Below are positions 1 to 64,000 of a stretch of 64,000 nt of DNA, piece after piece. This DNA comes from an uncultured bacterium (lineage in GTDB: Bacteria; Cyanobacteriota; Cyanobacteriia; Cyanobacteriales; Microcystaceae). A model generated the notes under the pieces. The model worked only from the letters and a program-made list of their open reading frames with translations. It was not told the origin of the DNA and searched no databases. The DNA lies in contig CAZUVR010000002.1 in the NCBI GenBank assembly GCA_964623815.1, forward strand, positions 48,576 through 112,575, in the 5' to 3' direction. Position numbers and translations under genes: made by a program. Each line of letters starts with the position of its first letter. Positions within the stretch are counted from its first letter, which is position 1.

Positions 1-1
1 T

Positions 2-289
2 TTCGATGAGCTAGTAGCTTATATAGGCAGGAGGGGTGGTAAGGTCTACCCCTATCCTGAAATAGACGTAACTGATTTAGAATATTCCGAGAGGGTATCC
101 CGTCCCCACGCTCACATCATCTGGGACGAACAATCGAGTAAATATTTTTTAATCGATGATAATAGCACTAACGGAACTATCCTCAACGGCATCTCCCTCA
201 CCCCCGGACGAACCTATGAACTGGCTAACGGGGCACAGCTAGAATTAGGAAGGGAACATTTAGTTAAATTTATTATTTTTATTAAATAG
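2..289 (+). CDS. FHA domain protein, C-terminal part (5' end lies outside the window)
   Basis: The frame is open from the window edge to TAG at 287-289. The translation ...RVSRPHAHIIWDEQSSKYFLIDDNSTNGTILNGISLTPGRTYELANGAQLELG carries the FHA core pattern (SR.HA.I..., GS.NGT.LNG, L..GD.I.LG). Confidence 0.6.
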   Translation, partial: FDELVAYIGRRGGKVYPYPEIDVTDLEYSERVSRPHAHIIWDEQSSKYFLIDDNSTNGTILNGISLTPGRTYELANGAQLELGREHLVKFIIFIK

Positions 290-293
290 TTAT

Positions 294-965
294 ATGTCTA
301 CTACAACTATCAGTCTCGATGCAAATTTTTATAATTACTATCGCTCGATTAATTTAAGAGAGCCAGAACTTCTTGAAGAATTACGTTTAGAAACGGCTAA
401 AAATCCTATGGCGATGATGCAAATATCACCCGAACAAGGGCAATTCATGGGATTTTTAATTCAATTGATGGGAGCTAAAAAAACTCTTGAGGTGGGCGTA
501 TTCACCGGCTATAGTTCTTTAGTCGTGGCCTTGGCTTTACCGAGCGACGGCAAGCTTATTGCCTGCGATGTGAGCGATGAATACACGGGTATTGCTCGTT
601 CATATTGGGAGAGAGCAGGGGTGAGGGATAAGATAGATTTGCGTATTGGGCCAGCCGTAGAAACGCTCGATCGATTGATAGAATCAGGTGAAACTAATAG
701 TTTTGATTTCGCTTTCATCGATGCCGATAAAAGTAATTACGATCGCTACTACGAACAGGCATTACAATTAGTAAGACCAGGGGGTGTTATAGCGATCGAT
801 AATGTCTTCTGGGGCGGTAAAGTTGCTGACGCGGAAATCACCGACAATCGCACTCAAATCATCCGTCGTCTCAACAAGAAAATCCACGAAGATAAAAGAG
901 TCAACCTCAGTGTTATTCCCATCGGTGACGGCTTAACCTTGGCGATGAAATTGGGATGGTTATAA
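294..965 (+). CDS. class I SAM-dependent O-methyltransferase (caffeoyl-CoA OMT-like, family 3)
   Basis: 223 aa. It has the glycine-rich SAM motif LEVGVFTGYSSL, an acidic DVSDE loop, and FDFAFIDADKSNY plus GGVIAIDNVFWGG, which are typical of the family-3 OMT fold. Confidence 0.8.
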   Translation: MSTTTISLDANFYNYYRSINLREPELLEELRLETAKNPMAMMQISPEQGQFMGFLIQLMGAKKTLEVGVFTGYSSLVVALALPSDGKLIACDVSDEYTGIARSYWERAGVRDKIDLRIGPAVETLDRLIESGETNSFDFAFIDADKSNYDRYYEQALQLVRPGGVIAIDNVFWGGKVADAEITDNRTQIIRRLNKKIHEDKRVNLSVIPIGDGLTLAMKLGWL

Positions 966-2836
966 AGAAAACTAGGCGAGTTAGAAGGAACTTTATTTAC
1001 CTTGTCACCCTTTTTGCCCTGTTAATCCTCATCGGCGGTAAGGTAAGGGCAACCCCCCTCAGGGCCAAAGTCGAAGCCAGATACCTCAATCCTTGGACGC
1101 AGCAACTAGAAAAAGAATTTAATCAACGGGCGCAGAAAATTATCGCCTACTACGCCAACCCTAGAAGTTATGGCAATGCCTGGGGAGAAAACGAAAAGCA
1201 ATCCTACCCCCGGGCCATGTTCGATTTCTTAGCCGGGAATCGTGAGAGAGCCAAAATATTTTTACAACAAAACGACCCGCAAACGAAAGAGCAGGCCCAT
1301 ACTGACTATATCGATTATTATTTCTCCTTCACCCTGAAAGGACAGATAAGAAAATACTTTCTCCTGGGGCCCTATTTAGATCCAGTTTATCGCCAGAGGA
1401 TGTATAAAGCCGCTAAAATTTGGACGGAGGTAGACCCATTAGAGCGACCTCATCCGATTTACGGCAGGGGAAAAGGCACAGGTAGAGATTGGGATATAAA
1501 ACGCCGGGGTTTATGGGTTGACGGGCGCAATACCGATAACCTGCGAGCCATGCGAGAAACCTCTGTTTATCTCATGGCGGAAGAGACGGGTAATGAAGCC
1601 ACTAGAGAGATATATAAAGCCAGAATCAAACGCTACGTCCACGCTCTCTATCATATCGGTATGGGCGAGTGGGATTCAGGGGTTTATCACGGACATACCT
1701 TCGCCCCCTATCTTAATTTATACGATTTCGCCAAAGACCCGGAGGTGAAACGATGGGCGAAAGCGGCCCTCGATTGGATGTCTACGGCTGCGGCCTTGAA
1801 ATATTATCGCGGTGGTTGGGGCGGCCCAGTTAAGCGAGACTACGGCGGTGCCGATGTCGCTATGGCTTCCGATGCCGCCCGCACTTTCTGGCTGTATTTC
1901 GGGGATACTCCCGCGTTAGATTTCGAGCCGTCGCGGGATACTTTACACATGATTACTAGCTCCTATCGCCCTCCCCTAGCCTCTGTGCAATTGGCGCGGA
2001 AAGAGTTTCCCAAACCCCTAGAAATTTATGCCACCAAACCGGTGTATGAAAATTGGAAGCCGGGTAATGATAACAGCCCTGGTTATTGGGAGACGCAATT
2101 CTTCGGCCCCGATTATCAGATGGGCAGTGTCGCCGGCACTTTCCCAGATGGCGATGTCTCTCCTTTTAAGTTGATGAGTTACAACAGCGCCAGGGGCGTG
2201 GATTTCTTCGTCGTCAATACGGGAGACAGTGAGTTAAAACCGGGTAAGAATCCAGGCGATGAAATCGCCCAGTTTGGCAATTTATTAATCTGGTTGCGCC
2301 CCGCCGATAGAGCATTCTTTTTTCAGTTACCGAAAACCGCTATCTTCGAGCGCGGGGAAAATGTCTGGTTTGTGGGTTTAGAGAAAACTTGGTTGACTAT
2401 CCGCCCGATTAATCTGGCGTTTGACTCCGTCGTAAGTTTGGCTCTAAAAAGATATGCGGCTCGTTACGGGGGGGAAACGGTTTTTCGTTGTCTGCCCCGA
2501 GGCTCTGGCTTTGCTGGTTTCGCTCTGGAGGTGAGTAGTCAGAAAGATTATCAAGCTTTCAAACGAGAGAGCGAAAGGAAAAGTCGCTTAGATTTAACTG
2601 GGTTAGAAACAGGGGCGGTTAAGTATAAAGGTATCGAGGGAGATGTTTTAGAATTTACCTACAATACTTCTAACCTTTTGCCTCTTGTTAAGGGTAATGG
2701 TAACTTACGCGATTGGTCTAAGTTTGACCTCTATAAAAGCTCTAATTGGCTGGATTATCCTCTTCATTTAGGCTGGAAAGAGGGTAAGTTAACTGTTAAA
2801 AGTAAGGATTATATTTTCACCCAAACCATGCCATGA
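956..2836 (+). CDS. hypothetical protein with N-terminal signal anchor (function unknown; possibly a polysaccharide-acting enzyme)
   Basis: 626-aa ORF overlapping the OMT stop by 10 nt, which suggests co-transcription. The N-terminus FIYLVTLFALLILIGG is hydrophobic. I recognised no catalytic motif. Confidence 0.45.
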   Translation: MVIKKTRRVRRNFIYLVTLFALLILIGGKVRATPLRAKVEARYLNPWTQQLEKEFNQRAQKIIAYYANPRSYGNAWGENEKQSYPRAMFDFLAGNRERAKIFLQQNDPQTKEQAHTDYIDYYFSFTLKGQIRKYFLLGPYLDPVYRQRMYKAAKIWTEVDPLERPHPIYGRGKGTGRDWDIKRRGLWVDGRNTDNLRAMRETSVYLMAEETGNEATREIYKARIKRYVHALYHIGMGEWDSGVYHGHTFAPYLNLYDFAKDPEVKRWAKAALDWMSTAAALKYYRGGWGGPVKRDYGGADVAMASDAARTFWLYFGDTPALDFEPSRDTLHMITSSYRPPLASVQLARKEFPKPLEIYATKPVYENWKPGNDNSPGYWETQFFGPDYQMGSVAGTFPDGDVSPFKLMSYNSARGVDFFVVNTGDSELKPGKNPGDEIAQFGNLLIWLRPADRAFFFQLPKTAIFERGENVWFVGLEKTWLTIRPINLAFDSVVSLALKRYAARYGGETVFRCLPRGSGFAGFALEVSSQKDYQAFKRESERKSRLDLTGLETGAVKYKGIEGDVLEFTYNTSNLLPLVKGNGNLRDWSKFDLYKSSNWLDYPLHLGWKEGKLTVKSKDYIFTQTMP

Positions 2837-3005
2837 TTATATTGATAGCGTTGTTGGCGATCGTTCTCTTAACTCTCAGTAATTCCGTCTTTTCCGAGCT
2901 GTTTCTATTTTTCCCTGTAGATTTATATCAATTGTGGGAATTTTTTCAGAGGTATATATGGCTAGGGATTATATTTCTGGTGGTTATCTGGATCATAGGC
3001 GAGGA

Positions 3006-3278
3006 CTAAAAATACAACTCGTCGTTATTATTCGAGAATCGTTTCCGGTTATTACTCTTTACTCCTAGCAACGCTGGTAATAAAGCCCCGAGGAAAAATC
3101 CTACACCCAGGCAGAAAGCTAATAATACACCCACGGGTAATCTGATAGATTCAAATGTGAATAATCTGAGAGTCACAGGCGTAATATTTTGAATCGAGAA
3201 AACCGCCATCGTCATAATCCAACCGGCTACGATGGAAGCCGCCATAAAATTCGTGATGGTATTCATCGCTTCTGCCAC
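3006..3278 (-). CDS. small membrane protein, LapA/DUF1049-like
   Basis: 90 aa with two predicted TM helices (FMAASIVAGWIMTMAVFSI and LPVGVLLAFCLGVGFFLGALLPALL) and a basic tail. This architecture matches the DUF1049/LapA family. Confidence 0.45.
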   Translation of the reverse strand: MAEAMNTITNFMAASIVAGWIMTMAVFSIQNITPVTLRLFTFESIRLPVGVLLAFCLGVGFFLGALLPALLGVKSNNRKRFSNNNDELYF

Positions 3279-4891
3279 CCTGTAATTAATCCTTTTAACC
3301 TTTCATATCCTAGCTTAGGCGTTAAGTCTTTTCTCAGTAAACCCCCATGCGGCCAGAAATTACCGTCGTCTGCCAAATCCCACCAACTAATCGCCTCGAT
3401 ATAGGGCTTACTATAACAGAGCGTGTAGAATTGTTCGATCCAATCCGCCTGTACTTCTTCGCTCCAGGGGCCGTGCCATAATCCCGTACTATCTTTAAGA
3501 TAGGATTGCTTATCTACATCCGTAGCCGATGACACCCCCAATTCGGTGATATGAATCGGTTTACCGAGACGGGCAAATCTTTCTAAAACTCGATCGATCT
3601 CGAACATATCTCGATCCGGATAATATAATTGTAGTCCGATGGCTTCAAACTCTATCCCCTCCTCTATCACCCTTTTCAGGTATTCATAGGGGCTGTGTTG
3701 CGGGGGGTGATGATAGGATATATTCTCCGCCCACAGACAACAGTTATTGATAATTCTGAAAGTATCGGGGTTGCCCCGTCTCGAAGCCTCGGAAGCGATG
3801 CGAGTTAATTCGATAAATTGCTCCAGGCTGAATTTTAATTCGTTGGCCCAGGCGATACCGTGAGGCTCGTTGATAATATCGTAATAATTCATCTTTCCCC
3901 GGTAATGCCGCGTAATCTCTTCTATCCTCGGGGCGATTAATTCTTTTATCTCCTCGAAGGATTTTCCTTTGACGAATTCTGGGATACCTTCCGAATGAAA
4001 CCACACCAGAGGATGACCTTTCGGGGTAATATTTAATTGCCGCAATCTTTCCACCATCTCATCGGTTGAGGCGAAATTCTTTTCCCCTAAAACCGGCTCG
4101 AAACCCCGCCAGTAAAAGGGTATGGTAGCAAAATTAAATACTTCCTGAAATTTTTGTATATATACTCTGCCGAGTCGAGGATAACCGAAGAAATTAGCAC
4201 CGAAGAGAAAGCCTTGACGGGGAGATTGTGTCTGAATAAGTTGTTTAGCTTTAGTAAAGACGGCCATTTCTCCCGCCCAGAGACTTTCTGATAGACTACG
4301 ATCGAACCACTGCAGCCGCTCGGATAAATATTTAGCTTTCTCCCCACTTTGTAAATACTCCCCGGCTTTCTGCAAACGCGATTCTATATCAGGGCCGAAG
4401 CGAATACCTTTTTCCCGCTCCCGAGTGATAAACTCCCGCACTCGATATAGGCGAGTCTGAGCGAAAGCACGATTGAGGTTGAGGGGAAAATCCTTCTCGC
4501 CGTATCCCTTCCCCTGATTATCGGCGTAGAGAAACACCTCGCCGAAATCGGTGACGGGTAACTTGAGGGCGATGGCGAAAGCAGAATCAGGAATCGCCGT
4601 CAATAATTTGCCGTTTTCAATTTTACGCGGGGGTTGGAGTAGAGTTTCATCATTGAGATTGAGAAAGTAAGTTTGATTGAGAGCCTTGGGAGTCAAAAGA
4701 CTGCCATCGGGGTTAAAGACGTTTATTTCTAGAAATGGGGGCGTGAGATTACTCAAGCGCATCGGCAGAGAAAATCGGGCGCGAAGCCTGCCTTCGGCAT
4801 CGAGCAAACCTGCTAAACTTAAACCCCCAGTAAACTGAAAGAATCGCCGCCGATTGCCGAAAAAAATCATAGACAAAACCTTAAGAAACAA
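3263..4891 (-). CDS. clan GH-A glycoside hydrolase (GH10/GH5-like beta-glycanase)
   Basis: 542 aa. YYDIINEPHG carries the acid/base Glu in an NEP context, and IHITELGVSS carries the nucleophile Glu in an ITEL context. Both are hallmarks of (beta/alpha)8 clan GH-A enzymes such as GH10 xylanases or GH5. An N-terminal ~200-aa extension is present. Confidence 0.65.
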   Translation of the reverse strand: MFLKVLSMIFFGNRRRFFQFTGGLSLAGLLDAEGRLRARFSLPMRLSNLTPPFLEINVFNPDGSLLTPKALNQTYFLNLNDETLLQPPRKIENGKLLTAIPDSAFAIALKLPVTDFGEVFLYADNQGKGYGEKDFPLNLNRAFAQTRLYRVREFITREREKGIRFGPDIESRLQKAGEYLQSGEKAKYLSERLQWFDRSLSESLWAGEMAVFTKAKQLIQTQSPRQGFLFGANFFGYPRLGRVYIQKFQEVFNFATIPFYWRGFEPVLGEKNFASTDEMVERLRQLNITPKGHPLVWFHSEGIPEFVKGKSFEEIKELIAPRIEEITRHYRGKMNYYDIINEPHGIAWANELKFSLEQFIELTRIASEASRRGNPDTFRIINNCCLWAENISYHHPPQHSPYEYLKRVIEEGIEFEAIGLQLYYPDRDMFEIDRVLERFARLGKPIHITELGVSSATDVDKQSYLKDSTGLWHGPWSEEVQADWIEQFYTLCYSKPYIEAISWWDLADDGNFWPHGGLLRKDLTPKLGYERLKGLITGWQKR

Positions 4892-4939
4892 CCGATCGTA
4901 ATTTGGGCATATTAAAAGAGAGACTCAATAAAAGCGATT

Positions 4940-7405
4940 ATGTCCAGCCCGGAGACTTCCAATACCCGTTTATGGATACTATTAACGGGTTTTCTTTACG
5001 CCCTATTTACCCTAATACCAGACAGTCACAGTTTAATGGTGTCGTGGCCCTGGGTAGCCATCTGGCAGATAGGATTACTCTGCCCTTTATTTTGGCTGAT
5101 GTCTCAAATCTGGCACAAGAATAAACTTACTTTTTTGGGTAACGGTTTAGATCCGATTGTAGCCTTTATAGGCATAGGGATAATAGTATCGAGTTTGCGT
5201 GCTTTTTTCGGGGCACAGGGGCGGTGGTATGGATGGGTGGCGCTGACTTTTATCGGAGCATTATACGCCATAGCTCAATATTTAGATAATAACGATGCCG
5301 AAGGCACGCTACGCGCCAGACGTTATCAACTACTGCTATTTCAAGCTTATCTCGGTTGCAGCTTCATCCTCTGGAGTTTATTGCTCTGGATTAGCCAAAC
5401 CCTATTACCTCGATTGAATACCCTCAACGAGCTGAGAGGGCAGGGGGTTAACCTATCCTTCGATTTCTCGGAAATAGAATTCCGTAACTGGGCACCCTTG
5501 GGCCATCAAAACTATGTAGCCGGTTATCTACTGCTCATCATACCCCTACTGATAGCCTTCACCCTGCTGGAAAAAAAGCGCCGCCTCTTTTGGATGGGGG
5601 GGGTGATTTTAGCTCTCATCGCCCTCTACACCACCTCCTCTAGGGGGGGGTGGTTAGGGCTTTTAGGATTAACGATTTATGCTCTAGCTATCTTACTCTT
5701 CAAGAGTAAATTACCCCGCCGATGGTTAATACTCGGTAGTCTCGGCGCTCTATTAACTTTAATCGCCTTCGTTATCAGTAATAATCGCTTGCAAACGGCT
5801 TTAAACGCTGCTCTTAACGGCCGAGTAGGAGAGGAATTCGCCTATAGAATCATCAACCTCGCTGTCGGTTGGCAGATGGCGAGTCAACACCCGATTACCG
5901 GCATCGGCCCCGGTAATGTGCCCCTACTGTATCAGAATTATCGCCCCCTTTGGGCGGGGCGGGCTTCCGAATGGATTTATCAATTACATAGTACACCTGT
6001 ACAAATAGCGGCGGAATCGGGCTTCATCGGGGTAGTGGGAATGTTATTACTCATCGGCTGGTTAACGGTTAATTTCTTCCGGCTTCTGAAGAAACAAAAC
6101 CAGGAAGAACAAATACTAATCTACAGTATATACGGTGGCCTATTGAGCTACGGGTTAATGAGTCTCACCGATTATCAACTTGATAACATCGCCATCGGCG
6201 GCACCCTAGTTATATATATCGCCTGTGCGGTTTCCTGGGGGCGCGAGGAAGAGAAGATTGTGCCCGTCACCCCCAAGTATTTATTCTTTAGTCTCTTGGG
6301 CCTAATACTGGTGGCGTTAATCTGGTTGATTCCCATCCATCGCGCTTGGCAATTATCGAGTCAGGGATTCACGGCCCTGGCGGGTAAGAAAATAGATGTG
6401 TTTGAAAACGCTCTCTATCGCGCGGCCCGACTCGCCCCCGAAGAATCTTATTATCCCTATCAATTAGGATGGAATCTGGCGGATATAGGAATGGCTACGA
6501 ATAACCCCAACCTTATCAGCAGAGGAATAGATAATTTCCGCAGGGCTAACGATATTTCTCCTTATCAAGAATTCGGGCACAGTAATCTCGGCTGGTTGCT
6601 GATGGGGGCTAATCCTGTAGAATCGATGCAATCCTTTATAAAATCAGCGCGACTGGTGCCGGCGAAAAGAGGCGTGTTTTACGGCCTGGGATTGAGTTTA
6701 CTGCGGCAGGGAAAAACCGATTTAGCTATCGAGGCTCTTACTATCGAGTCTATACGCGATCCTCTATTTTTGACTTCCCCTATATGGGGATTGCCTCAAT
6801 TCGCCCCCCTCTATCAGCAATTGGTGGCGGCGGTAGATGCGAAATACAATCAACTGCTGAAGAATGCGGATAATTCCCCCGAGTTTAATAGTTACTTACA
6901 TCATCTGCGCGGCGGCTTCTATTGGTGGCTCGGAGATAGGGAAAAAGCGAGAGCCGATTGGAGTAAATCAGGCACAGCTTCCGGTTTGGAGTTAGTTAAA
7001 GGTAAACTCACTTCTCCTCCTCTATCTCTACTTATGGAGGCGTGGAATAACCCGGGGAGGAGGGGGGATTTACTGCGGCAAGCTTGGGGAATGGCTCAGA
7101 TGAGCGAATTGCCCCCAGAGATAGAAAAAGAGTTATTAACCAGTATGGATCGAGCAACGTCTTTCGAGCAATGGGTGAAGAAAAACGCGCCTCCCTGGCA
7201 ATATCGCAGGGAGAGAGCAGGTTTTAACGTCAACAGCCGTCACACCGATGGAGTGGTGCCGACGGATTTCACTCCCGTAGTCGATAATCTCGTCGTCGCT
7301 ACCTGGTTTGATGAGCTGTTGGGGGCTTCCGATTATATACCCCCCCTCGATGAAGCCTTACAACCAGCCCGCGAGGCTTTACTGAAAAAACTTCCGCCAG
7401 TTTAA
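4940..7405 (+). CDS. O-antigen ligase (Wzy_C)-like polytopic membrane protein with C-terminal TPR repeats
   Basis: 821 aa with more than 10 hydrophobic helices. It has a Wzy_C-like loop motif (LYTTSSRGGWLGLLG). The C-terminal ~300 aa are TPR-like (AIEALTIES..., ALYRAARLAPEES). Confidence 0.65.
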   Translation: MSSPETSNTRLWILLTGFLYALFTLIPDSHSLMVSWPWVAIWQIGLLCPLFWLMSQIWHKNKLTFLGNGLDPIVAFIGIGIIVSSLRAFFGAQGRWYGWVALTFIGALYAIAQYLDNNDAEGTLRARRYQLLLFQAYLGCSFILWSLLLWISQTLLPRLNTLNELRGQGVNLSFDFSEIEFRNWAPLGHQNYVAGYLLLIIPLLIAFTLLEKKRRLFWMGGVILALIALYTTSSRGGWLGLLGLTIYALAILLFKSKLPRRWLILGSLGALLTLIAFVISNNRLQTALNAALNGRVGEEFAYRIINLAVGWQMASQHPITGIGPGNVPLLYQNYRPLWAGRASEWIYQLHSTPVQIAAESGFIGVVGMLLLIGWLTVNFFRLLKKQNQEEQILIYSIYGGLLSYGLMSLTDYQLDNIAIGGTLVIYIACAVSWGREEEKIVPVTPKYLFFSLLGLILVALIWLIPIHRAWQLSSQGFTALAGKKIDVFENALYRAARLAPEESYYPYQLGWNLADIGMATNNPNLISRGIDNFRRANDISPYQEFGHSNLGWLLMGANPVESMQSFIKSARLVPAKRGVFYGLGLSLLRQGKTDLAIEALTIESIRDPLFLTSPIWGLPQFAPLYQQLVAAVDAKYNQLLKNADNSPEFNSYLHHLRGGFYWWLGDREKARADWSKSGTASGLELVKGKLTSPPLSLLMEAWNNPGRRGDLLRQAWGMAQMSELPPEIEKELLTSMDRATSFEQWVKKNAPPWQYRRERAGFNVNSRHTDGVVPTDFTPVVDNLVVATWFDELLGASDYIPPLDEALQPAREALLKKLPPV

Positions 7406-7446
7406 CCTTTCCCGGTATCTTGAAAAAAGCGACAAGTTAAAATTCA

Positions 7447-8271
7447 ATGAATCAAATTTTAGAGAAAACGGTGACGGTAGGCGCTTTTAATTGGTTTTAC
7501 CGGGAGGTGGAAGTCAATAATACCTCCGAGCCTACGGTGGTTTTATTACACGGTTTGCCCTCTCACAGTTACACCTGGCGGCAGATAATGCCATTACTCG
7601 CCGAATATAAGTATAGATCGATCGCTCCCGATTGGCTCGGCTTCGGTTCTTCCGCTAAACCTTCGACGCGGGAATTCGCCTACACCCCCTCTGCCTATGT
7701 GGAAGCTTTAAAAGATTTTCTCTGTACCTTAAATCTTTCTCCCGTCTCCCTTGTGGTGCAGGGCTTTCTCGGCTCGGTGGGCATACAATACGCTTTAAGA
7801 TTTCCCGAGAATATCGATCGTCTTATCATTCTTAATACTCCCATAAATGAAAACCATAAGCTACCCTGGACGATGAAACAGTGGGGCTTACCTTTAGTGG
7901 GTGAAATGGCTACTCAAGATCCTTTATTAGTCGATCGAACTTTAGAGAGCGGTAGTGGCTTCGTCATTTCTGATGCTGATTTAGCCATTTACCGTCAACC
8001 TTTCCTGAAAACCTCTGCGGTGGGGCGCTCACTAAACGCGGTGATTCGCAATCTCAAACTAACAGAATCCATGCGGGAAATAAATACAGATTTACCACGA
8101 TTAGATCGACAGTATCAAATAATTTGGGGGGAGCTTGACCCCTGGTTATCTCTAGAAGGCAACGAGGCTAACCTGATAACTTTACCAGAGGCTAAACATT
8201 ATCCTCAAGAACACTGGTACAAAGAATTAACTCCCTATATGATCAATTTTTTGGGACGTAGGGGGAGCTAG
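7447..8271 (+). CDS. alpha/beta-fold hydrolase
   Basis: 274 aa. VVLLHGLPSHSYTWR is an HG oxyanion motif, GFGSS precedes a nucleophile-elbow region (VVQGFLGSVG), and a C-terminal His is present. Confidence 0.7.
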   Translation: MNQILEKTVTVGAFNWFYREVEVNNTSEPTVVLLHGLPSHSYTWRQIMPLLAEYKYRSIAPDWLGFGSSAKPSTREFAYTPSAYVEALKDFLCTLNLSPVSLVVQGFLGSVGIQYALRFPENIDRLIILNTPINENHKLPWTMKQWGLPLVGEMATQDPLLVDRTLESGSGFVISDADLAIYRQPFLKTSAVGRSLNAVIRNLKLTESMREINTDLPRLDRQYQIIWGELDPWLSLEGNEANLITLPEAKHYPQEHWYKELTPYMINFLGRRGS

Positions 8272-8285
8272 GAAGTCCCAGAAGG

Positions 8286-10589
8286 TTACAATAATAAAAT
8301 ATTTTCCTCTATCTCCTTCTTAATCGCGGGACTTACCTGACAGTCACTCTGTACGCATTCAACTATAAATTGATTGCCTCGATAGTATTTCTGCCAATTT
8401 TCCTGTTGCAGACGCGTCAAATTTAGATCCTGGCAAATTTTTCTATGCTCGTTCAAAATCGAGCGAAAACTATCAACCCAATCCTGTCCGTTATCCCGCC
8501 ACCAACTCTGTATAGACTCTCGACTTTGCTCCAGAGAGGGTAATTTCCCCTTTAAATCTTGCATATCCGCTTTCAGTGAGGAAGCGAGATTAAATTTTCT
8601 CTCTAAATCTAAAGAGAAGCAAAAGTTCAGAAATTTCTTCATATTTAATTCTGGACTTTTGAGGAGATTCAAACTATCTGTAAAGGCTCTAACTAAAGTC
8701 AGGTCTAAATTAAGTTCTTCCGGTAAATCATCCATTCCAGCAAACTTAACATCGAGAGCTATCGCTAGATTCAAATCTCGATTTTGTAGTAAGGTGAAGT
8801 AAAAAGCTCTGACGGCGGCGGGCTTATAGGGGATTTGCATCGAGTTAACTTTCGCCTCAATATCCCTTAAAAATTGTTGCAAAATTTTGTCTTCCAATGA
8901 TAGGTGTTTTACCCTCGTATTGATTTCTTGAACTAGGAAATCTGCTCTCGGTAACATACTGATAGTTAATAATATAACTTCCCGCCATTGAGGTTCAAAA
9001 CTGCGATCGGCTAATTTCACCAATTCTTTGTTTAAATTTTCCTGCCCATGACTAGCGATGATTTTCCGCGCCGTCAAATACTCTTGAAAGGTTAGATGAG
9101 AGAAAGAATAGACATCTTTGGCTCTCTCTACTAATAAACCGTGCTGTATTTCTATCGCTTTGAGAACTGCTTCGCTATTGAGCCATAAAGTTTCTGGATC
9201 TGTGGAGCTATTTGGTAAATTTCTCAAATAGTCTTCGATTATATACAAAATATCATTAATATCGAAAAAATACTGATTATTATTAAAGGTGAGCGAGGCT
9301 ATCTGACAGAGCAATTTAATTTTATCTGCTAAGGATAGATCTCGATAAATGCCATCTCTTTGAATTCCCCTCGCCTGATCCCATTTTTGTAGTAGTATGT
9401 CTAACCCTGCTTGATATAGTCGGTATCTTTTCGTTGGGAAAGAGGCTTTTTCTTTAAACACCGAGCAGATCAAATTTAACAGTATCGGTGTAGCAGCTAA
9501 ATCTCGAATCGGTTTATTAGCAGGTCTTTCTAAGTGTTCAAAAAATTGCTCGGCTTTCTTTGAGCCTTCTTCTTTACTATTGGCGGTAGCGATAAACCAA
9601 TTTCTGGCGAATGCTTCTATCTGTTGAGGATTAAAATCCGCTAATTCTACATAGGTGAATCCTCGAAAATAATATTTTTGGATTCCACTCCTACAAGTCA
9701 TAAATATAGTATTTTTATAATAGCTTTGAGATAGCTGTTCTATCTCTTGAAAGAGAGCTTCGCTATTAATATCTGTTACTTCATCTAAACCATCTAGCAA
9801 AAATAAAAATCTACCTTCTTGGAGTAATTGTAGTATTTTCTCCGATGAAATATTAGATTTTTCCCCTATTGAAAGGATAAATTTCATTAAATTAGAATTT
9901 TCATCTTCTTCTACATTTTCCACTATTAAAGTACGCAATTGAATGAATAAAGGAATCAAATGAGGTTTAAATTGACCTTTATTACACTGTAGAGCGATGT
10001 ACTGTAGGAAAGTAGTTTTTCCTCCTCCCGGCTTTCCTAAAATCATCAGCTTATCGTATTGTCCGGCTATCTGCATGGCCGAGACAGCCTCTTGATGATG
10101 ATGGGTCAGACTAGGTCTTTCTAAAGATAGCTGGTTATATTGGAAGTCATTTACTTCTAACCACCTCTGGCTACTCGGTTGCGGGAATAAATTGATTAAG
10201 ATATAAATCTCTTCTAAAGAGGGTTGAGTTAAATCAAAAGCCGACTGCAAGCTATTACATTGAGTTTGTATTTGTTCTTTTAAATGAGCGCGGATATGCT
10301 CGACCCAGCTATTAGAATTATCAGCTTCTTCCTCTAACTCGATAGATTCAGAACTCAGCAGCGATGAAGGTAAATCGGCTATATCCTCCCATTCTAAATT
10401 TAACTTAAAGCAAATTTCTTTAAATAAATAACGCTCGATCGGTCTACCAGTGAAAAATTTCCATACCGATTGACGACTCGATAAACCCACCTCAGCCGCT
10501 AAATACTCCTGAGTCCACCCTGTTCTATCAAAAGCTTCTTTAGCCCTAATTATTCCTTTCTGAGATGCTTTGAGAGACCTTTTTGCCAT
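8286..10589 (-). CDS. HTH(XRE)-NACHT family STAND NTPase
   Basis: 767 aa. The N-terminal helix-turn-helix is GWTQEYLAAEVGLSSRQSV. Walker A is ILGKPGGGKTTFL and the NACHT-type Walker B is FLFLLDGLDEV. There is no WD40/TPR sensor repeat in the C-terminal ~300 aa. Confidence 0.8.
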   Translation of the reverse strand: MAKRSLKASQKGIIRAKEAFDRTGWTQEYLAAEVGLSSRQSVWKFFTGRPIERYLFKEICFKLNLEWEDIADLPSSLLSSESIELEEEADNSNSWVEHIRAHLKEQIQTQCNSLQSAFDLTQPSLEEIYILINLFPQPSSQRWLEVNDFQYNQLSLERPSLTHHHQEAVSAMQIAGQYDKLMILGKPGGGKTTFLQYIALQCNKGQFKPHLIPLFIQLRTLIVENVEEDENSNLMKFILSIGEKSNISSEKILQLLQEGRFLFLLDGLDEVTDINSEALFQEIEQLSQSYYKNTIFMTCRSGIQKYYFRGFTYVELADFNPQQIEAFARNWFIATANSKEEGSKKAEQFFEHLERPANKPIRDLAATPILLNLICSVFKEKASFPTKRYRLYQAGLDILLQKWDQARGIQRDGIYRDLSLADKIKLLCQIASLTFNNNQYFFDINDILYIIEDYLRNLPNSSTDPETLWLNSEAVLKAIEIQHGLLVERAKDVYSFSHLTFQEYLTARKIIASHGQENLNKELVKLADRSFEPQWREVILLTISMLPRADFLVQEINTRVKHLSLEDKILQQFLRDIEAKVNSMQIPYKPAAVRAFYFTLLQNRDLNLAIALDVKFAGMDDLPEELNLDLTLVRAFTDSLNLLKSPELNMKKFLNFCFSLDLERKFNLASSLKADMQDLKGKLPSLEQSRESIQSWWRDNGQDWVDSFRSILNEHRKICQDLNLTRLQQENWQKYYRGNQFIVECVQSDCQVSPAIKKEIEENILLL

Positions 10590-10723
10590 TTTTCCGTTTA
10601 CCGTAATCGTTAAAAAATTTAGTTTTAAATACTTATCTTTGTACTGTTTAATTAGATCGATCGCAATGCCATCATCGATCCAACTCTCCTAAAAATCAAT
10701 TCCTCGTCATAAACATCTATCTC

Positions 10724-11659
10724 TTAGGGTCTCAGCAATAATTGTCTGGCACTGTGGCAGTCTTGAGCAATTTGTTTAGTTAACTCGTCTGGAGAGGTAA
10801 ATTTCTTCTCCGGACGTAAAAATTCACATAAACTCACTCTTAGAACTTGATTATACAAATCATCGCTTCGATCGAGCAAATGTACCTCAACTGTGATTCT
10901 ATCCCCTTGTACCGTAGGACGATAACCGATATTCATAGCCCCCGCTATTTTTTCACCTTTATATTCTACCCACACCGCATAAACTCCTAATCTCGGTAAG
11001 AGCTTATCTGGTGGAAGTTGTAAATTAGCAGTGGGGAAACCTATCTTCCTGCCTAATTGCCTTCCCGATATTACTTTACCGATAAGATTATAGGGACGAC
11101 CGAGCATAGCTTGGGCGTATTTTAAATTACCTTCAGCTAAAGCTTGGCGAATCAAGGAACTACTAATCCTGGTCATCCCCTCTTGTTTTTTAAGAGAGAC
11201 GATCGATACTTCTATTCCGTATCTTTCTCCGAGTACCTTCAAATCCTCGGCATTTCCTTTTCTCTGGCAACCGAAGCGAAAATCTTCACCGACACTAATA
11301 ATTTTAGCCTCTAATTTTTTTACCAGTATCTCCTCTATGAATCCCTCAGGGGTTAACGCGGCCAATCCCGCATCGAAGGGTAATAAGATTAACTGCTGTA
11401 ATCCCATCCCCGTCAATATTTCCGCCTTCTCTTCTAAGGGGGTTAATAAAAGCCTTTTCCGGCCGCTAAAAAATTCTTGCGGATGGGGGTTGAAGCTCAC
11501 CACCGTAGAATAAACTCCCGCCCCCCGATTGAGAATCGGTTGCAGTACCCGTTGATGTCCGAGGTGAATACCATCGAAATTTCCTAAAGCGATGGCGCAA
11601 GGTGTAGGGATTTCCTCACCAGATAACCTGATCATTAACACTTCGGGTGATGCTGACAC
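10724..11659 (-). CDS. ribF: bifunctional riboflavin kinase / FMN adenylyltransferase
   Basis: 311 aa. The N-terminal FAD-synthetase motif is ALGNFDGIHLGHQ and the C-terminal riboflavin-kinase region contains GFPTANL. Confidence 0.9.
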   Translation of the reverse strand: MSASPEVLMIRLSGEEIPTPCAIALGNFDGIHLGHQRVLQPILNRGAGVYSTVVSFNPHPQEFFSGRKRLLLTPLEEKAEILTGMGLQQLILLPFDAGLAALTPEGFIEEILVKKLEAKIISVGEDFRFGCQRKGNAEDLKVLGERYGIEVSIVSLKKQEGMTRISSSLIRQALAEGNLKYAQAMLGRPYNLIGKVISGRQLGRKIGFPTANLQLPPDKLLPRLGVYAVWVEYKGEKIAGAMNIGYRPTVQGDRITVEVHLLDRSDDLYNQVLRVSLCEFLRPEKKFTSPDELTKQIAQDCHSARQLLLRP

Positions 11660-11789
11660 TGTGAATTATTACAATAAATTAACCTTAATTTTATTCTATG
11701 TGCCGACCCACTGCGCGAAATCAAGCCGGCAGATGTTCAATTAGTTTATTCTATAAATAGTCTCCTCTTTACGAAACTTTACAAAACGC

Positions 11790-12656
11790 ATGGATTGTAT
11801 AATCGATCGTCGGGCTACCTTCAGTGCGAGTCATCGCTATTGGTTGCCGGAATTGGATGAAGCCCAAAACCGCAGGTTATTCGGTGCGGGAAGCAACTTC
11901 CCGGGGCACGGACATAATTATGTCTTATACGTATCGATAGCGGGCGCGATCGATAATTATGGCATGGTGGAAAATCTCTCCACGGTGAAAAACGTCATTA
12001 AAAAAGAAATTACGAGTCAACTGGATTACGCCTATCTCAATGATGTCTGGCCGGAATTCCAGGCAACTTTACCGACTACGGAAAATATAGCCCGGGTAAT
12101 CTGGCAGCGTTTAGCCCCCCACTTACCCCTAGTAAATATACAACTTTACGAACACCCTGAGCTTTGTGCCGATTATCGAGGAAATAATATGGAAGCTACT
12201 TTAACCGTCAAAACTCATTTCAGCGCGGCCCATCGTCTGGCCCTACCGGAATTAACCTTGGAGCAAAATTCCGAGATATACGGGAAATGCGCCCGTGTCA
12301 ATGGTCACGGTCATAACTATCATTTAGAGGTGTCCGTAATCGGCGAAATAGATTCGAGGACGGGTATGATAGTTGATTTAGGAGACTTACAGAATTTAAT
12401 TGATGAGCTGGTGGTGGAACCCTTCGATCATACTTTCTTAAATAAAGATATTCCCTATTTCGCCGAAGTCGTACCCACCGCCGAAAACATCGCCCTTCAT
12501 ATCGCTCAATTGTTACAGGAGCCGGTGAGGACTTTGGGAGTGGAGTTAGAGAAGGTGAAACTAATCGAGAGTCCGAATAATTCCTGCGAAATTTATTGTC
12601 GTAAAAGTTCCCCTCAAATGCCAACCATCTCTTCTCAAGCTTTAGTGGCTAGATGA
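11790..12656 (+). CDS. tandem-domain 6-pyruvoyl-tetrahydropterin synthase / QueD-family protein
   Basis: 288 aa with two PTPS-like halves. The second half has the Zn motif CARVNGHGHNYHLEV (CxxxHGH). The first half has PGHGHNYVLYV without the Cys. Confidence 0.75.
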   Translation: MDCIIDRRATFSASHRYWLPELDEAQNRRLFGAGSNFPGHGHNYVLYVSIAGAIDNYGMVENLSTVKNVIKKEITSQLDYAYLNDVWPEFQATLPTTENIARVIWQRLAPHLPLVNIQLYEHPELCADYRGNNMEATLTVKTHFSAAHRLALPELTLEQNSEIYGKCARVNGHGHNYHLEVSVIGEIDSRTGMIVDLGDLQNLIDELVVEPFDHTFLNKDIPYFAEVVPTAENIALHIAQLLQEPVRTLGVELEKVKLIESPNNSCEIYCRKSSPQMPTISSQALVAR

Positions 12657-12661
12657 GTATG

Positions 12662-12690
12662 TGGGAGTGGGGACGAGGCCGCCACTCCCA
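12662..12690 (+). terminator. stem-loop immediately 3' of the PTPS gene (putative terminator hairpin)
   Basis: tgggagtgg...ccactccca is a 9-bp perfect stem with an 11-nt loop, starting 6 nt after the stop at 12656. There is no strong U-tract. Confidence 0.35.
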
Positions 12691-12747
12691 GTATCTATAG
12701 GCGGGTTAAGGACTAATTTGTCCTATGAGCTAGAAAAGCGAGAATGT

Positions 12748-12945
12748 TTACCTTGCAGTTTCAAAAACTCGATTTTGACTCGCCACTTTGTCGCTATTCG
12801 TCTCTCCCTCACGCTGAAGCACTCTATACAGCAATATTAGCTGTTCTTCGTCGTCCGCGTTGAATAAGCGGGCGAGAATTTTTAAATCTTCTTTCTCATC
12901 GTCTGAGAGATGTTTCCATCTATCTATATTGAAATATAAAGTCAT
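12748..12945 (-). CDS. hypothetical small acidic protein
   Basis: 65-aa ORF in an otherwise gene-free gap. No motif recognised and no clear SD. Confidence 0.25.
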   Translation of the reverse strand: MTLYFNIDRWKHLSDDEKEDLKILARLFNADDEEQLILLYRVLQREGETNSDKVASQNRVFETAR

Positions 12946-13178
12946 AGTTTTTCAAAAAGCGGATTTAAGTTTATTTTATTATCCTCGCGCTAAATTTGCC
13001 ATCAGTAAAATCCTAAACTTATGAATAAAGAATCCGTATTATCTTTTAAGTAAATCTTTAGTAGGAGGGAATGAATCGCCTGTAATCACCGAGATTTCCC
13101 CAGTTTAAATATTTTTAACAATTGCTACTGACACCTAAAAAATCCTACTTTGGGAGTAGTCAAAAAACTATCTCTACT

Positions 13179-14174
13179 TTAAGATGTAGGAATAGTTTCT
13201 CCTCCCCGTTGTAGAGATTTGCTCAAACAATCGACTATTTGCACGAGTATGGTGGCGTTTGTTCCCTCAGCTTCGGAAGGTATATTGTGAGTAGTGATGG
13301 AAGCGAAGAAACGATCGCACACCGTTTTCAAAGGCTCGTTTTTCTCGACAGATATAACCTCGGTAGATTGCCCGACTGGGTGAAATAACTTACCCTCGCG
13401 TTCAAAGGTGCCGGTTTGTAGGGTGAGGGGTTTGTGGGGCTGTAATTCGTCAAAAATGAGGGTTCCCCGGCTACCCACCACAGCCAAGCGTCTCTGCTTA
13501 TCGGGATTGCACCAACATAGATGGATATGAGCCTGAAAGCCGCCGGGATAGGTTAAAGAGAGCCAGACTAAATCCGATAGGTGGGGTTGTAACCAGGAGT
13601 TACCCCTAGCCTGCACTTCCGTTGGAGTTTTCCGGAGCCAATAATTAAAGATAGCGATGTCGTGTATGGCGAGATCCCAAAGGGCATCAACATCCTGGCG
13701 CACTGGGCCTATATGAGTACGGGCGGCGTAACCGTAGCGTAGTTCGCCTAATCGATCGCTCTCCATCACTTTTTTACCCTCTATTACACTGTTATGAAAG
13801 AGATAGGTGTGATCTACGAATAGTACCAGCTTTTTCACCCTCGCCAATTCGGTTAATTCTTTGCACTCGGCTGGCTCAAGAGTGAGGGGTTTTTCGGAAA
13901 GGATATGATAACCCGCGTTTAGAGCCGATTTAATTAAATCATAATGGCTCGTGGCCGGGGTGGCAACCACGATCGCATCGGCTTCTATCTCCCGCCAATC
14001 GGTTGTTAATTTCACCCCCTCCAGATCGATGCCGAACTTTTTCTGGCACTCATTTAATCTATCTTCAGAGCTATCGACAATACTCGTAATGTGTGCATTA
14101 GGATGTTGAAGTAGATTACGGACGTAATGTATACCCCATCTCCCCACGCCGATGACCCCGACTCTAATTTTCAT
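13179..14174 (-). CDS. Gfo/Idh/MocA family oxidoreductase
   Basis: MKIRVGVIGVGRWG is a Rossmann GxGxxG motif, followed by EKPL, which is typical of Gfo/Idh/MocA. The ORF-track start at 14378 would overlap the divergent RLP gene. The MKIRV start at 14174 is more plausible. Confidence 0.75.
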   Translation of the reverse strand: MKIRVGVIGVGRWGIHYVRNLLQHPNAHITSIVDSSEDRLNECQKKFGIDLEGVKLTTDWREIEADAIVVATPATSHYDLIKSALNAGYHILSEKPLTLEPAECKELTELARVKKLVLFVDHTYLFHNSVIEGKKVMESDRLGELRYGYAARTHIGPVRQDVDALWDLAIHDIAIFNYWLRKTPTEVQARGNSWLQPHLSDLVWLSLTYPGGFQAHIHLCWCNPDKQRRLAVVGSRGTLIFDELQPHKPLTLQTGTFEREGKLFHPVGQSTEVISVEKNEPLKTVCDRFFASITTHNIPSEAEGTNATILVQIVDCLSKSLQRGGETIPTS

Positions 14175-14234
14175 ACTCTTGTTGATAACCCCAATTTGAT
14201 ATTTAATGCAGATGATACAGTTTAAACCATCGTT

Positions 14235-15407
14235 ATGAGTATATTGGTAACGTACCGCTTTCCCCCTGGGGTTGATGCCGCTAAACAGGCTCGGATCATA
14301 GCCGTAGGACAGACGGCCGGCACTTGGGACGATCGTTTCAGTCATCGTCAGGGGGAACTCCAAAGACACCTGGCTCAAGTGATAGACGTAGAAACCCTAT
14401 CCAACGGTTACGAGCTAGCCCGGGTAAGTTTTCCCCTCTTTAACGTGGAAAACGATATACCCAGCCTGTTAACGATGATATTCGGTAAATACTCGATGGC
14501 GGGTTTCGGCAAGGTGGTAAAGGTGGAATTACCCGGGGATTACGGTACGAAAGCCCAGCTCGGGATTACGGGTATAAGAGATATATTAGGGGTTTACGAT
14601 CGTCCCTTAATCATGGCCATCTTCAAACCCGCTTTAGGACTATCGGCGCGGGATCACGCCGCTATCCTTGAAGAGGTGGGTAACGCGGGCTTAGATATTA
14701 TTAAAGACGATGAAATTATGGCGGATTTACCCTCGGCACCAACGCGGGAAAGGTGGAAATATTGCCGGGAAGTTTTAGAAGATATTAGGGCGAAAACTGG
14801 GCGCAGGGTGCTTTACGCGGTTAACGTGACGGGTAGGGCGGATGAATTGCTCGATAAAGCCCGCTCGCTAGTACAAAACGGTGCTAACGCCCTATTATTA
14901 AACGTACTTACCTACGGTTTTTCGGTTTTATCGGCTTTAGCCGCCGATCCGGAGATAGGAGTACCTATCTTCGCCCATCCTGCCTTTGCCGGGGCCATGT
15001 GCGCTGGGGAGGATACGGGCTTATCCTATTCCGTAGTTCTCGGTACTTTAATGGCCTACGGTGGTGCCGATGCGGTGTTATATCCCGCTTCCTACGGAAG
15101 TTTACCCTTCGATGCGGAAGAAGAAGGTAAGATCAAGGATTATCTACGCGATCGTAACGTTTTCCCCGTACCTTCTGCCGGTATCGTGCCAGGTGTCGTG
15201 CCCTTAGCCTTAAGGGATTACGGGCGGGATGTAATTCTCAATGCGGGTACGGGGATTATGGATCATCCGGAAGGCTCGGCGGCGGGGGTGAGGGCTTTTT
15301 TTGAGGCCTTAGAAAGGGTAAAGGAAAATCAACCTTTCGATCCAGCTACCGTACCGCCTTCAGCTTTAAAATCAGCCTTATTGAAATGGGGTGTTAGAAA
15401 CCCATAA
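14235..15407 (+). CDS. RuBisCO large-subunit-like protein (form IV RLP)
   Basis: 390 aa. GLDIIKDDE corresponds to the RuBisCO GLDF.KDDE carbamate-Lys motif, and the protein aligns overall with the large-subunit C-terminal TIM barrel. It is shorter than bona fide RbcL. Confidence 0.8.
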
Positions 15408-16503
15408 CCGAAGCAACTACCGAGATGTCAGGGGAGATACCAGCTTTGAGGGCGTTGTTACTGCTTTTGATGGCACAATCCGGGTCTTTTAAACCGTTAC
15501 CGGTGAGGACACAGACGATCGTAGCTTCATCGGGTACGCTATCTTTAACTTTCAATAGCCCGGCTACGGAGGCGGCGCTGGCGGGTTCACAGAATACGCC
15601 CTCGTGGGCACCTAAGAGACGGTAAGCCTCTAGAATTTCCTCATCGGTGACGGAGTTAAAGGCTCCCTGACTAGCTTCTTGCGCCCCCCAAGCTTTTTCC
15701 CAGTTAGCTGGGTTGCCGATGCGGATAGCGGTAGCGATCGTTTCAGGGTGGCTGACTGGTTGACCAATGGTAAAGGGGGCTGCGCCTGCCGCTTGGAAGC
15801 CCATCATTTTCGGGAGGCGAGCGCACTTACCAATTTGGTGATACTGACAGAAGCCCATCCAATAGGCGCTAATATTACCTGCGTTACCGACTGGGATACA
15901 GAGCCAATCGGGGGCGTTACCCAAGACATCGACGATTTCAAAGGCTGCGGTTTTTTGCCCTTCCAGGCGATAGGGATTAACGGAGTTGACTAAAGTAACG
16001 GGGTAATTTTCCGATAGCTGACGTACAACTCGGAGAGCGTCGTCAAAATTTCCATCAACAGCGATGACTTCAGCTCCGTAGAGGAGAGCTTGAGCCAGTT
16101 TTCCTAAAGCCACATAGCCATCGGGGATGATGACGAAAGCTCGCATACCTGCCCTTCTGGCGTAGGCGGCGGCGGCAGCGGAGGTGTTGCCAGTGCTGGC
16201 GCAGATGACGGCTTTGGCTCCTGCTTCCTTAGCTTTGGAGATAGCCATAGTCATCCCCCTGTCTTTAAAGCTCCCCGTAGGATTGAGTCCGTCGTATTTG
16301 ACCAGCACTTTCACGCCCCGGCCGATCAAACTGGAAATGTAGGGAACCGGGATTAGGGGGGTATTGCCTTCAAGTAGGGTGACAACGGGCGTGTTATCGC
16401 TCACCGGAAGATAGGGGCGGTAGGTTTCGATCAAGCCTCGCCACTGTACTGCGTTATGAAAACGATTGGTTAGGGAGGCGGTGGATAGAGGTTGAATGGT
16501 CAT
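15394..16503 (-). CDS. thrC: threonine synthase
   Basis: 369 aa. The PLP-lysine motif is GSFKDRGMT, and [15 protein letters not shown] plus the glycine-rich GNAGN are typical of ThrC. Confidence 0.9.
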
Positions 16504-16757
16504 AAAGTGCTTGATCGATCGCAGTACAGTGATGGTTTATTTAGTCTGACTCTCTATTATACCCCAAACTAACTTTGAAGAATAAGACTTTGCTTTCTGA
16601 AGCTTTTAAAATAATTACTGAAATACAATCAAGTTAATTGTTGCCATCAGATGCCAAAAAGCGGAAACTTCTTTAACATATATAAAAATGGGAAATAAAA
16701 ATCCACAAAAGAGGAACTTCGGGTAGATTTCCTTGCAGATTACTCAGTGTTCCGTTT

Positions 16758-17540
16758 TTGATTGCTATGTGTCATTTATTCCCCTTAAAAAAGGAGGCGA
16801 CTATTAAGGTTAATCGAGGTATACTGTATGGAATTAGCGTAGGTACGGGAGATCCAGAGCTAATTACTGTAAAAGGTTTAAAAATTTTAAAAAGAAGTCC
16901 AGTAGTAGCCTTTCCAGCGGGAATTAACGGGAAATCCGGTATCGCCGAGAGCATTATTAGTTCATGGCTGAAACCAGAACAGATAACTCTTTCCCTAGAG
17001 TTTCCCTATGTACAGGATCAATATATACTGATGCGGGCGTGGCAGAGTGCCGCTGATCGGGTGTGGGAATATATCGATCAAGGCTTGGATGTAGCCTTTG
17101 TCTGTGAGGGGGATGTGAGTTTTTATAGTACCTTTACTTATTTAGCCAGCACTTTAGAGATGGAGTACCCAGAAGTAGTGGTTAAAAGTATTCCCGGGGT
17201 CTGTTCTCCCCTAGCGGCCGCTTCCGTTTTAGGCCTGCCGTTGACCGTCAGAAATCAACGTTTAGCTGTCTTACCGGCTCTGTATCACGTTGGGGAACTA
17301 GAAAACGTACTGCGGTGGGCGGACGTGGTAGTTTTGATGAAGGTGAGTTCGGTTTACCCGCAGGTCTGGCAAATGTTAAAGGAAAAGGATTTACTTTCTC
17401 GCAGTTGGTTGGTGGAGAGAGCCACCTTTCCCGAGCAGAAGATTTACAGGGATTTAAGCTTATATCCGAATCTGAACCTCTCCTACTTTTCGATTCTGGT
17501 GATTGAAGTTACTGACACTCGGCACCTTGACCTCCTTTGA
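16758..17540 (+). CDS. cobI: precorrin-2 C20-methyltransferase
   Basis: LYGISVGTGDPELITVKGL is the tetrapyrrole-methylase N-terminal motif, and the length of about 250 aa fits CobI/CbiL. The true start is probably downstream of 16758. Confidence 0.8.
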   Translation: MIAMCHLFPLKKEATIKVNRGILYGISVGTGDPELITVKGLKILKRSPVVAFPAGINGKSGIAESIISSWLKPEQITLSLEFPYVQDQYILMRAWQSAADRVWEYIDQGLDVAFVCEGDVSFYSTFTYLASTLEMEYPEVVVKSIPGVCSPLAAASVLGLPLTVRNQRLAVLPALYHVGELENVLRWADVVVLMKVSSVYPQVWQMLKEKDLLSRSWLVERATFPEQKIYRDLSLYPNLNLSYFSILVIEVTDTRHLDLL

Positions 17541-18021
17541 TAGAGCCGAGTATGGTTTGAACCATCACACATCGTCTGCTGCTGGTGGTGGGGGCGGTGG
17601 CTACATTGAGAATGATTTCCTCTCCCGGTTGTATGGGACTCCCTCCCAATATCGATCCGTCGGTGGCAAAATCGATCTCATTACCCTGGGTGAGATCGGC
17701 GGTGATGACGTTGCCGCGAGATACTAAATCCGTCCAGTTAGTCGGTGTCTGGCTTGCTGGGAAGATAGCCACCTGTGGGATACTATTCACCGTCCGCACC
17801 TGGACGCTGTAGTTTACATTCCTCTGACGCGCCAGACTCTGGGCTTGACGAACCGCTAGTTCTAACTGTTCGTTAGAGGAGCGTAGGGTTTGCCGATTGA
17901 TAAAATGAAACAGGTTAGGGGCTATGATCGCAGCTAGTACACCGATGATCAAGGAAGTGGCGAACAGTTCAAAAACTGTAAACCCCTTAACGGAAGAATA
18001 GCGATGGTGGAAATTATTCAT
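17509..18021 (-). CDS. prepilin-type (type IV pilin/pseudopilin-like) protein, HpsD-like position
   Basis: MNNFHHRYSSVKG|FTVFELFATSLIIGVLAAIIAP is a class III signal with Gly-Phe at the cleavage site and Glu at +5. The ORF track extends to 18069, but the MNNF start gives a 12-aa leader and a 4-nt gap to the upstream gene. The 3' end overlaps cobI convergently by 32 nt. Confidence 0.65.
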   Translation of the reverse strand: MNNFHHRYSSVKGFTVFELFATSLIIGVLAAIIAPNLFHFINRQTLRSSNEQLELAVRQAQSLARQRNVNYSVQVRTVNSIPQVAIFPASQTPTNWTDLVSRGNVITADLTQGNEIDFATDGSILGGSPIQPGEEIILNVATAPTTSSRRCVMVQTILGSIKGGQGAECQ

Positions 18022-18025
18022 AGGA

Positions 18026-19135
18026 TTAATCGGGGACGGATTTACCAACGAGTCCTTTAGCGGATACACGGCCCTGTAGCACGTCGAGTATAGAATCTCG
18101 TTCTATACCTGGTCTGCCTTTAGCATTAGCCGTGAGATAGATGATGACATCCTGATTACCTGGCGTAACGCCTCCGTCGTTCATAACGCAGGCGAAAAAG
18201 CTATTCACCGCAGTAGGTGTGACGCGAGTTGGGTTACTAGCAGGGTTACTGTAAGGAGAGGGGACATAGGTACGGATAGTTTGTCCCGCATTGTTGGTGA
18301 CAGCGGTGCCGTTAGGATTTCTGAGTATATCGGTAGGGCAGGCGGGTGCGATTCGACTTCCGAAAGGATACACTAGAGGGCGGGCGACAAAATCCACCAG
18401 GGGAGTCCGAGTATTGGTCATACTGGTGACATTTTGTTGTAGGTTCGTATTACCCGCGCCGAATGGCCAGCGATCGAACCCACTATCCCTTACTGGATCG
18501 ACGTACCCGGGACTACGGGTTAAGGTTTGCAAATTACTATATTTGCGTAGTATGTAGCGTTCGATGCGCGACTCACCCGCCCAAGAACCGGAAGAATTAT
18601 CGGTTGAGAGGGTATAAAGGACTAATGTATAAGCCCGTCTCTCGATCATAATCGTCTGACATTCGTTAATCAGTTCTTGAGTTGTAAAGTTAGCCGCACA
18701 GCTACCGGCACCGCTGACGTTAAGATTAGCTGCGGGAAAACTGCCTACCCCGTCGTAAGGGAGATTCTCCACCTTCCAAAAAGCTAAGATCGGCTGAACA
18801 TTTGTACCGAAACTCGGCAGATAGCTGACGAGGGAACCCAAACCTGATACATCAGGGCGGATTTGCGTCAACTGATCTCCGTTGTATACATAGGTAGCCT
18901 CGCGTATATCATTGGTTATATATACCATCGCCCGGCGCATCTCTTCGCTCACGCCGCTACGAGCCTGTTCGGTCTGATTGTTTTGTATTAGATTGACCAT
19001 AATGCCTAGCAATACGGAAATGGCTACGGTAGCGATAAAACTGGCGATGACTATTTCTGTCACGCTAAAACCCTGGGATTTTTGGCGCTGGTATCTGAGA
19101 CTCGATCGATAATGGAGGCTACGCAGTTTTTTCAT
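18026..19135 (-). CDS. prepilin-type minor pilin-like protein (large, PilW/X-like; HpsC-like position)
   Basis: 369 aa. QKSQG|FSVTEIVIASFIATVAISVLLG carries the prepilin N-methylation motif. The Ser/Thr/Asn-rich remainder is predicted extracellular. Confidence 0.65.
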   Translation of the reverse strand: MKKLRSLHYRSSLRYQRQKSQGFSVTEIVIASFIATVAISVLLGIMVNLIQNNQTEQARSGVSEEMRRAMVYITNDIREATYVYNGDQLTQIRPDVSGLGSLVSYLPSFGTNVQPILAFWKVENLPYDGVGSFPAANLNVSGAGSCAANFTTQELINECQTIMIERRAYTLVLYTLSTDNSSGSWAGESRIERYILRKYSNLQTLTRSPGYVDPVRDSGFDRWPFGAGNTNLQQNVTSMTNTRTPLVDFVARPLVYPFGSRIAPACPTDILRNPNGTAVTNNAGQTIRTYVPSPYSNPASNPTRVTPTAVNSFFACVMNDGGVTPGNQDVIIYLTANAKGRPGIERDSILDVLQGRVSAKGLVGKSVPD

Positions 19136-19140
19136 AGAAT

Positions 19141-19794
19141 TTAAGGATTGGAATTAAGATAGGCTCGATACTGTTCCAGGGAGAGTTTCAAGTCGCTTCT
19201 GCTGATCTCGGAGTAGGCGACGGCTAAAGGTCTGTTAAGCTGTTGAGAAAGACCGTTAGTGAAATTTATGGTACTTAGTTGAGTGGAGAGTCCGCTCATA
19301 TTACTGGCTGCTACCCCGGCATAAACCCGCACCCCCATTCTGAATACCGCCAGTTGACCCGAAGCAGAGCCTTGATTGAACCGTACCCCAGGATCTCGAA
19401 ATATCTGCACGATAAAATCCGTGCTACCGTTGCCATCGTTATCGATCGCCAGGGCTTTATTCACCGCATCTCTCTGGGTGACGCTAGTGACCAGGGTATC
19501 AGGGGCACCGACTTGAGACACACTAACCCCGACAGCGCTCGCGGGGGGTAAGAGAGAAGCTTCGTTAGCGGGAGCCACGCCCTGGGACATTACGGCTTGA
19601 ATTTGATTGATCTGTCCCTGGGCTATCTGGGCCGCTTGTTCTAACTGGTAGTTATATATCCTGGTGCTGACGGCGACTAGCAGTAGGGGAGTCGTGGCAG
19701 TAAGGATGATAGCCCCGATCGTAAATCCCATCATGGCTTCAACCATAGTGAATCCGGAGCGGGGATTTTTCAGCAGGCGAGTGAGCGAGTACAT
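19141..19794 (-). CDS. prepilin-type pseudopilin (PilV-like; HpsB-like position)
   Basis: MYSLTRLLKNPRSG|FTMVEAMMGFTIGAIILTATTPLLL is a prepilin signal with Glu at +5. The ORF track start is 19893. The internal Met at 19794 gives a 13-aa leader. Confidence 0.6.
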   Translation of the reverse strand: MYSLTRLLKNPRSGFTMVEAMMGFTIGAIILTATTPLLLVAVSTRIYNYQLEQAAQIAQGQINQIQAVMSQGVAPANEASLLPPASAVGVSVSQVGAPDTLVTSVTQRDAVNKALAIDNDGNGSTDFIVQIFRDPGVRFNQGSASGQLAVFRMGVRVYAGVAASNMSGLSTQLSTINFTNGLSQQLNRPLAVAYSEISRSDLKLSLEQYRAYLNSNP

Positions 19795-19813
19795 AGGTTT
19801 TTGACTCCTTAAA

Positions 19814-22800
19814 TTATGGACAATCGGTAGCGTTAGTATCGAGCCTCTGGCCAGCGACGCGGGCACAACGTAGTTGTCGGATATAGGGGTCATCCGCCTG
19901 TAATTGTTTGTAAAATTCGTTCCGGGGGGTGCCTACGGAGATGAAACGTTTGGCGATCGGTCCGGGGGGGATGTATTGCAAGGCCACGTCATAACCCCAG
20001 AGTCGGTTAGGTGCCGAGTAGTAGGGCAAGTTTTCCCCCGCTGCCGGATTCTGTCCCGGTTCCCAGGCTTCGTGATCGAAAGGAGCCGTTGCGTAAGTGG
20101 TAAAGTTTAACTGTACGAAAGCTCCGGATATAAATAGGTTATCTCCGTTCCAATCCTCGATAAAGCGGGGGAAATTATGGAAGCCCCCGTAGGATTGGAA
20201 CCGGCGGGAGGGAATCAGGGCGTTAATGAATATGGCATTCATTCGAGTCTCTGCCGCGCCGTTCCTGACTTTTGCGTCGCCGAGAGCGCGATAGGTAGTA
20301 AAGGCCGAGAAGTTCGGTAATGGTGTCGCTGTCGTATTTCTGCCTCTGATCACCGCATTGCGATCGATCATGATTGGTGAAGTCGTATCTACCCCGAGAG
20401 CGTTAGTCAATGTATTCTCCCTTCGCCACTCCCAGGTAGAGGCGATAGTTGATGAAGTTAAGGTGCTATTGCGGTAGGAGGAATTTCTCCCGCTAGGACA
20501 AGCTCCCACGCCGGTACCGGTGTTGTCGGTATTTTGAATTCCGTCCAGTGCCGTCCCGTCGCAGAAATTGGGTGATAATACGGTGAGTGCGTCTCCCAGT
20601 ATTTCTACCGCCCGCCAGCGATCGAAAGCGGGGTTAGCAAAACTCGTACTTAATGTGGTACGGTTATTAAAGTTTGACCAATTGTTGGTTAGAAGCTGAG
20701 TGAACTCTTCTAAACGATTACCGCCGCTATCCTGGTGCAGGTTAAGATTACCTTGAATGTATATCGGATTATCGCTGATGAAGGACATACCCGACTGTAG
20801 GGGATTGGGACGGCTGACATCAGACCCATTTTTTAGCCTGAAGCCGAAGGGTTTACGCTCCGGATCGGGGTAATAGTCCACAGGCTTTGTACTAATACCA
20901 GTACTGCTGTTGACTGGAGGATCTTGGGGGGCGGCTGGATTAGTATTCATCCGACAGTTGGCGGAGGAGATTTCACTATCCTCATTACAGTTGTTATAGG
21001 TTTGGGCAGAGGGGCGAATGATCGCGTCTTCTCGCACCGCGTCTTCTCGGAAAGCATAGACGACACCACTGTTAGGGAGCCAGAAATCAGAGCTACTATT
21101 GCCTGCGATCGGCGCTCTATTACTGCGTAACAGGTTTAAGTCTATATCCATAGTCCTGACCTGCATCAATTGTCGCCCATCGTAGAAAGCCTTATCCTGT
21201 AGAGCTAAATATACGCTGGTTCCGTTATCGATGATTCTCGAACCCGATCCGGTATCGCTACTACTTGTGGGCAGTCGCCACTGGCTTCTCGGGCGAGGTT
21301 GGAAGGCTAAAAGCTCAAAAGGATTTTCGGTGCGGTTTTCTATCCCGTCATCGATGAAGACGGTTCTGTAAACTATACCGTTATTAACATCGAAGGAGGT
21401 ATTGGTGAGAGGATCATTATCAAAGATATAGTTACCAGCCAGAGGATTAACGCCGACTACATTAATAGCCGGTGGCGTGGGATTGAGATACTCTTCCGCT
21501 ACCACGGGGCGGGAAGCCACGCTGGAATCGTTGATGATCGGTTGGGCGTAGATACTGCTATTAGCTTCAGAGAAAGTTACGAAGTTAGCCGCGTTGCCAA
21601 GGAGACTATATCTCGAATCTGTATTGTTGGCAATTTTAACATTCGATTCCGGAGTCAATAACCAGGGGAGGCGGCGATAGTCGCTAACGGGTACTGTACC
21701 GAAATTATTGAAGGGTGAGTTACTCCCATCGCTTATTACTATGAGACGAGTTTGGAAGTGATTGTATTTGGGGAATAGATAATACAGAGTCGGATACTTG
21801 GGCTTATCCGTACAGAGAGCTACACTCAGTGCAACCGCAGGGTTTAAAGCCGATTGCGGCACTGGTACGGTGGCGGTAGCCGTAAAATTAGTCGGGTTGG
21901 GATCTGCCGGCCAGGAGGAGATACCGTTAGAGAACATCAGCGGATCGCAGGTGGTGATGAAAGTTGCCACCGATGATAGTTCGCCTGCTGTAATTTGACC
22001 TCGTTGCGTCCCATTATAAGACCAAGTTATAGGGGCGCTCGATACGTTAGTTCTATTACCAGTCGTTGCAGATTGACCAGCATATTGCCCGTTAGTTGGT
22101 GTTTTCAGAAAGTTGCCATTGGAAGCATTGCGGATTTGAATCGAGGGCCACAAATCGGTTTTGAAACCGTAGAGACGATCGCGTTCTATCTGAATTAGAA
22201 GAGCGATCATTTGCGCTCGCTGTACCAGACGGGCTTTTTGAGCTGCGTTAGTTAAGGTAGTATCGTTTTGAATCGCTTGAATATATTGTTCTGGCGTAAA
22301 TTGAGCGTAGAAGTTCGCTGCCGTTTGTGTGGTGGGGGTGCGATTGGGGAACGAGAAGGGCACGTAGCCGCTGATCGTAGTCGTTGAAATCGTGGAAGAG
22401 GGGGCAGCAGGCGTGTACACTGCGGTGTTATTAGATACGGAGCCGCTCATGGTATTACGAGTGTAATTGCTGGTGGGTATAGTAGCAATTTCTGGATTGG
22501 ATGAGTTCTGAACTCCGTCCATCAATCTCCACAATTCTTCACCGAGAGCTTGAATACCGGCACCTCCGCCAGCTAATGTGGCGGTATCTGCTACGGCGGC
22601 ATTATAAACATCCTGAGCATTTTTAACCGTGTAGGCCAGTAACCCGATATTTGCCGCCGCTGTTTGGATGGTGGTGCGATCGGCTATACTCAGGTTGTAA
22701 TATTCGCCACTTGAAGAGCTGTTACCCAAGCCGCCTAGAGCGCGTCTGAGGTTGGAGAAATTGCCCCACATAGTTAAGAGAGGGTAGGGGTGGACGATCG

Positions 22801-25090
22801 TTCCGGAGGGTTCTTGTATCGGGGGGAACGCGCCATCAGGATCACCAGCCATTTGGGCTAGATTGCTGAGAACCTGTCTCCAGGGATCTAAAATCTGATC
22901 GACTAAAGATTCAAAGCCATCCTGGGTGGTTACTTCCGTAGGAGTGGAGGGATTAGTAATATTATCCATAAATCTAAACTCCCAGCCATTAGTCCCCAAG
23001 CCGTTGAAAAAGTCGATATTGGGTACACCTCCAGGAAAATCGGTGCTGGTTACGTCGTTCAGCGGGCTAAAGGTGATCGAGTTAGTCAGAGTCGTCGGAT
23101 TAGCGTTATGAACTGTAGAAGCCAGAATCACGGACGGGAAATCTGGCCCGTAGTTGGGAGTGGCCGTATCTACCTCCCAGTGATATACCAAGGTTGCCTG
23201 TACCGCTGGTATATTATCCCGTAAACTCTTCCTCTGGCGATCGAGATTGGCGATGTTGCTATTGATGGGATATAAAGGTTCACCGACAGAGATCGGGAAA
23301 GCTGGTCTGGCGGTAGAATAAGATCCCAGCCAGCCATTATCGTTACCAAGTTCCAAGCGTTGACCCACGATGATACGCAATCCCTCGGCCCTGGCCCGTC
23401 TTTCCCAATAACCGTCTAATCCCGCCCAAGAATCCTCATCGGGTTGGTTATCTCCAGGGTTATATCCGCTTGGCGGGTCTTCTTGCACCAGTGCGTCTGT
23501 CGTGGCTGGTATCAATTGACCGAAAGAACTGGCTGAGGCGACGGAATACACGCTGTTATACACAGGTTTGGGGCCCCAACGATTATCGGCTCGATAGGTA
23601 TCGTCTACGTAGGGGCGGGGGATATTTTTGTCTAACATCCTCACCGACAATTTATTAGTATTGCCATAGCTCGCTGCCCAGTTGGGATCTCTAAAACTGG
23701 CATTAGTAGAATCGGTACTGGAACGCGAGCGGGATATGTCCTGAGTGAACAGGGCGATCGGATCTAAACTAAATTCATACGGGCTACCTGTTTGTGCTGA
23801 ATCGATTACGGAGTCGGTATTCACGCTCAAGGTCAGAGGAGCGCTCGGAGTATTACCCGGGCCTGGAAATAAGGTTATGTTAGATGTGCCGGCGAAATTA
23901 TCGGGAGTGGGGTTAGCGTTGATCACTTGCCCCTGAAAAGTCACCTGGCCGCTTAAGTTCTGGTTTTGAGCTAGGGTGATTTCCGAACTGTCTTGAGTGT
24001 ATAAACAGGAACTCGGCGAACTGATCAGGAAAATATTGATACTATTGCCCCCGGCAGTTTGACCCCACATGATATTACCGTCGGTGTGCATCGCTCCATT
24101 CCATCGGAAGGTAGGGCCTGGATAGGCTTCTAAGTCATAACGGAACCATACCCCCCATTTATTACCCCGATCGAGCTGTCGATCCTGTTGGAACTCCAAC
24201 GCCGTCACGCTGCGGTTATCTGTGCGGCGGTTGATAACTACTGCGTTGACTTGAAAGTTTTTCCGCACCGTTGCGGTGTTGATCGGTTGCCAACCCGCCC
24301 CTAAACTAGCCGCTGATTGCTGAATCGTGTTACAAACGCTATTGCTGGTACTGATAATACTTAAAGGCCCGGTGCGGGTAACTAAATTGTTAGATTTCTG
24401 CGTGTCCGTACTATTTAAGGTTATTTGGTTCCCCTGCGCGTCTGTGGCCGAGTTCTTAATTATTAGAGAATAGGCGATCGCTTCCGTTACTCCGTCTCCG
24501 TCTATATCAGCGGTGTACGCCCAGGCGTTATCTACCACGTTGTCGCCCGTAATATCTATTCTTGTTTCCCCTGGTAAGGTGTAGGGATCTGCGTAGGCCC
24601 CAGCATCCTGATAGGGTTGGGGCCAACCCACCGGAGGAGATTGTCGGTTGAGGATGAATTGTTCTATCCTCGAATCGTTCGGTACACCGCTCGGGAAACG
24701 ATAATCCCGTTTGAAGAAAAATTCTATTTTGGTTTTCGCCCTCTCTATCGCCGGGTTAGCGTTATTGCTCGTTAATTGTATCTGGCGGTTTCCCGATGCC
24801 TGTTGGGTTTGTTGGGAAGTTCTGAGGAGGATCGAACCTACCACCAAACTGAACACTAACAGTACCATCATAATCGTCGGGATCACAAAACCGCCTGCTT
24901 TAGCCTGTCTGGCTCTTGTCCTCTTCCATCGCGGCAGCACCTCATAATAACTAATTTCAGGGATTTTAGTCCTTTTCTGAATCCCGAAACCTCTGAATAG
25001 TTTTTTTATGGGTTTGAATAGGCGATTGTTGGCATTTCTGACAATATTCCTCAGATGCAGAACGAGTTTTTTGAACGAGCGAATTAACAT
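19814..25090 (-). CDS. very large secreted/surface protein (HpsA-like), first gene of a pseudopilin operon
   Basis: 1758-aa ORF with a basic N-terminus and one hydrophobic segment (GGFVIPTIMMVLLVFSLVVGSILL). The rest is extremely Ser/Thr/Asn/Gly/Pro-rich. It sits directly upstream of three prepilin-like genes on the same strand. Confidence 0.7.
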   Translation of the reverse strand: MLIRSFKKLVLHLRNIVRNANNRLFKPIKKLFRGFGIQKRTKIPEISYYEVLPRWKRTRARQAKAGGFVIPTIMMVLLVFSLVVGSILLRTSQQTQQASGNRQIQLTSNNANPAIERAKTKIEFFFKRDYRFPSGVPNDSRIEQFILNRQSPPVGWPQPYQDAGAYADPYTLPGETRIDITGDNVVDNAWAYTADIDGDGVTEAIAYSLIIKNSATDAQGNQITLNSTDTQKSNNLVTRTGPLSIISTSNSVCNTIQQSAASLGAGWQPINTATVRKNFQVNAVVINRRTDNRSVTALEFQQDRQLDRGNKWGVWFRYDLEAYPGPTFRWNGAMHTDGNIMWGQTAGGNSINIFLISSPSSCLYTQDSSEITLAQNQNLSGQVTFQGQVINANPTPDNFAGTSNITLFPGPGNTPSAPLTLSVNTDSVIDSAQTGSPYEFSLDPIALFTQDISRSRSSTDSTNASFRDPNWAASYGNTNKLSVRMLDKNIPRPYVDDTYRADNRWGPKPVYNSVYSVASASSFGQLIPATTDALVQEDPPSGYNPGDNQPDEDSWAGLDGYWERRARAEGLRIIVGQRLELGNDNGWLGSYSTARPAFPISVGEPLYPINSNIANLDRQRKSLRDNIPAVQATLVYHWEVDTATPNYGPDFPSVILASTVHNANPTTLTNSITFSPLNDVTSTDFPGGVPNIDFFNGLGTNGWEFRFMDNITNPSTPTEVTTQDGFESLVDQILDPWRQVLSNLAQMAGDPDGAFPPIQEPSGTIVHPYPLLTMWGNFSNLRRALGGLGNSSSSGEYYNLSIADRTTIQTAAANIGLLAYTVKNAQDVYNAAVADTATLAGGGAGIQALGEELWRLMDGVQNSSNPEIATIPTSNYTRNTMSGSVSNNTAVYTPAAPSSTISTTTISGYVPFSFPNRTPTTQTAANFYAQFTPEQYIQAIQNDTTLTNAAQKARLVQRAQMIALLIQIERDRLYGFKTDLWPSIQIRNASNGNFLKTPTNGQYAGQSATTGNRTNVSSAPITWSYNGTQRGQITAGELSSVATFITTCDPLMFSNGISSWPADPNPTNFTATATVPVPQSALNPAVALSVALCTDKPKYPTLYYLFPKYNHFQTRLIVISDGSNSPFNNFGTVPVSDYRRLPWLLTPESNVKIANNTDSRYSLLGNAANFVTFSEANSSIYAQPIINDSSVASRPVVAEEYLNPTPPAINVVGVNPLAGNYIFDNDPLTNTSFDVNNGIVYRTVFIDDGIENRTENPFELLAFQPRPRSQWRLPTSSSDTGSGSRIIDNGTSVYLALQDKAFYDGRQLMQVRTMDIDLNLLRSNRAPIAGNSSSDFWLPNSGVVYAFREDAVREDAIIRPSAQTYNNCNEDSEISSANCRMNTNPAAPQDPPVNSSTGISTKPVDYYPDPERKPFGFRLKNGSDVSRPNPLQSGMSFISDNPIYIQGNLNLHQDSGGNRLEEFTQLLTNNWSNFNNRTTLSTSFANPAFDRWRAVEILGDALTVLSPNFCDGTALDGIQNTDNTGTGVGACPSGRNSSYRNSTLTSSTIASTWEWRRENTLTNALGVDTTSPIMIDRNAVIRGRNTTATPLPNFSAFTTYRALGDAKVRNGAAETRMNAIFINALIPSRRFQSYGGFHNFPRFIEDWNGDNLFISGAFVQLNFTTYATAPFDHEAWEPGQNPAAGENLPYYSAPNRLWGYDVALQYIPPGPIAKRFISVGTPRNEFYKQLQADDPYIRQLRCARVAGQRLDTNATDCP

Positions 25091-25366
25091 AGCGGCTTAT
25101 TTTTATTTGACGGATTGAATGGGTTTTTCCGGGTCGCGGTCACACCTGCACACAAACGTTATACTTCGAGTATTCCCCTCAAAAGTAAAAAAGTTAAACC
25201 TGACCGTATTTATTTTTTTAAAGTCTCGAAGACAATTTTTTAATCGAGCAAAGTTCCTATTAACCTAAGATATGTATATTTATCTCTTTCTGGCTGTGAT
25301 CCCGATCACTGAAACCGGTGATAATTATCAATATATAGGGAAGAGAAGCCCTATCTCACAATATTT

Positions 25367-27262
25367 ATGATTATTAACACCGAGTCTTATCACCGTCCTA
25401 AATGGTGGCGGGCGATGAAGCCTTTGCCTATCTTGCCCATATTGGCGATGCTCGCTGCAACTGGTCTGGCTTTATCTTGGTCTGTCCAACTCGTAATGCT
25501 AGGGGCTTTAGGCATTTACAACGCCTTCCTATCCTGGGTGCAAACTTTGACACCCAGAGAAATTACTATCTATCATCAATTCCCCTGGCAGTACATCTGG
25601 ATTATTTCCGTCTACATCTGGCTACTTTCTCCCCTATTGCTAGATGGATTACTGAAAACCTATTACGGCCTCGAACCTTTAAAATTTGAGGATTTAGGGG
25701 AGCGATACCCGGAATCCCTAACCCTCTGGCAAAAGTTCTCTACCAAGCACCGGATCATTCGCCCTAAGTTTAAAGTATTATCTACCGATCTACCGATCGC
25801 TCTCTCTTACGGCAGCACCCCCCGCACGGGCACCCTGGTAGTCAGTACCGGCCTATTACAGTTACTGACTGACGAAGAATTAGCCACTGTCATCGCCGCC
25901 GAATTGGGGAAAATAGTTAACATAAGCTGTTTTTGCTTTTCCGGCGCGGTGGCGCTATTACAACTGCCCTATTTTTTATACTGGCGGCTCAGTAGATGGG
26001 GAGATAAACAAAAGTTCCCCTATCCCCTCGCTATCATCGCCGCTCTTTTCTGGTTTATCTATCGGTTATGGCGTTTACCCATACTGTGGCTCTCGCGCAT
26101 GAGAATTTATTATAGCGATCGCTATGCCGTAGAATTAACCGGCAATCCTAACGCTTACGGGGGGGCACTATTAAAAATTGCTCTCGGCATAAAAGAAGCA
26201 ACTATCGAGCTGGGCTATTTACATCCCTTACTAGAAAGTTTTGACCTTACCCTACCTCTCTCTCCTGCACAAGCTCTGGCGATTAACCCATCTTTATCGA
26301 GTGTACCGGCGGGAGATTGTAATCATATCTCCCGTTTTACCCGATCGCTGATGTTTAGCCATCCCCCCCTGGGTGAGAGATTGTACATCCTCGGCAAGTG
26401 CGCCGAATTCTGGCGGGTTAGCCCCGGGTTTAGCCTGCCGGAACGATCGTCTTTTAACCTGTGGGGCGCTTACCTTGATTTACCTCTATTACCTCAAGCG
26501 ATTGTTACCGCAGTAATCGGCGGCACTATTTTACGTTGTCTGTTCTGGTTAGTGGGTTTTATCAGCCTCAGAAACGGCTTTCAACCTTTGATGTGGATGG
26601 CAAACTATCCCATATTAAGGTATTGGCTGGGCTGGATAATTATCGGGGTTATTCTCTCAGTCGTCTGGGTGGTAAGGGGGCGCTTTCCTTCTGTATTTAT
26701 CTGGGTAGTTTTCCTTAAATTGATATGGGACAATTTAAACCGATATAATTTAGGGTTCCTTTTCTGGCTATTCATCGACGATCCCTTATTATTTCCCTGG
26801 ATCTTAACCGTACTTAGTTTTGCCATCATCGTCGGCCTGAATCGCTATTTCCCGAGGGTAGGGGGAGAACAGTCCCCATTGAATGAGTTATTAGCGGAGA
26901 GCGCGAACCGAAAAACTACCTCGATCGTCCTGGAGGGCAAGTTATTAGGTCGTAGGGGTATTAGTAATTGGTTGGCTCAAGATTTAAGATTACATACGGA
27001 TAGGGGTTCGATCGAGCTTAAATATTCCACGGCTTGTGGCCCTTTAGGCAATCTCTTCTCCTTTTTCCCGAAACCCTGCGAATTTACGGGTAAAAAAGTC
27101 ATCGTCAGGGGCTGGTTACGCCATTCTATTTATCCTTGGATGGATGTAGATACTATTACCGTTGAGGGGGGCCGGAGTCTCAAGAGTAACTATCGGGTTT
27201 TCCTTTTGATATTAGCTTTCGGCTCTGTCATCTGGTCTGCTTATAAAATCTATAAACTTTGA
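25367..27262 (+). CDS. M48 (HtpX/Ste24)-like membrane protein with degenerate zinc site, fused to a C-terminal polytopic domain
   Basis: 631 aa. The M48 landmarks YSDRYAVELTG and the C-terminal FSHPPLGERL are present, but the HExxH position reads AAELGK, so both His ligands are absent. The C-terminal ~290 aa add further TM helices. Confidence 0.55.
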   Translation: MIINTESYHRPKWWRAMKPLPILPILAMLAATGLALSWSVQLVMLGALGIYNAFLSWVQTLTPREITIYHQFPWQYIWIISVYIWLLSPLLLDGLLKTYYGLEPLKFEDLGERYPESLTLWQKFSTKHRIIRPKFKVLSTDLPIALSYGSTPRTGTLVVSTGLLQLLTDEELATVIAAELGKIVNISCFCFSGAVALLQLPYFLYWRLSRWGDKQKFPYPLAIIAALFWFIYRLWRLPILWLSRMRIYYSDRYAVELTGNPNAYGGALLKIALGIKEATIELGYLHPLLESFDLTLPLSPAQALAINPSLSSVPAGDCNHISRFTRSLMFSHPPLGERLYILGKCAEFWRVSPGFSLPERSSFNLWGAYLDLPLLPQAIVTAVIGGTILRCLFWLVGFISLRNGFQPLMWMANYPILRYWLGWIIIGVILSVVWVVRGRFPSVFIWVVFLKLIWDNLNRYNLGFLFWLFIDDPLLFPWILTVLSFAIIVGLNRYFPRVGGEQSPLNELLAESANRKTTSIVLEGKLLGRRGISNWLAQDLRLHTDRGSIELKYSTACGPLGNLFSFFPKPCEFTGKKVIVRGWLRHSIYPWMDVDTITVEGGRSLKSNYRVFLLILAFGSVIWSAYKIYKL

Positions 27263-27399
27263 GGACAGTAACGGTAGAGAATATTAAGCTATGTTGAGAA
27301 ATGTTTAATGTTGATCACGGAGTATTCACCACTGATAAGCTTTTATGATAATTTCTATGAGAGTTAATCAACATTTTACCCATTACTAAGGAGGACACC

Positions 27400-27600
27400 T
27401 TGAGTTTACATACCTCTAATGCCCACACCCCCTCACATCGTGAAGACATCCGCGAGTATGTAGCTCAATTACAGCTTCACATGGCTTTACAAGCTAGAAA
27501 TCTAGTTCCCAGCTTGAGTGATGCCCCCGATAGCAGGGAAAAACTTTTACAAGATACCCAAGCGATTATCGAGAAAGCTGTATCGAGAAGTCTACACTAA
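27400..27600 (+). CDS. hypothetical small protein
   Basis: 66-aa ORF with TTG start 7 nt after a strong AAGGAGG Shine-Dalgarno. It sits in a gene-free gap, convergent with the DoxX gene. Confidence 0.4.
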   Translation: MSLHTSNAHTPSHREDIREYVAQLQLHMALQARNLVPSLSDAPDSREKLLQDTQAIIEKAVSRSLH

Positions 27601-27995
27601 GCCCGATCGACCGGAAGAGTGTATACTTTTCTGTTATCTAAACTCCACAATCCAGGGCCGAAACTCACCAGCATTAATAAGCCTCCCATCAAGCCTAAGT
27701 TTTTTAAGAAAGGAATTTCACCATCGGGGAAATTCGTATGAAAGATTAAGGTGGTGGGAATCAAAAAGCCTATCAGTAACCAGGCACCTATTCGGGTTTT
27801 AAAACCCAGTAGTACCGCCAATCCTCCCGCCACTAAAACGATGATGGTAGGGATGATCAATAGGTTGGGAAATGGTACGCCCTTACTCGCCATGTAGCCG
27901 ATCGTCGAGTTAGGGTCGATGATTTTATCGATGCCAGCTTTGATAAAAATAGCCGAGAGGAAAATCCTCGCCAATAAAGGGGTAAGTTTATCCAT
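27597..27995 (-). CDS. DoxX family membrane protein
   Basis: 132 aa. [19 protein letters not shown] is the DoxX N-terminal motif, and the protein has 3-4 TM helices. Confidence 0.75.
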
Positions 27996-28788
27996 CGCTC
28001 AAAGATTGTTTTAGGGATTTGCAGAACTCTGCGATCGATCTTAAACCATCTTCGGGAGTTCCTTCAGCAAGACGCTTCACCATAGCACTGCCGACGATTA
28101 CCCCATCCGCGCCCCATTCTCTCATCTGGCGGGCTTGGAGGGGATCGGAAACGCCAAAACCCACGCCGATAGGTTTATCGGTGACACTCCGTAATTGCCC
28201 CAGTAACTCTTGAACCCGATTACCTATCTGGCTCCTCATTCCAGTCACGCCAGTGACGCTGACGAGATAGATAAAGCCCTGGGATTGTTGAGCGATCGTT
28301 TGTAAACGCTCGACGGGGGTAGTAGGAGCGACGAGCAGGGTGACTTCTATTCCCGCCTCTGTTGCTGGTTTAAGTAAGCTTTCCGCTTCTTCGAGAGGTA
28401 AATCTGGTACTACCAGCCCCTTTACCCCTGCCGTGCTGATTTGCTCTAAAAAAGAAGGGATTCCCCGATAGTGGATCGGATTGAAGTAGGTAAAGAGAAT
28501 AATTGGTGCTTTTATATCTTGGGTGACATCCTTAACTAGGTCTAAAACCCCATCGAGGGTGACACCGCGACTGAGGGCGCGGGTGGCGGCTGCTTGAATT
28601 ACCGGGCCGTCGGCAAGGGGATCGGAATAGGGTACGCCTAGTTCTATCATATCGGCACCCGATCGATCTAATTCCCGTAAGGCTTGCGCTGTAGTGTTTA
28701 AATCCGGATCACCTGCAGTGATGAATGGGATCAGGGCGCATTGCCCCTTTTGGCGCAGGGATTGAAAACATTGAGAAACTGAGAGCAT
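27988..28788 (-). CDS. trpA: tryptophan synthase alpha subunit
   Basis: 266 aa. [28 protein letters not shown] and GFGVS match TrpA. Confidence 0.9.
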
Positions 28789-28823
28789 CGATCGTTCACC
28801 AATAGGACGGAAAGATTATTATC

Positions 28824-29129
28824 TCATTTCTGTTTCTCTTGTTCAATTTCCGCTTGCAGAGCGGCTAACTCTTCGGGGCTTAATTCTTCTAATCTTTTCT
28901 GTAGAACGGCTTCTTCGTAATCTTTTACCTGTTGGCTGTAGGTCATGTTCTGGGTGGCGACTCGAAACAGATATGTTAAAACCCAGGCGATGACTACCCC
29001 GACTAAAATCGCCTGACTCCAGATGCCGGCAGTAATCCCATCGAGTCCCGTACTTTGTAGGACTAGATAGAGGATACCGCCAGCGGCGAAGATACCGATA
29101 CCGATCGCTATAACGTCAAGACGGCGCAT
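28824..29129 (-). CDS. DUF3007 family protein (cyanobacterial small membrane protein)
   Basis: 101 aa with N-terminal TM helices and a C-terminal KDYEEAVLQKRLEELSPEE tail, as seen in DUF3007 proteins. Confidence 0.6.
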   Translation of the reverse strand: MRRLDVIAIGIGIFAAGGILYLVLQSTGLDGITAGIWSQAILVGVVIAWVLTYLFRVATQNMTYSQQVKDYEEAVLQKRLEELSPEELAALQAEIEQEKQK

Positions 29130-29132
29130 AAA

Positions 29133-29372
29133 TTAGGTTTTGATAGTACGACGGGCGGGACGGAAATTGAGGAAAGGGCTGAGTAACAACATTCCAGGGA
29201 AGAAGAAGGACATGAGAAAATACATGAAGCCTCTTTCAAAGGAACTGGCTACGTACCATCTGGTGTTCAGGTAGAAGTAAACTGCAGCCGGAATGATCAA
29301 TAAGTAGAGAACGCTCAAAACTAGATATAACAGAGCTACCGATAGGGAGGGGTTGGCTAAAATTGATTGCAT
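29133..29372 (-). CDS. ndhL: NAD(P)H-quinone oxidoreductase subunit L
   Basis: 79 aa with two TM helices. [23 protein letters not shown] and the genomic position next to DUF3007 and trpA fit cyanobacterial NdhL. Confidence 0.6.
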
Positions 29373-29566
29373 AAAACAATATTTTTGTCAATAGTTACGG
29401 AATATTTAGCGGTTACTTCAATCCTTTTTATTTTACCCCCTGCTTGGCTTTTTACCGCTATAGGAGGTGCATTGAAAAAATTAATTTTGATCATTTAAAG
29501 ATAAACCCCTTGCGCTTGAAAATATTTGTGCTACAATTAGAAATTGTCGGTTAAAAACGACATAAC

Positions 29567-29652
29567 GGGGGTGTGGCGGAATGGTAGACGCTGCGGACTT
29601 AAAATCCGTTGGGCCTTATAAGCCCGTAAGAGTTCAAGTCTCTTCACCCCCA
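29567..29652 (+). tRNA. tRNA-Leu (anticodon UAA), intronless
   Basis: The cloverleaf was folded by hand. The acceptor is GGGGGTG/CACCCCC with discriminator A. The anticodon loop cuUAAaa is flanked by the gcgga/tccgt stem. A long variable arm (tgggccttataagcccg) marks a type II tRNA. The T-loop is TTCAAGT. CCA is not encoded. Confidence 0.9.
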
Positions 29653-29768
29653 TAATTTTTGAAGTCAGTCAGATTACTCCTAACTTTGCCGTACCGATAG
29701 GGGCTTAAAAATATCTGTAATATTTTCTTGCAACAGCTCGCAAACTGTTTAAATCGATCTATACAACC

Positions 29769-29800
29769 ATTATCAATAGTAGGATAATTATTGATAATAT
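29769..29800. promoter_or_regulatory. putative Fur box upstream of feoA
   Basis: attatcaata...tattgataat is a 10-bp perfect inverted repeat, and gataattattgataat resembles the GATAATGATAATCATTATC Fur consensus. It lies 20-50 nt upstream of the FeoA start. Confidence 0.5.
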
Positions 29801-29819
29801 CTTTCAATTAGCTTGGATC

Positions 29820-30197
29820 ATGCTCGACTTTTTCTGCAATCAGCCTAAAAGTAAAAATTGGCGATTTACCTATGTAGGAGGCGGAGATAGAAAGCCTTCA
29901 GACTCCACGCCTCAAAAAACCTTAGAATATCTGGTATTGAATGACGTGTCGATAGGCGAGTCCATTAAAATTATCTGCTACACCAATAGAGCCAGTAGCC
30001 TACATCTCCGTAAACTCGGCTTGAATCCTGGCGTATCTATTCAACTACTGAGCCGTAGTGCTAGCGGCTCCGTGATTATTTCCCTGAATAATCGACCTAT
30101 CGGTATAGGTGCGGATTTGGCCGCTCAATTAATCGTCAGTTGCCTTTTTGAAGGAAGTTGTGGTATCGATAATCAGAGAAATCAAGTATCGAGATAA
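29820..30197 (+). CDS. feoA: FeoA family protein
   Basis: 125 aa. The region LNDVSIGESIKII...RKLGLNPGVSIQLL...GSVIISLNNRPIGIGADLAAQLIV matches the FeoA SH3-like domain pattern. No feoB is adjacent. Confidence 0.7.
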   Translation: MLDFFCNQPKSKNWRFTYVGGGDRKPSDSTPQKTLEYLVLNDVSIGESIKIICYTNRASSLHLRKLGLNPGVSIQLLSRSASGSVIISLNNRPIGIGADLAAQLIVSCLFEGSCGIDNQRNQVSR

Positions 30198-30202
30198 CAA
30201 TC

Positions 30203-30571
30203 ATGGCGGATGCTAAAAACGTTTTAGGGCAAGATTTACAATCCTGCTGTACCTCACCAATGACAGGATTCTATCGAGACGGATTCTGTCGTACTGGCGC
30301 TCAGGATATGGGATCACACGTAGTTTGTGCCAGGATGACGGCAGAATTTTTAGAATTTTCTCGCTCTCGGGGTAATGATTTGATCACACCACAACCGATG
30401 TATCAATTTCCTGGTTTGAAGCCTGGGGATTGTTGGTGTTTATGCGCTTCTCGCTGGCAAGAAGCTTTGATGGCAGGGGTTGCTCCTCCCGTATTTCTCC
30501 ACTCCACCCACGCCAGGGCTTTAGAATATGTGACGCTCGATGAGCTTAAACAACACGCTCTCGATGCTTAA
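30203..30571 (+). CDS. DUF2237 family protein
   Basis: 122 aa with the conserved Cys pattern NVLGQDLQSCCTSPMTGFYRDGFC...VVCARMT...PGDCWCLCASRW. Confidence 0.65.
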   Translation: MADAKNVLGQDLQSCCTSPMTGFYRDGFCRTGAQDMGSHVVCARMTAEFLEFSRSRGNDLITPQPMYQFPGLKPGDCWCLCASRWQEALMAGVAPPVFLHSTHARALEYVTLDELKQHALDA

Positions 30572-30606
30572 TTGCTGAGCGACATACGACGAGTCTTATT
30601 AAACCC

Positions 30607-30791
30607 GAGTTCGGGATAAGATTTATCCGTGGGTTCGGGAATTGGGAATTAGGAGTTCGGAGGCGCGGGGTTTCCAATCCTTCATCAGGCGCTTCCTAAC
30701 CCGAGTCATGGATGAGATTTATCGATCCCCAATTCCTAATTCCTAACCCCGCGCCTCCCCAACCGATATAAATATTCCTTATCCCGAATTC
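30607..30791. mobile_element. MITE-like nested palindromic element (185 bp)
   Basis: The 14-bp terminal inverted repeats are gagttcgggataag and cttatcccgaattc. Internal nested inverted repeats are ggaggcgcggggtt / aaccccgcgcctcc and gggaattgggaattagg / cccaattcctaattccta. The ggaattagg motif recurs at 56785. Confidence 0.5.
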
Positions 30792-31016
30792 AGGTTAAAT
30801 TTATAGAGGTTTGTTAAGAAATTCATCGCTGTTAGTTTTACAAGAATTTAACATAATTGCTAAATTCTTGTTAAGACTTTCCCAAAGAAAGATGCTAAAG
30901 GTTATGCTTTGATCATAGAGACATCATCATCAATAGTTTACAAAAATAATTATTTTTTTGTAAAAATTTAGCATTGATTCTAAAGCACAATGTGAGACAA
31001 ATTGGTATAAAATGCC

Positions 31017-32984
31017 ATGAAAAAAATATTAAAGAGGATTAAATTAGGGGTATTGAGTACTTCTATTTTACTAGGATGTGGATTAAATAATTCTGCGGTT
31101 GCGAAAGTAGAAACAACAAAAATAGAAGTAAATAAACCGCAAATTCAAACGATGCAATTAGTACCAGGTTGGAGTGCCTTACCAGTAGTATTTATCGGCG
31201 GAGTGATATTATTTTCCTTCGGCACAGGTTTGGTGGTGATCAGTGAAAAAGAAGTAGGAATCGTGATCAAAAAAGTCTCTTTCGCTAGTAAAAGATTACC
31301 ACCAGGAAGATTGATCGCGCTAAACGGAGAGGCAGGTTATCAAGCGGATACCCTCGCCCCCGGGTGGCACTGGGGTTACTGGCCCTGGCAGTATACGGTT
31401 AAAAAAGAACCGATGATTACGGTGAATCAGGGTAATATTGCCCTCATAGTAGCTAACGACGGCGCTCCCATACCGCCCCAGAGAATTCTCGGTAAAGTGG
31501 CTAAGTGCGATAACTTTCAAGACGCGAGAAAGTTTCTCACCGAGGGGGGCGAAAAGGGTAGACAGATGGGATTTCTCACCGCTGGCACCTACCGCATCAA
31601 TACCGCCCTATTTAAGGTGATTACTTCGGAAACGGCGACGAAAAACGGCATGACACCGGATCAATTGAAGGTGCATAATATAGGGAGCGATCGAGTCGGT
31701 ATCATCACTACTCTAGACGGCGTATCCATCCCCGCCGGAGAAATCGCCGGGCCAGTAATAGAGGGGCACGATAACTTTCAAAACGGAGAGAAGTTCATCC
31801 ACGCTGGCGGTGCTAGGGGATTACAGGAACAAATTCTCCTTTCTGGCTCCTGGAATCTTAACCCCTGGTTCGTACAGGTGGAACAGGTGCCGATGACAGA
31901 GATTCCTATAGGATATGTGGGGGTGGTTATATCATACGTGGGTAGAGCGCACGAAGACGTGAGCGGAGATGCTTTCACTCACGGCGATTTGGTTCGCCCC
32001 GGACATAAGGGTGTTTGGACGGAGCCGTTATATCCCGGTAAACATCCCCTCAATACCAAGGTGATGAAAGTGGAATTGGTGCCCACTACTAATATCGTTC
32101 TTAACTGGTCTAGCAGAACCGAACGCCATCGTTACGATGACAAGTTAGAATCTTTAGTGGTGCGCTCTCAAGATGGTTTCGCTTTCGATCTCGAAATCGC
32201 TCAAATCATTCATGTAGGCGCTTTAGATGCACCTAAAGTTATCTCCCGCGTCGGTTCGATGCAGAACCTTGTCGATCATGTATTGGAGCCGACTATCGGC
32301 AATTATTTCCGCAATTCTGCACAGGATTACACTGTCTTAGACTTCCTCAGCGCCCGGAGCGAGAGACAGACGGAAGCAGCGGAGTTTATTAAAGCCGCTC
32401 TGAGAAGTTATGATGTGCAGGCTATCGATACTTTAATCGGCGATATTCATCCCCCTGCAGAATTGATGCAAACTCAAACTGAGCGTAAGATAGCCGAGGA
32501 GCAGAGGAAAACCTACGAGGTGCAACAGATGGCCCAAACTCAACGCCAGAAACTCGTTAGGGAAACTTCATTGGCGGATATTCAGCAGGAGATGGTGAAA
32601 TCCGAGCAGAGCGTACAGATGGCTGAGTTGAAAGCTAACGCGGCGATTAAACAGGCTACCGGGGAAGCGGAATCGACTCGCCTCAAAGCTAACGGGGAAG
32701 CGGAAGCGATTCGAGCCACCGGTAAGGCTAAAGCCGATAGTTACCGCGCTGGGGTAGATGCTCTAGGCTCTCAAGGATATACGGCTATGCAGTTGATGCA
32801 GATTATCGGTGAGCGCGGCGTGCGCCTCATCCCCGATGTTCTCGTGAGCGGTAATAATGGCGGTAATAGTCTTGTGGATGGTTTGTTAACGATGCTACTC
32901 TGGAATCAATCGGGTAAATCCCCCGCCGATTCCCCTGTTTCTGGATTGCCCCCGGTGGAATTGAAAAATAATCATAAGTCATAA
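31017..32984 (+). CDS. flotillin / SPFH (band-7) family protein with N-terminal lipoprotein-like extension
   Basis: 655 aa. There is a TM helix WSALPVVFIGGVILFSFGTGLVVI followed by an SPFH domain. The C-terminal Ala/Glu/Gln-rich coiled coil (AEEQRKTYEVQQMAQTQRQ...ANGEAEAIRATGKAKADSYRAG) is typical of flotillin/YqiK. The first 45 aa carry a lipobox-like LLGCG. The real start may be the Met at 31152. Confidence 0.75.
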   Translation: MKKILKRIKLGVLSTSILLGCGLNNSAVAKVETTKIEVNKPQIQTMQLVPGWSALPVVFIGGVILFSFGTGLVVISEKEVGIVIKKVSFASKRLPPGRLIALNGEAGYQADTLAPGWHWGYWPWQYTVKKEPMITVNQGNIALIVANDGAPIPPQRILGKVAKCDNFQDARKFLTEGGEKGRQMGFLTAGTYRINTALFKVITSETATKNGMTPDQLKVHNIGSDRVGIITTLDGVSIPAGEIAGPVIEGHDNFQNGEKFIHAGGARGLQEQILLSGSWNLNPWFVQVEQVPMTEIPIGYVGVVISYVGRAHEDVSGDAFTHGDLVRPGHKGVWTEPLYPGKHPLNTKVMKVELVPTTNIVLNWSSRTERHRYDDKLESLVVRSQDGFAFDLEIAQIIHVGALDAPKVISRVGSMQNLVDHVLEPTIGNYFRNSAQDYTVLDFLSARSERQTEAAEFIKAALRSYDVQAIDTLIGDIHPPAELMQTQTERKIAEEQRKTYEVQQMAQTQRQKLVRETSLADIQQEMVKSEQSVQMAELKANAAIKQATGEAESTRLKANGEAEAIRATGKAKADSYRAGVDALGSQGYTAMQLMQIIGERGVRLIPDVLVSGNNGGNSLVDGLLTMLLWNQSGKSPADSPVSGLPPVELKNNHKS

Positions 32985-32986
32985 AT

Positions 32987-34300
32987 TTGAACTGTTTGAA
33001 TGAGTCCGCTATCTGGATATTATTGGAGGATATATTAGGGGAGTTGAAGGGCTTACAGAATACATCTTCGGTGTACGCCTATATTAACCCCCGCAATATC
33101 ATCGAGGCAGGCGGACGTTACTTTCTGCGTCGAGGAAATGATATTTATCGAGACTCCGCAGAGTATATATACGTCTACGAGGGTGAAAAATTTTCCTGGC
33201 GATCGGACTTATACAGTTTAGGTGTCACCTGTCTGCATCTTCTAACAGGAGTATCGCCCCTCGATCTGTATAGAGATGGACAGTGGATATGGCGGGATTA
33301 TCTGCTCGAACCAGTAAGCGAGTTTTTGGGCAAGACGATCGATCGTTTATTACAACCGGAGCGCTGGCAATCTCTCGATGAGGTGTTAACCGTCGTTAAA
33401 CAAGCCCGGGGCGTTAATTACCCTACCATGTCGGCTAAAGATAAGGAAATTATAGAGCCGGTATCTAGTTTATCTATCGGCTCCGGGGTAACGGCTCTGG
33501 CTTGCGGCAATCAATCTCTGGCGGTGGGTAAGAGCGACGGCACGATCGATATTTATGATCAAAAGACGCGGCGGTTAAAGTTTATTTTAAAAAGTCACGA
33601 TCGATCGGTCACTTCTCTCTCTTTCAGTGTCTATGGTTTAATATCTGGGAGCGAGGATCGATCGATCCGACTATGGGATATAGATACAGGGCAACTCCTC
33701 CGTACTTTTTCCGGACACACACGCAACGTTACCGCAGTAGCCTCGTGTCAAGACGGGAGCGGTTTTATTAGCGGCAGTTGGGATAAAACGATTAAGCTCT
33801 GGGATTTGAATTCCGGTCAGATGAGGTGTAGTTTGCTAGGGCATCGATCTCAGGTTAATTGTCTCGCGGTTGCCTCGGAATGGTTAGCCACCGGAGATAG
33901 CGATCGACTTATTTATATCTGGCGCTTATCCTCTCCTCCCCAGTTATGGCGGACTTTGAAGGGACATACTCGCTCGATTTCAGCACTAACTTTTAGTGCT
34001 GATGGGCAATTTTTAAGTTCTGGTAGTGCTGACAATAGTATTAAGGTCTGGGATAGAGCCAGCGGCGAGATGTTGCATACTTTTTCCGGACATTCCTGGC
34101 CAGTGGTAGCTCTGACTTTCACAAGGGGATATTTATTGAGCGGCAGTTGGGATAAAACCCTCAAACTCTGGGATGTGGAAAAGCATCAACTTCGGTCTAC
34201 TTTTAGAGGCCATCAAGATGCCGTAACATCTCTGACTGTCAAAGATAATTTAATCCTCAGCGGAGGAACCGACGGAATCGTTAATTACTGGATTTATTGA
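32987..34300 (+). CDS. WD40-repeat protein with N-terminal degenerate Ser/Thr-kinase C-lobe (pseudokinase fragment)
   Basis: 437 aa. The N-terminal ~140 aa align to the kinase C-lobe (SDLYSLGVTCLHLLTGVSP corresponds to the subdomain IX DxYSLGVxLYELLTG), but HRD, DFG and the whole N-lobe are missing. About seven WD repeats follow (LSGSWDKTIKLWD and similar). Confidence 0.75.
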   Translation: MNCLNESAIWILLEDILGELKGLQNTSSVYAYINPRNIIEAGGRYFLRRGNDIYRDSAEYIYVYEGEKFSWRSDLYSLGVTCLHLLTGVSPLDLYRDGQWIWRDYLLEPVSEFLGKTIDRLLQPERWQSLDEVLTVVKQARGVNYPTMSAKDKEIIEPVSSLSIGSGVTALACGNQSLAVGKSDGTIDIYDQKTRRLKFILKSHDRSVTSLSFSVYGLISGSEDRSIRLWDIDTGQLLRTFSGHTRNVTAVASCQDGSGFISGSWDKTIKLWDLNSGQMRCSLLGHRSQVNCLAVASEWLATGDSDRLIYIWRLSSPPQLWRTLKGHTRSISALTFSADGQFLSSGSADNSIKVWDRASGEMLHTFSGHSWPVVALTFTRGYLLSGSWDKTLKLWDVEKHQLRSTFRGHQDAVTSLTVKDNLILSGGTDGIVNYWIY

Positions 34301-34332
34301 CTCTTGTTTTTTCTTCCGCATTCCCTTATCAT

Positions 34333-34352
34333 TAAAATGATAATCATTCTCA
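34333..34352. promoter_or_regulatory. putative Zur (Fur-family) box upstream of znuA
   Basis: aaatgataatcattctcatt contains the near-palindrome TGATAATCATT typical of Zur/Fur operators, about 60 nt upstream of the znuA start. Confidence 0.5.
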
Positions 34353-34410
34353 TTACTAGCCGGTGAGTAAGTAATAAAGAAAAAATATTGAAGAATAAAG
34401 GCGACGACAA

Positions 34411-35514
34411 ATGAGCGAAGGTAAAGAAGAGAAAACGGGGAGATGGACAAGGCGTTTTAAGGGTGTGTCACTCGGGCTTCTATCAACCGTGGCTGTGAGT
34501 TTAAGCGGTTGCGAGACACAAGCCCCATCGAATAATGTAGAGACACCAGGAGAAACTGCTTCACCGGTGGCGACGACGGAGAAGAAATTAAGGGTGGTGA
34601 CGACATTTCTGCCGATAACTTTATTTACTAAAGCAGTGGCGGGCGATCGAGCAGAAGTAACACAATTATTACCAGTGAACGTCGGGCCTCACGACTATCA
34701 AGCTAAACCGGAAGACATCCGCCCCCTATCTAAAGCAGATGTACTGGTTAAAAACGGTTTAGAGATGGAATCATTTCTCGATAGTTTAGTTAAAAGTGCC
34801 AGTAACGCCAATTTAAAAATCATTGATTCTAGTCAGGGAGTTAAAACGATCACTACCGCATCCATAGAAGGGGATAACCACAGTCACGAGCATGAAACTG
34901 GACACGAACACGGTGAATACAATCCCCACATCTGGCTAGATCCGAAACGGGTTATCATACAAGTGAAGAATATTAGGGATGGATTGATCAAAGCCGATCC
35001 TTCGGGGAAAGAAGTTTATACTACCAATGCGGCGGCTTATATCGAGAAATTAAAAGCTCTAGACGCAAAAGCCAGCGAGAGACTCAAATCTTACGGGGGT
35101 AAAAGCTTCGTCGCGTATCACGATTTTGCCCCCTACTTCGCTCAAAGTTACAACCTGAAAGCTGATTTTTTAGTAGATGTACCGGAAGAAAACCCGACAC
35201 CCGGCGATGTCAAGCGGGTAATGGAAACGGTGAAACAGAGCAATCTAAAAACCTTACTAGCCGAACCGCAAGAGGGGGCTGAGGGATTCGCGGCCCTGGC
35301 GAAAGATCTTAATGTGCGGATTAGCACTTTTGACGCGATGGAGACGGGGGATAGTAAAGCCCTGCAACCGGATTATTACATCGACACCATGCAGCAGAAT
35401 ATTGAAAACCTCGTTAACGCTTTCGGCAAAGATAACCAACAGTCTTTTTTTAGGCGGGAGTCTTTGCCTGGCCTATTACCGCTAGATGTCCGAATTATAG
35501 GAAAAGTAGGGTAA
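34411..35514 (+). CDS. znuA: zinc ABC transporter substrate-binding protein
   Basis: 367 aa with a signal peptide and cluster-9 SBP fold. The His/acidic-rich loop GDNHSHEHETGHEHGEYNPHIW is diagnostic of ZnuA-type zinc binders. Confidence 0.85.
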   Translation: MSEGKEEKTGRWTRRFKGVSLGLLSTVAVSLSGCETQAPSNNVETPGETASPVATTEKKLRVVTTFLPITLFTKAVAGDRAEVTQLLPVNVGPHDYQAKPEDIRPLSKADVLVKNGLEMESFLDSLVKSASNANLKIIDSSQGVKTITTASIEGDNHSHEHETGHEHGEYNPHIWLDPKRVIIQVKNIRDGLIKADPSGKEVYTTNAAAYIEKLKALDAKASERLKSYGGKSFVAYHDFAPYFAQSYNLKADFLVDVPEENPTPGDVKRVMETVKQSNLKTLLAEPQEGAEGFAALAKDLNVRISTFDAMETGDSKALQPDYYIDTMQQNIENLVNAFGKDNQQSFFRRESLPGLLPLDVRIIGKVG

Positions 35515-35524
35515 TTATAGAGAG

Positions 35525-36289
35525 GTGGACTTGCAAGATATAGTATTATCGGTTCGGAACCTCAGCGTTTATCGTTCTGGGGTGGCTACGGTGGAAAACG
35601 TTTCCTTCTCATTGAAGGCGGGTACGGATACGGCTTTAGTGGGCCCGAATGGGGCGGGAAAAACTACATTAGTCGGCGCTATATTAGGTATCGTCCCCAA
35701 GAAGACGGGAGAGATTGTCTTTATGGGGCAATCCCTCGATAGGGGAGGGATTCGAGCGCGGCAGGATATAGCCTATCTACCGCAGAATTGCCTCTTCGAT
35801 CGACGTATTCCTATGACCGTAGAGGAGTTAGTGGGTTTAGGATGGGATAAATTAAGCCCTAGCTTGCCCTGGTTGAATTATCGTCAGCGACGAGGGGCAG
35901 TTAGGGAAGCTCTAGCACGAGTTAACGCATTTCACCTGCGCCATCAGTCTATCAGCAATCTATCGGGAGGTGAAACCAAACGGATTTTACTGGCTTACTG
36001 TCTCGTCTTGCCGAGGAAATTACTTATACTCGACGAAGCCCCGGCGGGATTGGATGTTAAAGGGGAGTTGGAGTTCTATCAAATGTTATATCAACTGAAA
36101 GAGGAACGGGGATGGACTATCCTACAAATATCCCATGACTTCGATATGGTGAGTCGTTACTGCGATTATGTTCTCTGTCTCAACCGCAGTTTACTCTGTC
36201 AGGGAAAGCCCGAGGTAGTATTATCGCCTGCTAATCTCTCCCTCGCCTATGGTGCCGAATTCGTTCCCTACAAACACAATCATCGATGA
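35525..36289 (+). CDS. znuC: zinc ABC transporter ATP-binding protein
   Basis: Walker A is GPNGAGKTT, the ABC signature is LSGGETKRI and Walker B is LILDEAP. Alternative (TTG) start. Confidence 0.85.
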   Translation: MDLQDIVLSVRNLSVYRSGVATVENVSFSLKAGTDTALVGPNGAGKTTLVGAILGIVPKKTGEIVFMGQSLDRGGIRARQDIAYLPQNCLFDRRIPMTVEELVGLGWDKLSPSLPWLNYRQRRGAVREALARVNAFHLRHQSISNLSGGETKRILLAYCLVLPRKLLILDEAPAGLDVKGELEFYQMLYQLKEERGWTILQISHDFDMVSRYCDYVLCLNRSLLCQGKPEVVLSPANLSLAYGAEFVPYKHNHR

Positions 36290-37107
36290 ATATTCAAGCA
36301 ATAGTGGAACTTTTGCAACTGCCCTTCATGCAGAGAGCCATGATAGGGGGTATTTTAGCGGGATTAACGGGGGGGCTACTGGGTAGTTTTACGATTCTAC
36401 GTCAGCTATCTTTTTTCAGCGATGCCCTGGGACATTCCGCCCTCCTAGGCATCACTATTTCTTTGCTATTTGGACTGAATCCCTCGACTTTGTTATATCC
36501 TTTCGCGGTTATTTTCGCCCTGACGATTAATTATTTATTGCAACGAACTCGACTTTGGACGGATGCTCTACTTAATATTGTCTATTCTTCTTCTCTGGCA
36601 ATCTCTATTATTATTTTGAATTTTGTCGGACGTTATAAGGGGGGAATCAATAATATATTATTCGGAGATATTTTAGCGATAACTTATACGGATTTGATTT
36701 TGACCGCCTTATTTTTGATTATCTGTGTTGTCTTCATCGCTTTTACTCTTAGGACACAGATGTTATTAACCCTGTCAGAAAATTTAGCGATCGCTCGTGG
36801 TATTAATAATACAGTTTATAGCAATATATTTATAGTTTTATTGGCGTTAGTGGTAGCTATTTCTATTAAAGCTCTGGGAATTTTATTAGTCAGTGCTTTC
36901 GTTGTTATTCCCGCCTGTACCGCTAGATTGTTAGGTAAATCTTTTATTAATTACGTATTATATTCGTCCGCATTGGGGGCCTTGAGCGCTTTCGTGGGGA
37001 TGTTAATATCGGCGGCGCTCAATCTCCCCTCGGGGCCGAGTATCGTCGCTACTCAGTTGATGCTTTTTTTAAGCGCGGTGTTATGGTTTTCGGTTTTTCG
37101 CCCCTAA
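36286..37107 (+). CDS. znuB: zinc ABC transporter permease
   Basis: 273-aa polytopic ABC-3 permease overlapping znuC by 4 nt. Confidence 0.85.
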   Translation: MNIQAIVELLQLPFMQRAMIGGILAGLTGGLLGSFTILRQLSFFSDALGHSALLGITISLLFGLNPSTLLYPFAVIFALTINYLLQRTRLWTDALLNIVYSSSLAISIIILNFVGRYKGGINNILFGDILAITYTDLILTALFLIICVVFIAFTLRTQMLLTLSENLAIARGINNTVYSNIFIVLLALVVAISIKALGILLVSAFVVIPACTARLLGKSFINYVLYSSALGALSAFVGMLISAALNLPSGPSIVATQLMLFLSAVLWFSVFRP

Positions 37108-37155
37108 GCTTTAGGAAAAAGGTTCAACTCCTGGGGCGTTGTTAAATGATGCTTT

Positions 37156-37824
37156 CTAATCCCACCAAAAATATAAAGTGTCGTCCGAGGCCAAACGCTC
37201 CGCTAGAATATCCACTGAACCGCAACCTTGATCGACAATATCGCAGCAGAATTCGTACATCCGTTGAGCTAATCGTTGCGGCTCCCGCACCGGGGTTAAA
37301 AATCTGCCCGCCAGGGTGTCGTGAGCGACGCAGGTGAGAACGAAAGGCTGTTCGACTTCTAACTCCTTCAACCATCGCACCACATTACCCGGGCCGATAC
37401 CGTAGTTACAACCGTTGGTTTGATGTAACGCGATCGCATCGTACTTATCACCGGTGGGTAGGATACAGAGCTTTTCCGGTCCGGTACCGAAATTCCTCCC
37501 CAGTTCGTAGACGAAAAATCCTCGCTCCAAAAACCGTCTTTGTAGTTCCTCGGTGTTGATGTCTCCCCGGCGTTTGCTGTTGACGTGAACACAAACCCAG
37601 CCGGGCGTGTCGTACATATCGACTGGTGAGCTGCCGCAAAGTTCAGCCAGTTCTCGTATCGCTCGATCGTACTCGGGATTTCGAGCCGCTACGGATAAAT
37701 CGGGCTGGGGTAATCCCTCGTAGTCATCTTGTTCATCTTCTAGGTCATCCGGGTCGATTTCATCCGGATCGATTTCTGGCTCAACCCTCTTGTAATCGCT
37801 CAAGTCAATTCCCTTGTATAGCAA
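37156..37824 (-). CDS. hypothetical acidic protein (possibly DUF4253 family)
   Basis: 222 aa with a highly acidic N-terminus (DPDEIDPDDLEDEQDDYE) and a Cys-containing C-terminal globular part. The family assignment is from memory only. Confidence 0.35.
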   Translation of the reverse strand: MLYKGIDLSDYKRVEPEIDPDEIDPDDLEDEQDDYEGLPQPDLSVAARNPEYDRAIRELAELCGSSPVDMYDTPGWVCVHVNSKRRGDINTEELQRRFLERGFFVYELGRNFGTGPEKLCILPTGDKYDAIALHQTNGCNYGIGPGNVVRWLKELEVEQPFVLTCVAHDTLAGRFLTPVREPQRLAQRMYEFCCDIVDQGCGSVDILAERLASDDTLYFWWD

Positions 37825-37854
37825 TCCGATCTGATTTGTGAGAATTTATCAGGG

Positions 37855-39351
37855 TCAAAACCTGACACCGTCTGAAATTCTTCTCATGACTGACTTAGGA
37901 TTGCTATAGTCCTGTAGCAATGAGAGGATTTCCCGACGGCCGTACAGTTCGGCTAAAGATACGGCGGTGTCTCCATTGCGATCTCTAACGGTTACGTCGG
38001 CCCCCGCGTCGATTAAAAAGCGTGCTATTTCGATCGCACCCTGTTCACAGGCTAGAAGGAAGGGCGTACTACCATAGGTTCCGGGGGCGTTGACATCTGC
38101 TCCCCCAGCTACTAAAGCCCGAACCGCGTCGGCCTGTTTATTAACTACGGCTAAATTCAGTGTTGTACATTCCAGGTTATCTTTATGATTTGGGTCGGCA
38201 CCCCCTCGCAACAGGGTTTTAACTATATCAGTTTCTCCCGTAGCGGCCGCAACCATCAAGGCCGTCCTACCCAGGGTGTATCCCATACTCTCGATCGTTT
38301 CTGGGCCCGTATGTTCTAATAAAGAGCGGAAATTGTTTTTAACTTCCCCCGGCGAGTCCGTTAGATTCGGATCGGCCCCCGCATTCAATAACATTTCCAC
38401 TACGGGCAAGTGTCCACCTTTGGCAGCTAACATTAACGTGGTTCGGTTTTTCGTTTGACGACGGGAATCGCGCCAGTTCACCTGCGCGCCCCGTTGCAAA
38501 CAATCTCGCACCCCGTCAACGTCACCTTTTTCGGCGGCTAGTAAAAGTTCCTGATTCACATCGATGCTGATTTCTTTGACCCCGAAGCGCACCAGAACTT
38601 TCAATACATCGGTACTTGTGTTTTGTCGCGCTCGATCGTAGGCCGATAAACCTTCGCCGTCTCGACGGTAGGGATCGGCTCCAGCTTCTAGTAGGGAGGC
38701 TAAAGCTTCGGCGTGACCTAGACGGGCGGCGATTATAACCGGGAAAGTATCGAGGGCCATTGTCTCCCTCGCTCTAATATTAGGCACAAAAGTATTAGCA
38801 TCCGCTCCCGCATCTAACAAGGCCCCGATTAATATGGGGCAACCTTGAGCCGCAGCCGTCGCTATAGGTGGAACGTGACCGAATAGGGAAGTGAGATTCG
38901 GGTTCGCCCCGGCGGCTATTAGTTTCAGAGCGATGTCGGTATGACCTTGTTCGATCGCGCTTAGAAGTGGTGTGCCGATAGTATTGCCATAATCCACATC
39001 GGCACCTGCGGCGATCAATAATTCAACGATTTCCGTGTACCCACCCCGCGCGGCCGCTTGCAGGGGTGAACCTGAATAGGTTTTAACGTTTAAATCCGCC
39101 CCTTTTGCGATCAATGTCTGCACCGCCTTAACGCGTCCGGTAAGAAGCACCCAAACCAGGGAGTGTTTTATTTCTGGGTCTTCGGCGCCGGCTTCGATCA
39201 AAGCGCATTTTATATCATCGGCTCCGTGGGGCACCGCTTCATAGGCGCTCTTGCCTCCTCGACGGGCGTTAGCATCAGCCCCGGCGGCCAGTAATTCTTC
39301 AACCTGCGATAAATTTTTCGATGCGATCGCCGCAAATAGCTGCTCATCCAT
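37855..39351 (-). CDS. ankyrin-repeat protein
   Basis: 498 aa with at least 12 consecutive 33-aa ANK repeats (G.TPLH.AA..GH..IV.LLL..GADVN pattern throughout). Confidence 0.9.
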   Translation of the reverse strand: MDEQLFAAIASKNLSQVEELLAAGADANARRGGKSAYEAVPHGADDIKCALIEAGAEDPEIKHSLVWVLLTGRVKAVQTLIAKGADLNVKTYSGSPLQAAARGGYTEIVELLIAAGADVDYGNTIGTPLLSAIEQGHTDIALKLIAAGANPNLTSLFGHVPPIATAAAQGCPILIGALLDAGADANTFVPNIRARETMALDTFPVIIAARLGHAEALASLLEAGADPYRRDGEGLSAYDRARQNTSTDVLKVLVRFGVKEISIDVNQELLLAAEKGDVDGVRDCLQRGAQVNWRDSRRQTKNRTTLMLAAKGGHLPVVEMLLNAGADPNLTDSPGEVKNNFRSLLEHTGPETIESMGYTLGRTALMVAAATGETDIVKTLLRGGADPNHKDNLECTTLNLAVVNKQADAVRALVAGGADVNAPGTYGSTPFLLACEQGAIEIARFLIDAGADVTVRDRNGDTAVSLAELYGRREILSLLQDYSNPKSVMRRISDGVRF

Positions 39352-39614
39352 AAGTTTTCAAAACCGATCGATATTTTTAGTGTACCCATCTATAATTGAT
39401 CGTTGACTTAATTACAAAACTGATTATTTAACCCGGCGGCGAATCAATTCGCCGCTGGGCCGAATACGTAGTTTTTGGTTTGCGGATTTAGTCTGAATAG
39501 TTCTGTATATACTTTCGGAGAAAGTTTCAATAATCAGTGTCTTTATGTGATTTTAGATTGTGAAATGGGAATATTAAAGCCAAGTAGATTTTATAGGCTC
39601 AATTTTCCCGTATC

Positions 39615-41822
39615 ATGCTATCTAAAAATCGCAAATATTCGCAGGAATTGTTACCTACGCTCCTCCCGACGCTCGGAGTACCCATCATAACTTTACTGGT
39701 AAGTTCTGGTAATTTACCGATCGCTATCGTCGCCTGGATAGCTTCTATAGCAGCTACGGTTATAGCTGACAATCTTAAAGATAAAAATTTAGGTAATCTA
39801 GTCAGGGAGTTACAAACAAAGTCGGAAATATTGCAAGATAAACTGAAGAATTTTCAAAGGCAAGAGGTCTTATCTTCGGAGTTAGCGCAGTTAACAGTTA
39901 AAGTTGAGAGCTTAAAATCGGATGAAGCAGAACTAAACCAGAAGTTAACTGATAAAACTAAGTTATTAAATGAAACTAGCGGTAATTTAACTCACTTACA
40001 GGCACAATATACGAAGTTAACAGAGACAGTTAATTTACTAGAAGATAAGGAGAGCGAATTAAAGCGGCGCATCGAGGAAATTAACCGCAAGAATCCCGAT
40101 TTAGCCACAAAAGAGCGACTTTATCGGGATGTGGAAGAGTTAAAACAGAGTAAAGCCAGCCTAGAAGCGCAACTGAAGGTGTTAGAGCCGAAAGTCGAGA
40201 GTTTAGAGAAACTTCAATCGGAGTTAATCGGGGTTGAGGGGCAGTTAACGGCTAAGAGGGCGCAGTTAGAAGAATTGCAGGTTAAGGTGAGCGATTACGA
40301 GAAGAAGGCGACGGAGTTGGAATTATTCCGCAGTACCTACGATGCCATTGTAATCGATCGCACCGAGCAGGAAAATCGAATCAAAACCCTACGCCCGGAA
40401 GTAGAAGGCTTAGAGTTACAAAAACAGCAGATACTACAGGCGATTAGGGAAAGTCAAATCGATTATCTAGCGGCCGAAAGAAATAGGGAAGAAATTCGCC
40501 GACTCGCCGTAGAGTTACGCAACAAACAGGAGGAGGTAGCTAAAGCCGAGAGGGAAATTAATCAATTAACTGGGGTTAGAGAAGCCGAAGAAAGGGAAAA
40601 ATCTAGACTCGAAACCGAGGTGAGAAATTTACAAAGACGGCTACGGGAATTGAAACAGGAAATTGACACCGAAGAACAAAGCGCCGATAAAGCCCTACAA
40701 TCTTTATCGTCGCCCCTATGGAATAATCTACCGCAACAGCAGAAAACCCTCAGCGAAACAGAATTTCTTAACGGCTTCCGCAGTTATCTACAGTCTCAAG
40801 GGTTAAGCTTTCCCGAGAGAATTATCCGCGCTTTCCACACTTCATTAAAAGTGCAGGATATTTCTGCCCTAGTCATACTAGCTGGGATTAGTGGCACTGG
40901 TAAAAGTGAACTACCTCAGAGATACGCCGACTATGCGGGGGCGCAAAAGTTAACCTTAGCGGTGCAACCCCGCTGGGATTCACCCCAAGATTTACAGGGA
41001 TTCTATAACTATATAGAGAAGAAGTATAAACCCACAGATTTAATGCGGGGATTGTACCAATATCAGCATGATAACAAGATGAAAGATAGGCTCGTCCTAG
41101 TGTTGTTAGACGAAATGAATCTAGCGCGGGTTGAATATTACTTTAGCGACTTCCTCTCGAAACTAGAAACTAGAAGGGCGCAGACAACTTATCTAGATTT
41201 AGATGTAGGTAGTTTGCCTTTACCAGAAAATCGCAGGCGATTGGCGATACCAGCACAGTTTCTCTTTGTGGGTACTATGAATGAAGATGAGACTACTCAA
41301 TCATTATCGGATAAAGTTCTCGATCGTGCCAACGTCCTCACCTTCGGTAAGCCCTCCGCTTTAAAACTGCGGGAAGAATTCACACCCGGTAATCCCTTCT
41401 CGGATGATAAAGGTTATGTTTCCTACACCTCGTTTCGCGGGTGGTTACAAACACCTCAACCGAATTCGGATTTAGTCGGGAAGATACGGAGCTATCTCGA
41501 CCAAACTAACGCCATCATGGAGAGAATCGGCCACCCCTTCGCCCACCGCGTCTATCAAGCTATCACAGCTTATGTGGTTAACTATCCCGAGATTTATAAA
41601 GAAGAAGTATTTAAGCAGGCTTTAGCCGATCAATTCGGACAAAAGTTATTACCTAAATTACGAGGCTTGATGCTCGACGGTAGTTGTAGCGAGGAATTAA
41701 AGAAATTAGAGACCATAATAAAAGATTTGGGTGATCAATCATTAATCAGCGCATTTGAAAACGCCCAAAAAGGCAGATTTGGACAGTTTCAATGGCGTGG
41801 TTTAGTTTACGGGGAGGAATAA
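39615..41822 (+). CDS. membrane-anchored, coiled-coil McrB-like AAA+ (AAA_5) NTPase
   Basis: 735 aa. The N-terminal TM helix is LGVPIITLLVSSGNLPIAIVAWIASIAATVIA. About 330 aa of heptad-rich coiled coil follow. The C-terminal module has Walker A ILAGISGTGKSEL, an McrB-type Walker B and sensor LVLVLLDEMNLARVEYYFSDFLSKLE, and FLFVGTMNEDETTQSLSDKVLDRANVLTF, which corresponds to the McrB 'GTMN..D' motif. Confidence 0.75.
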   Translation: MLSKNRKYSQELLPTLLPTLGVPIITLLVSSGNLPIAIVAWIASIAATVIADNLKDKNLGNLVRELQTKSEILQDKLKNFQRQEVLSSELAQLTVKVESLKSDEAELNQKLTDKTKLLNETSGNLTHLQAQYTKLTETVNLLEDKESELKRRIEEINRKNPDLATKERLYRDVEELKQSKASLEAQLKVLEPKVESLEKLQSELIGVEGQLTAKRAQLEELQVKVSDYEKKATELELFRSTYDAIVIDRTEQENRIKTLRPEVEGLELQKQQILQAIRESQIDYLAAERNREEIRRLAVELRNKQEEVAKAEREINQLTGVREAEEREKSRLETEVRNLQRRLRELKQEIDTEEQSADKALQSLSSPLWNNLPQQQKTLSETEFLNGFRSYLQSQGLSFPERIIRAFHTSLKVQDISALVILAGISGTGKSELPQRYADYAGAQKLTLAVQPRWDSPQDLQGFYNYIEKKYKPTDLMRGLYQYQHDNKMKDRLVLVLLDEMNLARVEYYFSDFLSKLETRRAQTTYLDLDVGSLPLPENRRRLAIPAQFLFVGTMNEDETTQSLSDKVLDRANVLTFGKPSALKLREEFTPGNPFSDDKGYVSYTSFRGWLQTPQPNSDLVGKIRSYLDQTNAIMERIGHPFAHRVYQAITAYVVNYPEIYKEEVFKQALADQFGQKLLPKLRGLMLDGSCSEELKKLETIIKDLGDQSLISAFENAQKGRFGQFQWRGLVYGEE

Positions 41823-41823
41823 A

Positions 41824-43368
41824 TTGCGCTACTATCACAATCTCTTCGCCTATCTCAACGGTAAAGTTGCCTCAGAGGGGAAAGTTTTAGAGGGCAAAAA
41901 TCGGCCCGTTTTAGAAGTTGAGGGAAGCATTTCCCATCACCCCGATTTAATCAATCGAGGCGGGGGAGTCTACGAGATAGGTTTTCCCTACCTGACTCCG
42001 GAAGACTGGCAACACCATCACCAACAGTTACAACAGGAGATTATTTTCTCCCTCGATAACGCCCATCACAGTCTATCGGTTACGGATGAAGTTATGGATA
42101 GCGGGGCCATTGAAGATGAGGAAGAATTACAAACATGGCAGAGAGAAGGGCGACAACATCTTTTAGATGATTCCGTAGCTTTGCTATTGCAAAATTTTAA
42201 CGAGTTGTTGAAAAGGGGCAGGAAGGAAGAGGGAATTTATCTCTATGAGTTGCTTTCCTATCTGAAGAATTTCAGTATCGCCGAGGCAAGCTTACCCCTG
42301 ATACTGAGTTTAGAGAGACGCTATGAATTAGCGGTGAAGTTACGGCAGATAACGCCGAAGTTACGGCATCAACTGCGACGGCAGGCGGAATCTATACCCA
42401 TAGGGCGCATTCAGGAGATGGATAGTTACTGTCTGCGCGACTATACCCGTCGCCCAGGAAATACGCCCGAGGAAAAAGCCGGCTCGCGGGGGGAATTGAT
42501 GGGCATACAACGCTATCAAGATTACAACACCGTGGAGAATAAATTTCTTGTTTACTTCGCGGCTAAATTACATCTAGAGGGTTTTCGCTATTTAGAGGCT
42601 GGTAATCACAGTTACACCGATAGCGTCAAGAAATTCCTACAGACTATCGATGTGTTTCGGGGGGATTGGATAGTCAGGAGTATCAACAGCAGAAATTTTC
42701 AATTCACCCGGCCTAATTACGTCCTACTCCAAAATCCTATCTATAGTAGTTTCTATCGGGCCTATCTAGATTATGTGGCTGGGCGCTCGGAAAAACAAGG
42801 CGTGTGGAGTGGGCGTAATCGTTTACTGGGAAACGTGGTTTATCTCTCTCTCCTGGCTGCCATCTTAAATTTCAACGGTGTTACCCACCCCGTAGACGTA
42901 TATATACCAATTAAGTCGTCACCGGATTACGGTGATTATCTGCCGAGAGATAATCCAGTGAAGACTCGGGTAACTATATTTCTGCGGCGCTGGGTTTACG
43001 AAATCGAGGTTAGCAAATCTTCCGATTACCGGGAGGGTGATTATCTTTTAAATATCGAAAGACAGGATTCCCATTCTCTCGCGTTAGAGAGTGAGGAATA
43101 CAAGTTACCGATTTGGGTGTTTTGGTATGGGCCTTCAGAGGAGGTTATAGCCTCGGCGCTTACTTATATGGAGGCGCGGAAGGATATTTACCGACTCGGC
43201 TTAATCTTCTCCCTCGGCGCGGGCGAAGGGGAAGTTAATCCTATATCGCCCTGTCTGTGGTGGTGTGAGATGCCTCTGCCGAATGGGGAGAGGGGCTTTC
43301 TCGATGGGGTTAATTTCTTCTCTGTCAAGGTGATTAAAAATTTGCTTGAGTTTCTCTATGGGGGTTGA
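41824..43368 (+). CDS. hypothetical protein, second gene of the McrB-like operon (possible McrC-like partner)
   Basis: 514 aa starting 2 nt after the ATPase stop (TTG start). No clear motif. A candidate PD-(D/E)xK-like D...ExK near the C-terminus (IERQD...SEEYK) is speculative. Confidence 0.5.
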   Translation: MRYYHNLFAYLNGKVASEGKVLEGKNRPVLEVEGSISHHPDLINRGGGVYEIGFPYLTPEDWQHHHQQLQQEIIFSLDNAHHSLSVTDEVMDSGAIEDEEELQTWQREGRQHLLDDSVALLLQNFNELLKRGRKEEGIYLYELLSYLKNFSIAEASLPLILSLERRYELAVKLRQITPKLRHQLRRQAESIPIGRIQEMDSYCLRDYTRRPGNTPEEKAGSRGELMGIQRYQDYNTVENKFLVYFAAKLHLEGFRYLEAGNHSYTDSVKKFLQTIDVFRGDWIVRSINSRNFQFTRPNYVLLQNPIYSSFYRAYLDYVAGRSEKQGVWSGRNRLLGNVVYLSLLAAILNFNGVTHPVDVYIPIKSSPDYGDYLPRDNPVKTRVTIFLRRWVYEIEVSKSSDYREGDYLLNIERQDSHSLALESEEYKLPIWVFWYGPSEEVIASALTYMEARKDIYRLGLIFSLGAGEGEVNPISPCLWWCEMPLPNGERGFLDGVNFFSVKVIKNLLEFLYGG

Positions 43369-44824
43369 AATGTTTTTAGAAGATATGGGGCAATCTTTAC
43401 CCCTTAATCCGACTCCGCCTTTACAGTTACTGTGGAAAACTTGGAGTGAGGGGAGTGTATTTCTAGAAACTCCTTCGCCGGGGCAACTCAAAACTATTAT
43501 TCCCTCCCTGCCCCTGAGTCACTATCAAGAGACGGCCTTAAAGTTATGTCTCCATAGCCCGCTGATGGTAATTGAGGGGGTGCCGGGTAGCGGGAAAACT
43601 CGTCTCGGGAAAGTCTTGTGTGAAGGTTTGCGGCAACAGCATAAAAAAGTTTTGCTATTGAGTCACCATGAAGCTACTCTATCAGCTTACAAAATTCGAT
43701 CGCGCGGTGTGCCGGAGTCATCGCCCTTCCCCCGTATCGACATGGATTTTCTACCTCCCCACCTACTGCCGGATTATCTATTAAGGGCTTTACGGAAGGG
43801 GGGAAAGTTAGAGAAGTGGGTGGCAATCCTCCGCGATGGTAGCCAGGAAATCGATTCCCTGTTAGCTTCCGAATTCCCTGACATTCCTAAAGCGAGATTA
43901 AATTTACTAAAACTGCGGCTTCAGAATTCATTACCCCTACTGGAAAAACAATTAGCCCTACAACAGCAATCGGCGCGGTTATCGGATGAGGCTTTAGCGT
44001 CTCTGTTATCCGAGTGCGGGGCGTTACCTATCTCGACAACGGTAGCCCAATTTTTTCAACCGGCAAATAAAGAAGCCCAGAAAGCTACTTTTGATTGCAT
44101 CATCGTGGAGGAGTCGGAATATCTAGAGTGGCCCGAATTGGCTTCGCTGGCGACTATGACTGATAAGCTAATCCTCTTAGGTGACTTAAACATCGAGCGC
44201 GTTTATCGGCAGAGGAAAGATTTTTCAGAGTTTGCCCCTTTTGAGTGGTTGAGTCAATATTTATGCCCCGCCTATCGCTATCGACTACCGCAGCAGTTTC
44301 GCCTACATTTTAGTATCGCTCGGCCGATTATCGGGAGTCTTTACAGGAATACGGTTATCGAGACGGCATACAGACACGATAGCCTCCATCTTCCCGTATT
44401 ATTCCATAGATGGGGGTGGCAGGAGGTGCGATCGCTCCCCGCCGACGATATAAATACTATCGAGGGCCGGCGTTTACTCCAATACCTGACGAGGCTTGAT
44501 GGTATCCCTTCCGACGCGATAGGAGTATTAACCTTTACCACCCGTCAGAAGCAATGGTTACGGGAAAACCTCCCCGCCGGATGGGAAGGGGTTTTTATAG
44601 GTAATATCGAGGATTGGGCGGGGAAAGAGATACCCATACTCCTCATCAGTTGCGTGGGTTATCCCGAAAAGTTGAAGCGGCAGGATTTAAAAATCGCCCT
44701 AACCCGTTGCCGGGATTATCTAATTCTTTTCGGTAACGGTAAACAGTGGCTAAAATTCGTCTCGCCGTTACAATCTCTGCTGACGGCTGAGGAAATACAA
44801 AGAGAGAGAGAGGTGTTGATATGA
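43346..44824 (+). CDS. compact Upf1-like SF1 helicase-family protein (AAA_11/AAA_12)
   Basis: Motif I is EGVPGSGKT. Motif II is degenerate, IIVEESE in place of DEAsQ. Motif III is LILLGD, motif IV-like is YRYRLPQQFR, motif V is GNIEDWAGKEIPILLISCV (compare TVD.FQG.E.D.IILS.V), and motif VI is LKIALTRCRDYLILFGN. Only 492 aa. The likely ATG at 43370 overlaps the upstream stop (tgaaATG). Confidence 0.7.
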   Translation: MSFSMGVEMFLEDMGQSLPLNPTPPLQLLWKTWSEGSVFLETPSPGQLKTIIPSLPLSHYQETALKLCLHSPLMVIEGVPGSGKTRLGKVLCEGLRQQHKKVLLLSHHEATLSAYKIRSRGVPESSPFPRIDMDFLPPHLLPDYLLRALRKGGKLEKWVAILRDGSQEIDSLLASEFPDIPKARLNLLKLRLQNSLPLLEKQLALQQQSARLSDEALASLLSECGALPISTTVAQFFQPANKEAQKATFDCIIVEESEYLEWPELASLATMTDKLILLGDLNIERVYRQRKDFSEFAPFEWLSQYLCPAYRYRLPQQFRLHFSIARPIIGSLYRNTVIETAYRHDSLHLPVLFHRWGWQEVRSLPADDINTIEGRRLLQYLTRLDGIPSDAIGVLTFTTRQKQWLRENLPAGWEGVFIGNIEDWAGKEIPILLISCVGYPEKLKRQDLKIALTRCRDYLILFGNGKQWLKFVSPLQSLLTAEEIQREREVLI

Positions 44825-46485
44825 AATTCGAGATAACTTTATCGGGGGTTTTCCAACGTCTGCCCGTAGATGATGAAAAGAAGGCGGCGAGTTTAGAAGA
44901 TTGGCTGAGTTCGATACGGGGGGCGGCGCAGGAAGTTAGGGGGGCTAACCTATCCAATCTCTACCGTGATTTCGGTTTGGGTTTTCTCCCGGGCCGTAGC
45001 GTCGAGAAATTATTGAAACAGACGGATAGGGGCGATAACCTGTACTTACTAGATGGGCTTAAGCGTCTTTATCCTCTAGCCCAATATCCTAACCCTGGTT
45101 TCTGCCTCTACGAATATATATTCACCGGGGAAGGTTTTTGCTTGCGCCTCTCTCCCGATGACTCTCAATTACCCGCGTTTACCTCTGGGATTGTCGAGGG
45201 CAGTTACCGCCTCGTCATCGATAACTTCTCTCACCCCGGTATCTCCGTAGAATATTTAAAAAATTGGTATAGACTAATAAAAATATTTTGGGATTATTCA
45301 TCCTCCGTACAGTTAGAGAGGGCGATGATGTTTTCGGGGGGAGAGATATATTATTCGCCGCCCGCTCATCAGGAAATAAAAGTGATTGCTTCCGTCTCCG
45401 AGTTAAGCCCTACCGTACAATCGGCCCTATCTTATTTACGGGGTAACGTTGCCTGGGATGGGTTATCATCCCAGAGTCGGGATTTGATTAAAGAGTATCG
45501 AGAGAGATATTATTTTCCTCCGGTTTCCTTAGAGTTACCACCGAGTTTAGATATGGATACGGGGGAGGCCCAGCATACTTTAATTGTAGGGAAAGGGCAG
45601 AGGGAAAAGATAGAAGCGATCGTATCTTCGGCGGAGAGATTCCTACTGGTATCGAGTCATATTATAGAAGATAGAGCGATCGTAGAATTAATCTGTGATA
45701 AAGCTCTTACCCTCCCTGGCGGTGTCTGGATATTAACCGATACGAGAGACAGACTCATAGATAAAGTAGAATCCTCCCCCGCAGAAACCCGAGTCGATAG
45801 ATACGAACAAACTAACGTCAGGAAGCGAGAGTGTTTGAACTTATTATTGGAAGCCGGAGTATCTATTAGAGGCGGCGCATTCCATCTCAAAACCATCATC
45901 TCCGAAAATGAGGCTTATTTAGGCTCGTGTAATTTGACTCGGGGCAGTTTAGATATTAACGGCGAGTCGGGCTTAATCTGTCGGCATACCCAAACCCATC
46001 AGGGTTTATACCGTTATTTCCTCAAGTGCTGGCAACACCTCGCTCGACACGAAATCTGCCCGACTCCCGGCGGATTACTACGGCGAGATTTACCCCGCGC
46101 TGCCCCCATAGCCTTCGGTAGCGAAACCCTTCTCACCCCCGCTCAATACAAGTCGGATTTAAAAAAATCTCTCATAGAAGGTAATCAACCGGTAACTATA
46201 TATACTCGCGGCTTGAGTATGGATGAGGAATTAGAATCGTTACTGCGATTCCGCCGCCCGAGGATATATATGGATGTGGAGGGATACAAAGAAGAAAAAA
46301 CCTTCCCCGTTTATTATCGCCCGAAACTTCACGCCAAGATTACCCTCATCGGTGACGACATCGCCTATATAGGAGGCGTTAACTTTCAATTCGACCGCGA
46401 CAGTTTGAAGTTAATCGATTTGATGTACAAAACCACCGACACATCAGAAATCCGGCAAATTCAGCAAAACCTACCAAACCTGTAA
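44821..46485 (+). CDS. phospholipase-D family (HKD-motif) nuclease-like protein
   Basis: 554 aa with two divergent HKD motifs, FHLKTIISENEAYLGSCNLT and LHAKITLIGDDIAYIGGVNF (H.K, then acidic residue, then G[SG].N). Its start overlaps the helicase stop in an ATGA. Confidence 0.65.
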   Translation: MKFEITLSGVFQRLPVDDEKKAASLEDWLSSIRGAAQEVRGANLSNLYRDFGLGFLPGRSVEKLLKQTDRGDNLYLLDGLKRLYPLAQYPNPGFCLYEYIFTGEGFCLRLSPDDSQLPAFTSGIVEGSYRLVIDNFSHPGISVEYLKNWYRLIKIFWDYSSSVQLERAMMFSGGEIYYSPPAHQEIKVIASVSELSPTVQSALSYLRGNVAWDGLSSQSRDLIKEYRERYYFPPVSLELPPSLDMDTGEAQHTLIVGKGQREKIEAIVSSAERFLLVSSHIIEDRAIVELICDKALTLPGGVWILTDTRDRLIDKVESSPAETRVDRYEQTNVRKRECLNLLLEAGVSIRGGAFHLKTIISENEAYLGSCNLTRGSLDINGESGLICRHTQTHQGLYRYFLKCWQHLARHEICPTPGGLLRRDLPRAAPIAFGSETLLTPAQYKSDLKKSLIEGNQPVTIYTRGLSMDEELESLLRFRRPRIYMDVEGYKEEKTFPVYYRPKLHAKITLIGDDIAYIGGVNFQFDRDSLKLIDLMYKTTDTSEIRQIQQNLPNL

Positions 46486-46489
46486 TCCT

Positions 46490-48805
46490 ATGACATACCT
46501 TTATCATCTCGACTCCTATATCGATTTTTATGCCGATACCGCGATATACAACCAGGAAAACCTCAGCCCGTCTGCCCAATCCTATAAAAATTTTCTCACA
46601 GGTAAGGGGCAATCTGGATATAGATGGGATACGGGGCTATCGGAAGAATTATCCATCGCCGATAACGGGCTGAAAAGATTAGGGATAGAGATAGGGCAAG
46701 ATGGAAGTAATCGGCGTTTATACGTTATCCCGGATAATATCAATCTGCTGGCGTTAAGAAACCTTATCGGCATCGGCGACACTTATATATATAAGACTGC
46801 TTATTATTACTGGAATAATCTCAGGCAAATACTCAAGTTTGCCGATTTAAACAAACCCGTAACTTTTATCGATTTGAATAGTCTCGGCGGCGATTGTGTA
46901 TCTTCGATTAATTTCGCGCGTCATCAAAGTTGTGAGTATCCTATTCCTATCCTCGATAACCGTAATAAAGAAACAGAAAATCACAATTTCTCGGCGCGGG
47001 AGATTTATAATAACATCCTGGAAGAGTTAGCCAAAGAAATCCTCAAGCCTTATCATTCCAAATTGCAGAGTTATGAAACTTGCCAGCAACATCTAGTTAC
47101 CGGGTGGAAGAAGCGAAAATTATTACAATCGTTGAAATTAGATAGCCCATCGATAGTTATTCCCTGCGAAATCCTGCAAGGCGAGAAAGTTTATTACAAG
47201 GCTTTGCCCTTAGCGAAAGAGAGAATAGAAAAAACTATACTCAATCATATTAAACCAGCTTTAGAGGAATTGCGATCGCTCTCCTCAAACCCGGTGGTTA
47301 TCAATCCCTATGAGTGTTTACATCTCTCACCTCGGGAAAATATAACCGTTTTACCCTTTAGATGTCTCAATTTCCCGCAGGTTTGGCAATCGAGGCGAGA
47401 AAAATACTTTCCCTTATTCGGACAGTATTTAGAACAAATAGAATTTGAGGTTAAAGATGAAAATAAGCAATCTTTATGGCTCAAGCTTTTCTCAGAAGAT
47501 GAGCAAGAGAATATTTTTTATGAAGGAGATGGACGGGAAAAAACATTTATAGGTCAGATTAAAGAAAAAGGGCAAAATTATTTTAAGCTAAAATCTAAAA
47601 TATCACGGTTGCCTATAAAAATTAACGGTAAATCTTACAAGATAAATGGAGAGGAACAAGTATATAAGATAAGCCATACCAACGAAATAAAAGAAAGTGA
47701 ATCTATAAATATCCGTATAGAATTTATAATTAATGTTGGCTCAACACCTAAATTAAAAGCAACTAATTGTAGTGACAATTTAGAAATTCAATCAGAACTA
47801 GTCACTATACCTAAGCTGACATTTATTCCCTTAGAGCGTTTAAAAGAAGCGAGGGATAAAAAATTATCTTCTGAACAAGTTGAGAAAATAGAATCTGTAA
47901 TTAGCTTAGTGGGCGAGTTGGCAAGCAGATCTAGAATTTCCAATTTAAGCATTCAACGAGATGACAAAATAAGAGAAATATATACTATTATCAAACCTAT
48001 ATATGATAAATTGAGAAAAACTAACAAAAAAGAATCAGATATTTTATCAAATCTTAATAACAAGTGTTATCCTTTACTTGAAGATTTATTAAATAATATT
48101 TATCTTCAAGATATTGTTAATTTAATTAGAGATTATATGAGCATCACAACTATTGATATTTCCACCGATCTCAGAAAGAAAATATCTGACCATATGAATA
48201 TACTTTTCATTTTTATAGGCAAACTATATCAATTTTCTAAAGTTTTGCCTTTAGATTATTTTCATGAAACTAGCAATATAAACAGTGGTATCAAGATATA
48301 CAAGAGAGAATATTATTATTTTTTAGCTAGATCTAGCTACACGGAGGAGCGACAAATAAAGTATTTTAAACTATTCAACATGAAAGACTGGACAGGGAAA
48401 TTTTATTATTATAATAAACACTACTTATGGGGTTATGGACGTGTTTTACTTTGGTATTTTAACTATAATTACGATAATATTAAAAATTCTATATCGTATT
48501 ATCAGCATTTTCAAGATTTATGTAGTTATTTAATAAGGCATCAATCAAGCTTAGAAAAAGAGAACAAAACCAATGCTTTTCTTTGTTTAATATATTTATT
48601 AAATTTTAGAGAAAAAGATTTAGGATTTTGCACTTTAAATACTAAAGAATATAGATTGGGGCAAGAAGTGATTAATAGATATACAACAGAAAAAATTACT
48701 TTGAGAGCGGTATCTGAAAAAAAAGCTCTCAATCAATATTTTCAAGAACTTTTAGAGGGAACGATGAGCGAGGCAGAGATCGGAGGTTTATTAGAATTGG
48801 ACTAA
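46490..48805 (+). CDS. hypothetical large protein; 3' half markedly AT-rich
   Basis: 771 aa starting 5 nt after the PLD gene stop. No recognisable motif. The C-terminal ~450 aa are K/N/I/Y-rich and coincide with a drop in GC (~47.4-48.8 kb). Confidence 0.55.
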   Translation: MTYLYHLDSYIDFYADTAIYNQENLSPSAQSYKNFLTGKGQSGYRWDTGLSEELSIADNGLKRLGIEIGQDGSNRRLYVIPDNINLLALRNLIGIGDTYIYKTAYYYWNNLRQILKFADLNKPVTFIDLNSLGGDCVSSINFARHQSCEYPIPILDNRNKETENHNFSAREIYNNILEELAKEILKPYHSKLQSYETCQQHLVTGWKKRKLLQSLKLDSPSIVIPCEILQGEKVYYKALPLAKERIEKTILNHIKPALEELRSLSSNPVVINPYECLHLSPRENITVLPFRCLNFPQVWQSRREKYFPLFGQYLEQIEFEVKDENKQSLWLKLFSEDEQENIFYEGDGREKTFIGQIKEKGQNYFKLKSKISRLPIKINGKSYKINGEEQVYKISHTNEIKESESINIRIEFIINVGSTPKLKATNCSDNLEIQSELVTIPKLTFIPLERLKEARDKKLSSEQVEKIESVISLVGELASRSRISNLSIQRDDKIREIYTIIKPIYDKLRKTNKKESDILSNLNNKCYPLLEDLLNNIYLQDIVNLIRDYMSITTIDISTDLRKKISDHMNILFIFIGKLYQFSKVLPLDYFHETSNINSGIKIYKREYYYFLARSSYTEERQIKYFKLFNMKDWTGKFYYYNKHYLWGYGRVLLWYFNYNYDNIKNSISYYQHFQDLCSYLIRHQSSLEKENKTNAFLCLIYLLNFREKDLGFCTLNTKEYRLGQEVINRYTTEKITLRAVSEKKALNQYFQELLEGTMSEAEIGGLLELD

Positions 48806-48874
48806 AAGATAATATAAAGTCGGTGAGGATAGAGATGCGGACTAGTAGAATAGTGAATATATAACAGCATAATC

Positions 48875-49519
48875 ATGATGGCTCAAACTTTACTAAAATT
48901 TCCTTCTAGGACAGTCTTAACCGGGGTGCGGTGGCAAACTTATCAAGGACTGCTGAGCGATTTAGCGGAGAATCCTGGTAAAAGACTAACATACGATCAA
49001 GGCATATTAGAGATCATGACTCCACTGCCGGAACACGAAATTAATAAAGGCTTCTTAAGCAGGCTGGTACAGACAGCGACTGAGGTATTGGGGTTAGAAG
49101 TCTTAAGCCTCTGTTCTACAACCTTAAGCCGGGAGGACTTACAGAAAGGGATTGAACCCGATGAGTGTTATTACATTACGAACGAGGCTCTAGTAAGGAA
49201 TAAGACCTATTTTAATTTTAGCGTCGATCCGGCTCCCGACTTAGCGATCGAAGTAGATATTACCAGTAGTTCTCTCAATCGGCTAGGAATTTACGCCGCT
49301 TTAGAAGTCAGTGAATTATGGCGATTCGACTGCGAGAATTTATCGATTTATTGTTTGCAATCTGGAAATTACCGAGAGGGGGAAAAGTCTAGGATTTTAC
49401 CGATTCTTTCCAAAACGATAATTTTGGAGTTTTTAAGAAAAAGGGGCGAAATGGGAGAAAATGCTTTACTTAAAGAGTTCCGTCAACGGTTACAAACTAT
49501 TGACCAGGAAACCAGATAA
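48875..49519 (+). CDS. Uma2-family (DUF820) putative restriction endonuclease-like protein
   Basis: 214 aa with a PD-(D/E)xK-like core in the Uma2 arrangement (LTYDQGILEIMTPLPEHEINKGFL...DLAIEVDITSSSLNRLGIYAALEVSELW). Confidence 0.7.
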   Translation: MMAQTLLKFPSRTVLTGVRWQTYQGLLSDLAENPGKRLTYDQGILEIMTPLPEHEINKGFLSRLVQTATEVLGLEVLSLCSTTLSREDLQKGIEPDECYYITNEALVRNKTYFNFSVDPAPDLAIEVDITSSSLNRLGIYAALEVSELWRFDCENLSIYCLQSGNYREGEKSRILPILSKTIILEFLRKRGEMGENALLKEFRQRLQTIDQETR

Positions 49520-49555
49520 AATTACTTCAGAGAGACTGCTTCGGTCATAGAAAGG

Positions 49556-50278
49556 CTAGGGAGAATTAGCTTGATTTGTTAATACCCACTTAAGAAATGC
49601 GTCTCCTATTCCTGGTTGTCCGTCTTGATTAACTTTATTTTTATATTCGTTCAAGATTATCCATTGATTATCTATAACTATAGTGCCGTTTATTTGTATT
49701 TCTCTCAAGTATTGTCCAGTGCGTAACTTACACTCACTGGTAACTTGAGGACAATCTCTCCCATTAGCGGCGATTAAAACATTAGTATCAATGATGATAG
49801 CCAATTCTCCTCTACGGCCTACATCCTGTGGTTTTTCTCCTGCCCAAGAGTAAATTCTTTTTGGATACTCTTTCAGAGGGCCGAGATAATAGAGTTTTTC
49901 AAAGGCTTGCTCATAGGCTAAAGTGAAGAAGGGTAAAAAATCGGCATTTTGAAAGTAATTAACTGGTTGGTTTGGGAATCCATAATGTTTAAGTGGTGGT
50001 GGTAGGGTTAGATATTTATCTGTGCTACTTATAATTTTATAAACCTCTGATTTAAGTTCGTAATTTAATAAATTATATTCTGATTTTTTCTGTTCGCCTG
50101 TATTTAAAACCCGTTGACGATCGCTTGATTCAACAGTCTGTTTTAAAAGCAGAAAGAATTGGATGATGCTAGATTTTCCCGAGCTGTTATTTCCGAAAAA
50201 TCCAGTGATATTGGCGAAGGAGATATTTCCGGTATCTTGCCAAGATTTAAAATTTTTAAATTTGATAGTTTTAAACAT
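49556..50278 (-). pseudogene. truncated AAA (RecF/OLD-like, AAA_15-type) ATPase N-terminal fragment with PIN-like tail; probable gene remnant
   Basis: 240 aa. The N-terminus IKFKNFKSWQD...ITGFFGNNSSGKSSI is the Walker-A region of AAA_15/OLD-type ATPases, but no Walker B or C-terminal domain follows. The tail AIIIDTNVLIAANG resembles a PIN-domain N-terminal strand. Too short for either full domain. Confidence 0.4.
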
Positions 50279-50404
50279 ATTTGAACCACAGAGGACACAC
50301 AGGTGATTATAAAGAGAGGGTGAAAGAGCAGGGATTTTGAACTATGATCCTCCTATAGGCGAGGTGAAGTTACAAATATTATTCCCAGTCTCCCACAAAG
50401 ATTT

Positions 50405-51712
50405 ATGATACCCTCCTCCCTCTGTTACTCGCTCCTGTTACTAAGCGCCCTAATGGCCTTCCTAATCGCCGCGGTGAGCAACTTAAATCTCGGCCTCTTA
50501 GCATTAGCCCTTCTCGACGCGATTATCGTAACCCTCACCATCATTGACATACTAAGGGTGAGAAATCAAACCATAGGAGTTAAACGCTTATCCAACACTC
50601 GCCTCTCAGTAGGTAGAGACAACCCGATGACACTTCAGGTAACAGGTAGTAGATACGAAGCCGAAGTAATTATTAAAGATGGTTATCCCCGAGAATTCCA
50701 CGTCTCGAAAGACGCTTTCTGGATTAAAGTCAAAGCTCACAGTAAATCCTGCCTAACCTATACTATAAAACCCGATCGCAGGGGTCGAGTCACATGGGAT
50801 ACTATTTCTGTCCGCCAGAGAGGGAGATGGGGGTTAGGCTGGTACGCATGGCAAACCCACACCGGCGAAGAAGTGACAATTTACCCGGATTTAATGACCA
50901 TACGCGCTCTATCAATCCGCCTCACCCTAGAAAACACCGGAAGTATGAGACGAGCGCGACGACTCGGCACCGGTACGGAATTCGCCGAGTTAAGGGAATA
51001 CAACCGGGGGGATGACTTACGCTTCATGGATTGGAAGGCTACAGCCAGAAGAAACACCCCCTTTATCAGAGTCTTAGAACCAGATAGGGAACAATCCCTG
51101 ATCATACTCCTAGATAGGGGACGTTTGATGACCTCGCGGGTGCGGGGTTTATTACGCTTCGACTGGGGTTTAAACGCCGCCCTCTGCCTCGCTACCGCCG
51201 CCCTGCATCGCGGTGATAAAGTAGCAGTGGGCGTATTCGATCGAGAGATGACCACATGGATACCCCCTCAGCGCGGTCAATCCCATCTCGGACATCTGAT
51301 CGAGCAACTCTCACCCCTACAACCGGTTTTATTAGAGCCAGATTATGCCTCTGCCGTCTCCTCCCTCGTCAATCACCAATCTCGCCGCGCCCTGGTGGTA
51401 TTGATCACCGATATTGTCGATGCCACCGCCTCCTCGGAATTATTGGGAGCCATGACCCGATTAGCCCCCCGCTATCTCCCCTTTTGCGTCACCCTCCGCG
51501 ATTGTGTAGTGGATACTATCGCTTGCACAGAGAGCGACGAGGCTCGCAAAGCCTATGAAAGAGCCGTCGCTTTAGACCTATTATCCCAACGGGAGAACGT
51601 CTTCGCCCGCCTCAAGTCCAAGGGGGTGTTAGTATTGGACGCTCCCGCCGACGCTATCAGTGAAACCCTAGTCGATCGCTATCTGACCCTGAAAGCTCGC
51701 TCTCTTTTGTGA
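50405..51712 (+). CDS. DUF58 domain protein (vWA-like, MoxR-associated family)
   Basis: The N-terminus has two TM helices. The DUF58 signature FAELREYNRGDDLRFMDWKATARRNTPFIRVLEPDREQSLIILLDRGRLM is present. Confidence 0.8.
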   Translation: MIPSSLCYSLLLLSALMAFLIAAVSNLNLGLLALALLDAIIVTLTIIDILRVRNQTIGVKRLSNTRLSVGRDNPMTLQVTGSRYEAEVIIKDGYPREFHVSKDAFWIKVKAHSKSCLTYTIKPDRRGRVTWDTISVRQRGRWGLGWYAWQTHTGEEVTIYPDLMTIRALSIRLTLENTGSMRRARRLGTGTEFAELREYNRGDDLRFMDWKATARRNTPFIRVLEPDREQSLIILLDRGRLMTSRVRGLLRFDWGLNAALCLATAALHRGDKVAVGVFDREMTTWIPPQRGQSHLGHLIEQLSPLQPVLLEPDYASAVSSLVNHQSRRALVVLITDIVDATASSELLGAMTRLAPRYLPFCVTLRDCVVDTIACTESDEARKAYERAVALDLLSQRENVFARLKSKGVLVLDAPADAISETLVDRYLTLKARSLL

Positions 51713-51713
51713 T

Positions 51714-52742
51714 ATGCTAGAACAAAATAGCCATACCCGTGCCGATAGTTTAAAAGCAGGTCATAATCGTAACCGAATAAAGATGTTACCGCCTCCGGGG
51801 AAAGCACCTTACGGTTATCGCCGGGGTAAAGATAAATACATCATCGATAAAAGTACCGCCCCAGTCGTCAAAGAATTTTTCGAGCATTTTCTTCGTTACG
51901 GTTCCCTACGAGGGGCAGTGAAATTTTTAGAGAAGCGTTTCGGTAAAAAGATAGCCCTGTCAACCGGTAGAAACTGGCTGACGAATCCCGTGTATAGGGG
52001 GGATTTACAGTATAAAACCAGGGATATTATCACCGATACCCACGCGGCGCTAATTTCGCGGGAAACGGCGGCGGCGATCGATCGACTCCTCCGCAGTCAT
52101 CGAAAACTAGCGCCCAAAACCTCCAGCGCTAAACGCAGTCTCGCGGGCTTAGTTTTCTGCACCACCTGTCAATCGCCTTTCACCGTCACCAAGGTCAAAC
52201 CCAAGGGTAAAAAAACCGAATACCTATATATCCGCCCGACTCAATGCCCGCGTAACCCCCATTGTAGAAGCCTCAATTATCAATCCGTACTCGGGAAGGT
52301 TATCGAAGCTATCTGTAAGGAATTACCGCTTACAGTCTCCAAATTAACCCTACCTAATTTAGAAAATGTTAGGAATCAAATAATAGAAGAGATCAGAGAG
52401 AAAGAAGCGATAATTAATCGTCTTCATCAATTGCAAGATGAGGGAATATTAGATGAAGCTAGTAAAGATTTAAGGCAATATAATTTAAAAACCGAGATAG
52501 CCCGATTACAGCTACAATTTAACGGGTTGCCTCCTGGTGATTTGAAAATCATCACTCAATCTGTTTGTTTACCGCGTTTCTGGGAAGATTTATCGGAAGA
52601 AGAGAGACGGTTTTATTTTCGGGAGTTTATCGAGAGAGTAGAGATAGATTATGGAAATAGTGAAAATTATCAATTGAGAATTATTTTTGTTTTCGAGAGT
52701 ATGATTGAACCACAGAGACACAGAGGGCACAGAGGAGATTGA
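51714..52742 (+). pseudogene. large-serine-recombinase remnant (Recombinase domain + zinc ribbon + coiled coil, catalytic resolvase domain absent)
   Basis: GKAPYGYRRGKDKYIIDKSTAPVVKEFFEHFLRYGSLRGAVKFLEKRFG...GRNWLTNPVYRGD matches the 'Recombinase' domain. LAGLVFCTTCQSPF...RPTQCPRNPHC is the Zn-ribbon. No Ser-nucleophile resolvase domain precedes it, because the DUF58 gene ends 2 nt upstream. Confidence 0.55.
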
Positions 52743-52868
52743 CACGGAAAGAAAGTAAAGGAAAAAGGGAGAAAACGAAGAGCTACTTGGAAAGGGTCTT
52801 AAGATGGAAGAGGAAGGATTGAGACAGATGTATACCTCTCCTTTCAAAGTGAGCAAGAGGTAATAATC

Positions 52869-54320
52869 ATGCCTAAAACAGTAGTAATCGATCCCGTGAC
52901 GCGCATCGAAGGCCATGCCAAAATATCCATTTATCTCGACGACGGCGGCAAAGTCGATGATGTGCGCTTTCACGTAGTCGAATATAGAGGTTTTGAAAAA
53001 TTTTGTGAAGGTCGTCCGATGTGGGAGATGGCTGGGATTACCGCCAGAATTTGCGGGATATGCCCAGTGAGTCACCTGCTCTGTGCGGCTAAAACCGGCG
53101 ATAAAATCTTAGCGGTAGCGGTGCCGCCAGCGGGTGAAAAACTCCGTCGCTTGATGAATTTGGGGCAGATAACCCAATCCCACGCTCTGAGTTTCTTCCA
53201 TCTTAGCAGTCCCGATTTCCTTTTAGGTTGGGATAGTGACCCAGCGAAGAGAAACGTCTTCGGCTTGATCGAACACGATGCGGAATTAGCCCGCAGCGGT
53301 ATCCGGTTACGCCAATTCGGACAGAAAATTATCGAGTTATTGGGAGCAAAAAAAATTCACCCGGCTTGGTCAGTACCTGGGGGTGTACGTTCTCCATTAT
53401 CCGATGAAGGGAGACAATGGATTAAAGAGCGTCTACCGGAATCTAAAGATAGTATCCGCAACGCCTTAAATCTCTTTAAAGGGTTGCTAGACGGTTTGAG
53501 TGAAGAAGTAGCCGCCTTCGGAGAATTTCCATCCCTATTTATGGGATTGGTGGGTAAAGATGGCGAGTGGGAACATTACGGCGGACATATTCGTTTTACT
53601 GATAGTCAGGGGAATATAGTAGCCGATAATCTCAGCGAGGATAATTATCGGGATTACATCGGGGAATCAGTGGAAAAATGGTCTTACTTGAAATTCCCTT
53701 ACTATAGACCTTTAGGTTATCCCGATGGAATTTATCGAGTCGGGCCCCTAGCGCGATTGAACGTCTGTAGTCATTTCGGCACACCAGAGGCCGATCGAGA
53801 ATTAGAAGAATACCGTCAACGAGTCGGAGGTGTGGCCACATCTTCTTTCTATTATCACTACGCCCGATTAGTAGAGATTTTAGGGGCGTTAGAGGGGATA
53901 GAAAAGTTAGTAGATGACCCCGATATTATCTCATCTCGAACCCGCGCCGATGCCGGTATTAATAATCTCGAAGGCGTAGGCGTTAGTGAAGCACCTCGGG
54001 GAACCTTATTCCATCACTATAAAGTGGATGAAAATGGTTTAATTGAAAAGGTTAATTTAATCGTCGCCACTGGCAATAATAACCTAGCGATGAATAAAAC
54101 CGTCAAACAGATCGCTCAACATTACATCACTGATTCAGATATTACTGAAGGGATGCTAAACCGAGTCGAGGCGGGGATTAGGGCTTACGACCCATGTTTA
54201 AGCTGTTCCACCCACGCCATAGGACAAATGCCTTTGCATATTCAATTAATTGCTCCGAATGGTGAAGTTATCTCCGAAAAATATAGGGGTACAAATAATT
54301 TGCCACTGACTAAGCTTTAG
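52869..54320 (+). CDS. hoxH: [NiFe] bidirectional hydrogenase large subunit
   Basis: 483 aa. The N-terminal Ni-binding motif is RIEGHAKI...[10 protein letters not shown] and the C-terminal motif is [13 protein letters not shown]. The length and ends are typical of cyanobacterial HoxH. Confidence 0.85.
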
Positions 54321-54336
54321 TTAATCACGCCAAAAT

Positions 54337-54412
54337 ACATCTCTTTGTCCTTCAAAGAGATGTATAAACCCTCTCAATAATTAGATTTATCCTAGGTTGA
54401 GAGGGTTTGTTT
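54337..54412 (+). terminator. tandem stem-loops 3' of hoxH (putative rho-independent terminators)
   Basis: acatctctttg-tccttc-caaagagatgt has an 11-bp perfect stem. aaaccctctcaa...ttgagagggttt has a 12-bp stem and is followed by gttttg. Confidence 0.5.
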
Positions 54413-54531
54413 TGCGCTAAATTCTTCACAATGATTAATGAGAAATAAGACACTTCCGGGAGTGGTCATCGTCAAAAGCCAAATGAGCAGGATTTTTGTT
54501 AGAGTGAAGCTGTAAAGTTAAGTGTGGTGAT

Positions 54532-55065
54532 ATGAATATTATTAAACTAAGTAGTAAATATATATTAGCGACGGCGGTATTAGCCGGTTGTGCCATCGGG
54601 GGCTTACAGACATACGCATCGGCTAACGGTAATCCAGGATTGACCATATTTAGCGGGGTCGATCGCAAAGATATATTAGATTATTATTTACAATTCGGTG
54701 GTCGTCCCCGTCAGACCGATCGCTATAAACTATATATACCGTCGAAAAAACTCGCTCAAGGAGCGTCAACTTTTTTCATCTCCTACCCGGATTATTTTGA
54801 TGGGAAATTTGACACGGATAAAATGGAAGTGAGAGTCAAGGGTCAAGCTCAACCTTTAAAAGATGTAGTTTGGGACAGAGAAAGCAGGCTCATCCAACTT
54901 ACCTTAGAAAAACCTATCGACCCCAATACTAACGTAGAAGTAGTTTTTTCCAACGTCAAGAACCCTAATTTCGGCACTTATTATTTCGTCTGTGATGTCT
55001 TAGCGGCGGGTAATATCCCTGTCCGTCTGTATGTTGGTACTTGGATAGTCGATATTGAAAATTAA
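54532..55065 (+). CDS. DUF2808 family secreted protein
   Basis: 177 aa with a signal peptide (ATAVLAGCAIGG). Its size and conserved YLQFGG...FFISYPDYFDG region fit cyanobacterial DUF2808. Confidence 0.5.
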   Translation: MNIIKLSSKYILATAVLAGCAIGGLQTYASANGNPGLTIFSGVDRKDILDYYLQFGGRPRQTDRYKLYIPSKKLAQGASTFFISYPDYFDGKFDTDKMEVRVKGQAQPLKDVVWDRESRLIQLTLEKPIDPNTNVEVVFSNVKNPNFGTYYFVCDVLAAGNIPVRLYVGTWIVDIEN

Positions 55066-55101
55066 ATCGACCGATGCAGGCTCTTAGCCTGCAAATATCT
55101 T

Positions 55102-56658
55102 TCATTGTGATTTAAAACTATTTTTCCATAAAGAGAAGGGGAAAGTAAAAATAAATCCTAAGACGAAGCCACTTATATGAGCTAATAGACTAACTTGAGG
55201 GGTATGATAGTCTACGAAAAACTGTATACCCAAGATGATAAGGAGCAGTAAAATTCTCCTGAGAGCGAACTGGGATCTATTCCTCAACCAATCCCTAACA
55301 TAAAAGGCTAAGATAGCCCCTATCAATCCCATAATAGCCGCCGAAGCTCCTACAAGCATGGTATCTAAAAGCTGATTCCGTCTGGCTAATAAAGTGAAAA
55401 TCAGTAACGAACCCGTGCCAGCGGCGAAATAGATGAAAGAGAAAAATATTCTACCGAGAATAAATTCCGCTATGCGGCCGATGAAAATTAAACCTAACAT
55501 ATTAGTGGCGAAATGAAACCAACCAAAATGGAGAAAATTAGCCGTGATAATGCGCCACCATTCTCCTTGAAAAACCGCAGATGGAACTAAAGCACCTAAC
55601 TTATAAAGAGTTGACTCATCCTGATTACCACCGAGCCAGATTTCGGCAACGAAGGCAGAAGTATTAATTAACAATAGGGATAAGGTGATATAAGGGATGC
55701 TCTTTTGAATAGATAAGTAAGAATGAGAGCGCAATTCCTGACTGAGTTCACCCGTGATTCGCTGTAGTATAGTTAAAGATGAGGAATCGAGTACGGAATT
55801 GGGGTCTGGAGGAGGGTAACACAAACGCCAATCGATCGCGTTACTTAAGATAAAATCTCTCTCTAAACGAATATCGAGTAATTGATGACGGCCTGCATAT
55901 TTATTAGCTCCGATTAATTGGACGCTAGATAACCAGAATTTTTGTAAATATTTAGGATAAAAACTCAAAAAACTATTAAATAACTGTTTTACTTGTAAAA
56001 TCTGACCGCAGAAAACTAAAACGTATAAACGGGCTAAATTAAGTTGATTGATGGTAGCTTTCTTCTTTAATAAAGGATAACGATCGGCGAAGACACTCAG
56101 TAATTGATTTAGTTTTCCGGTCTCTCCTAAAGCACGAATATAATAAATTAACAGTTCTGGATTCTGGCTTAGAACGGAGCGGGGGAGCTTTTCCATCCAA
56201 TCTAAACACTTATCCCAATCTGCTTTAATAAAATAAACAAGTACACGGGCTTGATAATCATCTTCGGAATAACTTTCTAAGCTTGCCACAGCCGAAAACA
56301 TATCGCCTCTCTGGGCAGTTTCTAGAATATTTAAAAGTTTAGGTAATCGTAAAAAACTAGGGAAGGGATGTAACCAGATTGAACGAGAAATTAGTATTCT
56401 TGCCTCTCGATACCTTTGTTGGTCAATTAACCAGTTTGTTCGGGAAAAAATCCTTTTAGGAACGGATAAAAAGACAATTAATGCTATCAATCCCAGCCAA
56501 CCTGCTTGCATGGGTAAAAACAGAAATAGAGATAAGGTAAGTAATAAAACCCCGAGAGAAACCCAAAGCCATTCAAAAGAGGAAGAGAAGAGAGAAGAAA
56601 GGATAGATAGGGAAGAGGAGATACAAACCAGGCAAACTAAAAGATAGTTTAAGAGCAT
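55102..56658 (-). CDS. rhomboid-family intramembrane serine protease with N-terminal extension
   Basis: The C-terminal rhomboid core is EWWRIITANFLHFGWFHFATNMLGL...GASAAIMGLIG, with a GxSG catalytic Ser and a downstream His (LAHISGFVLG). The N-terminal ~300 aa add 2 TM helices and TPR-like helices. Confidence 0.8.
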   Translation of the reverse strand: MLLNYLLVCLVCISSSLSILSSLFSSSFEWLWVSLGVLLLTLSLFLFLPMQAGWLGLIALIVFLSVPKRIFSRTNWLIDQQRYREARILISRSIWLHPFPSFLRLPKLLNILETAQRGDMFSAVASLESYSEDDYQARVLVYFIKADWDKCLDWMEKLPRSVLSQNPELLIYYIRALGETGKLNQLLSVFADRYPLLKKKATINQLNLARLYVLVFCGQILQVKQLFNSFLSFYPKYLQKFWLSSVQLIGANKYAGRHQLLDIRLERDFILSNAIDWRLCYPPPDPNSVLDSSSLTILQRITGELSQELRSHSYLSIQKSIPYITLSLLLINTSAFVAEIWLGGNQDESTLYKLGALVPSAVFQGEWWRIITANFLHFGWFHFATNMLGLIFIGRIAEFILGRIFFSFIYFAAGTGSLLIFTLLARRNQLLDTMLVGASAAIMGLIGAILAFYVRDWLRNRSQFALRRILLLLIILGIQFFVDYHTPQVSLLAHISGFVLGFIFTFPFSLWKNSFKSQ

Positions 56659-56778
56659 TAGTGGCTAGCGATCGGCGGATACTTCTTATAAACTCGAAGA
56701 TTTCCGAAAAGAGAAATCTGTCAAAGACTACTTATAACGTCAGTTCGGGTTAACAAATTAGTTTATGTATGAAGGATT

Positions 56779-56844
56779 TAGGGGTTAGGAATTGGAGGTT
56801 ACTTCTATTACCCCAACTCCCAACTCCCGACTCCCAACTCCCGA

Positions 56845-56846
<2 letters not shown>
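56779..56846. repeat. STRR-like heptamer tandem array (CCCAACT/CCCGACT x ~4.7) with an upstream ggaattgg motif
   Basis: The array cccaact cccaact cccgact cccaact cccgatt lies immediately 3' of katG. It is preceded by ttaggggttaggaattggagg, which shares ggaattagg/ggaattgg with the MITE at 30.6 kb. Confidence 0.7.
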
Positions 56847-59076
<2,230 letters not shown>

Positions 59077-59397
59077 CTAGAGGCCAGGTATCGTAAGTAA
59101 ATAGCACCTGGCTAATTATCCAGATGTGCAAGAGTAATTAGTAAATAAGTATGAATTAGTTTCCTAGAGTGATTATCTAAAAATCTTAACTATTACATTA
59201 GCTAAGTATTAAATATTTCAACATTTCTTGAGATTTCACTAACGATGAATTCTTCTAGATTATATCCCCTTGAGATAAATTTTTATACTGTATTTATATC
59301 TTGTAATCATGGTTAACTAGACCGTGATTACAATGATCGACCATAACAAATTCTGTAATAAAGTCGGAGTGCGAAGGCGATGAAAACGGGGGTGTAT

Positions 59398-62300
59398 TCA
59401 TTGCCATAAGAGAACTGAAGGAACCATTTCGGGAGCCGCGAGACGTAATAGTTGATAGCCGATCCCCGCCGTTCCTTGAAAAAAGCCCGGGTTATGTATC
59501 GCGTCAGGGATTTCATCGGTGAGGGCGAAACCGCCCTTCCGCTTCGCCGTCGCCACCCTAACCGCCGCTTGCTGGTAAGCCATCTCGCCTAAATCTCGAC
59601 GGTTTAAAACCTGAGAAGCCACCAGAAGGGTTTCTAAGCGGCCGAAATTACCGCAACAGAGATGATCGATCGGCTGTAGACCGAGTTTGAGAGTGGTTTT
59701 TAGGGCGGTATCGATGTCCTGCCTGATAGCATCACTATCGAGGCTGGATAAACCCCCCAAACGGGCCAGCCCGATTCCGGGGGCACCGTGACACCACGCG
59801 ATCATAAACGAGGGGGAGGATTCCACATCCTGCCAGTTCTCCCGCCGCGCATCGAACAGACTACTCTCAAAGCCGATCGCTTCCCGGGCCGCCTGTAGAA
59901 ATTTCTCTTCCGGGCAGACCTCGTATAATCTGATCAGGGCCAAAGCGATACCGGCGGCACCGTGGGATATACCGGTAGTTAACTCCCCATCGATTACGGG
60001 CCAAGCCCGCCATCCCGACGTACTTTCCACCCGGTGGCTCAGCAGATGTGCGCCGCAGTTTCGCGCCCGCTCTAGTACGGATTCATCTTTTCTCACTCCG
60101 TATAGATCGAGCAGAGCCACGATCGCACCGGCTGCACCACCGATCAAATCGAAGGAGCGATCGAGCGCTACGGTTTCCGGTGTCAGAGTGTCTGCCAGTT
60201 TCAAAGCCACTTTGAGCAGCTTTGGTTCTTCGATCAAGTTGGCTATCTTCGCCAGGCAGTAAACGATCGAGCCTATCCCCGCACCTGCCCCGATGCCGAT
60301 TTGCCGGGCGAAGCGCAGCCCGCCAGCGGTGTCGATATTCAGGTAATCTGCCACCGGCCCTCCTAAGGCGCTCAAACATAGGCGGCGAAACCGTTCCTCT
60401 CTGGTCAAGGCCCAAAGCGCGGCTAGAAACAGAGCGATCCCAGAAACCCCGTCATAGAGGTTATCCCCCAGGGGTTGTAATTGATAGCGGCGGTGGGCGG
60501 GGAGATAGGCCAGACCAATCCAACTCCGATGGCCAGTGACGGTAGAGATCGCGTTCTTCTCTAGATCGATCGCTATCTCGATAGCCGTAGACAGGGCTTC
60601 AGTCTCGCTCAGGGGGGATATATGCACATCCGCGATGTCCTCCACCCGATCGCTCAAGCTCATGCCGGAGGCTTTTTGAGAGTACAGAGAGCCACGAATC
60701 AACTGCATCTGTAAGGCTAAATCTTCTTCCCCGAGTCGTCCTAATCTCTCCCTTCCCGTTTCGTAACTCATCCCCTCAAAATAGCCCGGAATCCATGCCC
60801 CCTCAGGGATGCCCAGCCCATCACCCCCGGTGTTAGCGATAAAAAAGGGTACATCCATACGCTCTAGAGATTCTATCTCCCCCGCCAATACCGCCCGGGG
60901 GGCGGAATCGGGAAAACTTCGCGCGAGGGCTTCAAATTCGATCGATCTATCTATCCCCTCCTGTAATAATCGAGGAGCGATGGTCTTGATCAGGAGTTGG
61001 CCGTAAATGTCGCTCGGGCGGAAGAGGAAACGTATGTCGCGCCCGGCGAATAGCTTTAACGGGCCGTCTCCCCTGGTTAGTACATGAGAATTATACTGTA
61101 GACAGCGATACATTTTCTCGAATCCTTCTAGGAGCCGATTGCTGTAATCGGAGGGTGATAGCCTTTTCCCTTGGAGCCAGAGAGTATTTTTCAGGGGCTT
61201 TTGTGTTTTCAGCTCGTAGCTTAATTTCATCTCGTCGGTATTTACCATCTCCCATTTTTTGTATCGGAGGGGGGTGTTTATATCCGTACCGCCCAAACCG
61301 CTAACGTCTTCTAGAATTCCCCCCGTCGATTCCCACCGGGGTAAAAGCCCGCATTGAAGAACCGAATCGAAAAAGCGCTCTTCGATCGATGACAGGGCCC
61401 CCCTTTGTTCTTCCGCCACCCTGACGCGGGGGTTAAAGAGGGTTTCCAGATCGATCAAGATCGGTTGTTCTCCGGCAGAGATAATATTTTCCTCGTGACA
61501 ATCGTTACCTCTAAGAATATAGAGCAGGGCCAGTAACATTCCCGCCCGCTCGTAATAGTTACCGGCTTCGGTTGTGGAATTACAGGGCTGGTGGTGGATG
61601 AATTCCATCCAGCCGTGTGTATCTCGATCGATCACCTTACATAATTGCAGGGGTAGTAAATTCGGCTGTTGATTACACCAGTGCAGGAGTTGAAAGAAAC
61701 CCGCTTCCATCCCCATTCCCCTCGGTTTATAGATCATCGTCCGGCCCCCGGCGAAGGTGACTCCAGTTACGGAGCGTCTCCGATTATGGGGTTCGCTAAG
61801 GTCGAGCTGGATTTCCGTCACCTGAGCGAGTTTTGCGCCGAAGGTGGTTTCTAAAAGGGGTAAATCCTCCGCGAGCCGCCCCAAGAATTCGGCTTTTTCA
61901 TCGATCCAGTGTTCGATCGAGACGGACATCAATCGCGCTATCACACTGTATTTTTGGAAGAAAGCGATCATTTTTCCTCCCCGCATTGCCTCGATGAAAG
62001 CACGGTAATAACCCGTATTTTTTCCTTCGGTTTCTAGAAGCGGAGAAAGATTTTCTTTCCTCCCGCGATCGAATTCTTCGTATAAGCTGGCGGTAATTAA
62101 AAGGTGTAATTTGTGAAGTAATTTCCTCACGATAGATGTCTGTACTGCGACGGTCAACAGTTGCCATTTTTCCCCTACCCGTTCCAGTAATTTTTGACGG
62201 GCTACCTGTACAAAAGGTAAGTAAATATCCTCGAAAGGAATGGGGGAGTGTGGATCTAATATTGCCGCCTCATCTTTTTGCATGGGAGCTTCTACAAGTT

Positions 62301-62598
62301 CTCGAAACATAGTCACCCAAGGGGGCAGATATTTCTCATCGGCGAGACGCACGTTACCCAGTAATAAGCTTAATTGCTCTTTATTCAGATCGTATTGAGC
62401 GAGGCGTAAGGCGAATTTCTCCTCATCACTTCCCCCTACTAAAGCTTTCCATCTATTCAATCTCTGCTCAATGAGCGATCGATCTTGCCGTTCATCATCG
62501 GATAGGAAAGCACCGCTCGATCTTTCCGAGAGGCTACTAGCTCTCTCGAAGATTTTTATCAAGTCCTGTGCGGAAATTTTCCGATTAAAATTCACCAT
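59398..62598 (-). CDS. lanM: class II lanthipeptide synthetase (LanM/ProcM-like)
   Basis: 1066 aa. The N-terminal ~650 aa form the LanM dehydratase region (DUF4135-like). The C-terminal LanC-like cyclase has GISHGAAGIALAL, WCHGAPGIGLARL, the Zn-ligand CCGNFGRLETLL and HNPGFFQGTAGIGYQLLRL. Confidence 0.85.
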   Translation of the reverse strand: MVNFNRKISAQDLIKIFERASSLSERSSGAFLSDDERQDRSLIEQRLNRWKALVGGSDEEKFALRLAQYDLNKEQLSLLLGNVRLADEKYLPPWVTMFRELVEAPMQKDEAAILDPHSPIPFEDIYLPFVQVARQKLLERVGEKWQLLTVAVQTSIVRKLLHKLHLLITASLYEEFDRGRKENLSPLLETEGKNTGYYRAFIEAMRGGKMIAFFQKYSVIARLMSVSIEHWIDEKAEFLGRLAEDLPLLETTFGAKLAQVTEIQLDLSEPHNRRRSVTGVTFAGGRTMIYKPRGMGMEAGFFQLLHWCNQQPNLLPLQLCKVIDRDTHGWMEFIHHQPCNSTTEAGNYYERAGMLLALLYILRGNDCHEENIISAGEQPILIDLETLFNPRVRVAEEQRGALSSIEERFFDSVLQCGLLPRWESTGGILEDVSGLGGTDINTPLRYKKWEMVNTDEMKLSYELKTQKPLKNTLWLQGKRLSPSDYSNRLLEGFEKMYRCLQYNSHVLTRGDGPLKLFAGRDIRFLFRPSDIYGQLLIKTIAPRLLQEGIDRSIEFEALARSFPDSAPRAVLAGEIESLERMDVPFFIANTGGDGLGIPEGAWIPGYFEGMSYETGRERLGRLGEEDLALQMQLIRGSLYSQKASGMSLSDRVEDIADVHISPLSETEALSTAIEIAIDLEKNAISTVTGHRSWIGLAYLPAHRRYQLQPLGDNLYDGVSGIALFLAALWALTREERFRRLCLSALGGPVADYLNIDTAGGLRFARQIGIGAGAGIGSIVYCLAKIANLIEEPKLLKVALKLADTLTPETVALDRSFDLIGGAAGAIVALLDLYGVRKDESVLERARNCGAHLLSHRVESTSGWRAWPVIDGELTTGISHGAAGIALALIRLYEVCPEEKFLQAAREAIGFESSLFDARRENWQDVESSPSFMIAWCHGAPGIGLARLGGLSSLDSDAIRQDIDTALKTTLKLGLQPIDHLCCGNFGRLETLLVASQVLNRRDLGEMAYQQAAVRVATAKRKGGFALTDEIPDAIHNPGFFQGTAGIGYQLLRLAAPEMVPSVLLWQ

Positions 62599-62682
62599 AG
62601 ATTTATCTCACTAAGTTAGGAAAAAACTAGCCCAGAGTAAGTAATACTAAATCCGTTTTTCATAGTAACCTTTTCCGATCCA

Positions 62683-62752
62683 GGGAGTAGAGAGTAGGGA
62701 GTAGGGAGTAGAAATATTTATCCCGATTCCCGACTCCCGACTCCCGATTCCC
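62683..62752. repeat. STRR-like heptamer hairpin (GGGAGTA x4 ... CCCGACT x4 inverted arms)
   Basis: gggagta gagagta gggagta gggagta - gaaatatttat - cccgatt cccgact cccgact cccgatt. The arms are imperfect reverse complements. It lies in the lanM upstream region and is the inverse-orientation relative of the 56.8-kb array. Confidence 0.7.
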
Positions 62753-62913
62753 AATCTTCATAAGTAGCCTTTGAGAACAGGATTTAGTATAAATAGCCCG
62801 GACAAAATAACCTATTTAAAATCTTAGTGAGTATGTTTCGGTGATATATACCAATGAATATTGTCAAAGATGGAGGAAGTAAAATTATTTACAGCAAGTG
62901 CCGCCCCGAAAAC

Positions 62914-64000
62914 CTAAGCCGCCCCCTGACATATCCAAGCACCCCAATAGTAGGGATGTTGCAAGGGGCACTCATCCAATCGCCCCGAAACTATTATTTC
63001 CCAATCTTCGCTATCGCATAATTTCTTCAGAATCTCCACACCCAGAGGAGTCTGCTTTAACTCGGCGACGGTAACACCACGAATATAATCTTGCGCTCGG
63101 GCCAAAGCCGCGGCCTTATTAGAGCCGTCAGCCCGTAAATATTCAAAGAACTTACCAATCAGTAAACTAGATTCTAAATCCGGGACTTTCCATAAACTCA
63201 TGATCAAAGTTCTGGCCCCCGCAACCGCGAAAGCCCGTCTCATACCGAATACTCCTTCACCCGCCGATGTATCCCCCTTACCAGTTTGACAGGCTATGAG
63301 AAATACGATCTCGGTTCCCGAAAAATTTTGCAGTAATATATCTTGAGCTAGGAGAAAACCTTTCCCCTGACTTTTACCTAACTTACCTCGGGAGAGAAAA
63401 GTATTAGCTCCAGCTAAAGCTAATCCCGATCGTAACATGGGATTTTCTGGACTCACCTGTAATAGTAAATTGCCAACCGCCGGCGAGGTAGGGAGGGGGG
63501 AAGATGGGGGTAAATATACGCCGTGGGTGGCGATGAAAAATATCTTCGGGCTTGGATACCGGTAAATTAGAGATTCTAAGGCTTCCTGTCCGGTATAGGC
63601 CCTCACTCCTAAATTTTCCGCGACCATCTCGCCGAGAATTCTCGTACCCGGGGCCCGTCGAAAGGCTCTATGAGCAATGTCGCGGGTTAAATCGGGACTT
63701 TGCCCGGTTAAAGTGACCGAGGCCCCATCTTCAACCCTGGTATATTGTAGATCGAAATCCGGATCGGCGATTATTAAAGGCGGTGATAGAGGCTCGGGCG
63801 GGGGTGAGGCGAGACTCAATATATCCCTACCGACGCTGAGGTAACTAACCGTATAAGAGTCGCTTAAAAAAGTGCCGTCTTCATCGACGGGAAGAATATT
63901 GAAAGGTATCAGATTTAAGTTACTATCCGGGGCGATGATGAGATGTTGGGCTTCTCCGAGATTGGGTAATAGGGGTGCCAATAGGGCCTGACTCAAATTC
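62914..64000 (-). CDS. CHAT-domain (caspase-like) protein, C-terminal part (5' end lies outside the window)
   Basis: The ORF is open to the window edge. The catalytic His and Cys regions resemble the CHAT/caspase fold (FIATHGVY...; IVFLIACQTGKGD...). Confidence 0.65.
   Translation of the reverse strand, partial: NLSQALLAPLLPNLGEAQHLIIAPDSNLNLIPFNILPVDEDGTFLSDSYTVSYLSVGRDILSLASPPPEPLSPPLIIADPDFDLQYTRVEDGASVTLTGQSPDLTRDIAHRAFRRAPGTRILGEMVAENLGVRAYTGQEALESLIYRYPSPKIFFIATHGVYLPPSSPLPTSPAVGNLLLQVSPENPMLRSGLALAGANTFLSRGKLGKSQGKGFLLAQDILLQNFSGTEIVFLIACQTGKGDTSAGEGVFGMRRAFAVAGARTLIMSLWKVPDLESSLLIGKFFEYLRADGSNKAAALARAQDYIRGVTVAELKQTPLGVEILKKLCDSEDWEIIVSGRLDECPLQHPYYWGAWICQGAA

Follow-up and report, generated by a model that had tools for sequence, protein, structure and literature searches.

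Classical STAND regulators of transcription in bacteria, namely MalT of E. coli, the AfsR/SARP-type proteins of Streptomyces and GutR of Bacillus (cited in PMC8205485 and PMC7159879), obey a shared logic: a STAND NTPase switch is fused to a DNA-binding domain, and an input licenses nucleotide-dependent oligomerisation and co-operative binding to promoters. Their NTPases belong to the MalT-type or AP-ATPase/NB-ARC clade, their DNA-binding domain is either a C-terminal LuxR-type or an N-terminal OmpR-type winged helix, and they carry TPR or SUPR sensor repeats.

The fusion of an HTH domain to a NACHT module was published in 2021 as "a new type of STAND protein" with XssQ of Synechocystis 6803, the one characterised member of its family (Maeda 2021, PMC8205485). 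Genetics, qPCR/RNA-seq and EMSA have shown that XssQ activates the transcription of exopolysaccharide genes. Its binding sites are AAGTTNNAC boxes, alone or in tandem, and its targets are genes for glycosyltransferases and sulfotransferases; genetically, it is placed downstream of XssS, an inhibitory hybrid histidine kinase, and of XssR, an activating REC-GAF regulator (PMC8205485). Homologues of XssQ are widespread, the full three-gene set being found in just some cases (PMC8205485), and four homologues in Anabaena have been noted to adjoin two-component systems (PMC12267927). A further point of reference is given by bNACHT01 and the other antiphage NACHT proteins; short bacterial NACHT proteins devoid of repeats can defend against phage, according to the survey by Kibby et al.

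Here we describe a gene found in a window of 64 kb, i.e., the whole stretch of cyanobacterial DNA that was analysed, and we assign its product, with a probability of roughly 0.78, to the XssQ family of STAND transcription regulators. The HTH-NACHT fusion is already recognised, and the gene represents a further member of a known family. The window protein aligns with XssQ (slr5058, WP_011153595.1, encoded at 57972-60293 of pSYSM) at 43.1% identity over 100% of its length (E = 0). Both proteins match the Pfam models NACHT and NCH2 and both display the same order of N-terminal XRE-HTH, linker, NACHT and NCH2. This relation is to be understood as homology at the sequence level; cyanobacteria carry several paralogues. 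An exact counterpart of the protein exists in public data (P0001), and the MAKRSLKAS N-terminus is kept in all orthologues, so that the annotated start codon is the right one. The features of the gene are collected in Table 1.

Table 1. Layout of the HTH-NACHT-NCH2 gene and its predicted domains, in window coordinates.
Feature	Position	Strand	Basis or remark
Probable XssQ-family HTH-NACHT-NCH2 gene, complete	8286..10589	(-)	767 aa; ATG start, TAA stop (ORF list and translation)
Predicted Cro/C1 (XRE)-type HTH, aa 1-72	10374..10589	(-)	AF2 model and Foldseek
HTH-NACHT linker, aa 73-91, variable, disordered	10316..10373	(-)	pLDDT and orthologue identity
Pre-NACHT helical extension, aa 92-169	10083..10315	(-)	Model and PDB profile matches
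NACHT nucleotide-binding domain, aa 170-335	9585..10082	(-)	Pfam NACHT E = 2.6e-16; motifs
HD1 and winged-helix domain of the NACHT module, aa 336-512	9054..9584	(-)	Profile, Foldseek
Helical C-terminus, aa 513-767 and stop	8286..9053	(-)	HD2-like and NCH2

The protein consists of a flexibly tethered XRE-type HTH, a complete NACHT module and a helical HD2-NCH2 tail. A preliminary description of this DNA had already called an XRE-type HTH, a NACHT core and a short C-terminus free of repeats, and this layout is confirmed by Pfam, AlphaFold and Foldseek.

The N-terminal domain demanded particular attention. The Pfam models HTH_3 and HTH_31 reached just E = 0.02-0.03 on this region, and its sequence matches to HipB, C.BclI and the 434 repressor were likewise sub-threshold; at such values an HTH is not established by sequence alone, and structure prediction was therefore required. 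In the AF2 domain model, the N-terminal 76 residues form a five-helix bundle (pLDDT 92.5) with helices at 10-23, 27-33, 40-47, 53-62 and 67-70, the third of which, SRQSVWKF, is the recognition helix. Nearly all of the top 50 Foldseek matches of this model in the PDB were Cro/C1-XRE domains, among them CylR2, C.BclI, C.AhdI, lambda cI, 434 Cro, HipB, SinR and MBF1, with TM scores of 0.6-0.7 and an rmsd of about 2 Å. Judged from the model, it is a predicted DNA-binding HTH of the Cro/C1 (XRE) type. It is also the best conserved domain of the family (72% mean identity) and is 66% identical to the HTH of XssQ, the recognition helices being nearly the same (LSSRQSVWKFFTG in the window protein vs LSTRNSVWKFLTG in XssQ). 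HTH domains of this type, carried by 1262 clusters at 50% identity, are placed almost exclusively at the N-terminus of proteins of about this size. The segment that tethers the HTH to the rest of the molecule is modelled with a pLDDT below 50 (aa 75-89) and shows 17% mean identity among orthologues (aa 73-91). The arrangement had at first been regarded as unusual; beyond its description in 2021, both HTH and NCH are entries of the domain key with which Kibby et al. explain the architecture figure of their NACHT survey.

The NTPase is well defined. The Pfam NACHT model matches aa 181-334 with 60.3 bits, its cutoff being 26.7, and is the best NTPase model, NB-ARC falling below its own cutoff. 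Both motifs of the NACHT signature, in the definition taken from the survey by Kibby et al., are present: Walker A, GxxxxGK[ST], as GKPGGGKTT (aa 185-193, nt 10011-10037), and Walker B, D[GAS]hDE, within LLDGLDE (DGLDE at aa 266-270, nt 9780-9794). A sensor-1 TCR lies at aa 298-300. Across 76 sequences there is no variation at G185, G188, G190, K191, T193, D266, E270 or R300, and the module is apparently catalytically competent. The classical STAND regulators named above are of another build: the window protein has a NACHT instead of a MalT-type or NB-ARC NTPase, an N-terminal XRE domain instead of a winged helix, and no sensor repeats detectable by Pfam. No Pfam match to GerE, Trans_reg_C, BTAD or TPR was found in it, and membership of the MalT/AfsR type was accordingly rejected.

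Beyond the nucleotide-binding domain, the best structural and profile matches for the NBD-HD1-WHD-HD2 portion are eukaryotic NLRs. The family profile matches NLRC4, NLRP3 and NOD2 in the PDB, and so does the whole-protein AlphaFold model (pLDDT 83.8) in Foldseek, with E about 1e-10. The conserved YSFSHLTFQEYL motif, which contains His498, sits in the region of the winged-helix domain, and in the profile alignment the FSH of the window protein stands opposite the FFH of NLRC4, so that the NBD-HD1-WHD architecture is found together with the WHD histidine. The HD1/WHD region is conserved at 64-67% mean identity among orthologues. On the N-terminal side, the extension that precedes the NACHT starts with a modelled helix (92-111) and aligns with the NLRP3 segment located N-terminal to the NBD, the profile matches beginning at query positions 97-124. 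In contrast to NLRC4, NLRP3 and NOD2, to which it is about 16% identical in sequence, the window protein lacks LRRs, a CARD and a PYD, and its output would be DNA binding.

The C-terminus, seen in the preliminary description as a stretch of some 300 residues, is indeed non-repetitive: no Pfam repeat family was detected there, and self-BLAST of the protein revealed no internal similarity. It does not, however, constitute a single unknown domain. All-helical in the AlphaFold model (pLDDT about 85-94), it is made up of a NACHT-associated HD2-like region (about aa 513-665) and of Pfam NCH2 (E = 7.8e-28, aa 672-766). Residues W696, W704 and Y736 are invariant in the 76 sequences, and NCH2 is the least conserved of the globular domains, with 39% mean identity. 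The HD2/NCH2 tail is presumed to be a regulatory or partner-binding module.

The 120 best homologues are all cyanobacterial, nearly all of 728-803 aa, and of NACHT and NCH2 architecture, and no WD40, TPR or LRR arrays occur among them. The absence of C-terminal repeats is thus borne out as a genuine trait, and the idea that the gene encodes a truncated version of a longer, repeat-bearing NTPase can be ruled out. The family extends over Chroococcales, Pleurocapsales, Nostocales and Oscillatoriales, and its length, the HTH and the key C-terminal residues are conserved across these orders.

A functional context emerges from the neighbourhood of family members. Two-component-like genes occupy 24% of positions +/-1 and +/-2, vs 3-4% at a distance of four genes or more, which amounts to an enrichment of about six-fold; in 37 of 73 loci a two-component gene lies within two genes. 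The architectures involved, HisKA-HATPase-REC-REC-Hpt and REC-GAF, are the same as those of XssS and XssR, and this pairing of a hybrid histidine kinase gene with one for a REC-GAF regulator is also found beside close relatives of the window protein. In a neighbour-joining tree, which carries no support values, the window protein is placed in the part where this linkage is the rule. The Aphanothece hegewaldii homologue, 63% identical, has a kinase, a REC-GAF regulator and two GT2 genes alongside, and around members of the Nostocales clade lie genes of the sugar-nucleotide, GT2 and ABC-exporter kinds. Overall, polysaccharide genes recur beside family members in three separate clades.

How such a protein might work can be sketched by analogy with STAND regulators such as MalT, whose common logic would be transposed here, and with NLRs. 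In the resting state, an ADP-bound NACHT module would be held closed. An input, which in most relatives is probably the REC-GAF regulator acting on the HD2/NCH2 region, would open the module, and the subsequent nucleotide exchange would drive oligomerisation. Several N-terminal HTH domains would be gathered in this way, enabling co-operative binding of repeated boxes and then activation of transcription.

The window gene departs from this general picture in its surroundings. XssQ is encoded on the plasmid pSYSM, whereas the window copy is chromosomal and lies among housekeeping genes, between ribF and an alpha/beta-hydrolase gene; neither a kinase nor a regulator gene adjoins it, and a sulfotransferase gene, an xss-type cluster and a nearby tandem AAGTTNNAC box are absent too. 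Pfam searches on the large ORFs of the 64-kb window returned no kinase or response regulator, and when XssS, XssR and 14 xss biosynthesis proteins were compared with the window by tblastn, the gene itself was the sole match. The window copy is therefore an orphan, separated from kinase and regulator genes. Genes of the XssS/XssR type were thus not found alongside it within 64 kb; such linkage, however, is a mark of the three-gene system, and membership of the XssQ protein family does not depend on it.

The same arrangement with ribF and the hydrolase is present in Chroococcopsis gigantea, and a gene for a Wzy_C-domain protein and one for a GH10 glycosidase, 1-5 kb away, are conserved there as well; the arrangement is inherited vertically and common to both. 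The gene has a GC content of 0.37 vs 0.46 in its flanks, about 9 points lower, which is compatible with a mobile, accessory origin and suggests that the regulator gene was inserted by itself in an old horizontal transfer. Its divergence from the C. gigantea copy (72-78% amino acid identity) lies inside the 70-92% spanned by the flanking genes, indicating that it is not fast-evolving. As for regulatory signals, a scan for consensus promoters and terminators gave results at or near shuffle level, and upstream of the gene conservation with C. gigantea is confined to the ~15 nt that precede the ATG, no shared operator being evident.

Which genes would an orphan of this kind control? Most likely, its regulon consists of envelope or exopolysaccharide genes. 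It is also possible, though less likely, that the same HTH-NACHT transcription switch governs a regulon unrelated to polysaccharides, its input being sensed directly by HD2/NCH2 without a phosphorelay. The orphan context, deprived of a two-component system or an EPS cluster, would fit such a scheme, as would the scarcity of xss-type biosynthesis genes, which occur within +/-8 kb in a minority of loci. The binding-box searches point the same way. In the 64-kb window, AAGTTNNAC occurs at 5 sites vs 6.9 expected, i.e., with no enrichment, and a tandem-box scan that recovered the known xssE site as a positive control found no tandem AAGTTNNAC box in the window or in C. gigantea, and none in A. hegewaldii or the Crocosphaera clade. 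For the window's clade, any DNA specificity and regulon are therefore putative. A de novo k-mer search of 12 kinase/NACHT intergenic regions of this clade suggested TTGTNAAGTT-N6-AAC, present at four loci of which three are close relatives, and the looser AAGTT-N6-AAC is found in the window at chance level (3 sites vs 2.2 expected). Against an unrelated regulon stand the recognition helix nearly identical to that of XssQ, the Wzy_C-domain protein and GH10 glycosidase conserved nearby in C. gigantea, and the recurrence of polysaccharide genes in three clades. In the course of these searches, two box-like half-sites were observed in the intergenic region 25090-25367, too weak to call.

A very different role had been put forward in the preliminary description, that of a possible antiphage sensor. 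In such an NLR-like system, recognition of a phage component would fall to the helical C-terminal domain, oligomerisation to the NACHT module and the effector role to the HTH, through either a defensive transcription programme or indiscriminate DNA binding. The proposal is not without grounds, as the protein is a genuine NACHT of the short, repeat-less kind, its NCH2 is the most variable globular domain, its gene is poor in GC, and DNA-binding domains are listed among the possible "adaptor" effectors by Kibby et al. Its NACHT module also matches weakly the PADLOC candidate PDC-S60 (1.8e-12) and the NCBIfam model EruA (1.5e-9). Both matches, however, cover the generic NACHT module only, EruA scoring 36.6 bits against a cutoff of 1000, and no bNACHT/NLR defence model was matched at E <= 1. 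The flanking genes (ribF, PTPS, the hydrolase and the Wzy_C protein) show no defence match, and the sole candidate defence block is 29 kb away; location in a defence island was discarded, the neighbours, GH10 included, being free of defence matches and syntenic in C. gigantea, with low GC as the sole accessory-like trait. Unlike the antiphage bNACHTs, the protein starts with a domain modelled as an XRE-type HTH rather than with an enzymatic or death-like effector. Its family is conserved across cyanobacterial orders, and the gene itself diverges no faster than its neighbours. Together with the systematic linkage to two-component and polysaccharide genes, and with a characterised homologue that is a specific promoter-binding activator, this makes the antiphage proposal improbable. 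The preliminary description itself had accepted that clear evidence of a regulatory role would refute it, and for the family such evidence largely exists.

Even less probable is a gene transferred without its kinase and regulator, with neither input nor targets, that persists by drift. In its favour are the lack of partner genes and XssQ boxes in 64 kb, the foreign-looking GC content and the state of the C. gigantea copy, which is split by a single frameshift at aa 497/498 that falls in the invariant YSFSHLTF motif; were this frameshift real, it would speak for the orphan copy being dispensable. These points are outweighed by an intact ORF in the window, in which none of the invariant residues of the catalytic motifs and the HTH is lost, by the two halves of the C. 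gigantea copy, which remain 72-78% identical without further lesions and diverge as do neighbours under selection, and by the roughly half of family members that have no adjacent two-component gene and are nonetheless conserved. The divergence from C. gigantea is in keeping with purifying selection, and the frameshift in that relative would then be either a sequencing error or a lesion of very recent date.

At a comparably low level of likelihood, orphan XssQ-type proteins could be self-contained NLR-like sensors of the cytoplasm, in which the HD2/NCH2 tail would perceive a cue of stress or infection directly, without a phosphorelay, and NACHT oligomerisation would convert it into a transcriptional programme remodelling the cell envelope or exopolysaccharide. 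If so, they would be bacterial NLRs with gene activation as output, possibly mounting a barrier response to phage or grazers, and NLR-type sensing would be tied to transcription in bacteria as it is with CIITA/NLRC5 in vertebrates.

The assignment to XssQ-type regulators corrects a tempting misannotation, in that a short bacterial NACHT protein is not always an antiphage sensor. It also points to a sizeable NACHT family of predicted transcription factors in cyanobacteria, and the window gene itself is best regarded as a regulator gene. Moreover, the family offers a tractable bacterial model of how a response regulator could drive a NACHT switch and how the latter could be coupled to promoter binding. 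For such work, a second predicted promoter is available in a second lineage: in four Xenococcaceae/Waterburya loci, AAGTTATAC-N3-AAGTTATAC, a putative tandem box recognised in the DNA sequence, lies upstream of a GT2 glycosyltransferase gene divergent from the kinase-regulator-XssQ operon.

The HTH-NACHT gene of the window adds an orphan member to a family whose architecture and role were already published in 2021. XssQ of Synechocystis 6803, with its HTH at the N-terminus, was then called "a new type of STAND protein"; it is required for the production of the sulfated exopolysaccharide synechan, which its overexpression alone induces, and its activation targets are xssA-E and xssL-P (Maeda et al., 2021, PMC8205485). 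In EMSA, XssQ causes a shift, dependent on AAGTTXXAC boxes, of a fragment of the xssE promoter. It is also epistatic to XssR, a response regulator itself inhibited by the hybrid kinase XssS (XssS ⊣ XssR → XssQ; PMC8205485). In our tblastn search the top plasmid was pSYSM (43.1% identity, 100% coverage, E = 0), and the match is a NACHT NTPase gene at the end of the xss cluster, with a response regulator and a hybrid kinase as neighbours, that is, xssQ (slr5058). Both proteins have the same Pfam architecture, and their HTH domains are 66% identical, with an almost unchanged recognition helix. Homologues beside two-component systems were noted in Anabaena in 2025 (PMC12267927), and in the survey of Kibby et al. 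HTH and NCH are listed in the domain legend to the architecture figure.

Translation, motif positions and Pfam confirm that the ORF and its NACHT core motifs are real (see table). These catalytic motifs are intact and invariant across the family, and a profile built from 76 family sequences matches NLRC4, NLRP3, NLRP9 and NOD2 in the PDB, including the region of the winged-helix histidine (YSFSHLTF opposite NLRC4 YKFFHKSF). The AlphaFold2 model (pLDDT 83.8, pTM 0.73) has NLRC4, NLRP3 and NOD2 as its nearest structures, with E about 1e-10. The XRE-type HTH proposed in the preliminary description falls below curated thresholds by sequence (HTH_3 and HTH_31, E = 0.02-0.03; weak matches to HipB, C.BclI and 434 repressor, E = 0.05-0.7); it is borne out by the predicted fold, since residues 1-76 form a five-helix bundle (pLDDT 92.5), and nearly all of its 50 best structural matches are Cro/C1-XRE domains (TM 0.6-0.7, rmsd about 2 Å). 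The "~300-aa C-terminus" is indeed non-repetitive, its final 255 residues being helical in the model, lacking internal repeats and matching no repeat family in Pfam, and can now be assigned to HD2 and NCH2, two known NACHT-associated modules. Conservation within the family is highest in the HTH (72%) and, among globular domains, lowest in NCH2 (39%); the HTH-NACHT linker is flexible and variable.

A search of 5.8 billion proteins gave more than 5000 matches, of which the best 120 are described here. All are cyanobacterial and, besides an identical copy and a 78% fragment, 48-63% identical; they share the NACHT+NCH2 architecture and are nearly always 728-803 aa long. This uniformity rules out a truncated repeat-bearing NTPase, the alternative raised in the preliminary description. 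Species-representative genomes carry full-length relatives in Chroococcales, Pleurocapsales, Nostocales, Oscillatoriales/Coleofasciculaceae and Acaryochloris, sometimes in two copies. An HTH profile search recovered 1262 representative clusters, the best matches being mostly 730-870 aa with the domain N-terminal; its top match, P0122 (498 aa), has three tandem XssQ-type HTH copies, an unusual architecture for this domain.

After clustering of the flanking ORFs from 80 loci, a single cluster was found to adjoin the family gene in 46 of them. According to Pfam, it comprises hybrid histidine kinases (HisKA-HATPase-REC-REC-Hpt, differing in their sensor domains) as well as response regulators (REC-GAF, REC alone or REC-EAL); XssS is PAS-PAS-GAF-HisKA-HATPase-REC-REC-Hpt and XssR is REC-GAF. 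Two-component-like genes account for 24% of genes at +/-1 and +/-2, versus 3-4% at distances of at least 4, and lie within two genes in 37/73 loci. The Synechocystis triad recurs beside the closest relatives of the window protein, with kinases and regulators 37-48% identical to XssS and XssR; in Aphanothece hegewaldii, whose protein is 63% identical, the region immediately upstream encodes a hybrid kinase of 917 aa, a REC-GAF regulator of 296 aa and two GT2 glycosyltransferases. Neighbours of the family gene in the Nostocales clade encode sugar-nucleotide enzymes, a GT2 and ABC exporters. By neighbour joining (tree without support values), the window protein groups with Hydrococcus, Snowella and Crocosphaera sequences, whose genes adjoin XssS/XssR-like genes, next to a branch containing XssQ and Xenococcaceae sequences. 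Unlike xssQ, the window gene has no kinase, regulator or xss-type biosynthesis gene in the whole 64 kb.

A search for paired AAGTTNNAC boxes, 9-14 bp apart (about 0.03 pairs per shuffled window), recovered its positive control, the published site upstream of xssE. In four Xenococcaceae/Waterburya loci it found AAGTTATAC-N3-AAGTTATAC, once with a single mismatch. There the pair lies in the intergenic region separating the kinase-regulator-XssQ operon from a divergently oriented gene for a GT2 glycosyltransferase; it shares the orientation of the GT2 gene and lies about 80-115 bp ahead of it. This predicted conserved operator provides independent computational support for family members outside Synechocystis using the same box to control glycosyltransferase genes. 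The scan found no tandem box in the window, C. gigantea, A. hegewaldii or the Crocosphaera clade; single boxes in the window are at chance level, and a k-mer search suggested an unconvincing variant motif. The divergent intergenic region 25090-25367, between a 1758-aa ORF and an M48 peptidase gene, carries AAGTTAAAC (25191) and AAGTTCCTATTAAC (25251), a weak likeness to XssQ boxes that may be due to chance.

By analogy with MalT-like STAND regulators and NLRs, an input on the C-terminal region would open a closed ADP state, nucleotide exchange would then permit oligomerisation, and the clustered HTH domains would bind repeated boxes co-operatively. As XssR lacks a DNA-binding output domain, a protein-protein input from XssR to XssQ is plausible.

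Chroococcopsis gigantea SAG 12.99 has the same gene arrangement as the window. At 72-78% identity, its orthologue falls inside the 70-92% range of the flanking genes; the locus is therefore vertically inherited and not unusually fast-evolving. The orthologue (L083:10001-12309 of the C. gigantea locus) is annotated as two ORFs (498 and 225 aa), split by a single frameshift at codon 497/498, within the invariant YSFSHLTF, with both halves otherwise intact; the frameshift reflects an error in the assembly or, alternatively, a recent lesion or pseudogenisation. Both genes have about 0.37 GC against about 0.46 in their flanks, and the mean deficit of the family is only 0.022 (68 loci), which suggests that the regulator gene was inserted alone by an old horizontal transfer, its GC not having ameliorated since. 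Also in the window, a RuBisCO-like protein (large-subunit homologue) is encoded beside a PLP-dependent enzyme, a pair kept in C. gigantea. The right end of the window encodes a class II lanthipeptide synthetase of the LanM type, which implies a locus for lanthipeptide biosynthesis there.

Coordinates of the features in the window and of the tandem boxes in relatives' loci
Feature	Position	Strand	Remarks
XssQ-family gene	8286..10589	-	767 codons, ATG start, TAA stop
GKPGGGKTT	aa 185-193		motif in window protein
DGLDE	aa 266-270		motif in window protein
NACHT domain	aa 181-334		Pfam, 60.3 bits vs cutoff 26.7
NCH2	aa 672-766		"NACHT C-terminal helical domain 2"; Pfam E = 7.8e-28
ribF	134 bp upstream of window gene	same	
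alpha/beta-hydrolase gene	other side of window gene	convergent	
Wzy_C-domain protein, GH10, PTPS, other housekeeping genes	around window gene		
RuBisCO-like protein	14235-15407	+	390 aa
PLP-dependent enzyme	15394-16503	-	
1758-aa ORF	19814-25090	-	no Pfam or PADLOC match
PDC-M26A	39615-41822	+	PADLOC 8e-44; Pfam AAA_5
MkoA/helicase	43346-44824	+	PADLOC, weak
DrmC/PLD-like	44821-46485	+	PADLOC, weak
771-aa ORF	46490-48805	+	no match
PDC-S17	48875-49519	+	PADLOC 3e-44
LanM-type synthetase	59398-62598	-	DUF4135 + LANC_like
Tandem AAGTTATAC-N3-AAGTTATAC	L008:252-280, L010:3789-3815, L014:3503-3530, L029:2055-2082	- of each locus	

The antiphage sensor suggested in the preliminary description is very improbable. 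The protein is a genuine NACHT protein with weak module-level matches to the defence-related models PDC-S60 and EruA, its gene is low in GC, and Kibby et al. allow DNA-binding "adaptor" effectors; however, it belongs to no defence model, its neighbours are housekeeping genes without defence matches, its divergence is ordinary, and its family is maintained at invariant length across cyanobacterial orders, is best conserved in the HTH and is systematically linked to two-component and polysaccharide genes, the characterised homologue being by experiment a promoter-specific activator. A distance of 29 kb separates the gene from the candidate defence block (PDC-M26A to PDC-S17, at 39.6-49.5 kb). 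With its six co-oriented genes and a 3′ part strongly low in GC (0.34-0.39), the block at 39615-49519 has the look of a candidate defence island, and it is not related to the NACHT gene.

What the first reader, a model, noticed from the sequence alone, without database searches (positions are those of the whole stretch)
39615..48805. Five-gene translationally coupled operon: membrane-anchored McrB-like NTPase + partner + Upf1-like helicase + PLD nuclease + large unknown — candidate undescribed defence system
Five same-strand ORFs abut or overlap at every junction (41822/41824, tgaaATG at 43368/43370, ATGA at 44821-44824, a 5-nt gap at 46485/46490). They combine nucleic-acid-targeting modules in an arrangement I do not recognise as any named system. 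The modules are a McrB-type AAA+ core (GTMN..D, LLDEMN...SKLE motifs), an SF1 Upf1-like helicase and a two-HKD PLD nuclease. Neighbours are a Uma2 endonuclease, a truncated AAA/PIN gene and a serine-recombinase remnant, which is the genomic context typical of defence islands.
Basis: partly seen in the sequence, partly recalled or inferred. Interest (0 to 1): 0.88.

Follow-up and report, generated by a model that had tools for sequence, protein, structure and literature searches.

The report
Type III-C CoCoNuT defence operon
The five-gene operon is real, but it is not undescribed: it is a typical cyanobacterial example of the Type III-C "CoCoNuT" system, an McrBC-derived predicted anti-virus system that was defined by computation in 2024 and has not, in the papers I searched, been tested in the laboratory.

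Summary
Five intact + strand ORFs (39615-48805) abut or overlap at every junction, and the domain calls are right: an AAA_5/McrB-like NTPase, a DUF2357/McrC partner, a UPF1-like SF1 helicase and a two-HKD PLD protein.

The "undescribed system" reading fails. The cassette matches the Type III-C CoCoNuT of Bell et al. 2024 (PMC11090510) gene for gene:
- CnuB: coiled coil plus an McrB GTPase carrying the diagnostic NxD motif, here GTMNEDE.
- CnuC: McrC-like, with a nuclease fold that has lost its catalytic motif.
- CnuH: UPF1-like helicase.
- CnuE: two PLD domains.
Its AF2 model (pLDDT 85.8) shows an Hsp70-like NBD/SBD plus HEAT-like repeats.

Three of the paper's own Type III-C representative proteins come from cassettes that are syntenic homologues of this one: GCE96187.1, MBD2152459.1 and MBD2218434.1. 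The B-C-H-E-D order holds in Crinalium, Arthrospira and Calothrix and in 25 of 43 further, near-exclusively cyanobacterial loci.

One small addition: most CnuB homologues carry an N-terminal two-helix hydrophobic hairpin that the paper's text never mentions.

I take the function to be defence, possibly directed at RNA. That is inferred; only a Type II relative has been tested. Novelty: already known. Interest: low.

The parts
39615..41822 (+). cnuB: a 735-aa McrB-like NTPase with an N-terminal extension.
   Evidence: Pfam AAA_5 covers aa 420-571 at E 2.1e-7. PADLOC PDC-M26A matches at 8e-44. The protein is 49% identical over 95% of its length to P0082, which carries accession GCE96187.1, the paper's Type III-C CnuB representative.
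39648..39767 (+). CnuB N-terminal hydrophobic hairpin: two predicted transmembrane-like helices at about aa 12-30 and 33-51.
   Evidence: 17-residue Kyte-Doolittle means reach 1.9 and 2.3. 95 of the 120 closest homologues have an N-terminal 19-residue window of at least 1.6. This rests on hydropathy only. No dedicated topology predictor was run.
39777..40739 (+). CnuB long coiled-coil region, about aa 55-375.
   Evidence: The region is rich in E, L, K, Q and R and has only 5 Pro and 6 Gly in 321 residues. It gives weak matches to the coiled-coil arms of SMC, Rad50, JetC and LmuB.
40752..41819 (+). CnuB McrB-type GTPase domain. Walker A GISGTGKS lies at 40884-40907, Walker B LLDEMN at 41103-41120, and the NxD signature GTMNEDE at 41271-41291.
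   Evidence: GTMNED and GISGTGKS are present in all 120 closest homologues. The domain is 62-71% identical across 22 relatives. Bell et al. define the CoCoNuT-containing branch by the NxD variant, usually followed by E or D.
41824..43368 (+). cnuC: a 514-aa McrC homologue. It has an N-terminal all-beta domain (about aa 1-90), a DUF2357 helical bundle (about 100-350) and a C-terminal alpha/beta domain (about 355-514) with no conserved (D/E)xK.
43370..44824 (+). cnuH: a UPF1-like SF1 helicase, 484 aa from the ATG at 43370 (an alternative TTG lies at 43346). Motifs: Walker A GVPGSGKT at 43577-43600, motif II IIVEES at 44099-44116, QQFRLH at 44291-44308 and IALTRC at 44693-44710.
   Evidence: Pfam AAA_30, AAA_12 and AAA_19 score above their cut-offs, and AAA_11 scores below its cut-off. 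The best PDB sequence matches are ZNFX1 at 3.4e-7, UPF1 at 3.7e-6 and NAM7. The helicase motifs are conserved in 25 relatives.
44821..46485 (+). cnuE: a 554-aa protein with two PLD (HKD) domains and an uncharacterised N-terminal region of about 260 aa. HKD1 (HLKTIISE...GSCN) lies at 45883-45933 and HKD2 (HAKITLIGDD...GGVN) at 46330-46383.
   Evidence: Pfam PLDc_2 covers aa 265-404 at 9.6e-17 and PLDc covers 503-522 at 1.4e-6. The His and Lys of both motifs are conserved in 26 relatives. The protein is 34% identical over its full length to the CnuE of locus L005. That L005 protein falls in the same 90% cluster as MBD2218434.1, the paper's Type III-C CnuE representative.
46490..48805 (+). cnuD: a 771-aa protein with an Hsp70-like NBD (about aa 1-300), a beta-rich SBD-like region (about 310-440) and HEAT/ARM-like helical repeats (about 448-771). 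It has no sequence-profile match in Pfam, PADLOC, NCBIfam or PHROGs.

Best explanation
The operon is a complete Type III-C CoCoNuT (coiled-coil nuclease tandem). This is an McrBC-derived, Type IV-restriction-like system that cyanobacteria carry as a horizontally mobile five-gene cassette, cnuB-cnuC-cnuH-cnuE-cnuD.

Proposed mechanism. All steps here are inferred from homology, and none has been shown for this subtype.
1. CnuB presumably forms an McrB-like hexameric GTPase ring. Its long coiled coils project from an N-terminal hydrophobic hairpin that may tether the complex to a membrane.
2. CnuC inserts into the ring as McrC does and stimulates GTP hydrolysis. It has lost its own PD-(D/E)xK active site, so it probably acts as an adaptor or a nucleic-acid binder rather than as the nuclease.
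3. Cleavage is delegated to the CnuH-CnuE module. A UPF1-like 5'-3' helicase would load on single-stranded RNA or DNA and feed it to the two-HKD PLD nuclease.
4. CnuD, with a degenerate Hsp70-like NBD/SBD and HEAT repeats, probably acts as the sensor or targeting subunit. Bell et al. suggest it binds RNA or ribosome-associated factors.
5. The expected outcome is restriction of invading (phage or plasmid) nucleic acid, possibly RNA, with a possible fall-back to host-RNA damage and dormancy.
For: Membership:
- All five components have the published domain content. They are NxD CnuB with a coiled coil, McrC-like CnuC without a conserved (D/E)xK, UPF1-like CnuH, two-PLD CnuE and Hsp70/HEAT CnuD.
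- The paper's own Type III-C representative accessions map onto syntenic homologues of this cassette. GCE96187.1 is P0082, MBD2152459.1 is P0249, and MBD2218434.1 is P0254.

One functional unit:
- The B-C-H-E-D order holds in Crinalium, Arthrospira and Calothrix and in 25 of 43 further loci. These span Nostocales, Oscillatoriales, Microcystis, Geminocystis, Spirulina, Pseudanabaena and a Prochlorococcaceae MAG. Junctions mostly abut or overlap.

Accessory and mobile:
- The flanks differ in every genome examined, and IS630 or IS66 transposases lie nearby in two of them.
- Several relatives carry degraded copies.

Defence role:
- CnuB matches the PADLOC defence-candidate profile PDC-M26A at 8e-44.
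- Candidate defence genes lie next to the cassette: Uma2 matching PDC-S17, and an HEC-03 remnant.
Against: - No experiment on Type III-C turned up in my literature searches. The defence role, the substrate (RNA or DNA) and every mechanistic step are inferred.
- The CnuB GTPase domain has no sequence-detectable match to solved McrB structures, with either a single sequence or a 23-sequence profile. Its McrB assignment therefore rests on Pfam AAA_5, the signature motif and the McrC-like partner.
- I did not test the wHTH domain of CnuE or the helical insertion of CnuH structurally.
- The immediate upstream neighbours (ZnuABC, DUF4253, ankyrin) are not defence genes.
- PLD nucleases of other defence systems are mostly thought of as DNases, so RNA targeting is the weakest link in the chain.
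Confidence: 0.9

Rival explanations
1. It is a previously undescribed defence system that merely shares modules with McrBC.
For: None of the five proteins gets a named-system assignment from PADLOC or NCBIfam. CnuB hits only a 'candidate' profile (PDC-M26A), and genes 2 and 5 hit nothing. Gene 5 has no Pfam, PHROGs, PADLOC or NCBIfam match at all.
Against: The exact five-component architecture, its NxD signature and its cyanobacterial distribution were published as Type III-C CoCoNuT. The paper's representative proteins are homologues from syntenic cassettes. Gene 5 folds as the published CnuD does.
Confidence: 0.03
2. The cassette has a non-defence, housekeeping or developmental role at the membrane in cyanobacteria. 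Examples would be RNA quality control, ribosome-associated surveillance, or DNA processing during natural transformation or conjugation.
Against: The distribution is patchy. The degenerate-pattern scan of the 185,579-species collection recovered 43 loci, which is a lower bound. Flanks differ in every genome, and transposases lie nearby in two. Decayed or internally deleted copies occur in Raphidiopsis, Stigonema, Rhizonema and Tolypothrix. CnuD evolves fast, at 25-36% identity against about 50% for CnuB. These are the marks of an accessory, conflict-driven cassette.
Confidence: 0.05
3. The locus is an inactive relic in this genome: a cassette still intact in its ORFs but no longer expressed or functional.
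For: The neighbourhood holds decayed elements, namely an HEC-03B/A fusion remnant and a recombinase lacking its catalytic domain. Relatives do decay. cnuC starts with TTG.
Against: All five ORFs are full length compared with their relatives. All catalytic and signature motifs are intact: Walker A and B, NxD, the helicase motifs and both HKD motifs. The junctions keep the coupled arrangement, with purine-rich stretches just upstream of the cnuC and cnuH starts.
Confidence: 0.02

Closest known systems
Type III-C CoCoNuT (CnuB-CnuC-CnuH-CnuE-CnuD), Bell et al., eLife 2024 (PMC11090510)
   Same: The five components and their domain content are the same. They are a coiled-coil NxD McrB GTPase, an McrC homologue with an N-terminal beta domain, DUF2357 and an inactivated nuclease fold, a UPF1-like helicase, a two-PLD effector, and a separate Hsp70-like/HEAT protein. 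There is no TerY-P module, and the hosts are cyanobacteria. The paper's representative proteins come from syntenic homologues of this cassette.
   Different: Nothing differs in architecture. Sequences have diverged from the representative cassettes: about 49% identity for CnuB, 36-41% for CnuC, 35-37% for CnuH, 33-34% for CnuE and about 30% for CnuD. The N-terminal hydrophobic hairpin of CnuB is present here and in most relatives. It is not mentioned in the paper's text or in the supplements held in this library.
Type III-A and Type II CoCoNuTs
   Same: They share the NxD coiled-coil CnuB, a CnuC without an active nuclease, and a CnuH-CnuE helicase-effector pair. In Type III-A the Hsp70/HEAT unit is fused to CnuC as CnuCD. 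A Type II-like locus has experimental anti-phage activity.
   Different: In those types the effector is a HEPN RNase rather than PLD. CnuH carries SmpB-like and RelE-like N-terminal domains. A TerY-P (VWA/PP2C/kinase) triad is usually present. None of these features is found here.
Canonical McrBC (E. coli K-12, Thermococcus gammatolerans)
   Same: It has an AAA+ GTPase with the MNxxD-type signature next to a DUF2357-containing partner. The best structural matches of the CnuC model are the two solved McrC structures.
   Different: McrB has NxxD rather than NxD, and a small N-terminal DNA-binding domain in place of a hydrophobic hairpin and a roughly 320-residue coiled coil. McrC carries an active PD-(D/E)xK nuclease. 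McrBC has no helicase, PLD or Hsp70-like partner. No sequence-level match to solved McrB or McrC was detected.
CoCoPALM systems (the FtsB-like TM plus coiled-coil McrB fusions mentioned by Bell et al.)
   Same: They have an NxD-clade McrB homologue with a transmembrane segment followed by a coiled coil.
   Different: CoCoPALMs are linked to SipA-like signal peptidase and pilus-assembly genes, and coiled coils are fused to both their B and C proteins. Here the partners are CnuH, CnuE and CnuD, and no signal-peptidase family matched among the five genes or the neighbours scanned.

Membership tests
Type III-C CoCoNuT | CnuB GTPase carries the shortened NxD signature (usually followed by E or D) in place of NxxD. 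| tested here: met
   GTMNEDE lies at aa 553-559. GTMNED is present in all 120 closest homologues.
Type III-C CoCoNuT | A long coiled coil is fused N-terminally to the CnuB GTPase domain. | tested here: met
   The roughly 320 residues between aa 55 and 375 are rich in E, L, K, Q and R and poor in Pro and Gly. They match the coiled-coil arms of SMC, Rad50 and JetC. No dedicated coiled-coil predictor was run.
Type III-C CoCoNuT | CnuB is homologous to the published Type III-C CnuB representative. | tested here: met
   P0082 carries accession GCE96187.1, which the paper lists as the Type III-C CnuB. It matches the window protein at E 2.3e-194, 49% identity and 95% coverage. I did not build a phylogenetic tree.
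Type III-C CoCoNuT | CnuC is an McrC homologue with a DUF2357 domain. | tested here: met
Type III-C CoCoNuT | CnuC keeps a PD-(D/E)xK-like fold but lacks the catalytic motif. | tested here: met
Type III-C CoCoNuT | [quoted passage not shown] | tested here: inconclusive
   The model shows an all-beta N-terminal domain of seven strands in aa 1-88. I did not compare that domain on its own with known folds.
Type III-C CoCoNuT | [quoted passage not shown] | tested here: met
   Pfam AAA_12, AAA_30 and AAA_19 match. The best PDB sequence hits are ZNFX1, UPF1 and NAM7. The UPF1-type motifs are conserved.
Type III-C CoCoNuT | CnuH has a large helical insertion after Walker A. | tested here: inconclusive
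   About 165 residues separate Walker A (aa 70-77) from motif II (aa 244-249). Their structure was not predicted.
Type III-C CoCoNuT | CnuE carries two PLD-family nuclease domains. | tested here: met
   PLDc_2 matches at 9.6e-17 and a second PLDc at 1.4e-6. The HxK of both motifs is conserved in relatives.
Type III-C CoCoNuT | CnuE has an N-terminal (distorted) elongated wHTH domain. | not tested
The only support is homology: 34% identity over the full length to the CnuE of locus L005. That L005 protein falls in the same 90% cluster as MBD2218434.1, on which the paper called the wHTH.
Type III-C CoCoNuT | A separate CnuD protein has an Hsp70-like NBD/SBD plus HEAT-like repeats. | tested here: met
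Type III-C CoCoNuT | There is no TerY-P (VWA / PP2C / Ser-Thr kinase) triad. | tested here: met
   No PP2C or kinase family matched among the ten flanking ORFs scanned. A DUF58/VWA_2 protein lies 1.6 kb downstream, beyond Uma2 and an opposite-strand remnant, and it is not TerY-like by any hit.
Type III-C CoCoNuT | The system is found primarily in Cyanobacteriota. | tested here: met
   42 of the 43 loci found with the CnuD profile carry cyanobacterial record titles, and the remaining one is titled Candidatus Obscuribacterales. The named CnuB homologues are all cyanobacterial.
Canonical McrBC (Type IV restriction) | NxxD GTPase signature, an N-terminal DNA-binding domain on McrB, and an active PD-(D/E)xK nuclease in McrC. 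| tested here: not met
   The signature is NxD, not NxxD. The N-terminus is a hydrophobic hairpin plus a coiled coil. CnuC has no conserved (D/E)xK.
Experimentally validated anti-phage defence system | Protection against phage or plasmid when the system is expressed. | not testable with these tools
   Only a Type II CoCoNuT-like locus has been tested. I found nothing for Type III-C in the literature searches.

The most novel reading that the evidence does not exclude
The conserved N-terminal two-helix hydrophobic hairpin on Type III-C CnuB is often glycine- and small-residue-rich in relatives. It is present in 95 of the 120 closest homologues, including the paper's own representative GCE96187.1. 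It is not mentioned in the published description's main text, nor in the preprint's held supplements. If it is a real membrane anchor, this subtype would work at the cytoplasmic or thylakoid membrane. It could intercept nucleic acid as it enters the cell. Alternatively the hairpin could act as a membrane-perturbing abortive-infection effector once the GTPase fires. Either would give this CoCoNuT subtype a spatial logic that has not been proposed for the family.
Probability: 0.25. Interest if true: 0.45.

Novelty: already known. Interest (0 to 1): 0.22.

Why it matters
As a discovery it matters little. The five-gene architecture, its name and its cyanobacterial distribution were published in 2024.

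It has some practical value:
- It is an intact, motif-complete Type III-C cassette that could be cloned for the first experimental test of this subtype.
- It shows that current annotation resources still miss the system. PADLOC 2.0 and NCBIfam give no system call, and CnuD has no profile match in any of the four libraries searched.
- It adds one small point, that most Type III-C CnuB proteins begin with a predicted membrane hairpin.

Tried and rejected
1. The word-indexed homologue search for gene 5 returned only the query itself, both as a single sequence and as a 4-sequence profile. This gave a false impression of an orphan gene. Exhaustive phmmer found 83 hits, and direct BLASTP against the fifth genes of relatives gave E 3e-80 to 3e-90.

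I solved this by using hits for CnuD and cluster look-ups for CnuC.

3. PDB sequence searches found nothing significant for a CnuC profile, the CnuB GTPase domain as a single sequence or a profile, or CnuE.

4. I first read the 1066-aa Tolypothrix protein P0215 as a CnuC-CnuH fusion. BLASTP rejected that and showed CnuC joined to CnuD residues 184-771.

5. I considered that the low GC of gene 5 marked a separate insertion. I rejected this because CnuD is the lowest-GC gene of the cassette in all 28 related loci tabulated.

6. The promoter and terminator scan gave nothing above the shuffled expectation. Rfam and tRNA scans found nothing in or next to the operon.

7. A search for 'PDC-M26' in the paper library found nothing. 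The Type III-C sheet of the paper's locus table is truncated in the held copy, so I could not check whether this exact genome is listed there.

Full report
**1. Observation**

ORF listing confirms five + strand ORFs at the stated positions: 39615-41822, 41824-43368, 43370-44824 (or from a TTG at 43346), 44821-46485 and 46490-48805.

Reading the junctions shows the following:
- cnuB/cnuC: TAA, then A, then TTG.
- cnuC/cnuH: TGA, then A, then ATG.
- cnuH/cnuE: an ATGA overlap.
- cnuE/cnuD: a 4-nt spacer.

Purine-rich stretches sit just upstream of the cnuC and cnuH starts.

Pfam supports each domain call: AAA_5 in gene 1, DUF2357 (the McrC N-terminal domain) in gene 2, AAA_30/AAA_12/AAA_19 in gene 3, and PLDc_2 plus PLDc in gene 4. 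Gene 5 matches nothing in Pfam, PADLOC, NCBIfam or PHROGs.

**2. What it is**

Gene 1 carries GTMNEDE. This is an N-x-D version of the McrB N-x-x-D signature, followed by Glu, and it sits behind a roughly 320-residue coiled coil.

That combination defines the CoCoNuT branch of McrBC systems (Bell, Sahakyan, Makarova, Wolf & Koonin, eLife 2024, PMC11090510). The paper's Type III-C subtype, 'primarily found in ... Cyanobacteriota', has five components:
- CnuB: coiled coil plus an NxD McrB GTPase.
- CnuC: a beta-sandwich, DUF2357 and an inactivated PD-(D/E)xK fold.
- CnuH: a UPF1-like SF1 helicase.
- CnuE: a distorted wHTH plus two PLD domains.
- CnuD: a separate Hsp70-like NBD/SBD plus HEAT-like repeats.

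It has no TerY-P module. Four of the window's five genes fit at once, so the test was whether the 'large unknown' gene is CnuD.

**3. Gene 5 is CnuD**

The word-indexed search found only the query itself. Exhaustive phmmer over 1.84 billion representatives found 83 hits, about 35 of them full length at 25-36% identity. BLASTP against the fifth genes of the Crinalium and Arthrospira cassettes gave 28-31% identity end to end, at E 3e-80 and 3e-90.

An AF2 model built on a 35-sequence alignment reached pLDDT 85.8 and pTM 0.70. It has an alpha/beta N-terminal third, a beta-rich middle and an all-helical C-terminal 320 residues.

**4. The other components**

CnuC:
- Its C-terminal alpha/beta domain also matches BpuSI (3s1s), the same entry the authors report for the 'inactivated PD-DxK domain' of Type III-C CnuC.
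- Across 25 sequences only one Asp (D406) is conserved in that domain, and there is no conserved (D/E)xK.

CnuH:
- Its best solved relatives by sequence are ZNFX1, UPF1 and yeast NAM7.
- The helicase motifs are conserved: GxxxxGKT, DLVIVEE, LVLFGD, QFRLHPEIA, TxxEWxGxE and ALTRG.

CnuE:
- Both HxK motifs are conserved.

**5. Direct link to the published family**

Three of the paper's own Type III-C representative proteins come from cassettes that are syntenic homologues of this one:
- The representative Type III-C CnuB, GCE96187.1, is my hit P0082. It is 49% identical over 95% of the window protein, at E 2.3e-194.
- The representative CnuC, MBD2152459.1, is P0249. It is 36% identical in alignment A4.
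- The representative CnuE, MBD2218434.1, is P0254. It is in the same 90% cluster as the Calothrix NIES-22 CnuE, which is 34% identical to the window protein over its full length.

**6. Conservation and mobility**

The same five genes in the same order, with overlapping or abutting junctions, occur in Crinalium epipsammum PCC 9333, Arthrospira platensis NIES-39 and Calothrix brevissima NIES-22.

A genome-collection scan with the CnuD profile found 43 loci. By record title, 42 are cyanobacterial and one is Candidatus Obscuribacterales. In 25 of them all five genes gave hits in B-C-H-E-D order. Most of the rest are too short upstream to say, and a few are degraded.

The flanks differ in every genome examined, and transposases lie nearby in two. 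This is what I would expect of an accessory, horizontally moving cassette.

In the window itself, the upstream genes are ZnuABC, a DUF4253 protein and an ankyrin-repeat protein. The downstream genes are:
- Uma2, which matches PADLOC candidate PDC-S17.
- A 240-aa remnant joining HEC-03B-like and HEC-03A-like pieces.
- A DUF58/VWA protein.
- A large-serine-recombinase remnant without its catalytic domain.

This is a modest defence-island context, and a partly decayed one.

**7. Mechanism (inferred)**

By analogy with McrBC, CnuB should form a GTP-dependent hexamer that CnuC activates. CnuC has no active site of its own, so cleavage most likely falls to the CnuH-CnuE helicase and PLD-nuclease pair. 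CnuD would act as a sensor or targeting subunit.

Bell et al. argue for RNA targeting. For Type III-C they infer this only from the presence of CnuD, so I regard DNA versus RNA as open.

The only experimental support for the family is a Type II-like locus from Pseudomonas aeruginosa. It protects against ssRNA phages and against one DNA phage.

**8. What is not in the paper**

CnuB begins with two hydrophobic segments at about aa 12-30 and 33-51. 95 of the 120 closest homologues, including GCE96187.1, have such a segment.

The main text of the paper contains no occurrence of 'membrane', and 'transmembrane' appears only in connection with FtsB and EssC. The preprint supplements held in this library also do not mention it for Type III-C.

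This is a small annotation-level addition, and it rests on hydropathy alone.

**9. Verdict**

The locus is an ordinary, intact member of an already described and computationally defined system. No experimental test of that subtype turned up in my searches.

Noticed in passing
window 46490-48805; related loci L003-L040: cnuD has a GC content of 0.329, against 0.43-0.48 for the other four genes and 0.457 for the whole window. In all 28 related loci tabulated, cnuD is also the lowest-GC gene of the cassette, by 1-17 points. It is the fastest-evolving component too. The low GC is therefore a property of the gene family and not a sign of a separate insertion here.
   Followed up: yes
protein P0215/P0218 (Tolypothrix spp., 1066 aa): This is a single ORF that joins CnuC (about aa 1-480) to CnuD residues 184-771. 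It looks like an internal deletion that removed cnuH, cnuE and the start of cnuD. It superficially recalls the CnuCD fusion of Type III-A. It occurs on 5 contigs, one of them a 9-Mb genome, so it is stably inherited.
   Followed up: partly
window 49556-50278 (- strand): This 240-aa ORF matches PADLOC HEC-03B over only part of that profile (positions 150-249 of 458, at 7e-47). It then matches the start of HEC-03A (residues 160-236, at 2.3e-17). It also has the N-terminal P-loop of the AAA_15/AAA_21/OLD-type ATPases. It looks like a deletion-fused remnant of a two-gene candidate defence system. I found no PIN match.
   Followed up: partly
window 48875-49519 (+ strand): The Uma2-family protein just downstream of cnuD matches the PADLOC single-gene defence candidate PDC-S17 at 3.1e-44. 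It lies in the same AT-rich stretch as cnuD.
   Followed up: no
window 50405-52742 (+ strand): A DUF58/VWA_2 protein (435 aa) ends 1 nt before a 342-aa ORF. That ORF has Recombinase and Zn_ribbon_recom domains but no match to a catalytic resolvase domain, so it is a decapitated large serine recombinase. This may mark the edge of an old integrated element.
   Followed up: no
window 37855-39351 (- strand): A 498-aa ankyrin-repeat protein is transcribed divergently from cnuB. It matches PADLOC PDC-M72A at 6.3e-57 and the 'Ankyrin' and MzaA profiles. These matches may only reflect the repeats.
   Followed up: no
loci L011 (Raphidiopsis brookii D9), L035 (Stigonema MAG), L047 (Rhizonema MAG), L046 (Waterburya MAG): These hold degraded Type III-C cassettes: truncated cnuC or cnuH, a missing cnuH, or only a C-terminal cnuD fragment. 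The system is lost repeatedly.
   Followed up: partly
The word-indexed protein search returned only the query for CnuD, even when given a 4-sequence profile that included proteins present in the collection. The exhaustive HMMER search found 83 hits. The family's K/N/I/Y-rich, low-complexity composition may swamp the word index, though I did not test this. An 'orphan' result from that tool should not be trusted for proteins of this kind.
   Followed up: yes
window 29567-29652 (+ strand): The window has a single tRNA gene (tRNA-Leu, anticodon TAA) and no other Rfam gathering-score hit. It lies 10 kb upstream of the operon, and no link to the operon is evident.
   Followed up: no

What the first reader, a model, noticed from the sequence alone, without database searches (positions are those of the whole stretch)
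48875..52742. Decayed mobile/defence remnants flanking the operon: Uma2 endonuclease, truncated AAA/PIN gene, and a catalytic-domain-less serine recombinase
The 240-aa minus-strand ORF has only the Walker-A end of an OLD/AAA_15-type ATPase plus a PIN-like DTNVLI strand. The 342-aa ORF after DUF58 keeps the 'Recombinase' and Zn-ribbon domains of a large serine recombinase but lacks the resolvase catalytic domain. Together these suggest the 39-52 kb region is an old integrated island whose integrase has decayed.
Basis: partly seen in the sequence, partly recalled or inferred. Interest (0 to 1): 0.55.

Follow-up and report, generated by a model that had tools for sequence, protein, structure and literature searches.

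The report
One dead defence gene, no decayed integrase
Of the three supposed remnants, only the 240-aa gene is real wreckage (of a known phage-defence pair); the Uma2 gene is intact, and the "recombinase without a catalytic domain" is a conserved, selected cyanobacterial chromosomal gene from a family that lost recombinase chemistry long ago, not the island's integrase.

Summary
The sequence features are all present at the stated coordinates. Their joint reading as a decayed island with a decayed integrase does not hold.

- **Uma2, 48875-49519 (+):** a full-length Uma2/PDC-S17 gene.
- **240-aa ORF, 49556-50278 (-):** a dead chimera of the two-gene HEC-03 defence system. It joins ABC-ATPase residues 1-64 and about 151-247 in frame to PIN residues about 3-81, then stops.
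- **DUF58, 50405-51712 (+):** a core cyanobacterial gene.
- **342-aa ORF, 51714-52742 (+):** belongs to a roughly 437-aa cyanobacterial family related to XisF.
  - The family sits among ordinary chromosomal genes in all eight distinct loci whose neighbours were annotated.
  - The full-length family has already lost catalytic residues (gamma-delta resolvase R68 to E, R71 to D; no conserved Ser).
  - The N-terminal domain is cleanly absent here and in Chroococcopsis gigantea, which has the same boundary and shares the downstream DUF2808-rhomboid genes. It was lost independently in Aphanothece sacrum.
  - dN/dS is 0.09, so the short gene is under purifying selection.
  - The model matches the DNA-binding C-terminal module of large serine integrases.

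I infer a non-catalytic DNA-binding protein. The stretch 39.4-50.3 kb looks like an accretion of defence genes, with no integrase, att repeats or adjacent tRNA.

The parts
48875..49519 (+). Intact Uma2-family (PD-(D/E)xK-type) putative endonuclease, 214 aa. It is a separate small gene 69 bp after the operon's last gene.
   Evidence: Pfam Uma2 9e-19, profile 8-148/172. PADLOC PDC-S17 3e-44, profile 16-197/199. The PDLAIEV motif is visible in the translation.
49556..50278 (-). Dead chimeric remnant of a two-gene HEC-03 defence cassette (ABC ATPase + VapC-like PIN), read as one 240-aa ORF.
   Evidence: PADLOC ATPase model 7e-47 in two stretches, plus PIN model 2e-17 at profile 2-78/159. Alignment to intact proteins. 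tblastn map. Intact ATPase-then-PIN cassettes in L018 and L021.
50087..50278 (-). Remnant segment 1: ATPase residues 1-64, including Walker A (GNNSSGKS). About 86 residues are lost in frame after it.
   Evidence: tblastn 77% identity to L018 ATPase residues 1-64.
49805..50089 (-). Remnant segment 2: ATPase residues about 151-247, ending at VGRRGELA. The remaining roughly 210 residues (Walker B, signature, DUF3696) are deleted.
   Evidence: tblastn and alignment. Domain content of the intact ATPase.
49562..49804 (-). Remnant segment 3: PIN-like protein residues about 3-81 of 162-175, fused in frame. The second half (FDPSDRKFVAVAL region) is missing and the stop is at 49556-49558.
   Evidence: 81-83% identity to P0149, P0150 and P0153 over residues 1-81, with no other trace in the window.
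50405..51712 (+). DUF58/VWA protein, 435 aa. It is a core cyanobacterial gene, not island cargo.
   Evidence: Pfam DUF58 1e-32. Roughly 60%-identical 435-442-aa orthologues across cyanobacteria, and 79% in Chlorogloea purpurea SAG 13.99 with different neighbours.
51714..52742 (+). N-terminally shortened member of a conserved, catalytically inert family related to XisF. It keeps the recombinase domain, zinc ribbon, coiled coil and conserved tail. A second possible start is Met24 at 51783.
52869..54320 (+). HoxH-like NiFe hydrogenase large subunit. It is present here between the recombinase-like gene and DUF2808 but absent at that place in the closest relative.
   Evidence: Pfam NiFeSe_Hases and precomputed HoxH. 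L001 lacks it.
54532..56658 (.). DUF2808 (54532-55065, +) and rhomboid (55102-56658, -). These are the synteny anchors shared with Chroococcopsis gigantea.
   Evidence: DUF2808 is 85% identical to L001.
39615..48805 (+). Five-gene candidate defence operon. Together with Uma2 and the HEC-03 remnant it makes up the defence-island-like stretch 39.4-50.3 kb.
   Evidence: Pfam AAA_5, DUF2357, SF1 helicase domains and PLD. PADLOC PDC-M26A 8e-44 for gene 1. The last gene has GC 0.33 and no family.

Best explanation
The flagged stretch holds four unrelated items, not the debris of one island.

1. **Uma2** is an intact small nuclease gene of a kind very abundant in cyanobacteria.
2. **The 240-aa ORF** is what three deletions left of an HEC-03 cassette. 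In that system an ABC ATPase sensor is paired with a VapC-like PIN effector. Here the ATPase lacks everything after the first third and the PIN lacks its second half, so it cannot work as HEC-03.
3. **DUF58** is a core gene.
4. **The 342-aa gene** is the local orthologue of a chromosomal cyanobacterial family descended from an XisF-like large serine recombinase.
   - The family lost the catalytic arginines, and has no conserved nucleophile serine, before it diversified. It is therefore not a recombinase.
   - In the common ancestor of this organism and Chroococcopsis gigantea the inert N-terminal domain was deleted. The remaining recombinase-domain / zinc-ribbon / coiled-coil module has since been kept by purifying selection.
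   - Inferred, not shown: the protein works as a sequence-specific DNA-binding protein, regulatory or architectural, that associates with itself or partners through the coiled coil.

The stretch 39.4-50.3 kb is best read as a defence-gene accretion zone where modules are gained and eroded, without a detectable integration apparatus.
For: **HEC-03 remnant.**
- PADLOC hits to both HEC-03 models.
- Residue-level map against intact proteins.
- Intact adjacent ATPase-then-PIN genes in two different genomic contexts.
- HEC-03 was experimentally shown to defend, and to need both genes (bioRxiv 10.1101/2024.01.29.577857).
- GC3 of 0.29 against a window GC of 0.457.

**Uma2.** Near-full profile coverage.

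**DUF58.** Conserved across cyanobacteria.

**Recombinase-like gene.**
- Of the 120 best homologues listed (2346 reach E <= 1e-5), 112 are 420-450 aa, at about 54-62% identity across cyanobacterial groups. The other eight are shorter: the window protein, its 334-aa and 331-aa counterparts, and fragments such as the 384-aa entry labelled partial.
- Housekeeping neighbourhoods in eight distinct loci with annotated neighbours. A small glyoxalase gene lies directly upstream in 10 of 16 loci compared, where only that adjacency was checked.
- Both the HMM and hhalign align family LLIRRLEELGD to gamma-delta ILVKKLDRLGRD. This gives D67 to E, R68 to E and R71 to D.
- The N-terminus reads AYSYSDP and position 9 varies among S, T, C, R and I. 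The N-domain has no invariant Ser or Arg.
- XisF is the best NCBIfam model but scores far below its cutoff, 131-134 bits against 375.
- The 334-aa orthologue in C. gigantea / Chlorogloea purpurea has the same boundary, a shared Met at the RNRIK-M-LPPPG position, and the same downstream DUF2808-rhomboid genes.
- dN 0.18, dS about 2.0, dN/dS 0.09.
- An independent 331-aa version exists in Aphanothece sacrum, whose nearest relatives are full length.
- The AlphaFold model (pLDDT 78) matches the C-terminal-domain/DNA complex of a large serine integrase, 4KIS, at E = 5e-14. The PDB profile hit is 3e-9.
- Four zinc-ribbon cysteines are invariant.
Against: - DNA binding and any regulatory role are inferred from fold and conservation only. 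No target site, expression data or phenotype is available.
- dS is saturated, so the ratio is approximate. The selection argument also assumes that the truncation predates the split from C. gigantea. The upstream neighbours differ (DUF58 here, glmS there), so two separate truncations at the same boundary cannot be strictly excluded.
- I could not search the rest of the source genome for a second full-length copy or a stand-alone N-domain.
- The R8 and S10 equivalents were judged by position and column variability. The profile alignments did not cover the first 22 residues.
- The 240-aa remnant has no internal stop and both internal deletions are in frame. That is mildly unexpected for old wreckage.
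- The island status of 39.4-50.3 kb rests on gene content and on the composition of two genes. No relative with conserved flanks was available.
Confidence: 0.8

Rival explanations
1. One reading: 39-52 kb is one old integrated island, and the 342-aa ORF is its integrase, decaying after loss of the catalytic domain.
For: - The ORF has large-serine-recombinase C-terminal domains without a resolvase domain.
- It lies near defence genes and a true remnant.
- Two nearby genes have deviant GC.
Against: - Orthologues sit in housekeeping contexts in eight distinct annotated loci.
- The full-length family already lacks catalytic residues.
- dN/dS is 0.09 against the equally short C. gigantea orthologue, with shared downstream synteny.
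- The core gene DUF58 lies between it and the defence genes.
- No att repeats and no adjacent tRNA.
- No resolvase fragment anywhere in the window.
Confidence: 0.04
2. Gene fission: the N-terminal domain is encoded elsewhere in the genome, and the two polypeptides work together.
For: - The N-domain is moderately conserved in full-length members (mean column identity 0.72), so it does something.
- A profile search found many short proteins that carry only the N-domain.
Against: - All twelve short hits whose sequences I read look like contig-end fragments, frameshifted calls, or genes ending shortly after the N-domain.
- For the two short hits whose contigs I fetched, tblastn shows the rest of the gene continuing in the adjacent DNA.
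- There is no N-domain anywhere in this 64-kb window.
- Even if reunited, the domain lacks catalytic residues.
- The rest of the genome could not be searched.
Confidence: 0.07
3. The short recombinase-like ORFs are recent, independent pseudogenes that have not yet accumulated stops. The low dN/dS would then reflect time spent as full-length genes.
For: - The upstream neighbours differ between the two genomes.
- N-terminal truncation happened at least twice in the family.
Against: - Same boundary to within one codon.
- A shared Ala-to-Met change at the putative internal start, and a shared leader motif RADS.KAGH.
- The two proteins are each other's closest relatives, 74% against at most 64%.
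- Intact ORFs in three genomes, with gene-dense upstream junctions.
Confidence: 0.06
4. The 240-aa ATPase-PIN fusion is a functional new gene, for example a regulator or decoy, rather than wreckage.
For: - It is an uninterrupted ORF.
- Two internal deletions are both in frame, a chance of about 1 in 9.
Against: - It lacks Walker B, the signature motif, the DUF3696 part and half of the PIN fold.
- The cluster look-up found this exact protein only as a singleton, on 3 contigs, and no other hit covered more than 70% of it.
- HEC-03 needs both complete genes.
Confidence: 0.05

Closest known systems
Large serine recombinases / integrases (A118/LI integrase 4KIS, PhiC31, Bxb1; cyanobacterial XisF)
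   Same: - Recombinase domain, zinc ribbon with four Cys, and an embedded coiled coil.
- Best sequence model is XisF.
- Best structural matches are integrase C-terminal domains bound to DNA.
   Different: - No catalytic domain at all in this gene.
- In full-length relatives the domain is present but R68 and R71 are replaced by acidic residues, and no Ser is conserved.
- Chromosomal housekeeping context, with no mobile element or att sites.
- An extra, highly conserved C-terminal tail, FWxDLSExERRFYFREFI.
HEC-03 phage defence system (ABC ATPase + PIN; Payne et al., bioRxiv 10.1101/2024.01.29.577857)
   Same: The 240-aa ORF is built only from pieces of these two proteins, in the native gene order ATPase then PIN.
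   Different: - About 65% of the ATPase and half of the PIN are deleted, and the two are fused into one frame.
- The system needs both complete genes, so this copy is non-functional as HEC-03.
Uma2 (DUF820) putative restriction endonuclease family / PADLOC candidate PDC-S17
   Same: Full-length match to both models.
   Different: Nothing notable. Defence activity of PDC-S17 is only a candidate assignment.
Integrative genomic / defence islands
   Same: - Clustering of defence-type genes.
- An eroded module.
- Two genes of deviant composition.
   Different: - No integrase, no flanking direct repeats, and no adjacent tRNA (the only tRNA is about 10 kb away).
- Boundaries cannot be set, because the nearest available genome is rearranged on the left side.

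Membership tests
Large serine recombinase (catalytically competent) | N-terminal resolvase catalytic domain present | tested here: not met
   No Pfam Resolvase hit in the 342-aa protein. No fragment in any frame of the window.
Large serine recombinase (catalytically competent) | Catalytic residues (gamma-delta numbering: nucleophile S10; R8, R68, R71) in the family's full-length members | tested here: not met
   R68 to E and R71 to D by HMM and hhalign alignment. There is no invariant Ser or Arg in the N-domain and position 9 varies. R8 and S10 were judged by position only.
Large serine recombinase (catalytically competent) | Recombinase domain plus zinc-ribbon domain with coiled coil | tested here: met
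   Pfam Recombinase 1e-10 and Zn_ribbon_recom 1e-5. Invariant C149, C152, C178 and C184. Model helices at 189-270 and Foldseek 4KIS at 5e-14.
Large serine recombinase (catalytically competent) | Encoded at the edge of a mobile element with att sites | tested here: not met
   Housekeeping neighbours in eight distinct annotated loci. No flanking repeats in the window.
XisF (NCBIfam NF041201 equivalog) | Score at or above the curated cutoff of 375 bits | tested here: not met
   130.7 bits for the window protein and 134.1 bits for full-length P0003.
HEC-03 defence system | Complete ABC ATPase (Walker A, Walker B/signature, DUF3696 C-terminus) | tested here: not met
   Only residues 1-64 and about 151-247 of about 458 remain. 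The intact protein's C-terminal AAA_15, AAA_21 and DUF3696 matches lie at residues 266-444.
HEC-03 defence system | Complete PIN-domain partner as a separate downstream gene | tested here: not met
   Only residues about 3-81 of 162-175 remain, fused in frame.
HEC-03 defence system | Sequence homology to both components | tested here: met
   PADLOC 7e-47 and 2e-17. 77-83% identity to intact homologues.
Uma2 (PF05685) | Score above the gathering threshold with near-full domain coverage | tested here: met
   68 bits against 27, profile 8-148/172. PDC-S17 profile 16-197/199.
Uma2 (PF05685) | Nuclease activity | not testable with these tools
   Only the PDLAIEV-type motif was seen in the translation.
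Integrative genomic island | Own functional or decayed integrase, flanking direct repeats, tRNA or other att target | tested here: not met
   The candidate integrase is excluded (see above). No convincing flanking repeats. The only tRNA, Leu, is at 29567.
Integrative genomic island | Absent from an otherwise collinear site in relatives | tested here: inconclusive
   The nearest genome shares only the recombinase-like, DUF2808 and rhomboid genes. Its DUF58 and upstream genes are elsewhere. The source species is not in the genome collection.

The most novel reading that the evidence does not exclude
Cyanobacteria carry a widespread, vertically inherited, catalytically dead descendant of an XisF-like large serine recombinase. 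It is often paired with a small glyoxalase-fold gene. It has been repurposed as a DNA-binding factor, regulatory or architectural. Its inert N-terminal domain is dispensable, having been shed at least twice independently. I found no description of such a family in the searchable literature.
Probability: 0.5. Interest if true: 0.55.

Novelty: new variant of a known kind. Interest (0 to 1): 0.4.

Why it matters
**For annotation.** A Recombinase/zinc-ribbon protein near defence genes should not be taken as an island integrase without checking orthologue context and catalytic residues.

**For biology.** The useful lead is a conserved family of exapted large-serine-recombinase proteins in cyanobacteria.
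- If they are DNA-binding factors, they would be a clear bacterial case of a serine integrase's DNA-recognition module being domesticated.
- Their target sites could be found with standard assays.

The HEC-03 wreck is an ordinary example of turnover in defence loci.

Tried and rejected
- **Missing resolvase domain in the window.** I used tblastn with 115 family N-termini, a family HMM and gamma-delta resolvase against six-frame fragments. Nothing was found.
- **att-like repeats and tRNAs around 37-55.5 kb.** Only short chance-level repeats turned up, and one distant tRNA-Leu.
- **Promoter and terminator scan of 48.7-54.6 kb.** Counts were at or below shuffle expectation and uninformative.
- **Island boundaries from relatives.**
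  - The genome scan did not contain the source species, and the nearest genome is rearranged.
- **Gene fission, tested with an N-domain profile against 1.8 billion representatives.** The short hits I inspected are fragments, frameshifted calls or genes ending shortly after the N-domain.
- **Literature.** Three searches for a described inactive or domesticated serine recombinase in cyanobacteria gave nothing relevant.
- **PDB sequence search for Uma2.** No hit.
- **hoxH adjacency.** I considered a heterocyst-type excision element (XisF-like) interrupting or flanking hoxH. I rejected it for three reasons:
  - hoxH is intact.
  - The recombinase-like gene is inert.
  - In the relative, the recombinase-like gene has the same downstream neighbours without hoxH.
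Full report
**1. What is at the coordinates**

The ORF scan shows a 214-aa ORF (48875-49519, +), a 240-aa ORF (49556-50278, -), a 435-aa ORF (50405-51712, +) and a 342-aa ORF (51714-52742, +).
- Uma2.
- An N-terminal-only AAA_15/AAA_21/AAA_23 match.
- DUF58.
- Recombinase plus Zn_ribbon_recom, with no Resolvase domain.

**2. Uma2**

The protein covers profile positions 8-148 of 172 of Pfam Uma2, well above threshold. It covers 16-197 of 199 of the PADLOC candidate PDC-S17, at E = 3e-44. It is an intact gene, not a remnant. A PDB sequence search found no solved relative.

**3. The 240-aa ORF**

A homologue search returned two separate classes of hit:
- ATPases of about 360-460 aa with AAA_15, AAA_21 and DUF3696 domains, matching the first two thirds of the ORF.
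- Proteins of 162-175 aa with no Pfam domain, 75-83% identical to its last 80 residues.

Alignment and tblastn give the following map:

| Source piece | Window coordinates | Note |
|---|---|---|
| ATPase residues 1-64, with Walker A | 50278-50087 | followed by an in-frame loss of about 86 residues |
| ATPase residues about 151-247, ending VGRRGELA | 50089-49805 | the remaining roughly 210 ATPase residues are lost |
| Small protein residues about 3-81 | 49804-49562 | fused in frame; stop at 49556 |

Nothing else of either gene is present in the window.

In intact loci the ATPase gene is followed 4 nt later by the small gene, in two unrelated genomic contexts. PADLOC identifies the pair as HEC-03. 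The intact proteins score 1.5e-162 and 1.2e-40, and the window ORF hits both models. The small protein has a weak PIN_3 match.

HEC-03 is an experimentally supported ABC-ATPase/PIN defence system in which both genes are required (bioRxiv 10.1101/2024.01.29.577857). The window copy lacks Walker B, the signature motif, DUF3696 and half of the PIN fold, so it is dead as HEC-03. Its GC3 of 0.29 is far below the window GC of 0.457.

**4. DUF58**

This is a core cyanobacterial gene. Orthologues of 435-442 aa at about 60% identity occur across many lineages. The closest, at 79%, is in Chlorogloea purpurea SAG 13.99, where its neighbours are different. It is not island cargo.

**5. The 342-aa gene**

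*Family and context.* Of the 120 best homologues listed (2346 reach E <= 1e-5), 112 are 420-450 aa, at about 54-62% identity. They come from Gloeothece, Rippkaea, Planktothrix, Kamptonema, Phormidium, Oculatella and others. The other eight are shorter: the window protein, the 334-aa and 331-aa forms discussed below, and fragments such as a 384-aa entry labelled partial. In the distinct loci whose neighbours were annotated, the gene sits among ordinary chromosomal genes. In 10 of 16 loci compared, a 119-121-aa glyoxalase-fold gene lies directly upstream.

*Loss of chemistry.* The family's N-terminal domain is a recognisable but weak Resolvase match, covering profile positions 46-140 only. Both HMMER and hhalign align family LLIRRLEELGD with gamma-delta resolvase ILVKKLDRLGRD. 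That means D67 to E, R68 to E and R71 to D. The N-terminus reads MKIIAYSYSDP rather than the YARVST type. The serine at position 9 varies among S, T, C, R and I, and the domain has no invariant Ser or Arg. The whole family is thus very unlikely to carry out serine-recombinase chemistry. Its closest curated model is XisF, at 131-134 bits against a cutoff of 375.

*The truncation.*
- The window protein begins at family position about 113.
- The 334-aa orthologue in Chroococcopsis gigantea SAG 12.99 / Chlorogloea purpurea is 74% identical and begins within one codon of the same point.
- Both short forms have Met where full-length proteins have Ala or Cys (RNRIK-M-LPPPG). In the window this is codon 24 at 51783, a possible true start.
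- Both are followed by the same DUF2808 and rhomboid genes, and the window has hoxH inserted between.
- dN is 0.18, dS about 2.0 and dN/dS 0.09. This is strong purifying selection on the short form.
- A third short form (331 aa, Aphanothece sacrum FPU1) has full-length proteins as its closest relatives at 72%. It starts 65 nt after leuC, so it is an independent loss.
- No N-domain fragment exists in the window.
- A profile search for stand-alone N-domains gave no clear genuine stand-alone protein among the hits inspected. They are contig-end or frameshifted fragments, or genes ending shortly after the N-domain. In the two cases whose contigs I fetched, the rest of the gene continues in the adjacent DNA.

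*What remains.* The AlphaFold model (pLDDT 78) has the recombinase domain, a zinc ribbon with four invariant Cys, a long coiled coil and a small conserved C-terminal unit. Its best structural matches are C-terminal-domain/DNA complexes of large serine integrases, led by 4KIS at E = 5e-14.

From this I infer a DNA-binding, non-catalytic role. That function is not demonstrated.

**6. The island hypothesis**

There are no att-like repeats around 37-55.5 kb. The only tRNA is at 29567. The supposed integrase is excluded, and DUF58 and the recombinase-like gene are core genes.

What remains, 39.4-50.3 kb, comprises:
- A five-gene candidate defence operon. Gene 1 hits PDC-M26A, and the last gene has GC 0.33 and no family.
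- Uma2/PDC-S17.
- The HEC-03 wreck.

That is defence-island-like. Its boundaries and origin could not be set, because the source species is absent from the genome collection and the nearest genome is rearranged.

**7. Verdict**

- The central claim of a decayed integrase is refuted.
- The most interesting by-product is an apparently undescribed, conserved, catalytically inert family derived from a large serine recombinase in cyanobacteria, with recurrent loss of its N-terminal domain. Three literature searches found no description.

Noticed in passing
window 52869-54320 (+): A HoxH-like NiFe hydrogenase large subunit with intact N- and C-terminal Cys motifs stands alone. None of the window ORFs I scanned against Pfam is another hox or hydrogenase subunit. 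In Chroococcopsis gigantea the flanking genes (recombinase-like and DUF2808) are adjacent, so hoxH was inserted here or lost there.
   Followed up: partly
window 39615-48805 (+): A five-gene operon: McrB-like AAA_5 (PADLOC PDC-M26A 8e-44, partial), DUF2357 (McrC-like), SF1 helicase (weak MkoA), PLD nuclease (weak DrmC), and a 771-aa protein. The last has no hit in Pfam, PADLOC or NCBIfam and a GC of 0.33.
   Followed up: partly
L003 9579-9938; L024 4636-5001; L008-L015 about 9160-9655: A small glyoxalase/VOC-fold gene lies directly upstream of the full-length recombinase-like gene in 10 of 16 loci, from Gloeothece, Phormidium, Floridaenema and Argonema. This conserved pair is absent next to all three N-truncated versions.
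   Followed up: partly
L029 505-1800; L030 563-1830: A recombinase-like homologue aligns over residues 1-423, but only a 118-aa ORF is called. It therefore has in-frame stops or frameshifts, meaning a pseudogene or an assembly error.
   Followed up: partly
PADLOC-DB models PDLC04147/PDLC04148 versus bioRxiv 10.1101/2024.01.29.577857: The A and B labels of HEC-03 are swapped between the HMM names (B is the ATPase) and the paper's text (A is the ATPase).
   Followed up: no
window 19814-25090 (-): A 1758-aa ORF has no Pfam match. It lies next to a 250-aa protein with a prepilin-type N-terminal methylation motif (19141-19893).
   Followed up: no
window 56845-63996 (-): KatG-type catalase-peroxidase, a class II lanthipeptide synthetase (LanM, 1066 aa) and a CHAT-domain protein. 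GC is 0.52-0.54 for KatG and LanM, higher than in the neighbouring genes.
   Followed up: no
window 8286-10589 (-) and 14235-15407 (+): A NACHT NTPase (767 aa) and a 390-aa RuBisCO-large-chain-like protein. The latter's ORF overlaps the 5' end of a GFO/IDH/MocA oxidoreductase ORF on the opposite strand.
   Followed up: no
L027 11219-11551: In Chlorogloea purpurea SAG 13.99 an XisI-family gene lies immediately after DUF58, in a non-heterocystous lineage.
   Followed up: no

What the first reader, a model, noticed from the sequence alone, without database searches (positions are those of the whole stretch)
59398..62598. Orphan class II lanthipeptide synthetase (LanM) with no adjacent precursor, transporter or protease
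A complete LanM with dehydratase and Zn-dependent LanC cyclase domains sits between katG and a CHAT protease gene. I could not find a Nif11/NHLP-type or any Cys/Ser/Thr-rich precursor ORF in either flank. This mirrors the prochlorosin arrangement (ProcM with remote ProcA precursors) and implies an unmined RiPP family elsewhere in the genome.
Basis: partly seen in the sequence, partly recalled or inferred. Interest (0 to 1): 0.6.

Follow-up and report, generated by a model that had tools for sequence, protein, structure and literature searches.

The report
Stand-alone ProcM-type lanthipeptide synthetase gene
This is an intact gene for a well-known kind of peptide-cyclising enzyme (a class II lanthipeptide synthetase of the cyanobacterial ProcM type) sitting without its usual substrate, exporter and protease genes; that arrangement is uncommon among its closest relatives but is already known from other cyanobacteria.

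Summary
Window 59398-62598 (-) encodes a full-length 1066-aa LanM (Pfam DUF4135 plus LANC_like; TIGR03897 868 bits against a cutoff of 304), lying between katG and a CHAT gene.

- **Enzyme state:** All phosphorylation residues and the zinc site are intact. The zinc site is the three-Cys "CCG" set that marks the ProcM clade. The only unusual catalytic residue is Glu269, where 38 of 39 relatives have Asp.
- **No partner genes in the window:** There is no precursor, C39-ABC exporter, HlyD or S8 protease anywhere in the 64 kb. Precursor HMMs gave E of 2.9 or worse here, but found precursors in 8 of 9 relatives' loci.
- **Limit:** Only 1.4 kb upstream of lanM is visible, and I could not extend the sequence.
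- **Relatives:** The nearest one (57% identity, from a metagenome) and the 46-47% Nostocales relatives all have precursors within 10 kb. These are NHLP-type or truncated-NHLP GG-leader peptides. This locus is therefore the exception in its subclade.
- **No sign of decay:** A relative-rate test against the sister enzyme is not significant.

Most likely the enzyme is active and works on precursors encoded outside the window. A stranded remnant cannot be excluded. It is a new member of a known kind, of modest interest.

The parts
59398..62598 (-). lanM: class II (LanM) lanthipeptide synthetase, 1066 aa, ProcM-clade type
   Evidence: ORF. Pfam DUF4135 plus LANC_like. TIGR03897 scores 868 bits against a cutoff of 304. 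phmmer to LicM2 6ST5 gives E 4e-88 and to CylM 5DZT gives E 4e-46. Nearest relative is P0002 at 57% identity; Nostocales LanMs are 44-48% identical.
60835..61950 (-). Dehydratase (kinase-like, DUF4135) domain, residues 217-588. Holds Lys291, Asp366, His368, Asn371 and Asp383 (phosphorylation) and Glu269, His271, Arg523 and Ser529 (phosphate elimination).
   Evidence: Pfam. Residue equivalence to CylM K274, D347, H349, N352, D364, D252, H254, R506 and T512 comes from the phmmer alignment and PMC4550811. Column counts are; alignment A1 numbering is one lower than true numbering, as checked.
61792..61794 (-). Glu269 codon: a conservative replacement of the P-loop Asp (CylM Asp252), one of four phosphate-elimination residues
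   Evidence: 38 of 39 relatives have Asp at this column. The CylM role of this residue is from PMC4550811.
59407..60474 (-). LanC-like cyclase domain, residues 709-1064
   Evidence: Pfam LANC_like, E 2.9e-58.
59791..59793 (-). Cys936 codon (WCHG motif), Zn ligand 1
   Evidence: Invariant in 40 of 40 aligned LanMs. Coordinates checked.
59653..59658 (-). Cys981-Cys982 codons (LCCG motif), Zn ligands 2 and 3. This is the three-Cys 'CCG' signature of the ProcM clade.
   Evidence: Cys in 39 of 40 and 36 of 40 aligned sequences. Coordinates. The significance of three Cys ligands is from PMC13060382.
62644..62790 (.). Upstream intergenic palindromic element with two heptamer tandem arrays (62682-62712 and 62721-62752). 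Not coding. Three independent short-read assemblies break at this point.
   Evidence: Logan contig L001 maps to window 56815..62721.
62914..64000 (-). CHAT-domain gene (5' end beyond the window): a neighbour, judged not to be part of the system
   Evidence: Pfam CHAT, E 2e-52. Its closest homologues sit in unrelated contexts. It has no similarity to the upstream gene of the sister locus.
56845..59052 (-). katG catalase-peroxidase: a neighbour, not part of the system
   Evidence: Pfam peroxidase, E 7e-74. No relative's lanM locus shows katG.

Best explanation
The gene encodes an intact, probably active class II lanthipeptide synthetase of the ProcM clade. Mechanism, inferred from family knowledge: the N-terminal kinase-like domain phosphorylates Ser/Thr in the core of a leader-bearing precursor peptide and eliminates the phosphate to give dehydro-amino acids. 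The C-terminal cyclase domain, with Zn held by three cysteines, then adds Cys thiols to form (methyl)lanthionine rings. In this genome the gene has become separated from the partners that surround it in every close relative: GG-leader precursors of the NHLP or truncated-NHLP type, a C39-ABC exporter with HlyD, and often an S8 protease. The enzyme therefore most likely acts in trans on precursors encoded outside this 64-kb window. These could lie either just upstream beyond the CHAT gene or at remote loci, as with ProcM and the prochlorosin precursors. Shown here: gene integrity, family and clade membership, absence of partner genes in the window, and the cluster architecture of relatives. Inferred: catalytic activity, and the existence and type of the precursors.
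For: - **Gene integrity and family:** Full-length ORF, same length as its sister (1066 aa), covering the entire TIGR03897 profile.
- **Catalytic residues:** Lys291, Asp366, His368, Asn371, Asp383, Arg523, Arg527 and Cys936 are invariant across 40 relatives. His879, Cys981 and Cys982 are conserved in 36-39 of the 40. Ser529 in place of Thr occurs in 10 of 40 relatives.
- **Conserved columns:** Only 6 of 108 highly conserved columns deviate, and all six changes are conservative.
- **No rate acceleration:** Tajima relative-rate tests against sister P0002 with 10 outgroups give chi-square 0.1-2.9, none significant. This argues against long-standing loss of constraint.
- **ProcM clade:** The CCG Zn site marks the ProcM clade.
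- **Precedent:** LanM homologues that share a genome with Nif11-type precursors without being clustered with them are documented (PMC2887384).
- **Relatives define the missing partners:** L008 has lanM, a C39-ABC transporter, an ABC transporter, HlyD and 3 short GG-leader precursors. L010, L012, L014 and L019 have NHLP precursors plus an S8 protease and a response regulator.
- **Absence in the window:** None of these genes is present, with positive controls.
Against: - No precursor from this genome was identified.
- Three database NHLP precursors were picked on their source and contig signature. All three came from other samples.
- Every close relative examined is clustered with its precursors, so trans action would be an exception within this subclade.
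- Glu269 replaces an Asp that is present in 38 of 39 relatives and is implicated in phosphate elimination in CylM. This could reduce dehydration efficiency.
- The query lineage is slightly, though not significantly, faster than its sister (93-110 against 78-88 unique changes).
- No expression evidence is available, and no convincing promoter was found upstream (uninformative for cyanobacteria).
Confidence: 0.6

Rival explanations
1. Stranded remnant. A rearrangement or partial deletion broke up an ancestral lanM-transporter-precursor cluster, and lanM survives as an intact but functionless ORF that has not yet decayed.
For: All close relatives carry precursors and export genes within 10 kb, and none is present here. 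There is no synteny with the sister locus on either side. The gene is bracketed by repeat arrays at 56812-56842 and 62682-62752. A unique Asp-to-Glu change affects a phosphate-elimination residue. The lineage is rare: the nearest relative is 57% identical among 5.8 billion proteins, and no close copy was found in the species-representative genomes.
Against: The 3.2-kb ORF has no frameshift or premature stop. All catalytic and Zn residues are retained. All six deviations at conserved columns are conservative. The evolutionary rate is not significantly higher than in the cluster-embedded sister. Heptamer repeat arrays are ordinary intergenic features of filamentous cyanobacteria (my own knowledge).
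Confidence: 0.27
2. Not an orphan at all. The cluster continues just upstream of the CHAT gene beyond position 64000, so the finding is an effect of the window edge. This is a sub-case of the best explanation.
For: Only 1.4 kb upstream of lanM is visible. In relatives, precursors lie 0.4-9 kb from lanM on either side, sometimes with unrelated genes between them. In L012 and L014 a CHAT-CHASE2 gene lies about 6-8 kb from lanM, beyond the precursor/S8 module.
Against: The close homologues of this CHAT protein are not near lanM or RiPP genes. A palindromic repeat element and a terminator-like hairpin separate CHAT from lanM. None of the usually adjacent genes (S8 protease, response regulator, C39-ABC transporter) is seen on the 59-kb visible side.
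Confidence: 0.18
3. The enzyme has been co-opted for a function outside RiPP biosynthesis, for example modifying a full-length protein or a small thiol, and so needs no leader peptide substrate.
For: The only support is the absence of a detectable precursor in the window.
Against: The sequence sits firmly inside a clade whose members are all cluster-embedded RiPP enzymes, with no domain gain or loss and no accelerated evolution. No partner suggesting another pathway is adjacent.
Confidence: 0.03

Closest known systems
ProcM / prochlorosin system of Prochlorococcus MIT9313 and marine Synechococcus (SyncM)
   Same: It is a class II LanM with the three-Cys (CCG) zinc site that defines the ProcM clade. 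The synthetase gene can lie away from its precursor genes (PMC2887384; PMC10783134 abstract).
   Different: ProcM serves many hypervariable Nif11-leader precursors. Here no precursor is known, and the near relatives use NHLP or truncated-NHLP leaders with fairly conserved two-Cys cores. The host is a filamentous, hormogonium-forming cyanobacterium (HpsA), not a picocyanobacterium. I did not measure sequence identity to ProcM.
Metagenomic sister cluster (P0002, locus L008, JGI 3300078835)
   Same: It is the closest known LanM: 57% identity, the same 1066-aa length and shared small indels. It has the same CCG zinc site.
   Different: L008 is a complete cluster: lanM, an RRXRR (HNH-like) gene, a C39-ABC transporter, a second ABC transporter, HlyD, and three 67-71-aa GG-leader precursors. 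The window has none of these. The flanking genes are unrelated.
Nostocales NHLP/LanM clusters (Scytonema sp. PCC 10023 locus L010; loci L012, L014, L019; N. punctiforme WP_012411340.1)
   Same: These are LanMs 40-47% identical to the query, with the CCG site. The association of LanM with NHLP/Nif11 precursors in Nostoc was described in 2010 (PMC2887384).
   Different: Those loci keep a recurrent module of NHLP precursor(s), an S8 peptidase and an AraC-type response regulator beside lanM. That module is absent here.
Characterised ProcM-clade or long-leader LanMs: NpuM (nostolysamides), OspM (landornamide), DprM, MppM
   Same: Same enzyme class. NpuM is reported to have the three-Cys ligand set and bidirectional cyclisation (PMC13060382). 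OspM and DprM modify NHLP-leader peptides (PMC12537861).
   Different: I compared none of them directly by sequence. The N. punctiforme LanM in my hit list (P0032) is WP_012411340.1, not NpuM WP_012412979.1. All of these enzymes are encoded next to their substrates.
CylM (PDB 5DZT) and LicM2 (PDB 6ST5), the structurally solved LanMs
   Same: Both domains align end to end with LicM2 (E 4e-88), and the dehydratase domain aligns with CylM (E 4e-46). The kinase-like catalytic residues match.
   Different: LicM2 shows a Cys-His-Gly motif where the query has Cys-Cys-Gly. They act on short-leader precursors from Firmicutes.

Membership tests
Class II lanthipeptide synthetase (LanM) | Curated family model matched above its trusted cutoff over the full length | tested here: met
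   TIGR03897 scores 868 bits against a cutoff of 304, covering profile 2-932 of 932. Pfam DUF4135 plus LANC_like.
Class II lanthipeptide synthetase (LanM) | Kinase-like dehydratase active site (CylM K274, D347, H349, N352, D364 equivalents) | tested here: met
   Lys291, Asp366, His368, Asn371 and Asp383 are present and invariant in 40 of 40 relatives. Roles are from PMC4550811.
Class II lanthipeptide synthetase (LanM) | Phosphate-elimination residues (CylM D252, H254, R506, T512 equivalents) | tested here: inconclusive
   His271 and Arg523 are conserved. Thr is replaced by Ser529, as in 10 of 40 relatives. Asp is replaced by Glu269, whereas 38 of 39 relatives have Asp. Both changes keep the functional group, but the effect is untested.
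Class II lanthipeptide synthetase (LanM) | Zn-binding cyclase site (two Cys plus a Cys or His) and the active-site His | tested here: met
   Cys936, Cys981, Cys982 and His879 are present.
Class II lanthipeptide synthetase (LanM) | Demonstrated dehydration and cyclisation of a LanA precursor | not testable with these tools
   This needs co-expression or an in vitro assay with mass spectrometry.
ProcM clade of LanM | Three-Cys zinc ligand set (Cys-Cys-Gly instead of Cys-His-Gly) | tested here: met
   The LCCG motif is at residues 980-983. 36 of 40 aligned relatives share Cys-Cys. The criterion is stated in PMC13060382.
ProcM clade of LanM | Substrates carry long Nif11 or NHLP leaders ending in Gly-Gly | tested here: inconclusive
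   This is true for relatives. The sister uses a 39-aa leader that aligns with the C-terminal part of NHLP. No substrate is known for this enzyme.
ProcM clade of LanM | One enzyme serving several dispersed precursors in the same genome | not testable with these tools
   The rest of the genome could not be retrieved.
Complete class II lanthipeptide gene cluster | LanM with at least one precursor gene nearby, usually plus a C39-ABC exporter | tested here: not met
   None is present within 59 kb on the 3' side or 1.4 kb on the 5' side. The pipeline was validated on relatives. The region beyond position 64000 is unknown.

The most novel reading that the evidence does not exclude
A ProcM-clade synthetase is kept under purifying selection in a filamentous, hormogonium-forming cyanobacterium with no cluster of its own, serving dispersed GG-leader (NHLP-derived) precursors elsewhere in the genome. 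This would extend prochlorosin-style unclustered lanthipeptide biosynthesis from marine picocyanobacteria to this group, using a divergent enzyme lineage that is 57% identical or less to anything known.
Probability: 0.3. Interest if true: 0.45.

Novelty: new member of a known kind. Interest (0 to 1): 0.27.

Why it matters
If the enzyme is active in trans, the genome holds lanthipeptide precursors that cluster-based mining tools would not link to a synthetase. The enzyme would also be a divergent, possibly substrate-tolerant ProcM-type catalyst of some use for peptide engineering. That is a useful lead for natural-product mining, but it does not open a new question. LanM enzymes, the three-Cys ProcM clade, NHLP/Nif11 precursors in Nostoc-type cyanobacteria and unclustered synthetase/precursor arrangements have all been described since 2010. 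If the gene is only a remnant, or the cluster continues beyond the window, the finding is ordinary.

Tried and rejected
1. **Extending the sequence beyond position 64000.**
   - Exact-protein look-up of LanM returned only three short Logan contigs (SRR10912416-18), all of which break in the repeat 123 bp upstream of lanM.
   - A protein search with the partial CHAT ORF did not return the full-length self protein; the best hit was 48% identical.
   - A 61-mer from the window end had no match in the metagenome contigs.
   - The genome-collection scan found only 32-35% relatives in other phyla, not the source genome.

2. **Finding precursors from the same organism.** I searched the protein database with an alignment of relatives' precursors and got 499 hits, of which 120 were listed. 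I looked up the three whose source and contig signature best resembled that of the LanM. P0275, P0271 and P0249 all came from other samples.

3. **CHAT protease as a functional partner.** Rejected. Its nearest homologues lie in unrelated contexts, and the sister locus has an unrelated Peptidase_C14/FGE-sulfatase gene upstream.

4. **Recent horizontal transfer judged from composition.** lanM (GC 0.52, GC3 0.56) and katG (GC 0.54, GC3 0.57) are at the high end of the window (mean GC3 0.46, sd 0.07), but several other genes are as high. Not conclusive.

5. **Cys/Ser/Thr-rich small ORFs as unconventional precursors.** A heuristic scan listed many, nearly all inside larger genes. The one intergenic-edge candidate (29108-29239, -) has no family match and no leader or GG site. 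A regular-expression scan for ELSxxL...GG-type leaders found none.

6. **Assuming the N. punctiforme hit P0032 is the characterised NpuM.** Checked and wrong; it has a different accession.

7. **Literature search for the conserved core C-terminus 'RNANDLA'.** It returned only unrelated name matches.
Full report
**1. What is there**

Window 59398..62598 (- strand) is a single uninterrupted ORF of 1066 codons.
- Pfam finds the LanM dehydratase domain DUF4135 at residues 217-588 (E 3.7e-110) and the LanC-like cyclase domain at residues 709-1064 (E 2.9e-58).
- NCBIfam TIGR03897 (type 2 lanthipeptide synthetase LanM) scores 868 bits against a cutoff of 304 and is matched over its whole length.
- Among solved structures it aligns end to end with LicM2 (6ST5, E 4e-88). 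Its dehydratase domain aligns with CylM (5DZT, E 4e-46).
- Downstream on the same strand is katG (56845..59052). Upstream is a CHAT-domain ORF (62914 to beyond 63996) that runs off the window.

**2. Is the enzyme intact?**

I aligned the protein with 39 homologues (alignment A1). I dropped the start codon by mistake, so A1 numbering is one lower than true numbering; this was verified.
- **Phosphorylation residues.** The CylM residues shown by mutagenesis to be needed for phosphorylation are K274, D347, H349, N352 and D364 (PMC4550811). They correspond to Lys291, Asp366, His368, Asn371 and Asp383 here, and all are invariant in the 40 sequences.
- **Phosphate-elimination residues.** Of the four (CylM D252, H254, R506, T512), His271 and Arg523 are conserved. 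Thr is replaced by Ser529, as in 10 of 40 relatives. Asp is replaced by Glu269, whereas 38 of 39 relatives have Asp.
- **Cyclase site.** His879 and the zinc ligands Cys936 (WCHG), Cys981 and Cys982 (LCCG) are present.
- **Conserved columns.** The protein deviates at 6 of 108 columns that are at least 95% conserved, always conservatively: L/F, L/I, D/E, L/M, A/C and L/I.
- **Rate of change.** Tajima relative-rate tests against its sister with ten outgroups give chi-square 0.1-2.9, none significant.

There is therefore no sign of decay. The only point worth testing is Glu269.

**3. Which kind of LanM?**

The second zinc motif is Cys-Cys-Gly, not Cys-His-Gly. According to PMC13060382, three Cys ligands distinguish the ProcM clade of cyanobacterial class II enzymes. 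36 of 40 aligned relatives share this motif.

The nearest protein among 5.8 billion is a metagenomic LanM, P0002 (57% identity, same length). Next come Nostocales enzymes at 44-48% (Scytonema sp. PCC 10023, Kalymmatonema, Tolypothrix), and then Nostoc enzymes at about 40%. The query and P0002 are sisters: each is 49% identical or less to the others, and they share small indels.

The N. punctiforme hit P0032 is WP_012411340.1, not the characterised NpuM.

**4. Are partner genes present?**

- The two flanking intergenic stretches hold no plausible peptide gene.
- Pfam/NCBIfam annotation of the whole window shows housekeeping and accessory genes. These include an hps polysaccharide locus, trpA, znuABC, a defence-like island, hoxH and a rhomboid.
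- There is no C39-ABC exporter, HlyD, subtilisin-type protease, or Nif11/NHLP protein.
- A leader-motif regular expression found nothing.
- HMMs built from 114 NHLP precursors, the three short-leader precursors of L008 and two Nif11 precursors gave no hit better than E = 2.9 among all 1800 six-frame segments.
- As a control, the same pipeline recovered precursors in 8 of 9 relatives' loci. Some were not used in training: three NHLP genes beside the Acidobacteriota lanM in L004 (E about 1e-19), and the L008 peptides detected with the NHLP model (E about 1e-6).

The absence is real for the 59 kb on the 3' side. On the 5' side only 1.4 kb can be seen.

**5. What relatives look like**

- **L008 (sister):** lanM, an RRXRR gene, a C39-ABC transporter, a second ABC transporter, HlyD, then three 67-71-aa peptides. 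Their leader is MN(A/T)DNQQNQIEQEILS.LELTEFPEGELSDRQLETAAGG, followed by 28-32-aa two-Cys cores.
- **L010 (Scytonema):** three NHLP precursors and an S8 peptidase lie upstream of lanM, and two Nif11 precursors and a radical SAM enzyme lie downstream.
- **L012, L014 and L019:** these repeat the module of NHLP precursor, S8 peptidase and AraC-type response regulator.
- **Other relatives:** This implies adjacency.

The short L008 leader aligns with the C-terminal part of the NHLP leader. Clustering is therefore the rule in this subclade and the window is the exception. The expected substrate is a GG-leader peptide of NHLP ancestry.

**6. Neighbours**

The CHAT gene is not a conserved partner. Its closest homologues (45-47% identity) sit in unrelated contexts. 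The gene upstream of the sister lanM is an unrelated Peptidase_C14/FGE-sulfatase protein.

Between CHAT and lanM lies a palindromic element with two heptamer arrays. A second heptamer array lies just downstream of katG. Logan contig L001 spans exactly the stretch between the two arrays, 56815-62721, and all three Logan assemblies break at the upstream array. This shows that these are multi-copy repeats.

Composition does not single out lanM as foreign.

**7. Interpretation**

The best reading (confidence about 0.6) is an intact, probably active ProcM-clade synthetase whose precursors and exporter are encoded outside the window. This includes the possibility (about 0.18) that they lie just beyond the CHAT gene.

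The main rival (about 0.27) is a cluster broken by rearrangement that left a not-yet-decayed orphan.

Unclustered LanM/precursor arrangements and LanM-NHLP/Nif11 systems in Nostoc were described in 2010 (PMC2887384). NHLP-specific LanMs have been studied mechanistically (PMC12537861).

**8. Limits**

I could not retrieve the remainder of the source genome or the sequence beyond position 64000. The attempt to find same-sample precursors failed.

**9. Verdict**

This is a divergent new member of a known enzyme clade in an arrangement with precedent. Interest is about 0.27.

Noticed in passing
L008:14937-16045; L010:7657-9614; L012:9111-9488; L014:9020-9388; proteins P0243-P0362: The NHLP precursors beside this LanM subclade do not have hypervariable cores. 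Of 113 cores (median 26 aa), 81 have exactly two Cys, often in twin C-x-x-(W/F)-(S/T)-like motifs with the Cys N-terminal to the Ser/Thr. 54 end in a conserved tail such as RNAN(D/N)L(A/V). I found no literature on this tail.
   Followed up: partly
L008:14937-16045: The three 67-71-aa precursors of the sister cluster carry a 39-aa leader. It aligns with the C-terminal third of the roughly 95-aa NHLP leader and is detected by the NHLP HMM (E about 1e-6). This looks like a natural truncation of the NHLP leader.
   Followed up: partly
window 56812-56842 and 62682-62752: Heptamer tandem arrays (CCCAACT x4.4; GAGTAGA x4 and TCCCGAC x4.6, the latter two inside a 147-bp palindromic element) bracket the katG-lanM pair. 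They coincide exactly with the ends of the short-read contig L001 (56815-62721).
   Followed up: partly
window 50405-54320: A XisF-like large serine recombinase ORF (51714-52742) matches only profile positions 130-463, so it lacks the N-terminal catalytic domain. It starts 2 nt after a DUF58/VWA gene (50405-51712). It sits just upstream of a HoxH-like (group 3) NiFe hydrogenase large subunit gene (52869-54320).
   Followed up: no
window 39615-50278: A defence-like island on one strand holds an AAA_5 ATPase plus a DUF2357 protein (McrBC-like), an AAA_30/AAA_12 helicase, a PLD-family nuclease, and a 771-aa ORF with no Pfam match and GC 0.33 (46490-48805). It continues with a Uma2 endonuclease and a 240-aa AAA_15/AAA_21 fragment with GC 0.35.
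   Followed up: no
window 8286-10589: A NACHT plus NCH2 STAND NTPase gene with markedly low GC (0.37 against a window mean of 0.46).
   Followed up: no
window 13179-16503: A 390-aa RuBisCO large-chain-like protein (14235-15407) lies next to a PLP-dependent enzyme and a GFO/IDH/MocA oxidoreductase. Its listed ORF overlaps the oxidoreductase ORF by 144 nt on the opposite strand, so one of the start codons is probably further in.
   Followed up: no
window 18026-25090: HpsA (1758 aa, NF038301, 572 bits) sits with a prepilin-type N-methylation-motif protein (19141-19893). This is a hormogonium polysaccharide locus and indicates a filamentous, hormogonium-forming cyanobacterial host.
   Followed up: partly
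window 55102-56658: A rhomboid protease with a roughly 350-aa N-terminal extension that has no Pfam match. It gives a weak, sub-threshold match to rhombosortase (51.6 bits against a cutoff of 84).
   Followed up: no
L024:299-4240: In another cyanobacterial genome (GCA_051861145.1), a close homologue of the window's CHAT protein lies next to a reverse-transcriptase-Cas1 fusion gene.
   Followed up: no
window 29108-29239 (-): A 43-aa ORF unusually rich in Cys and Ser (5 Cys, 11 Ser/Thr) overlaps the start of the DUF3007 gene. It has no family match, no leader and no GG site, and is probably spurious.
   Followed up: partly
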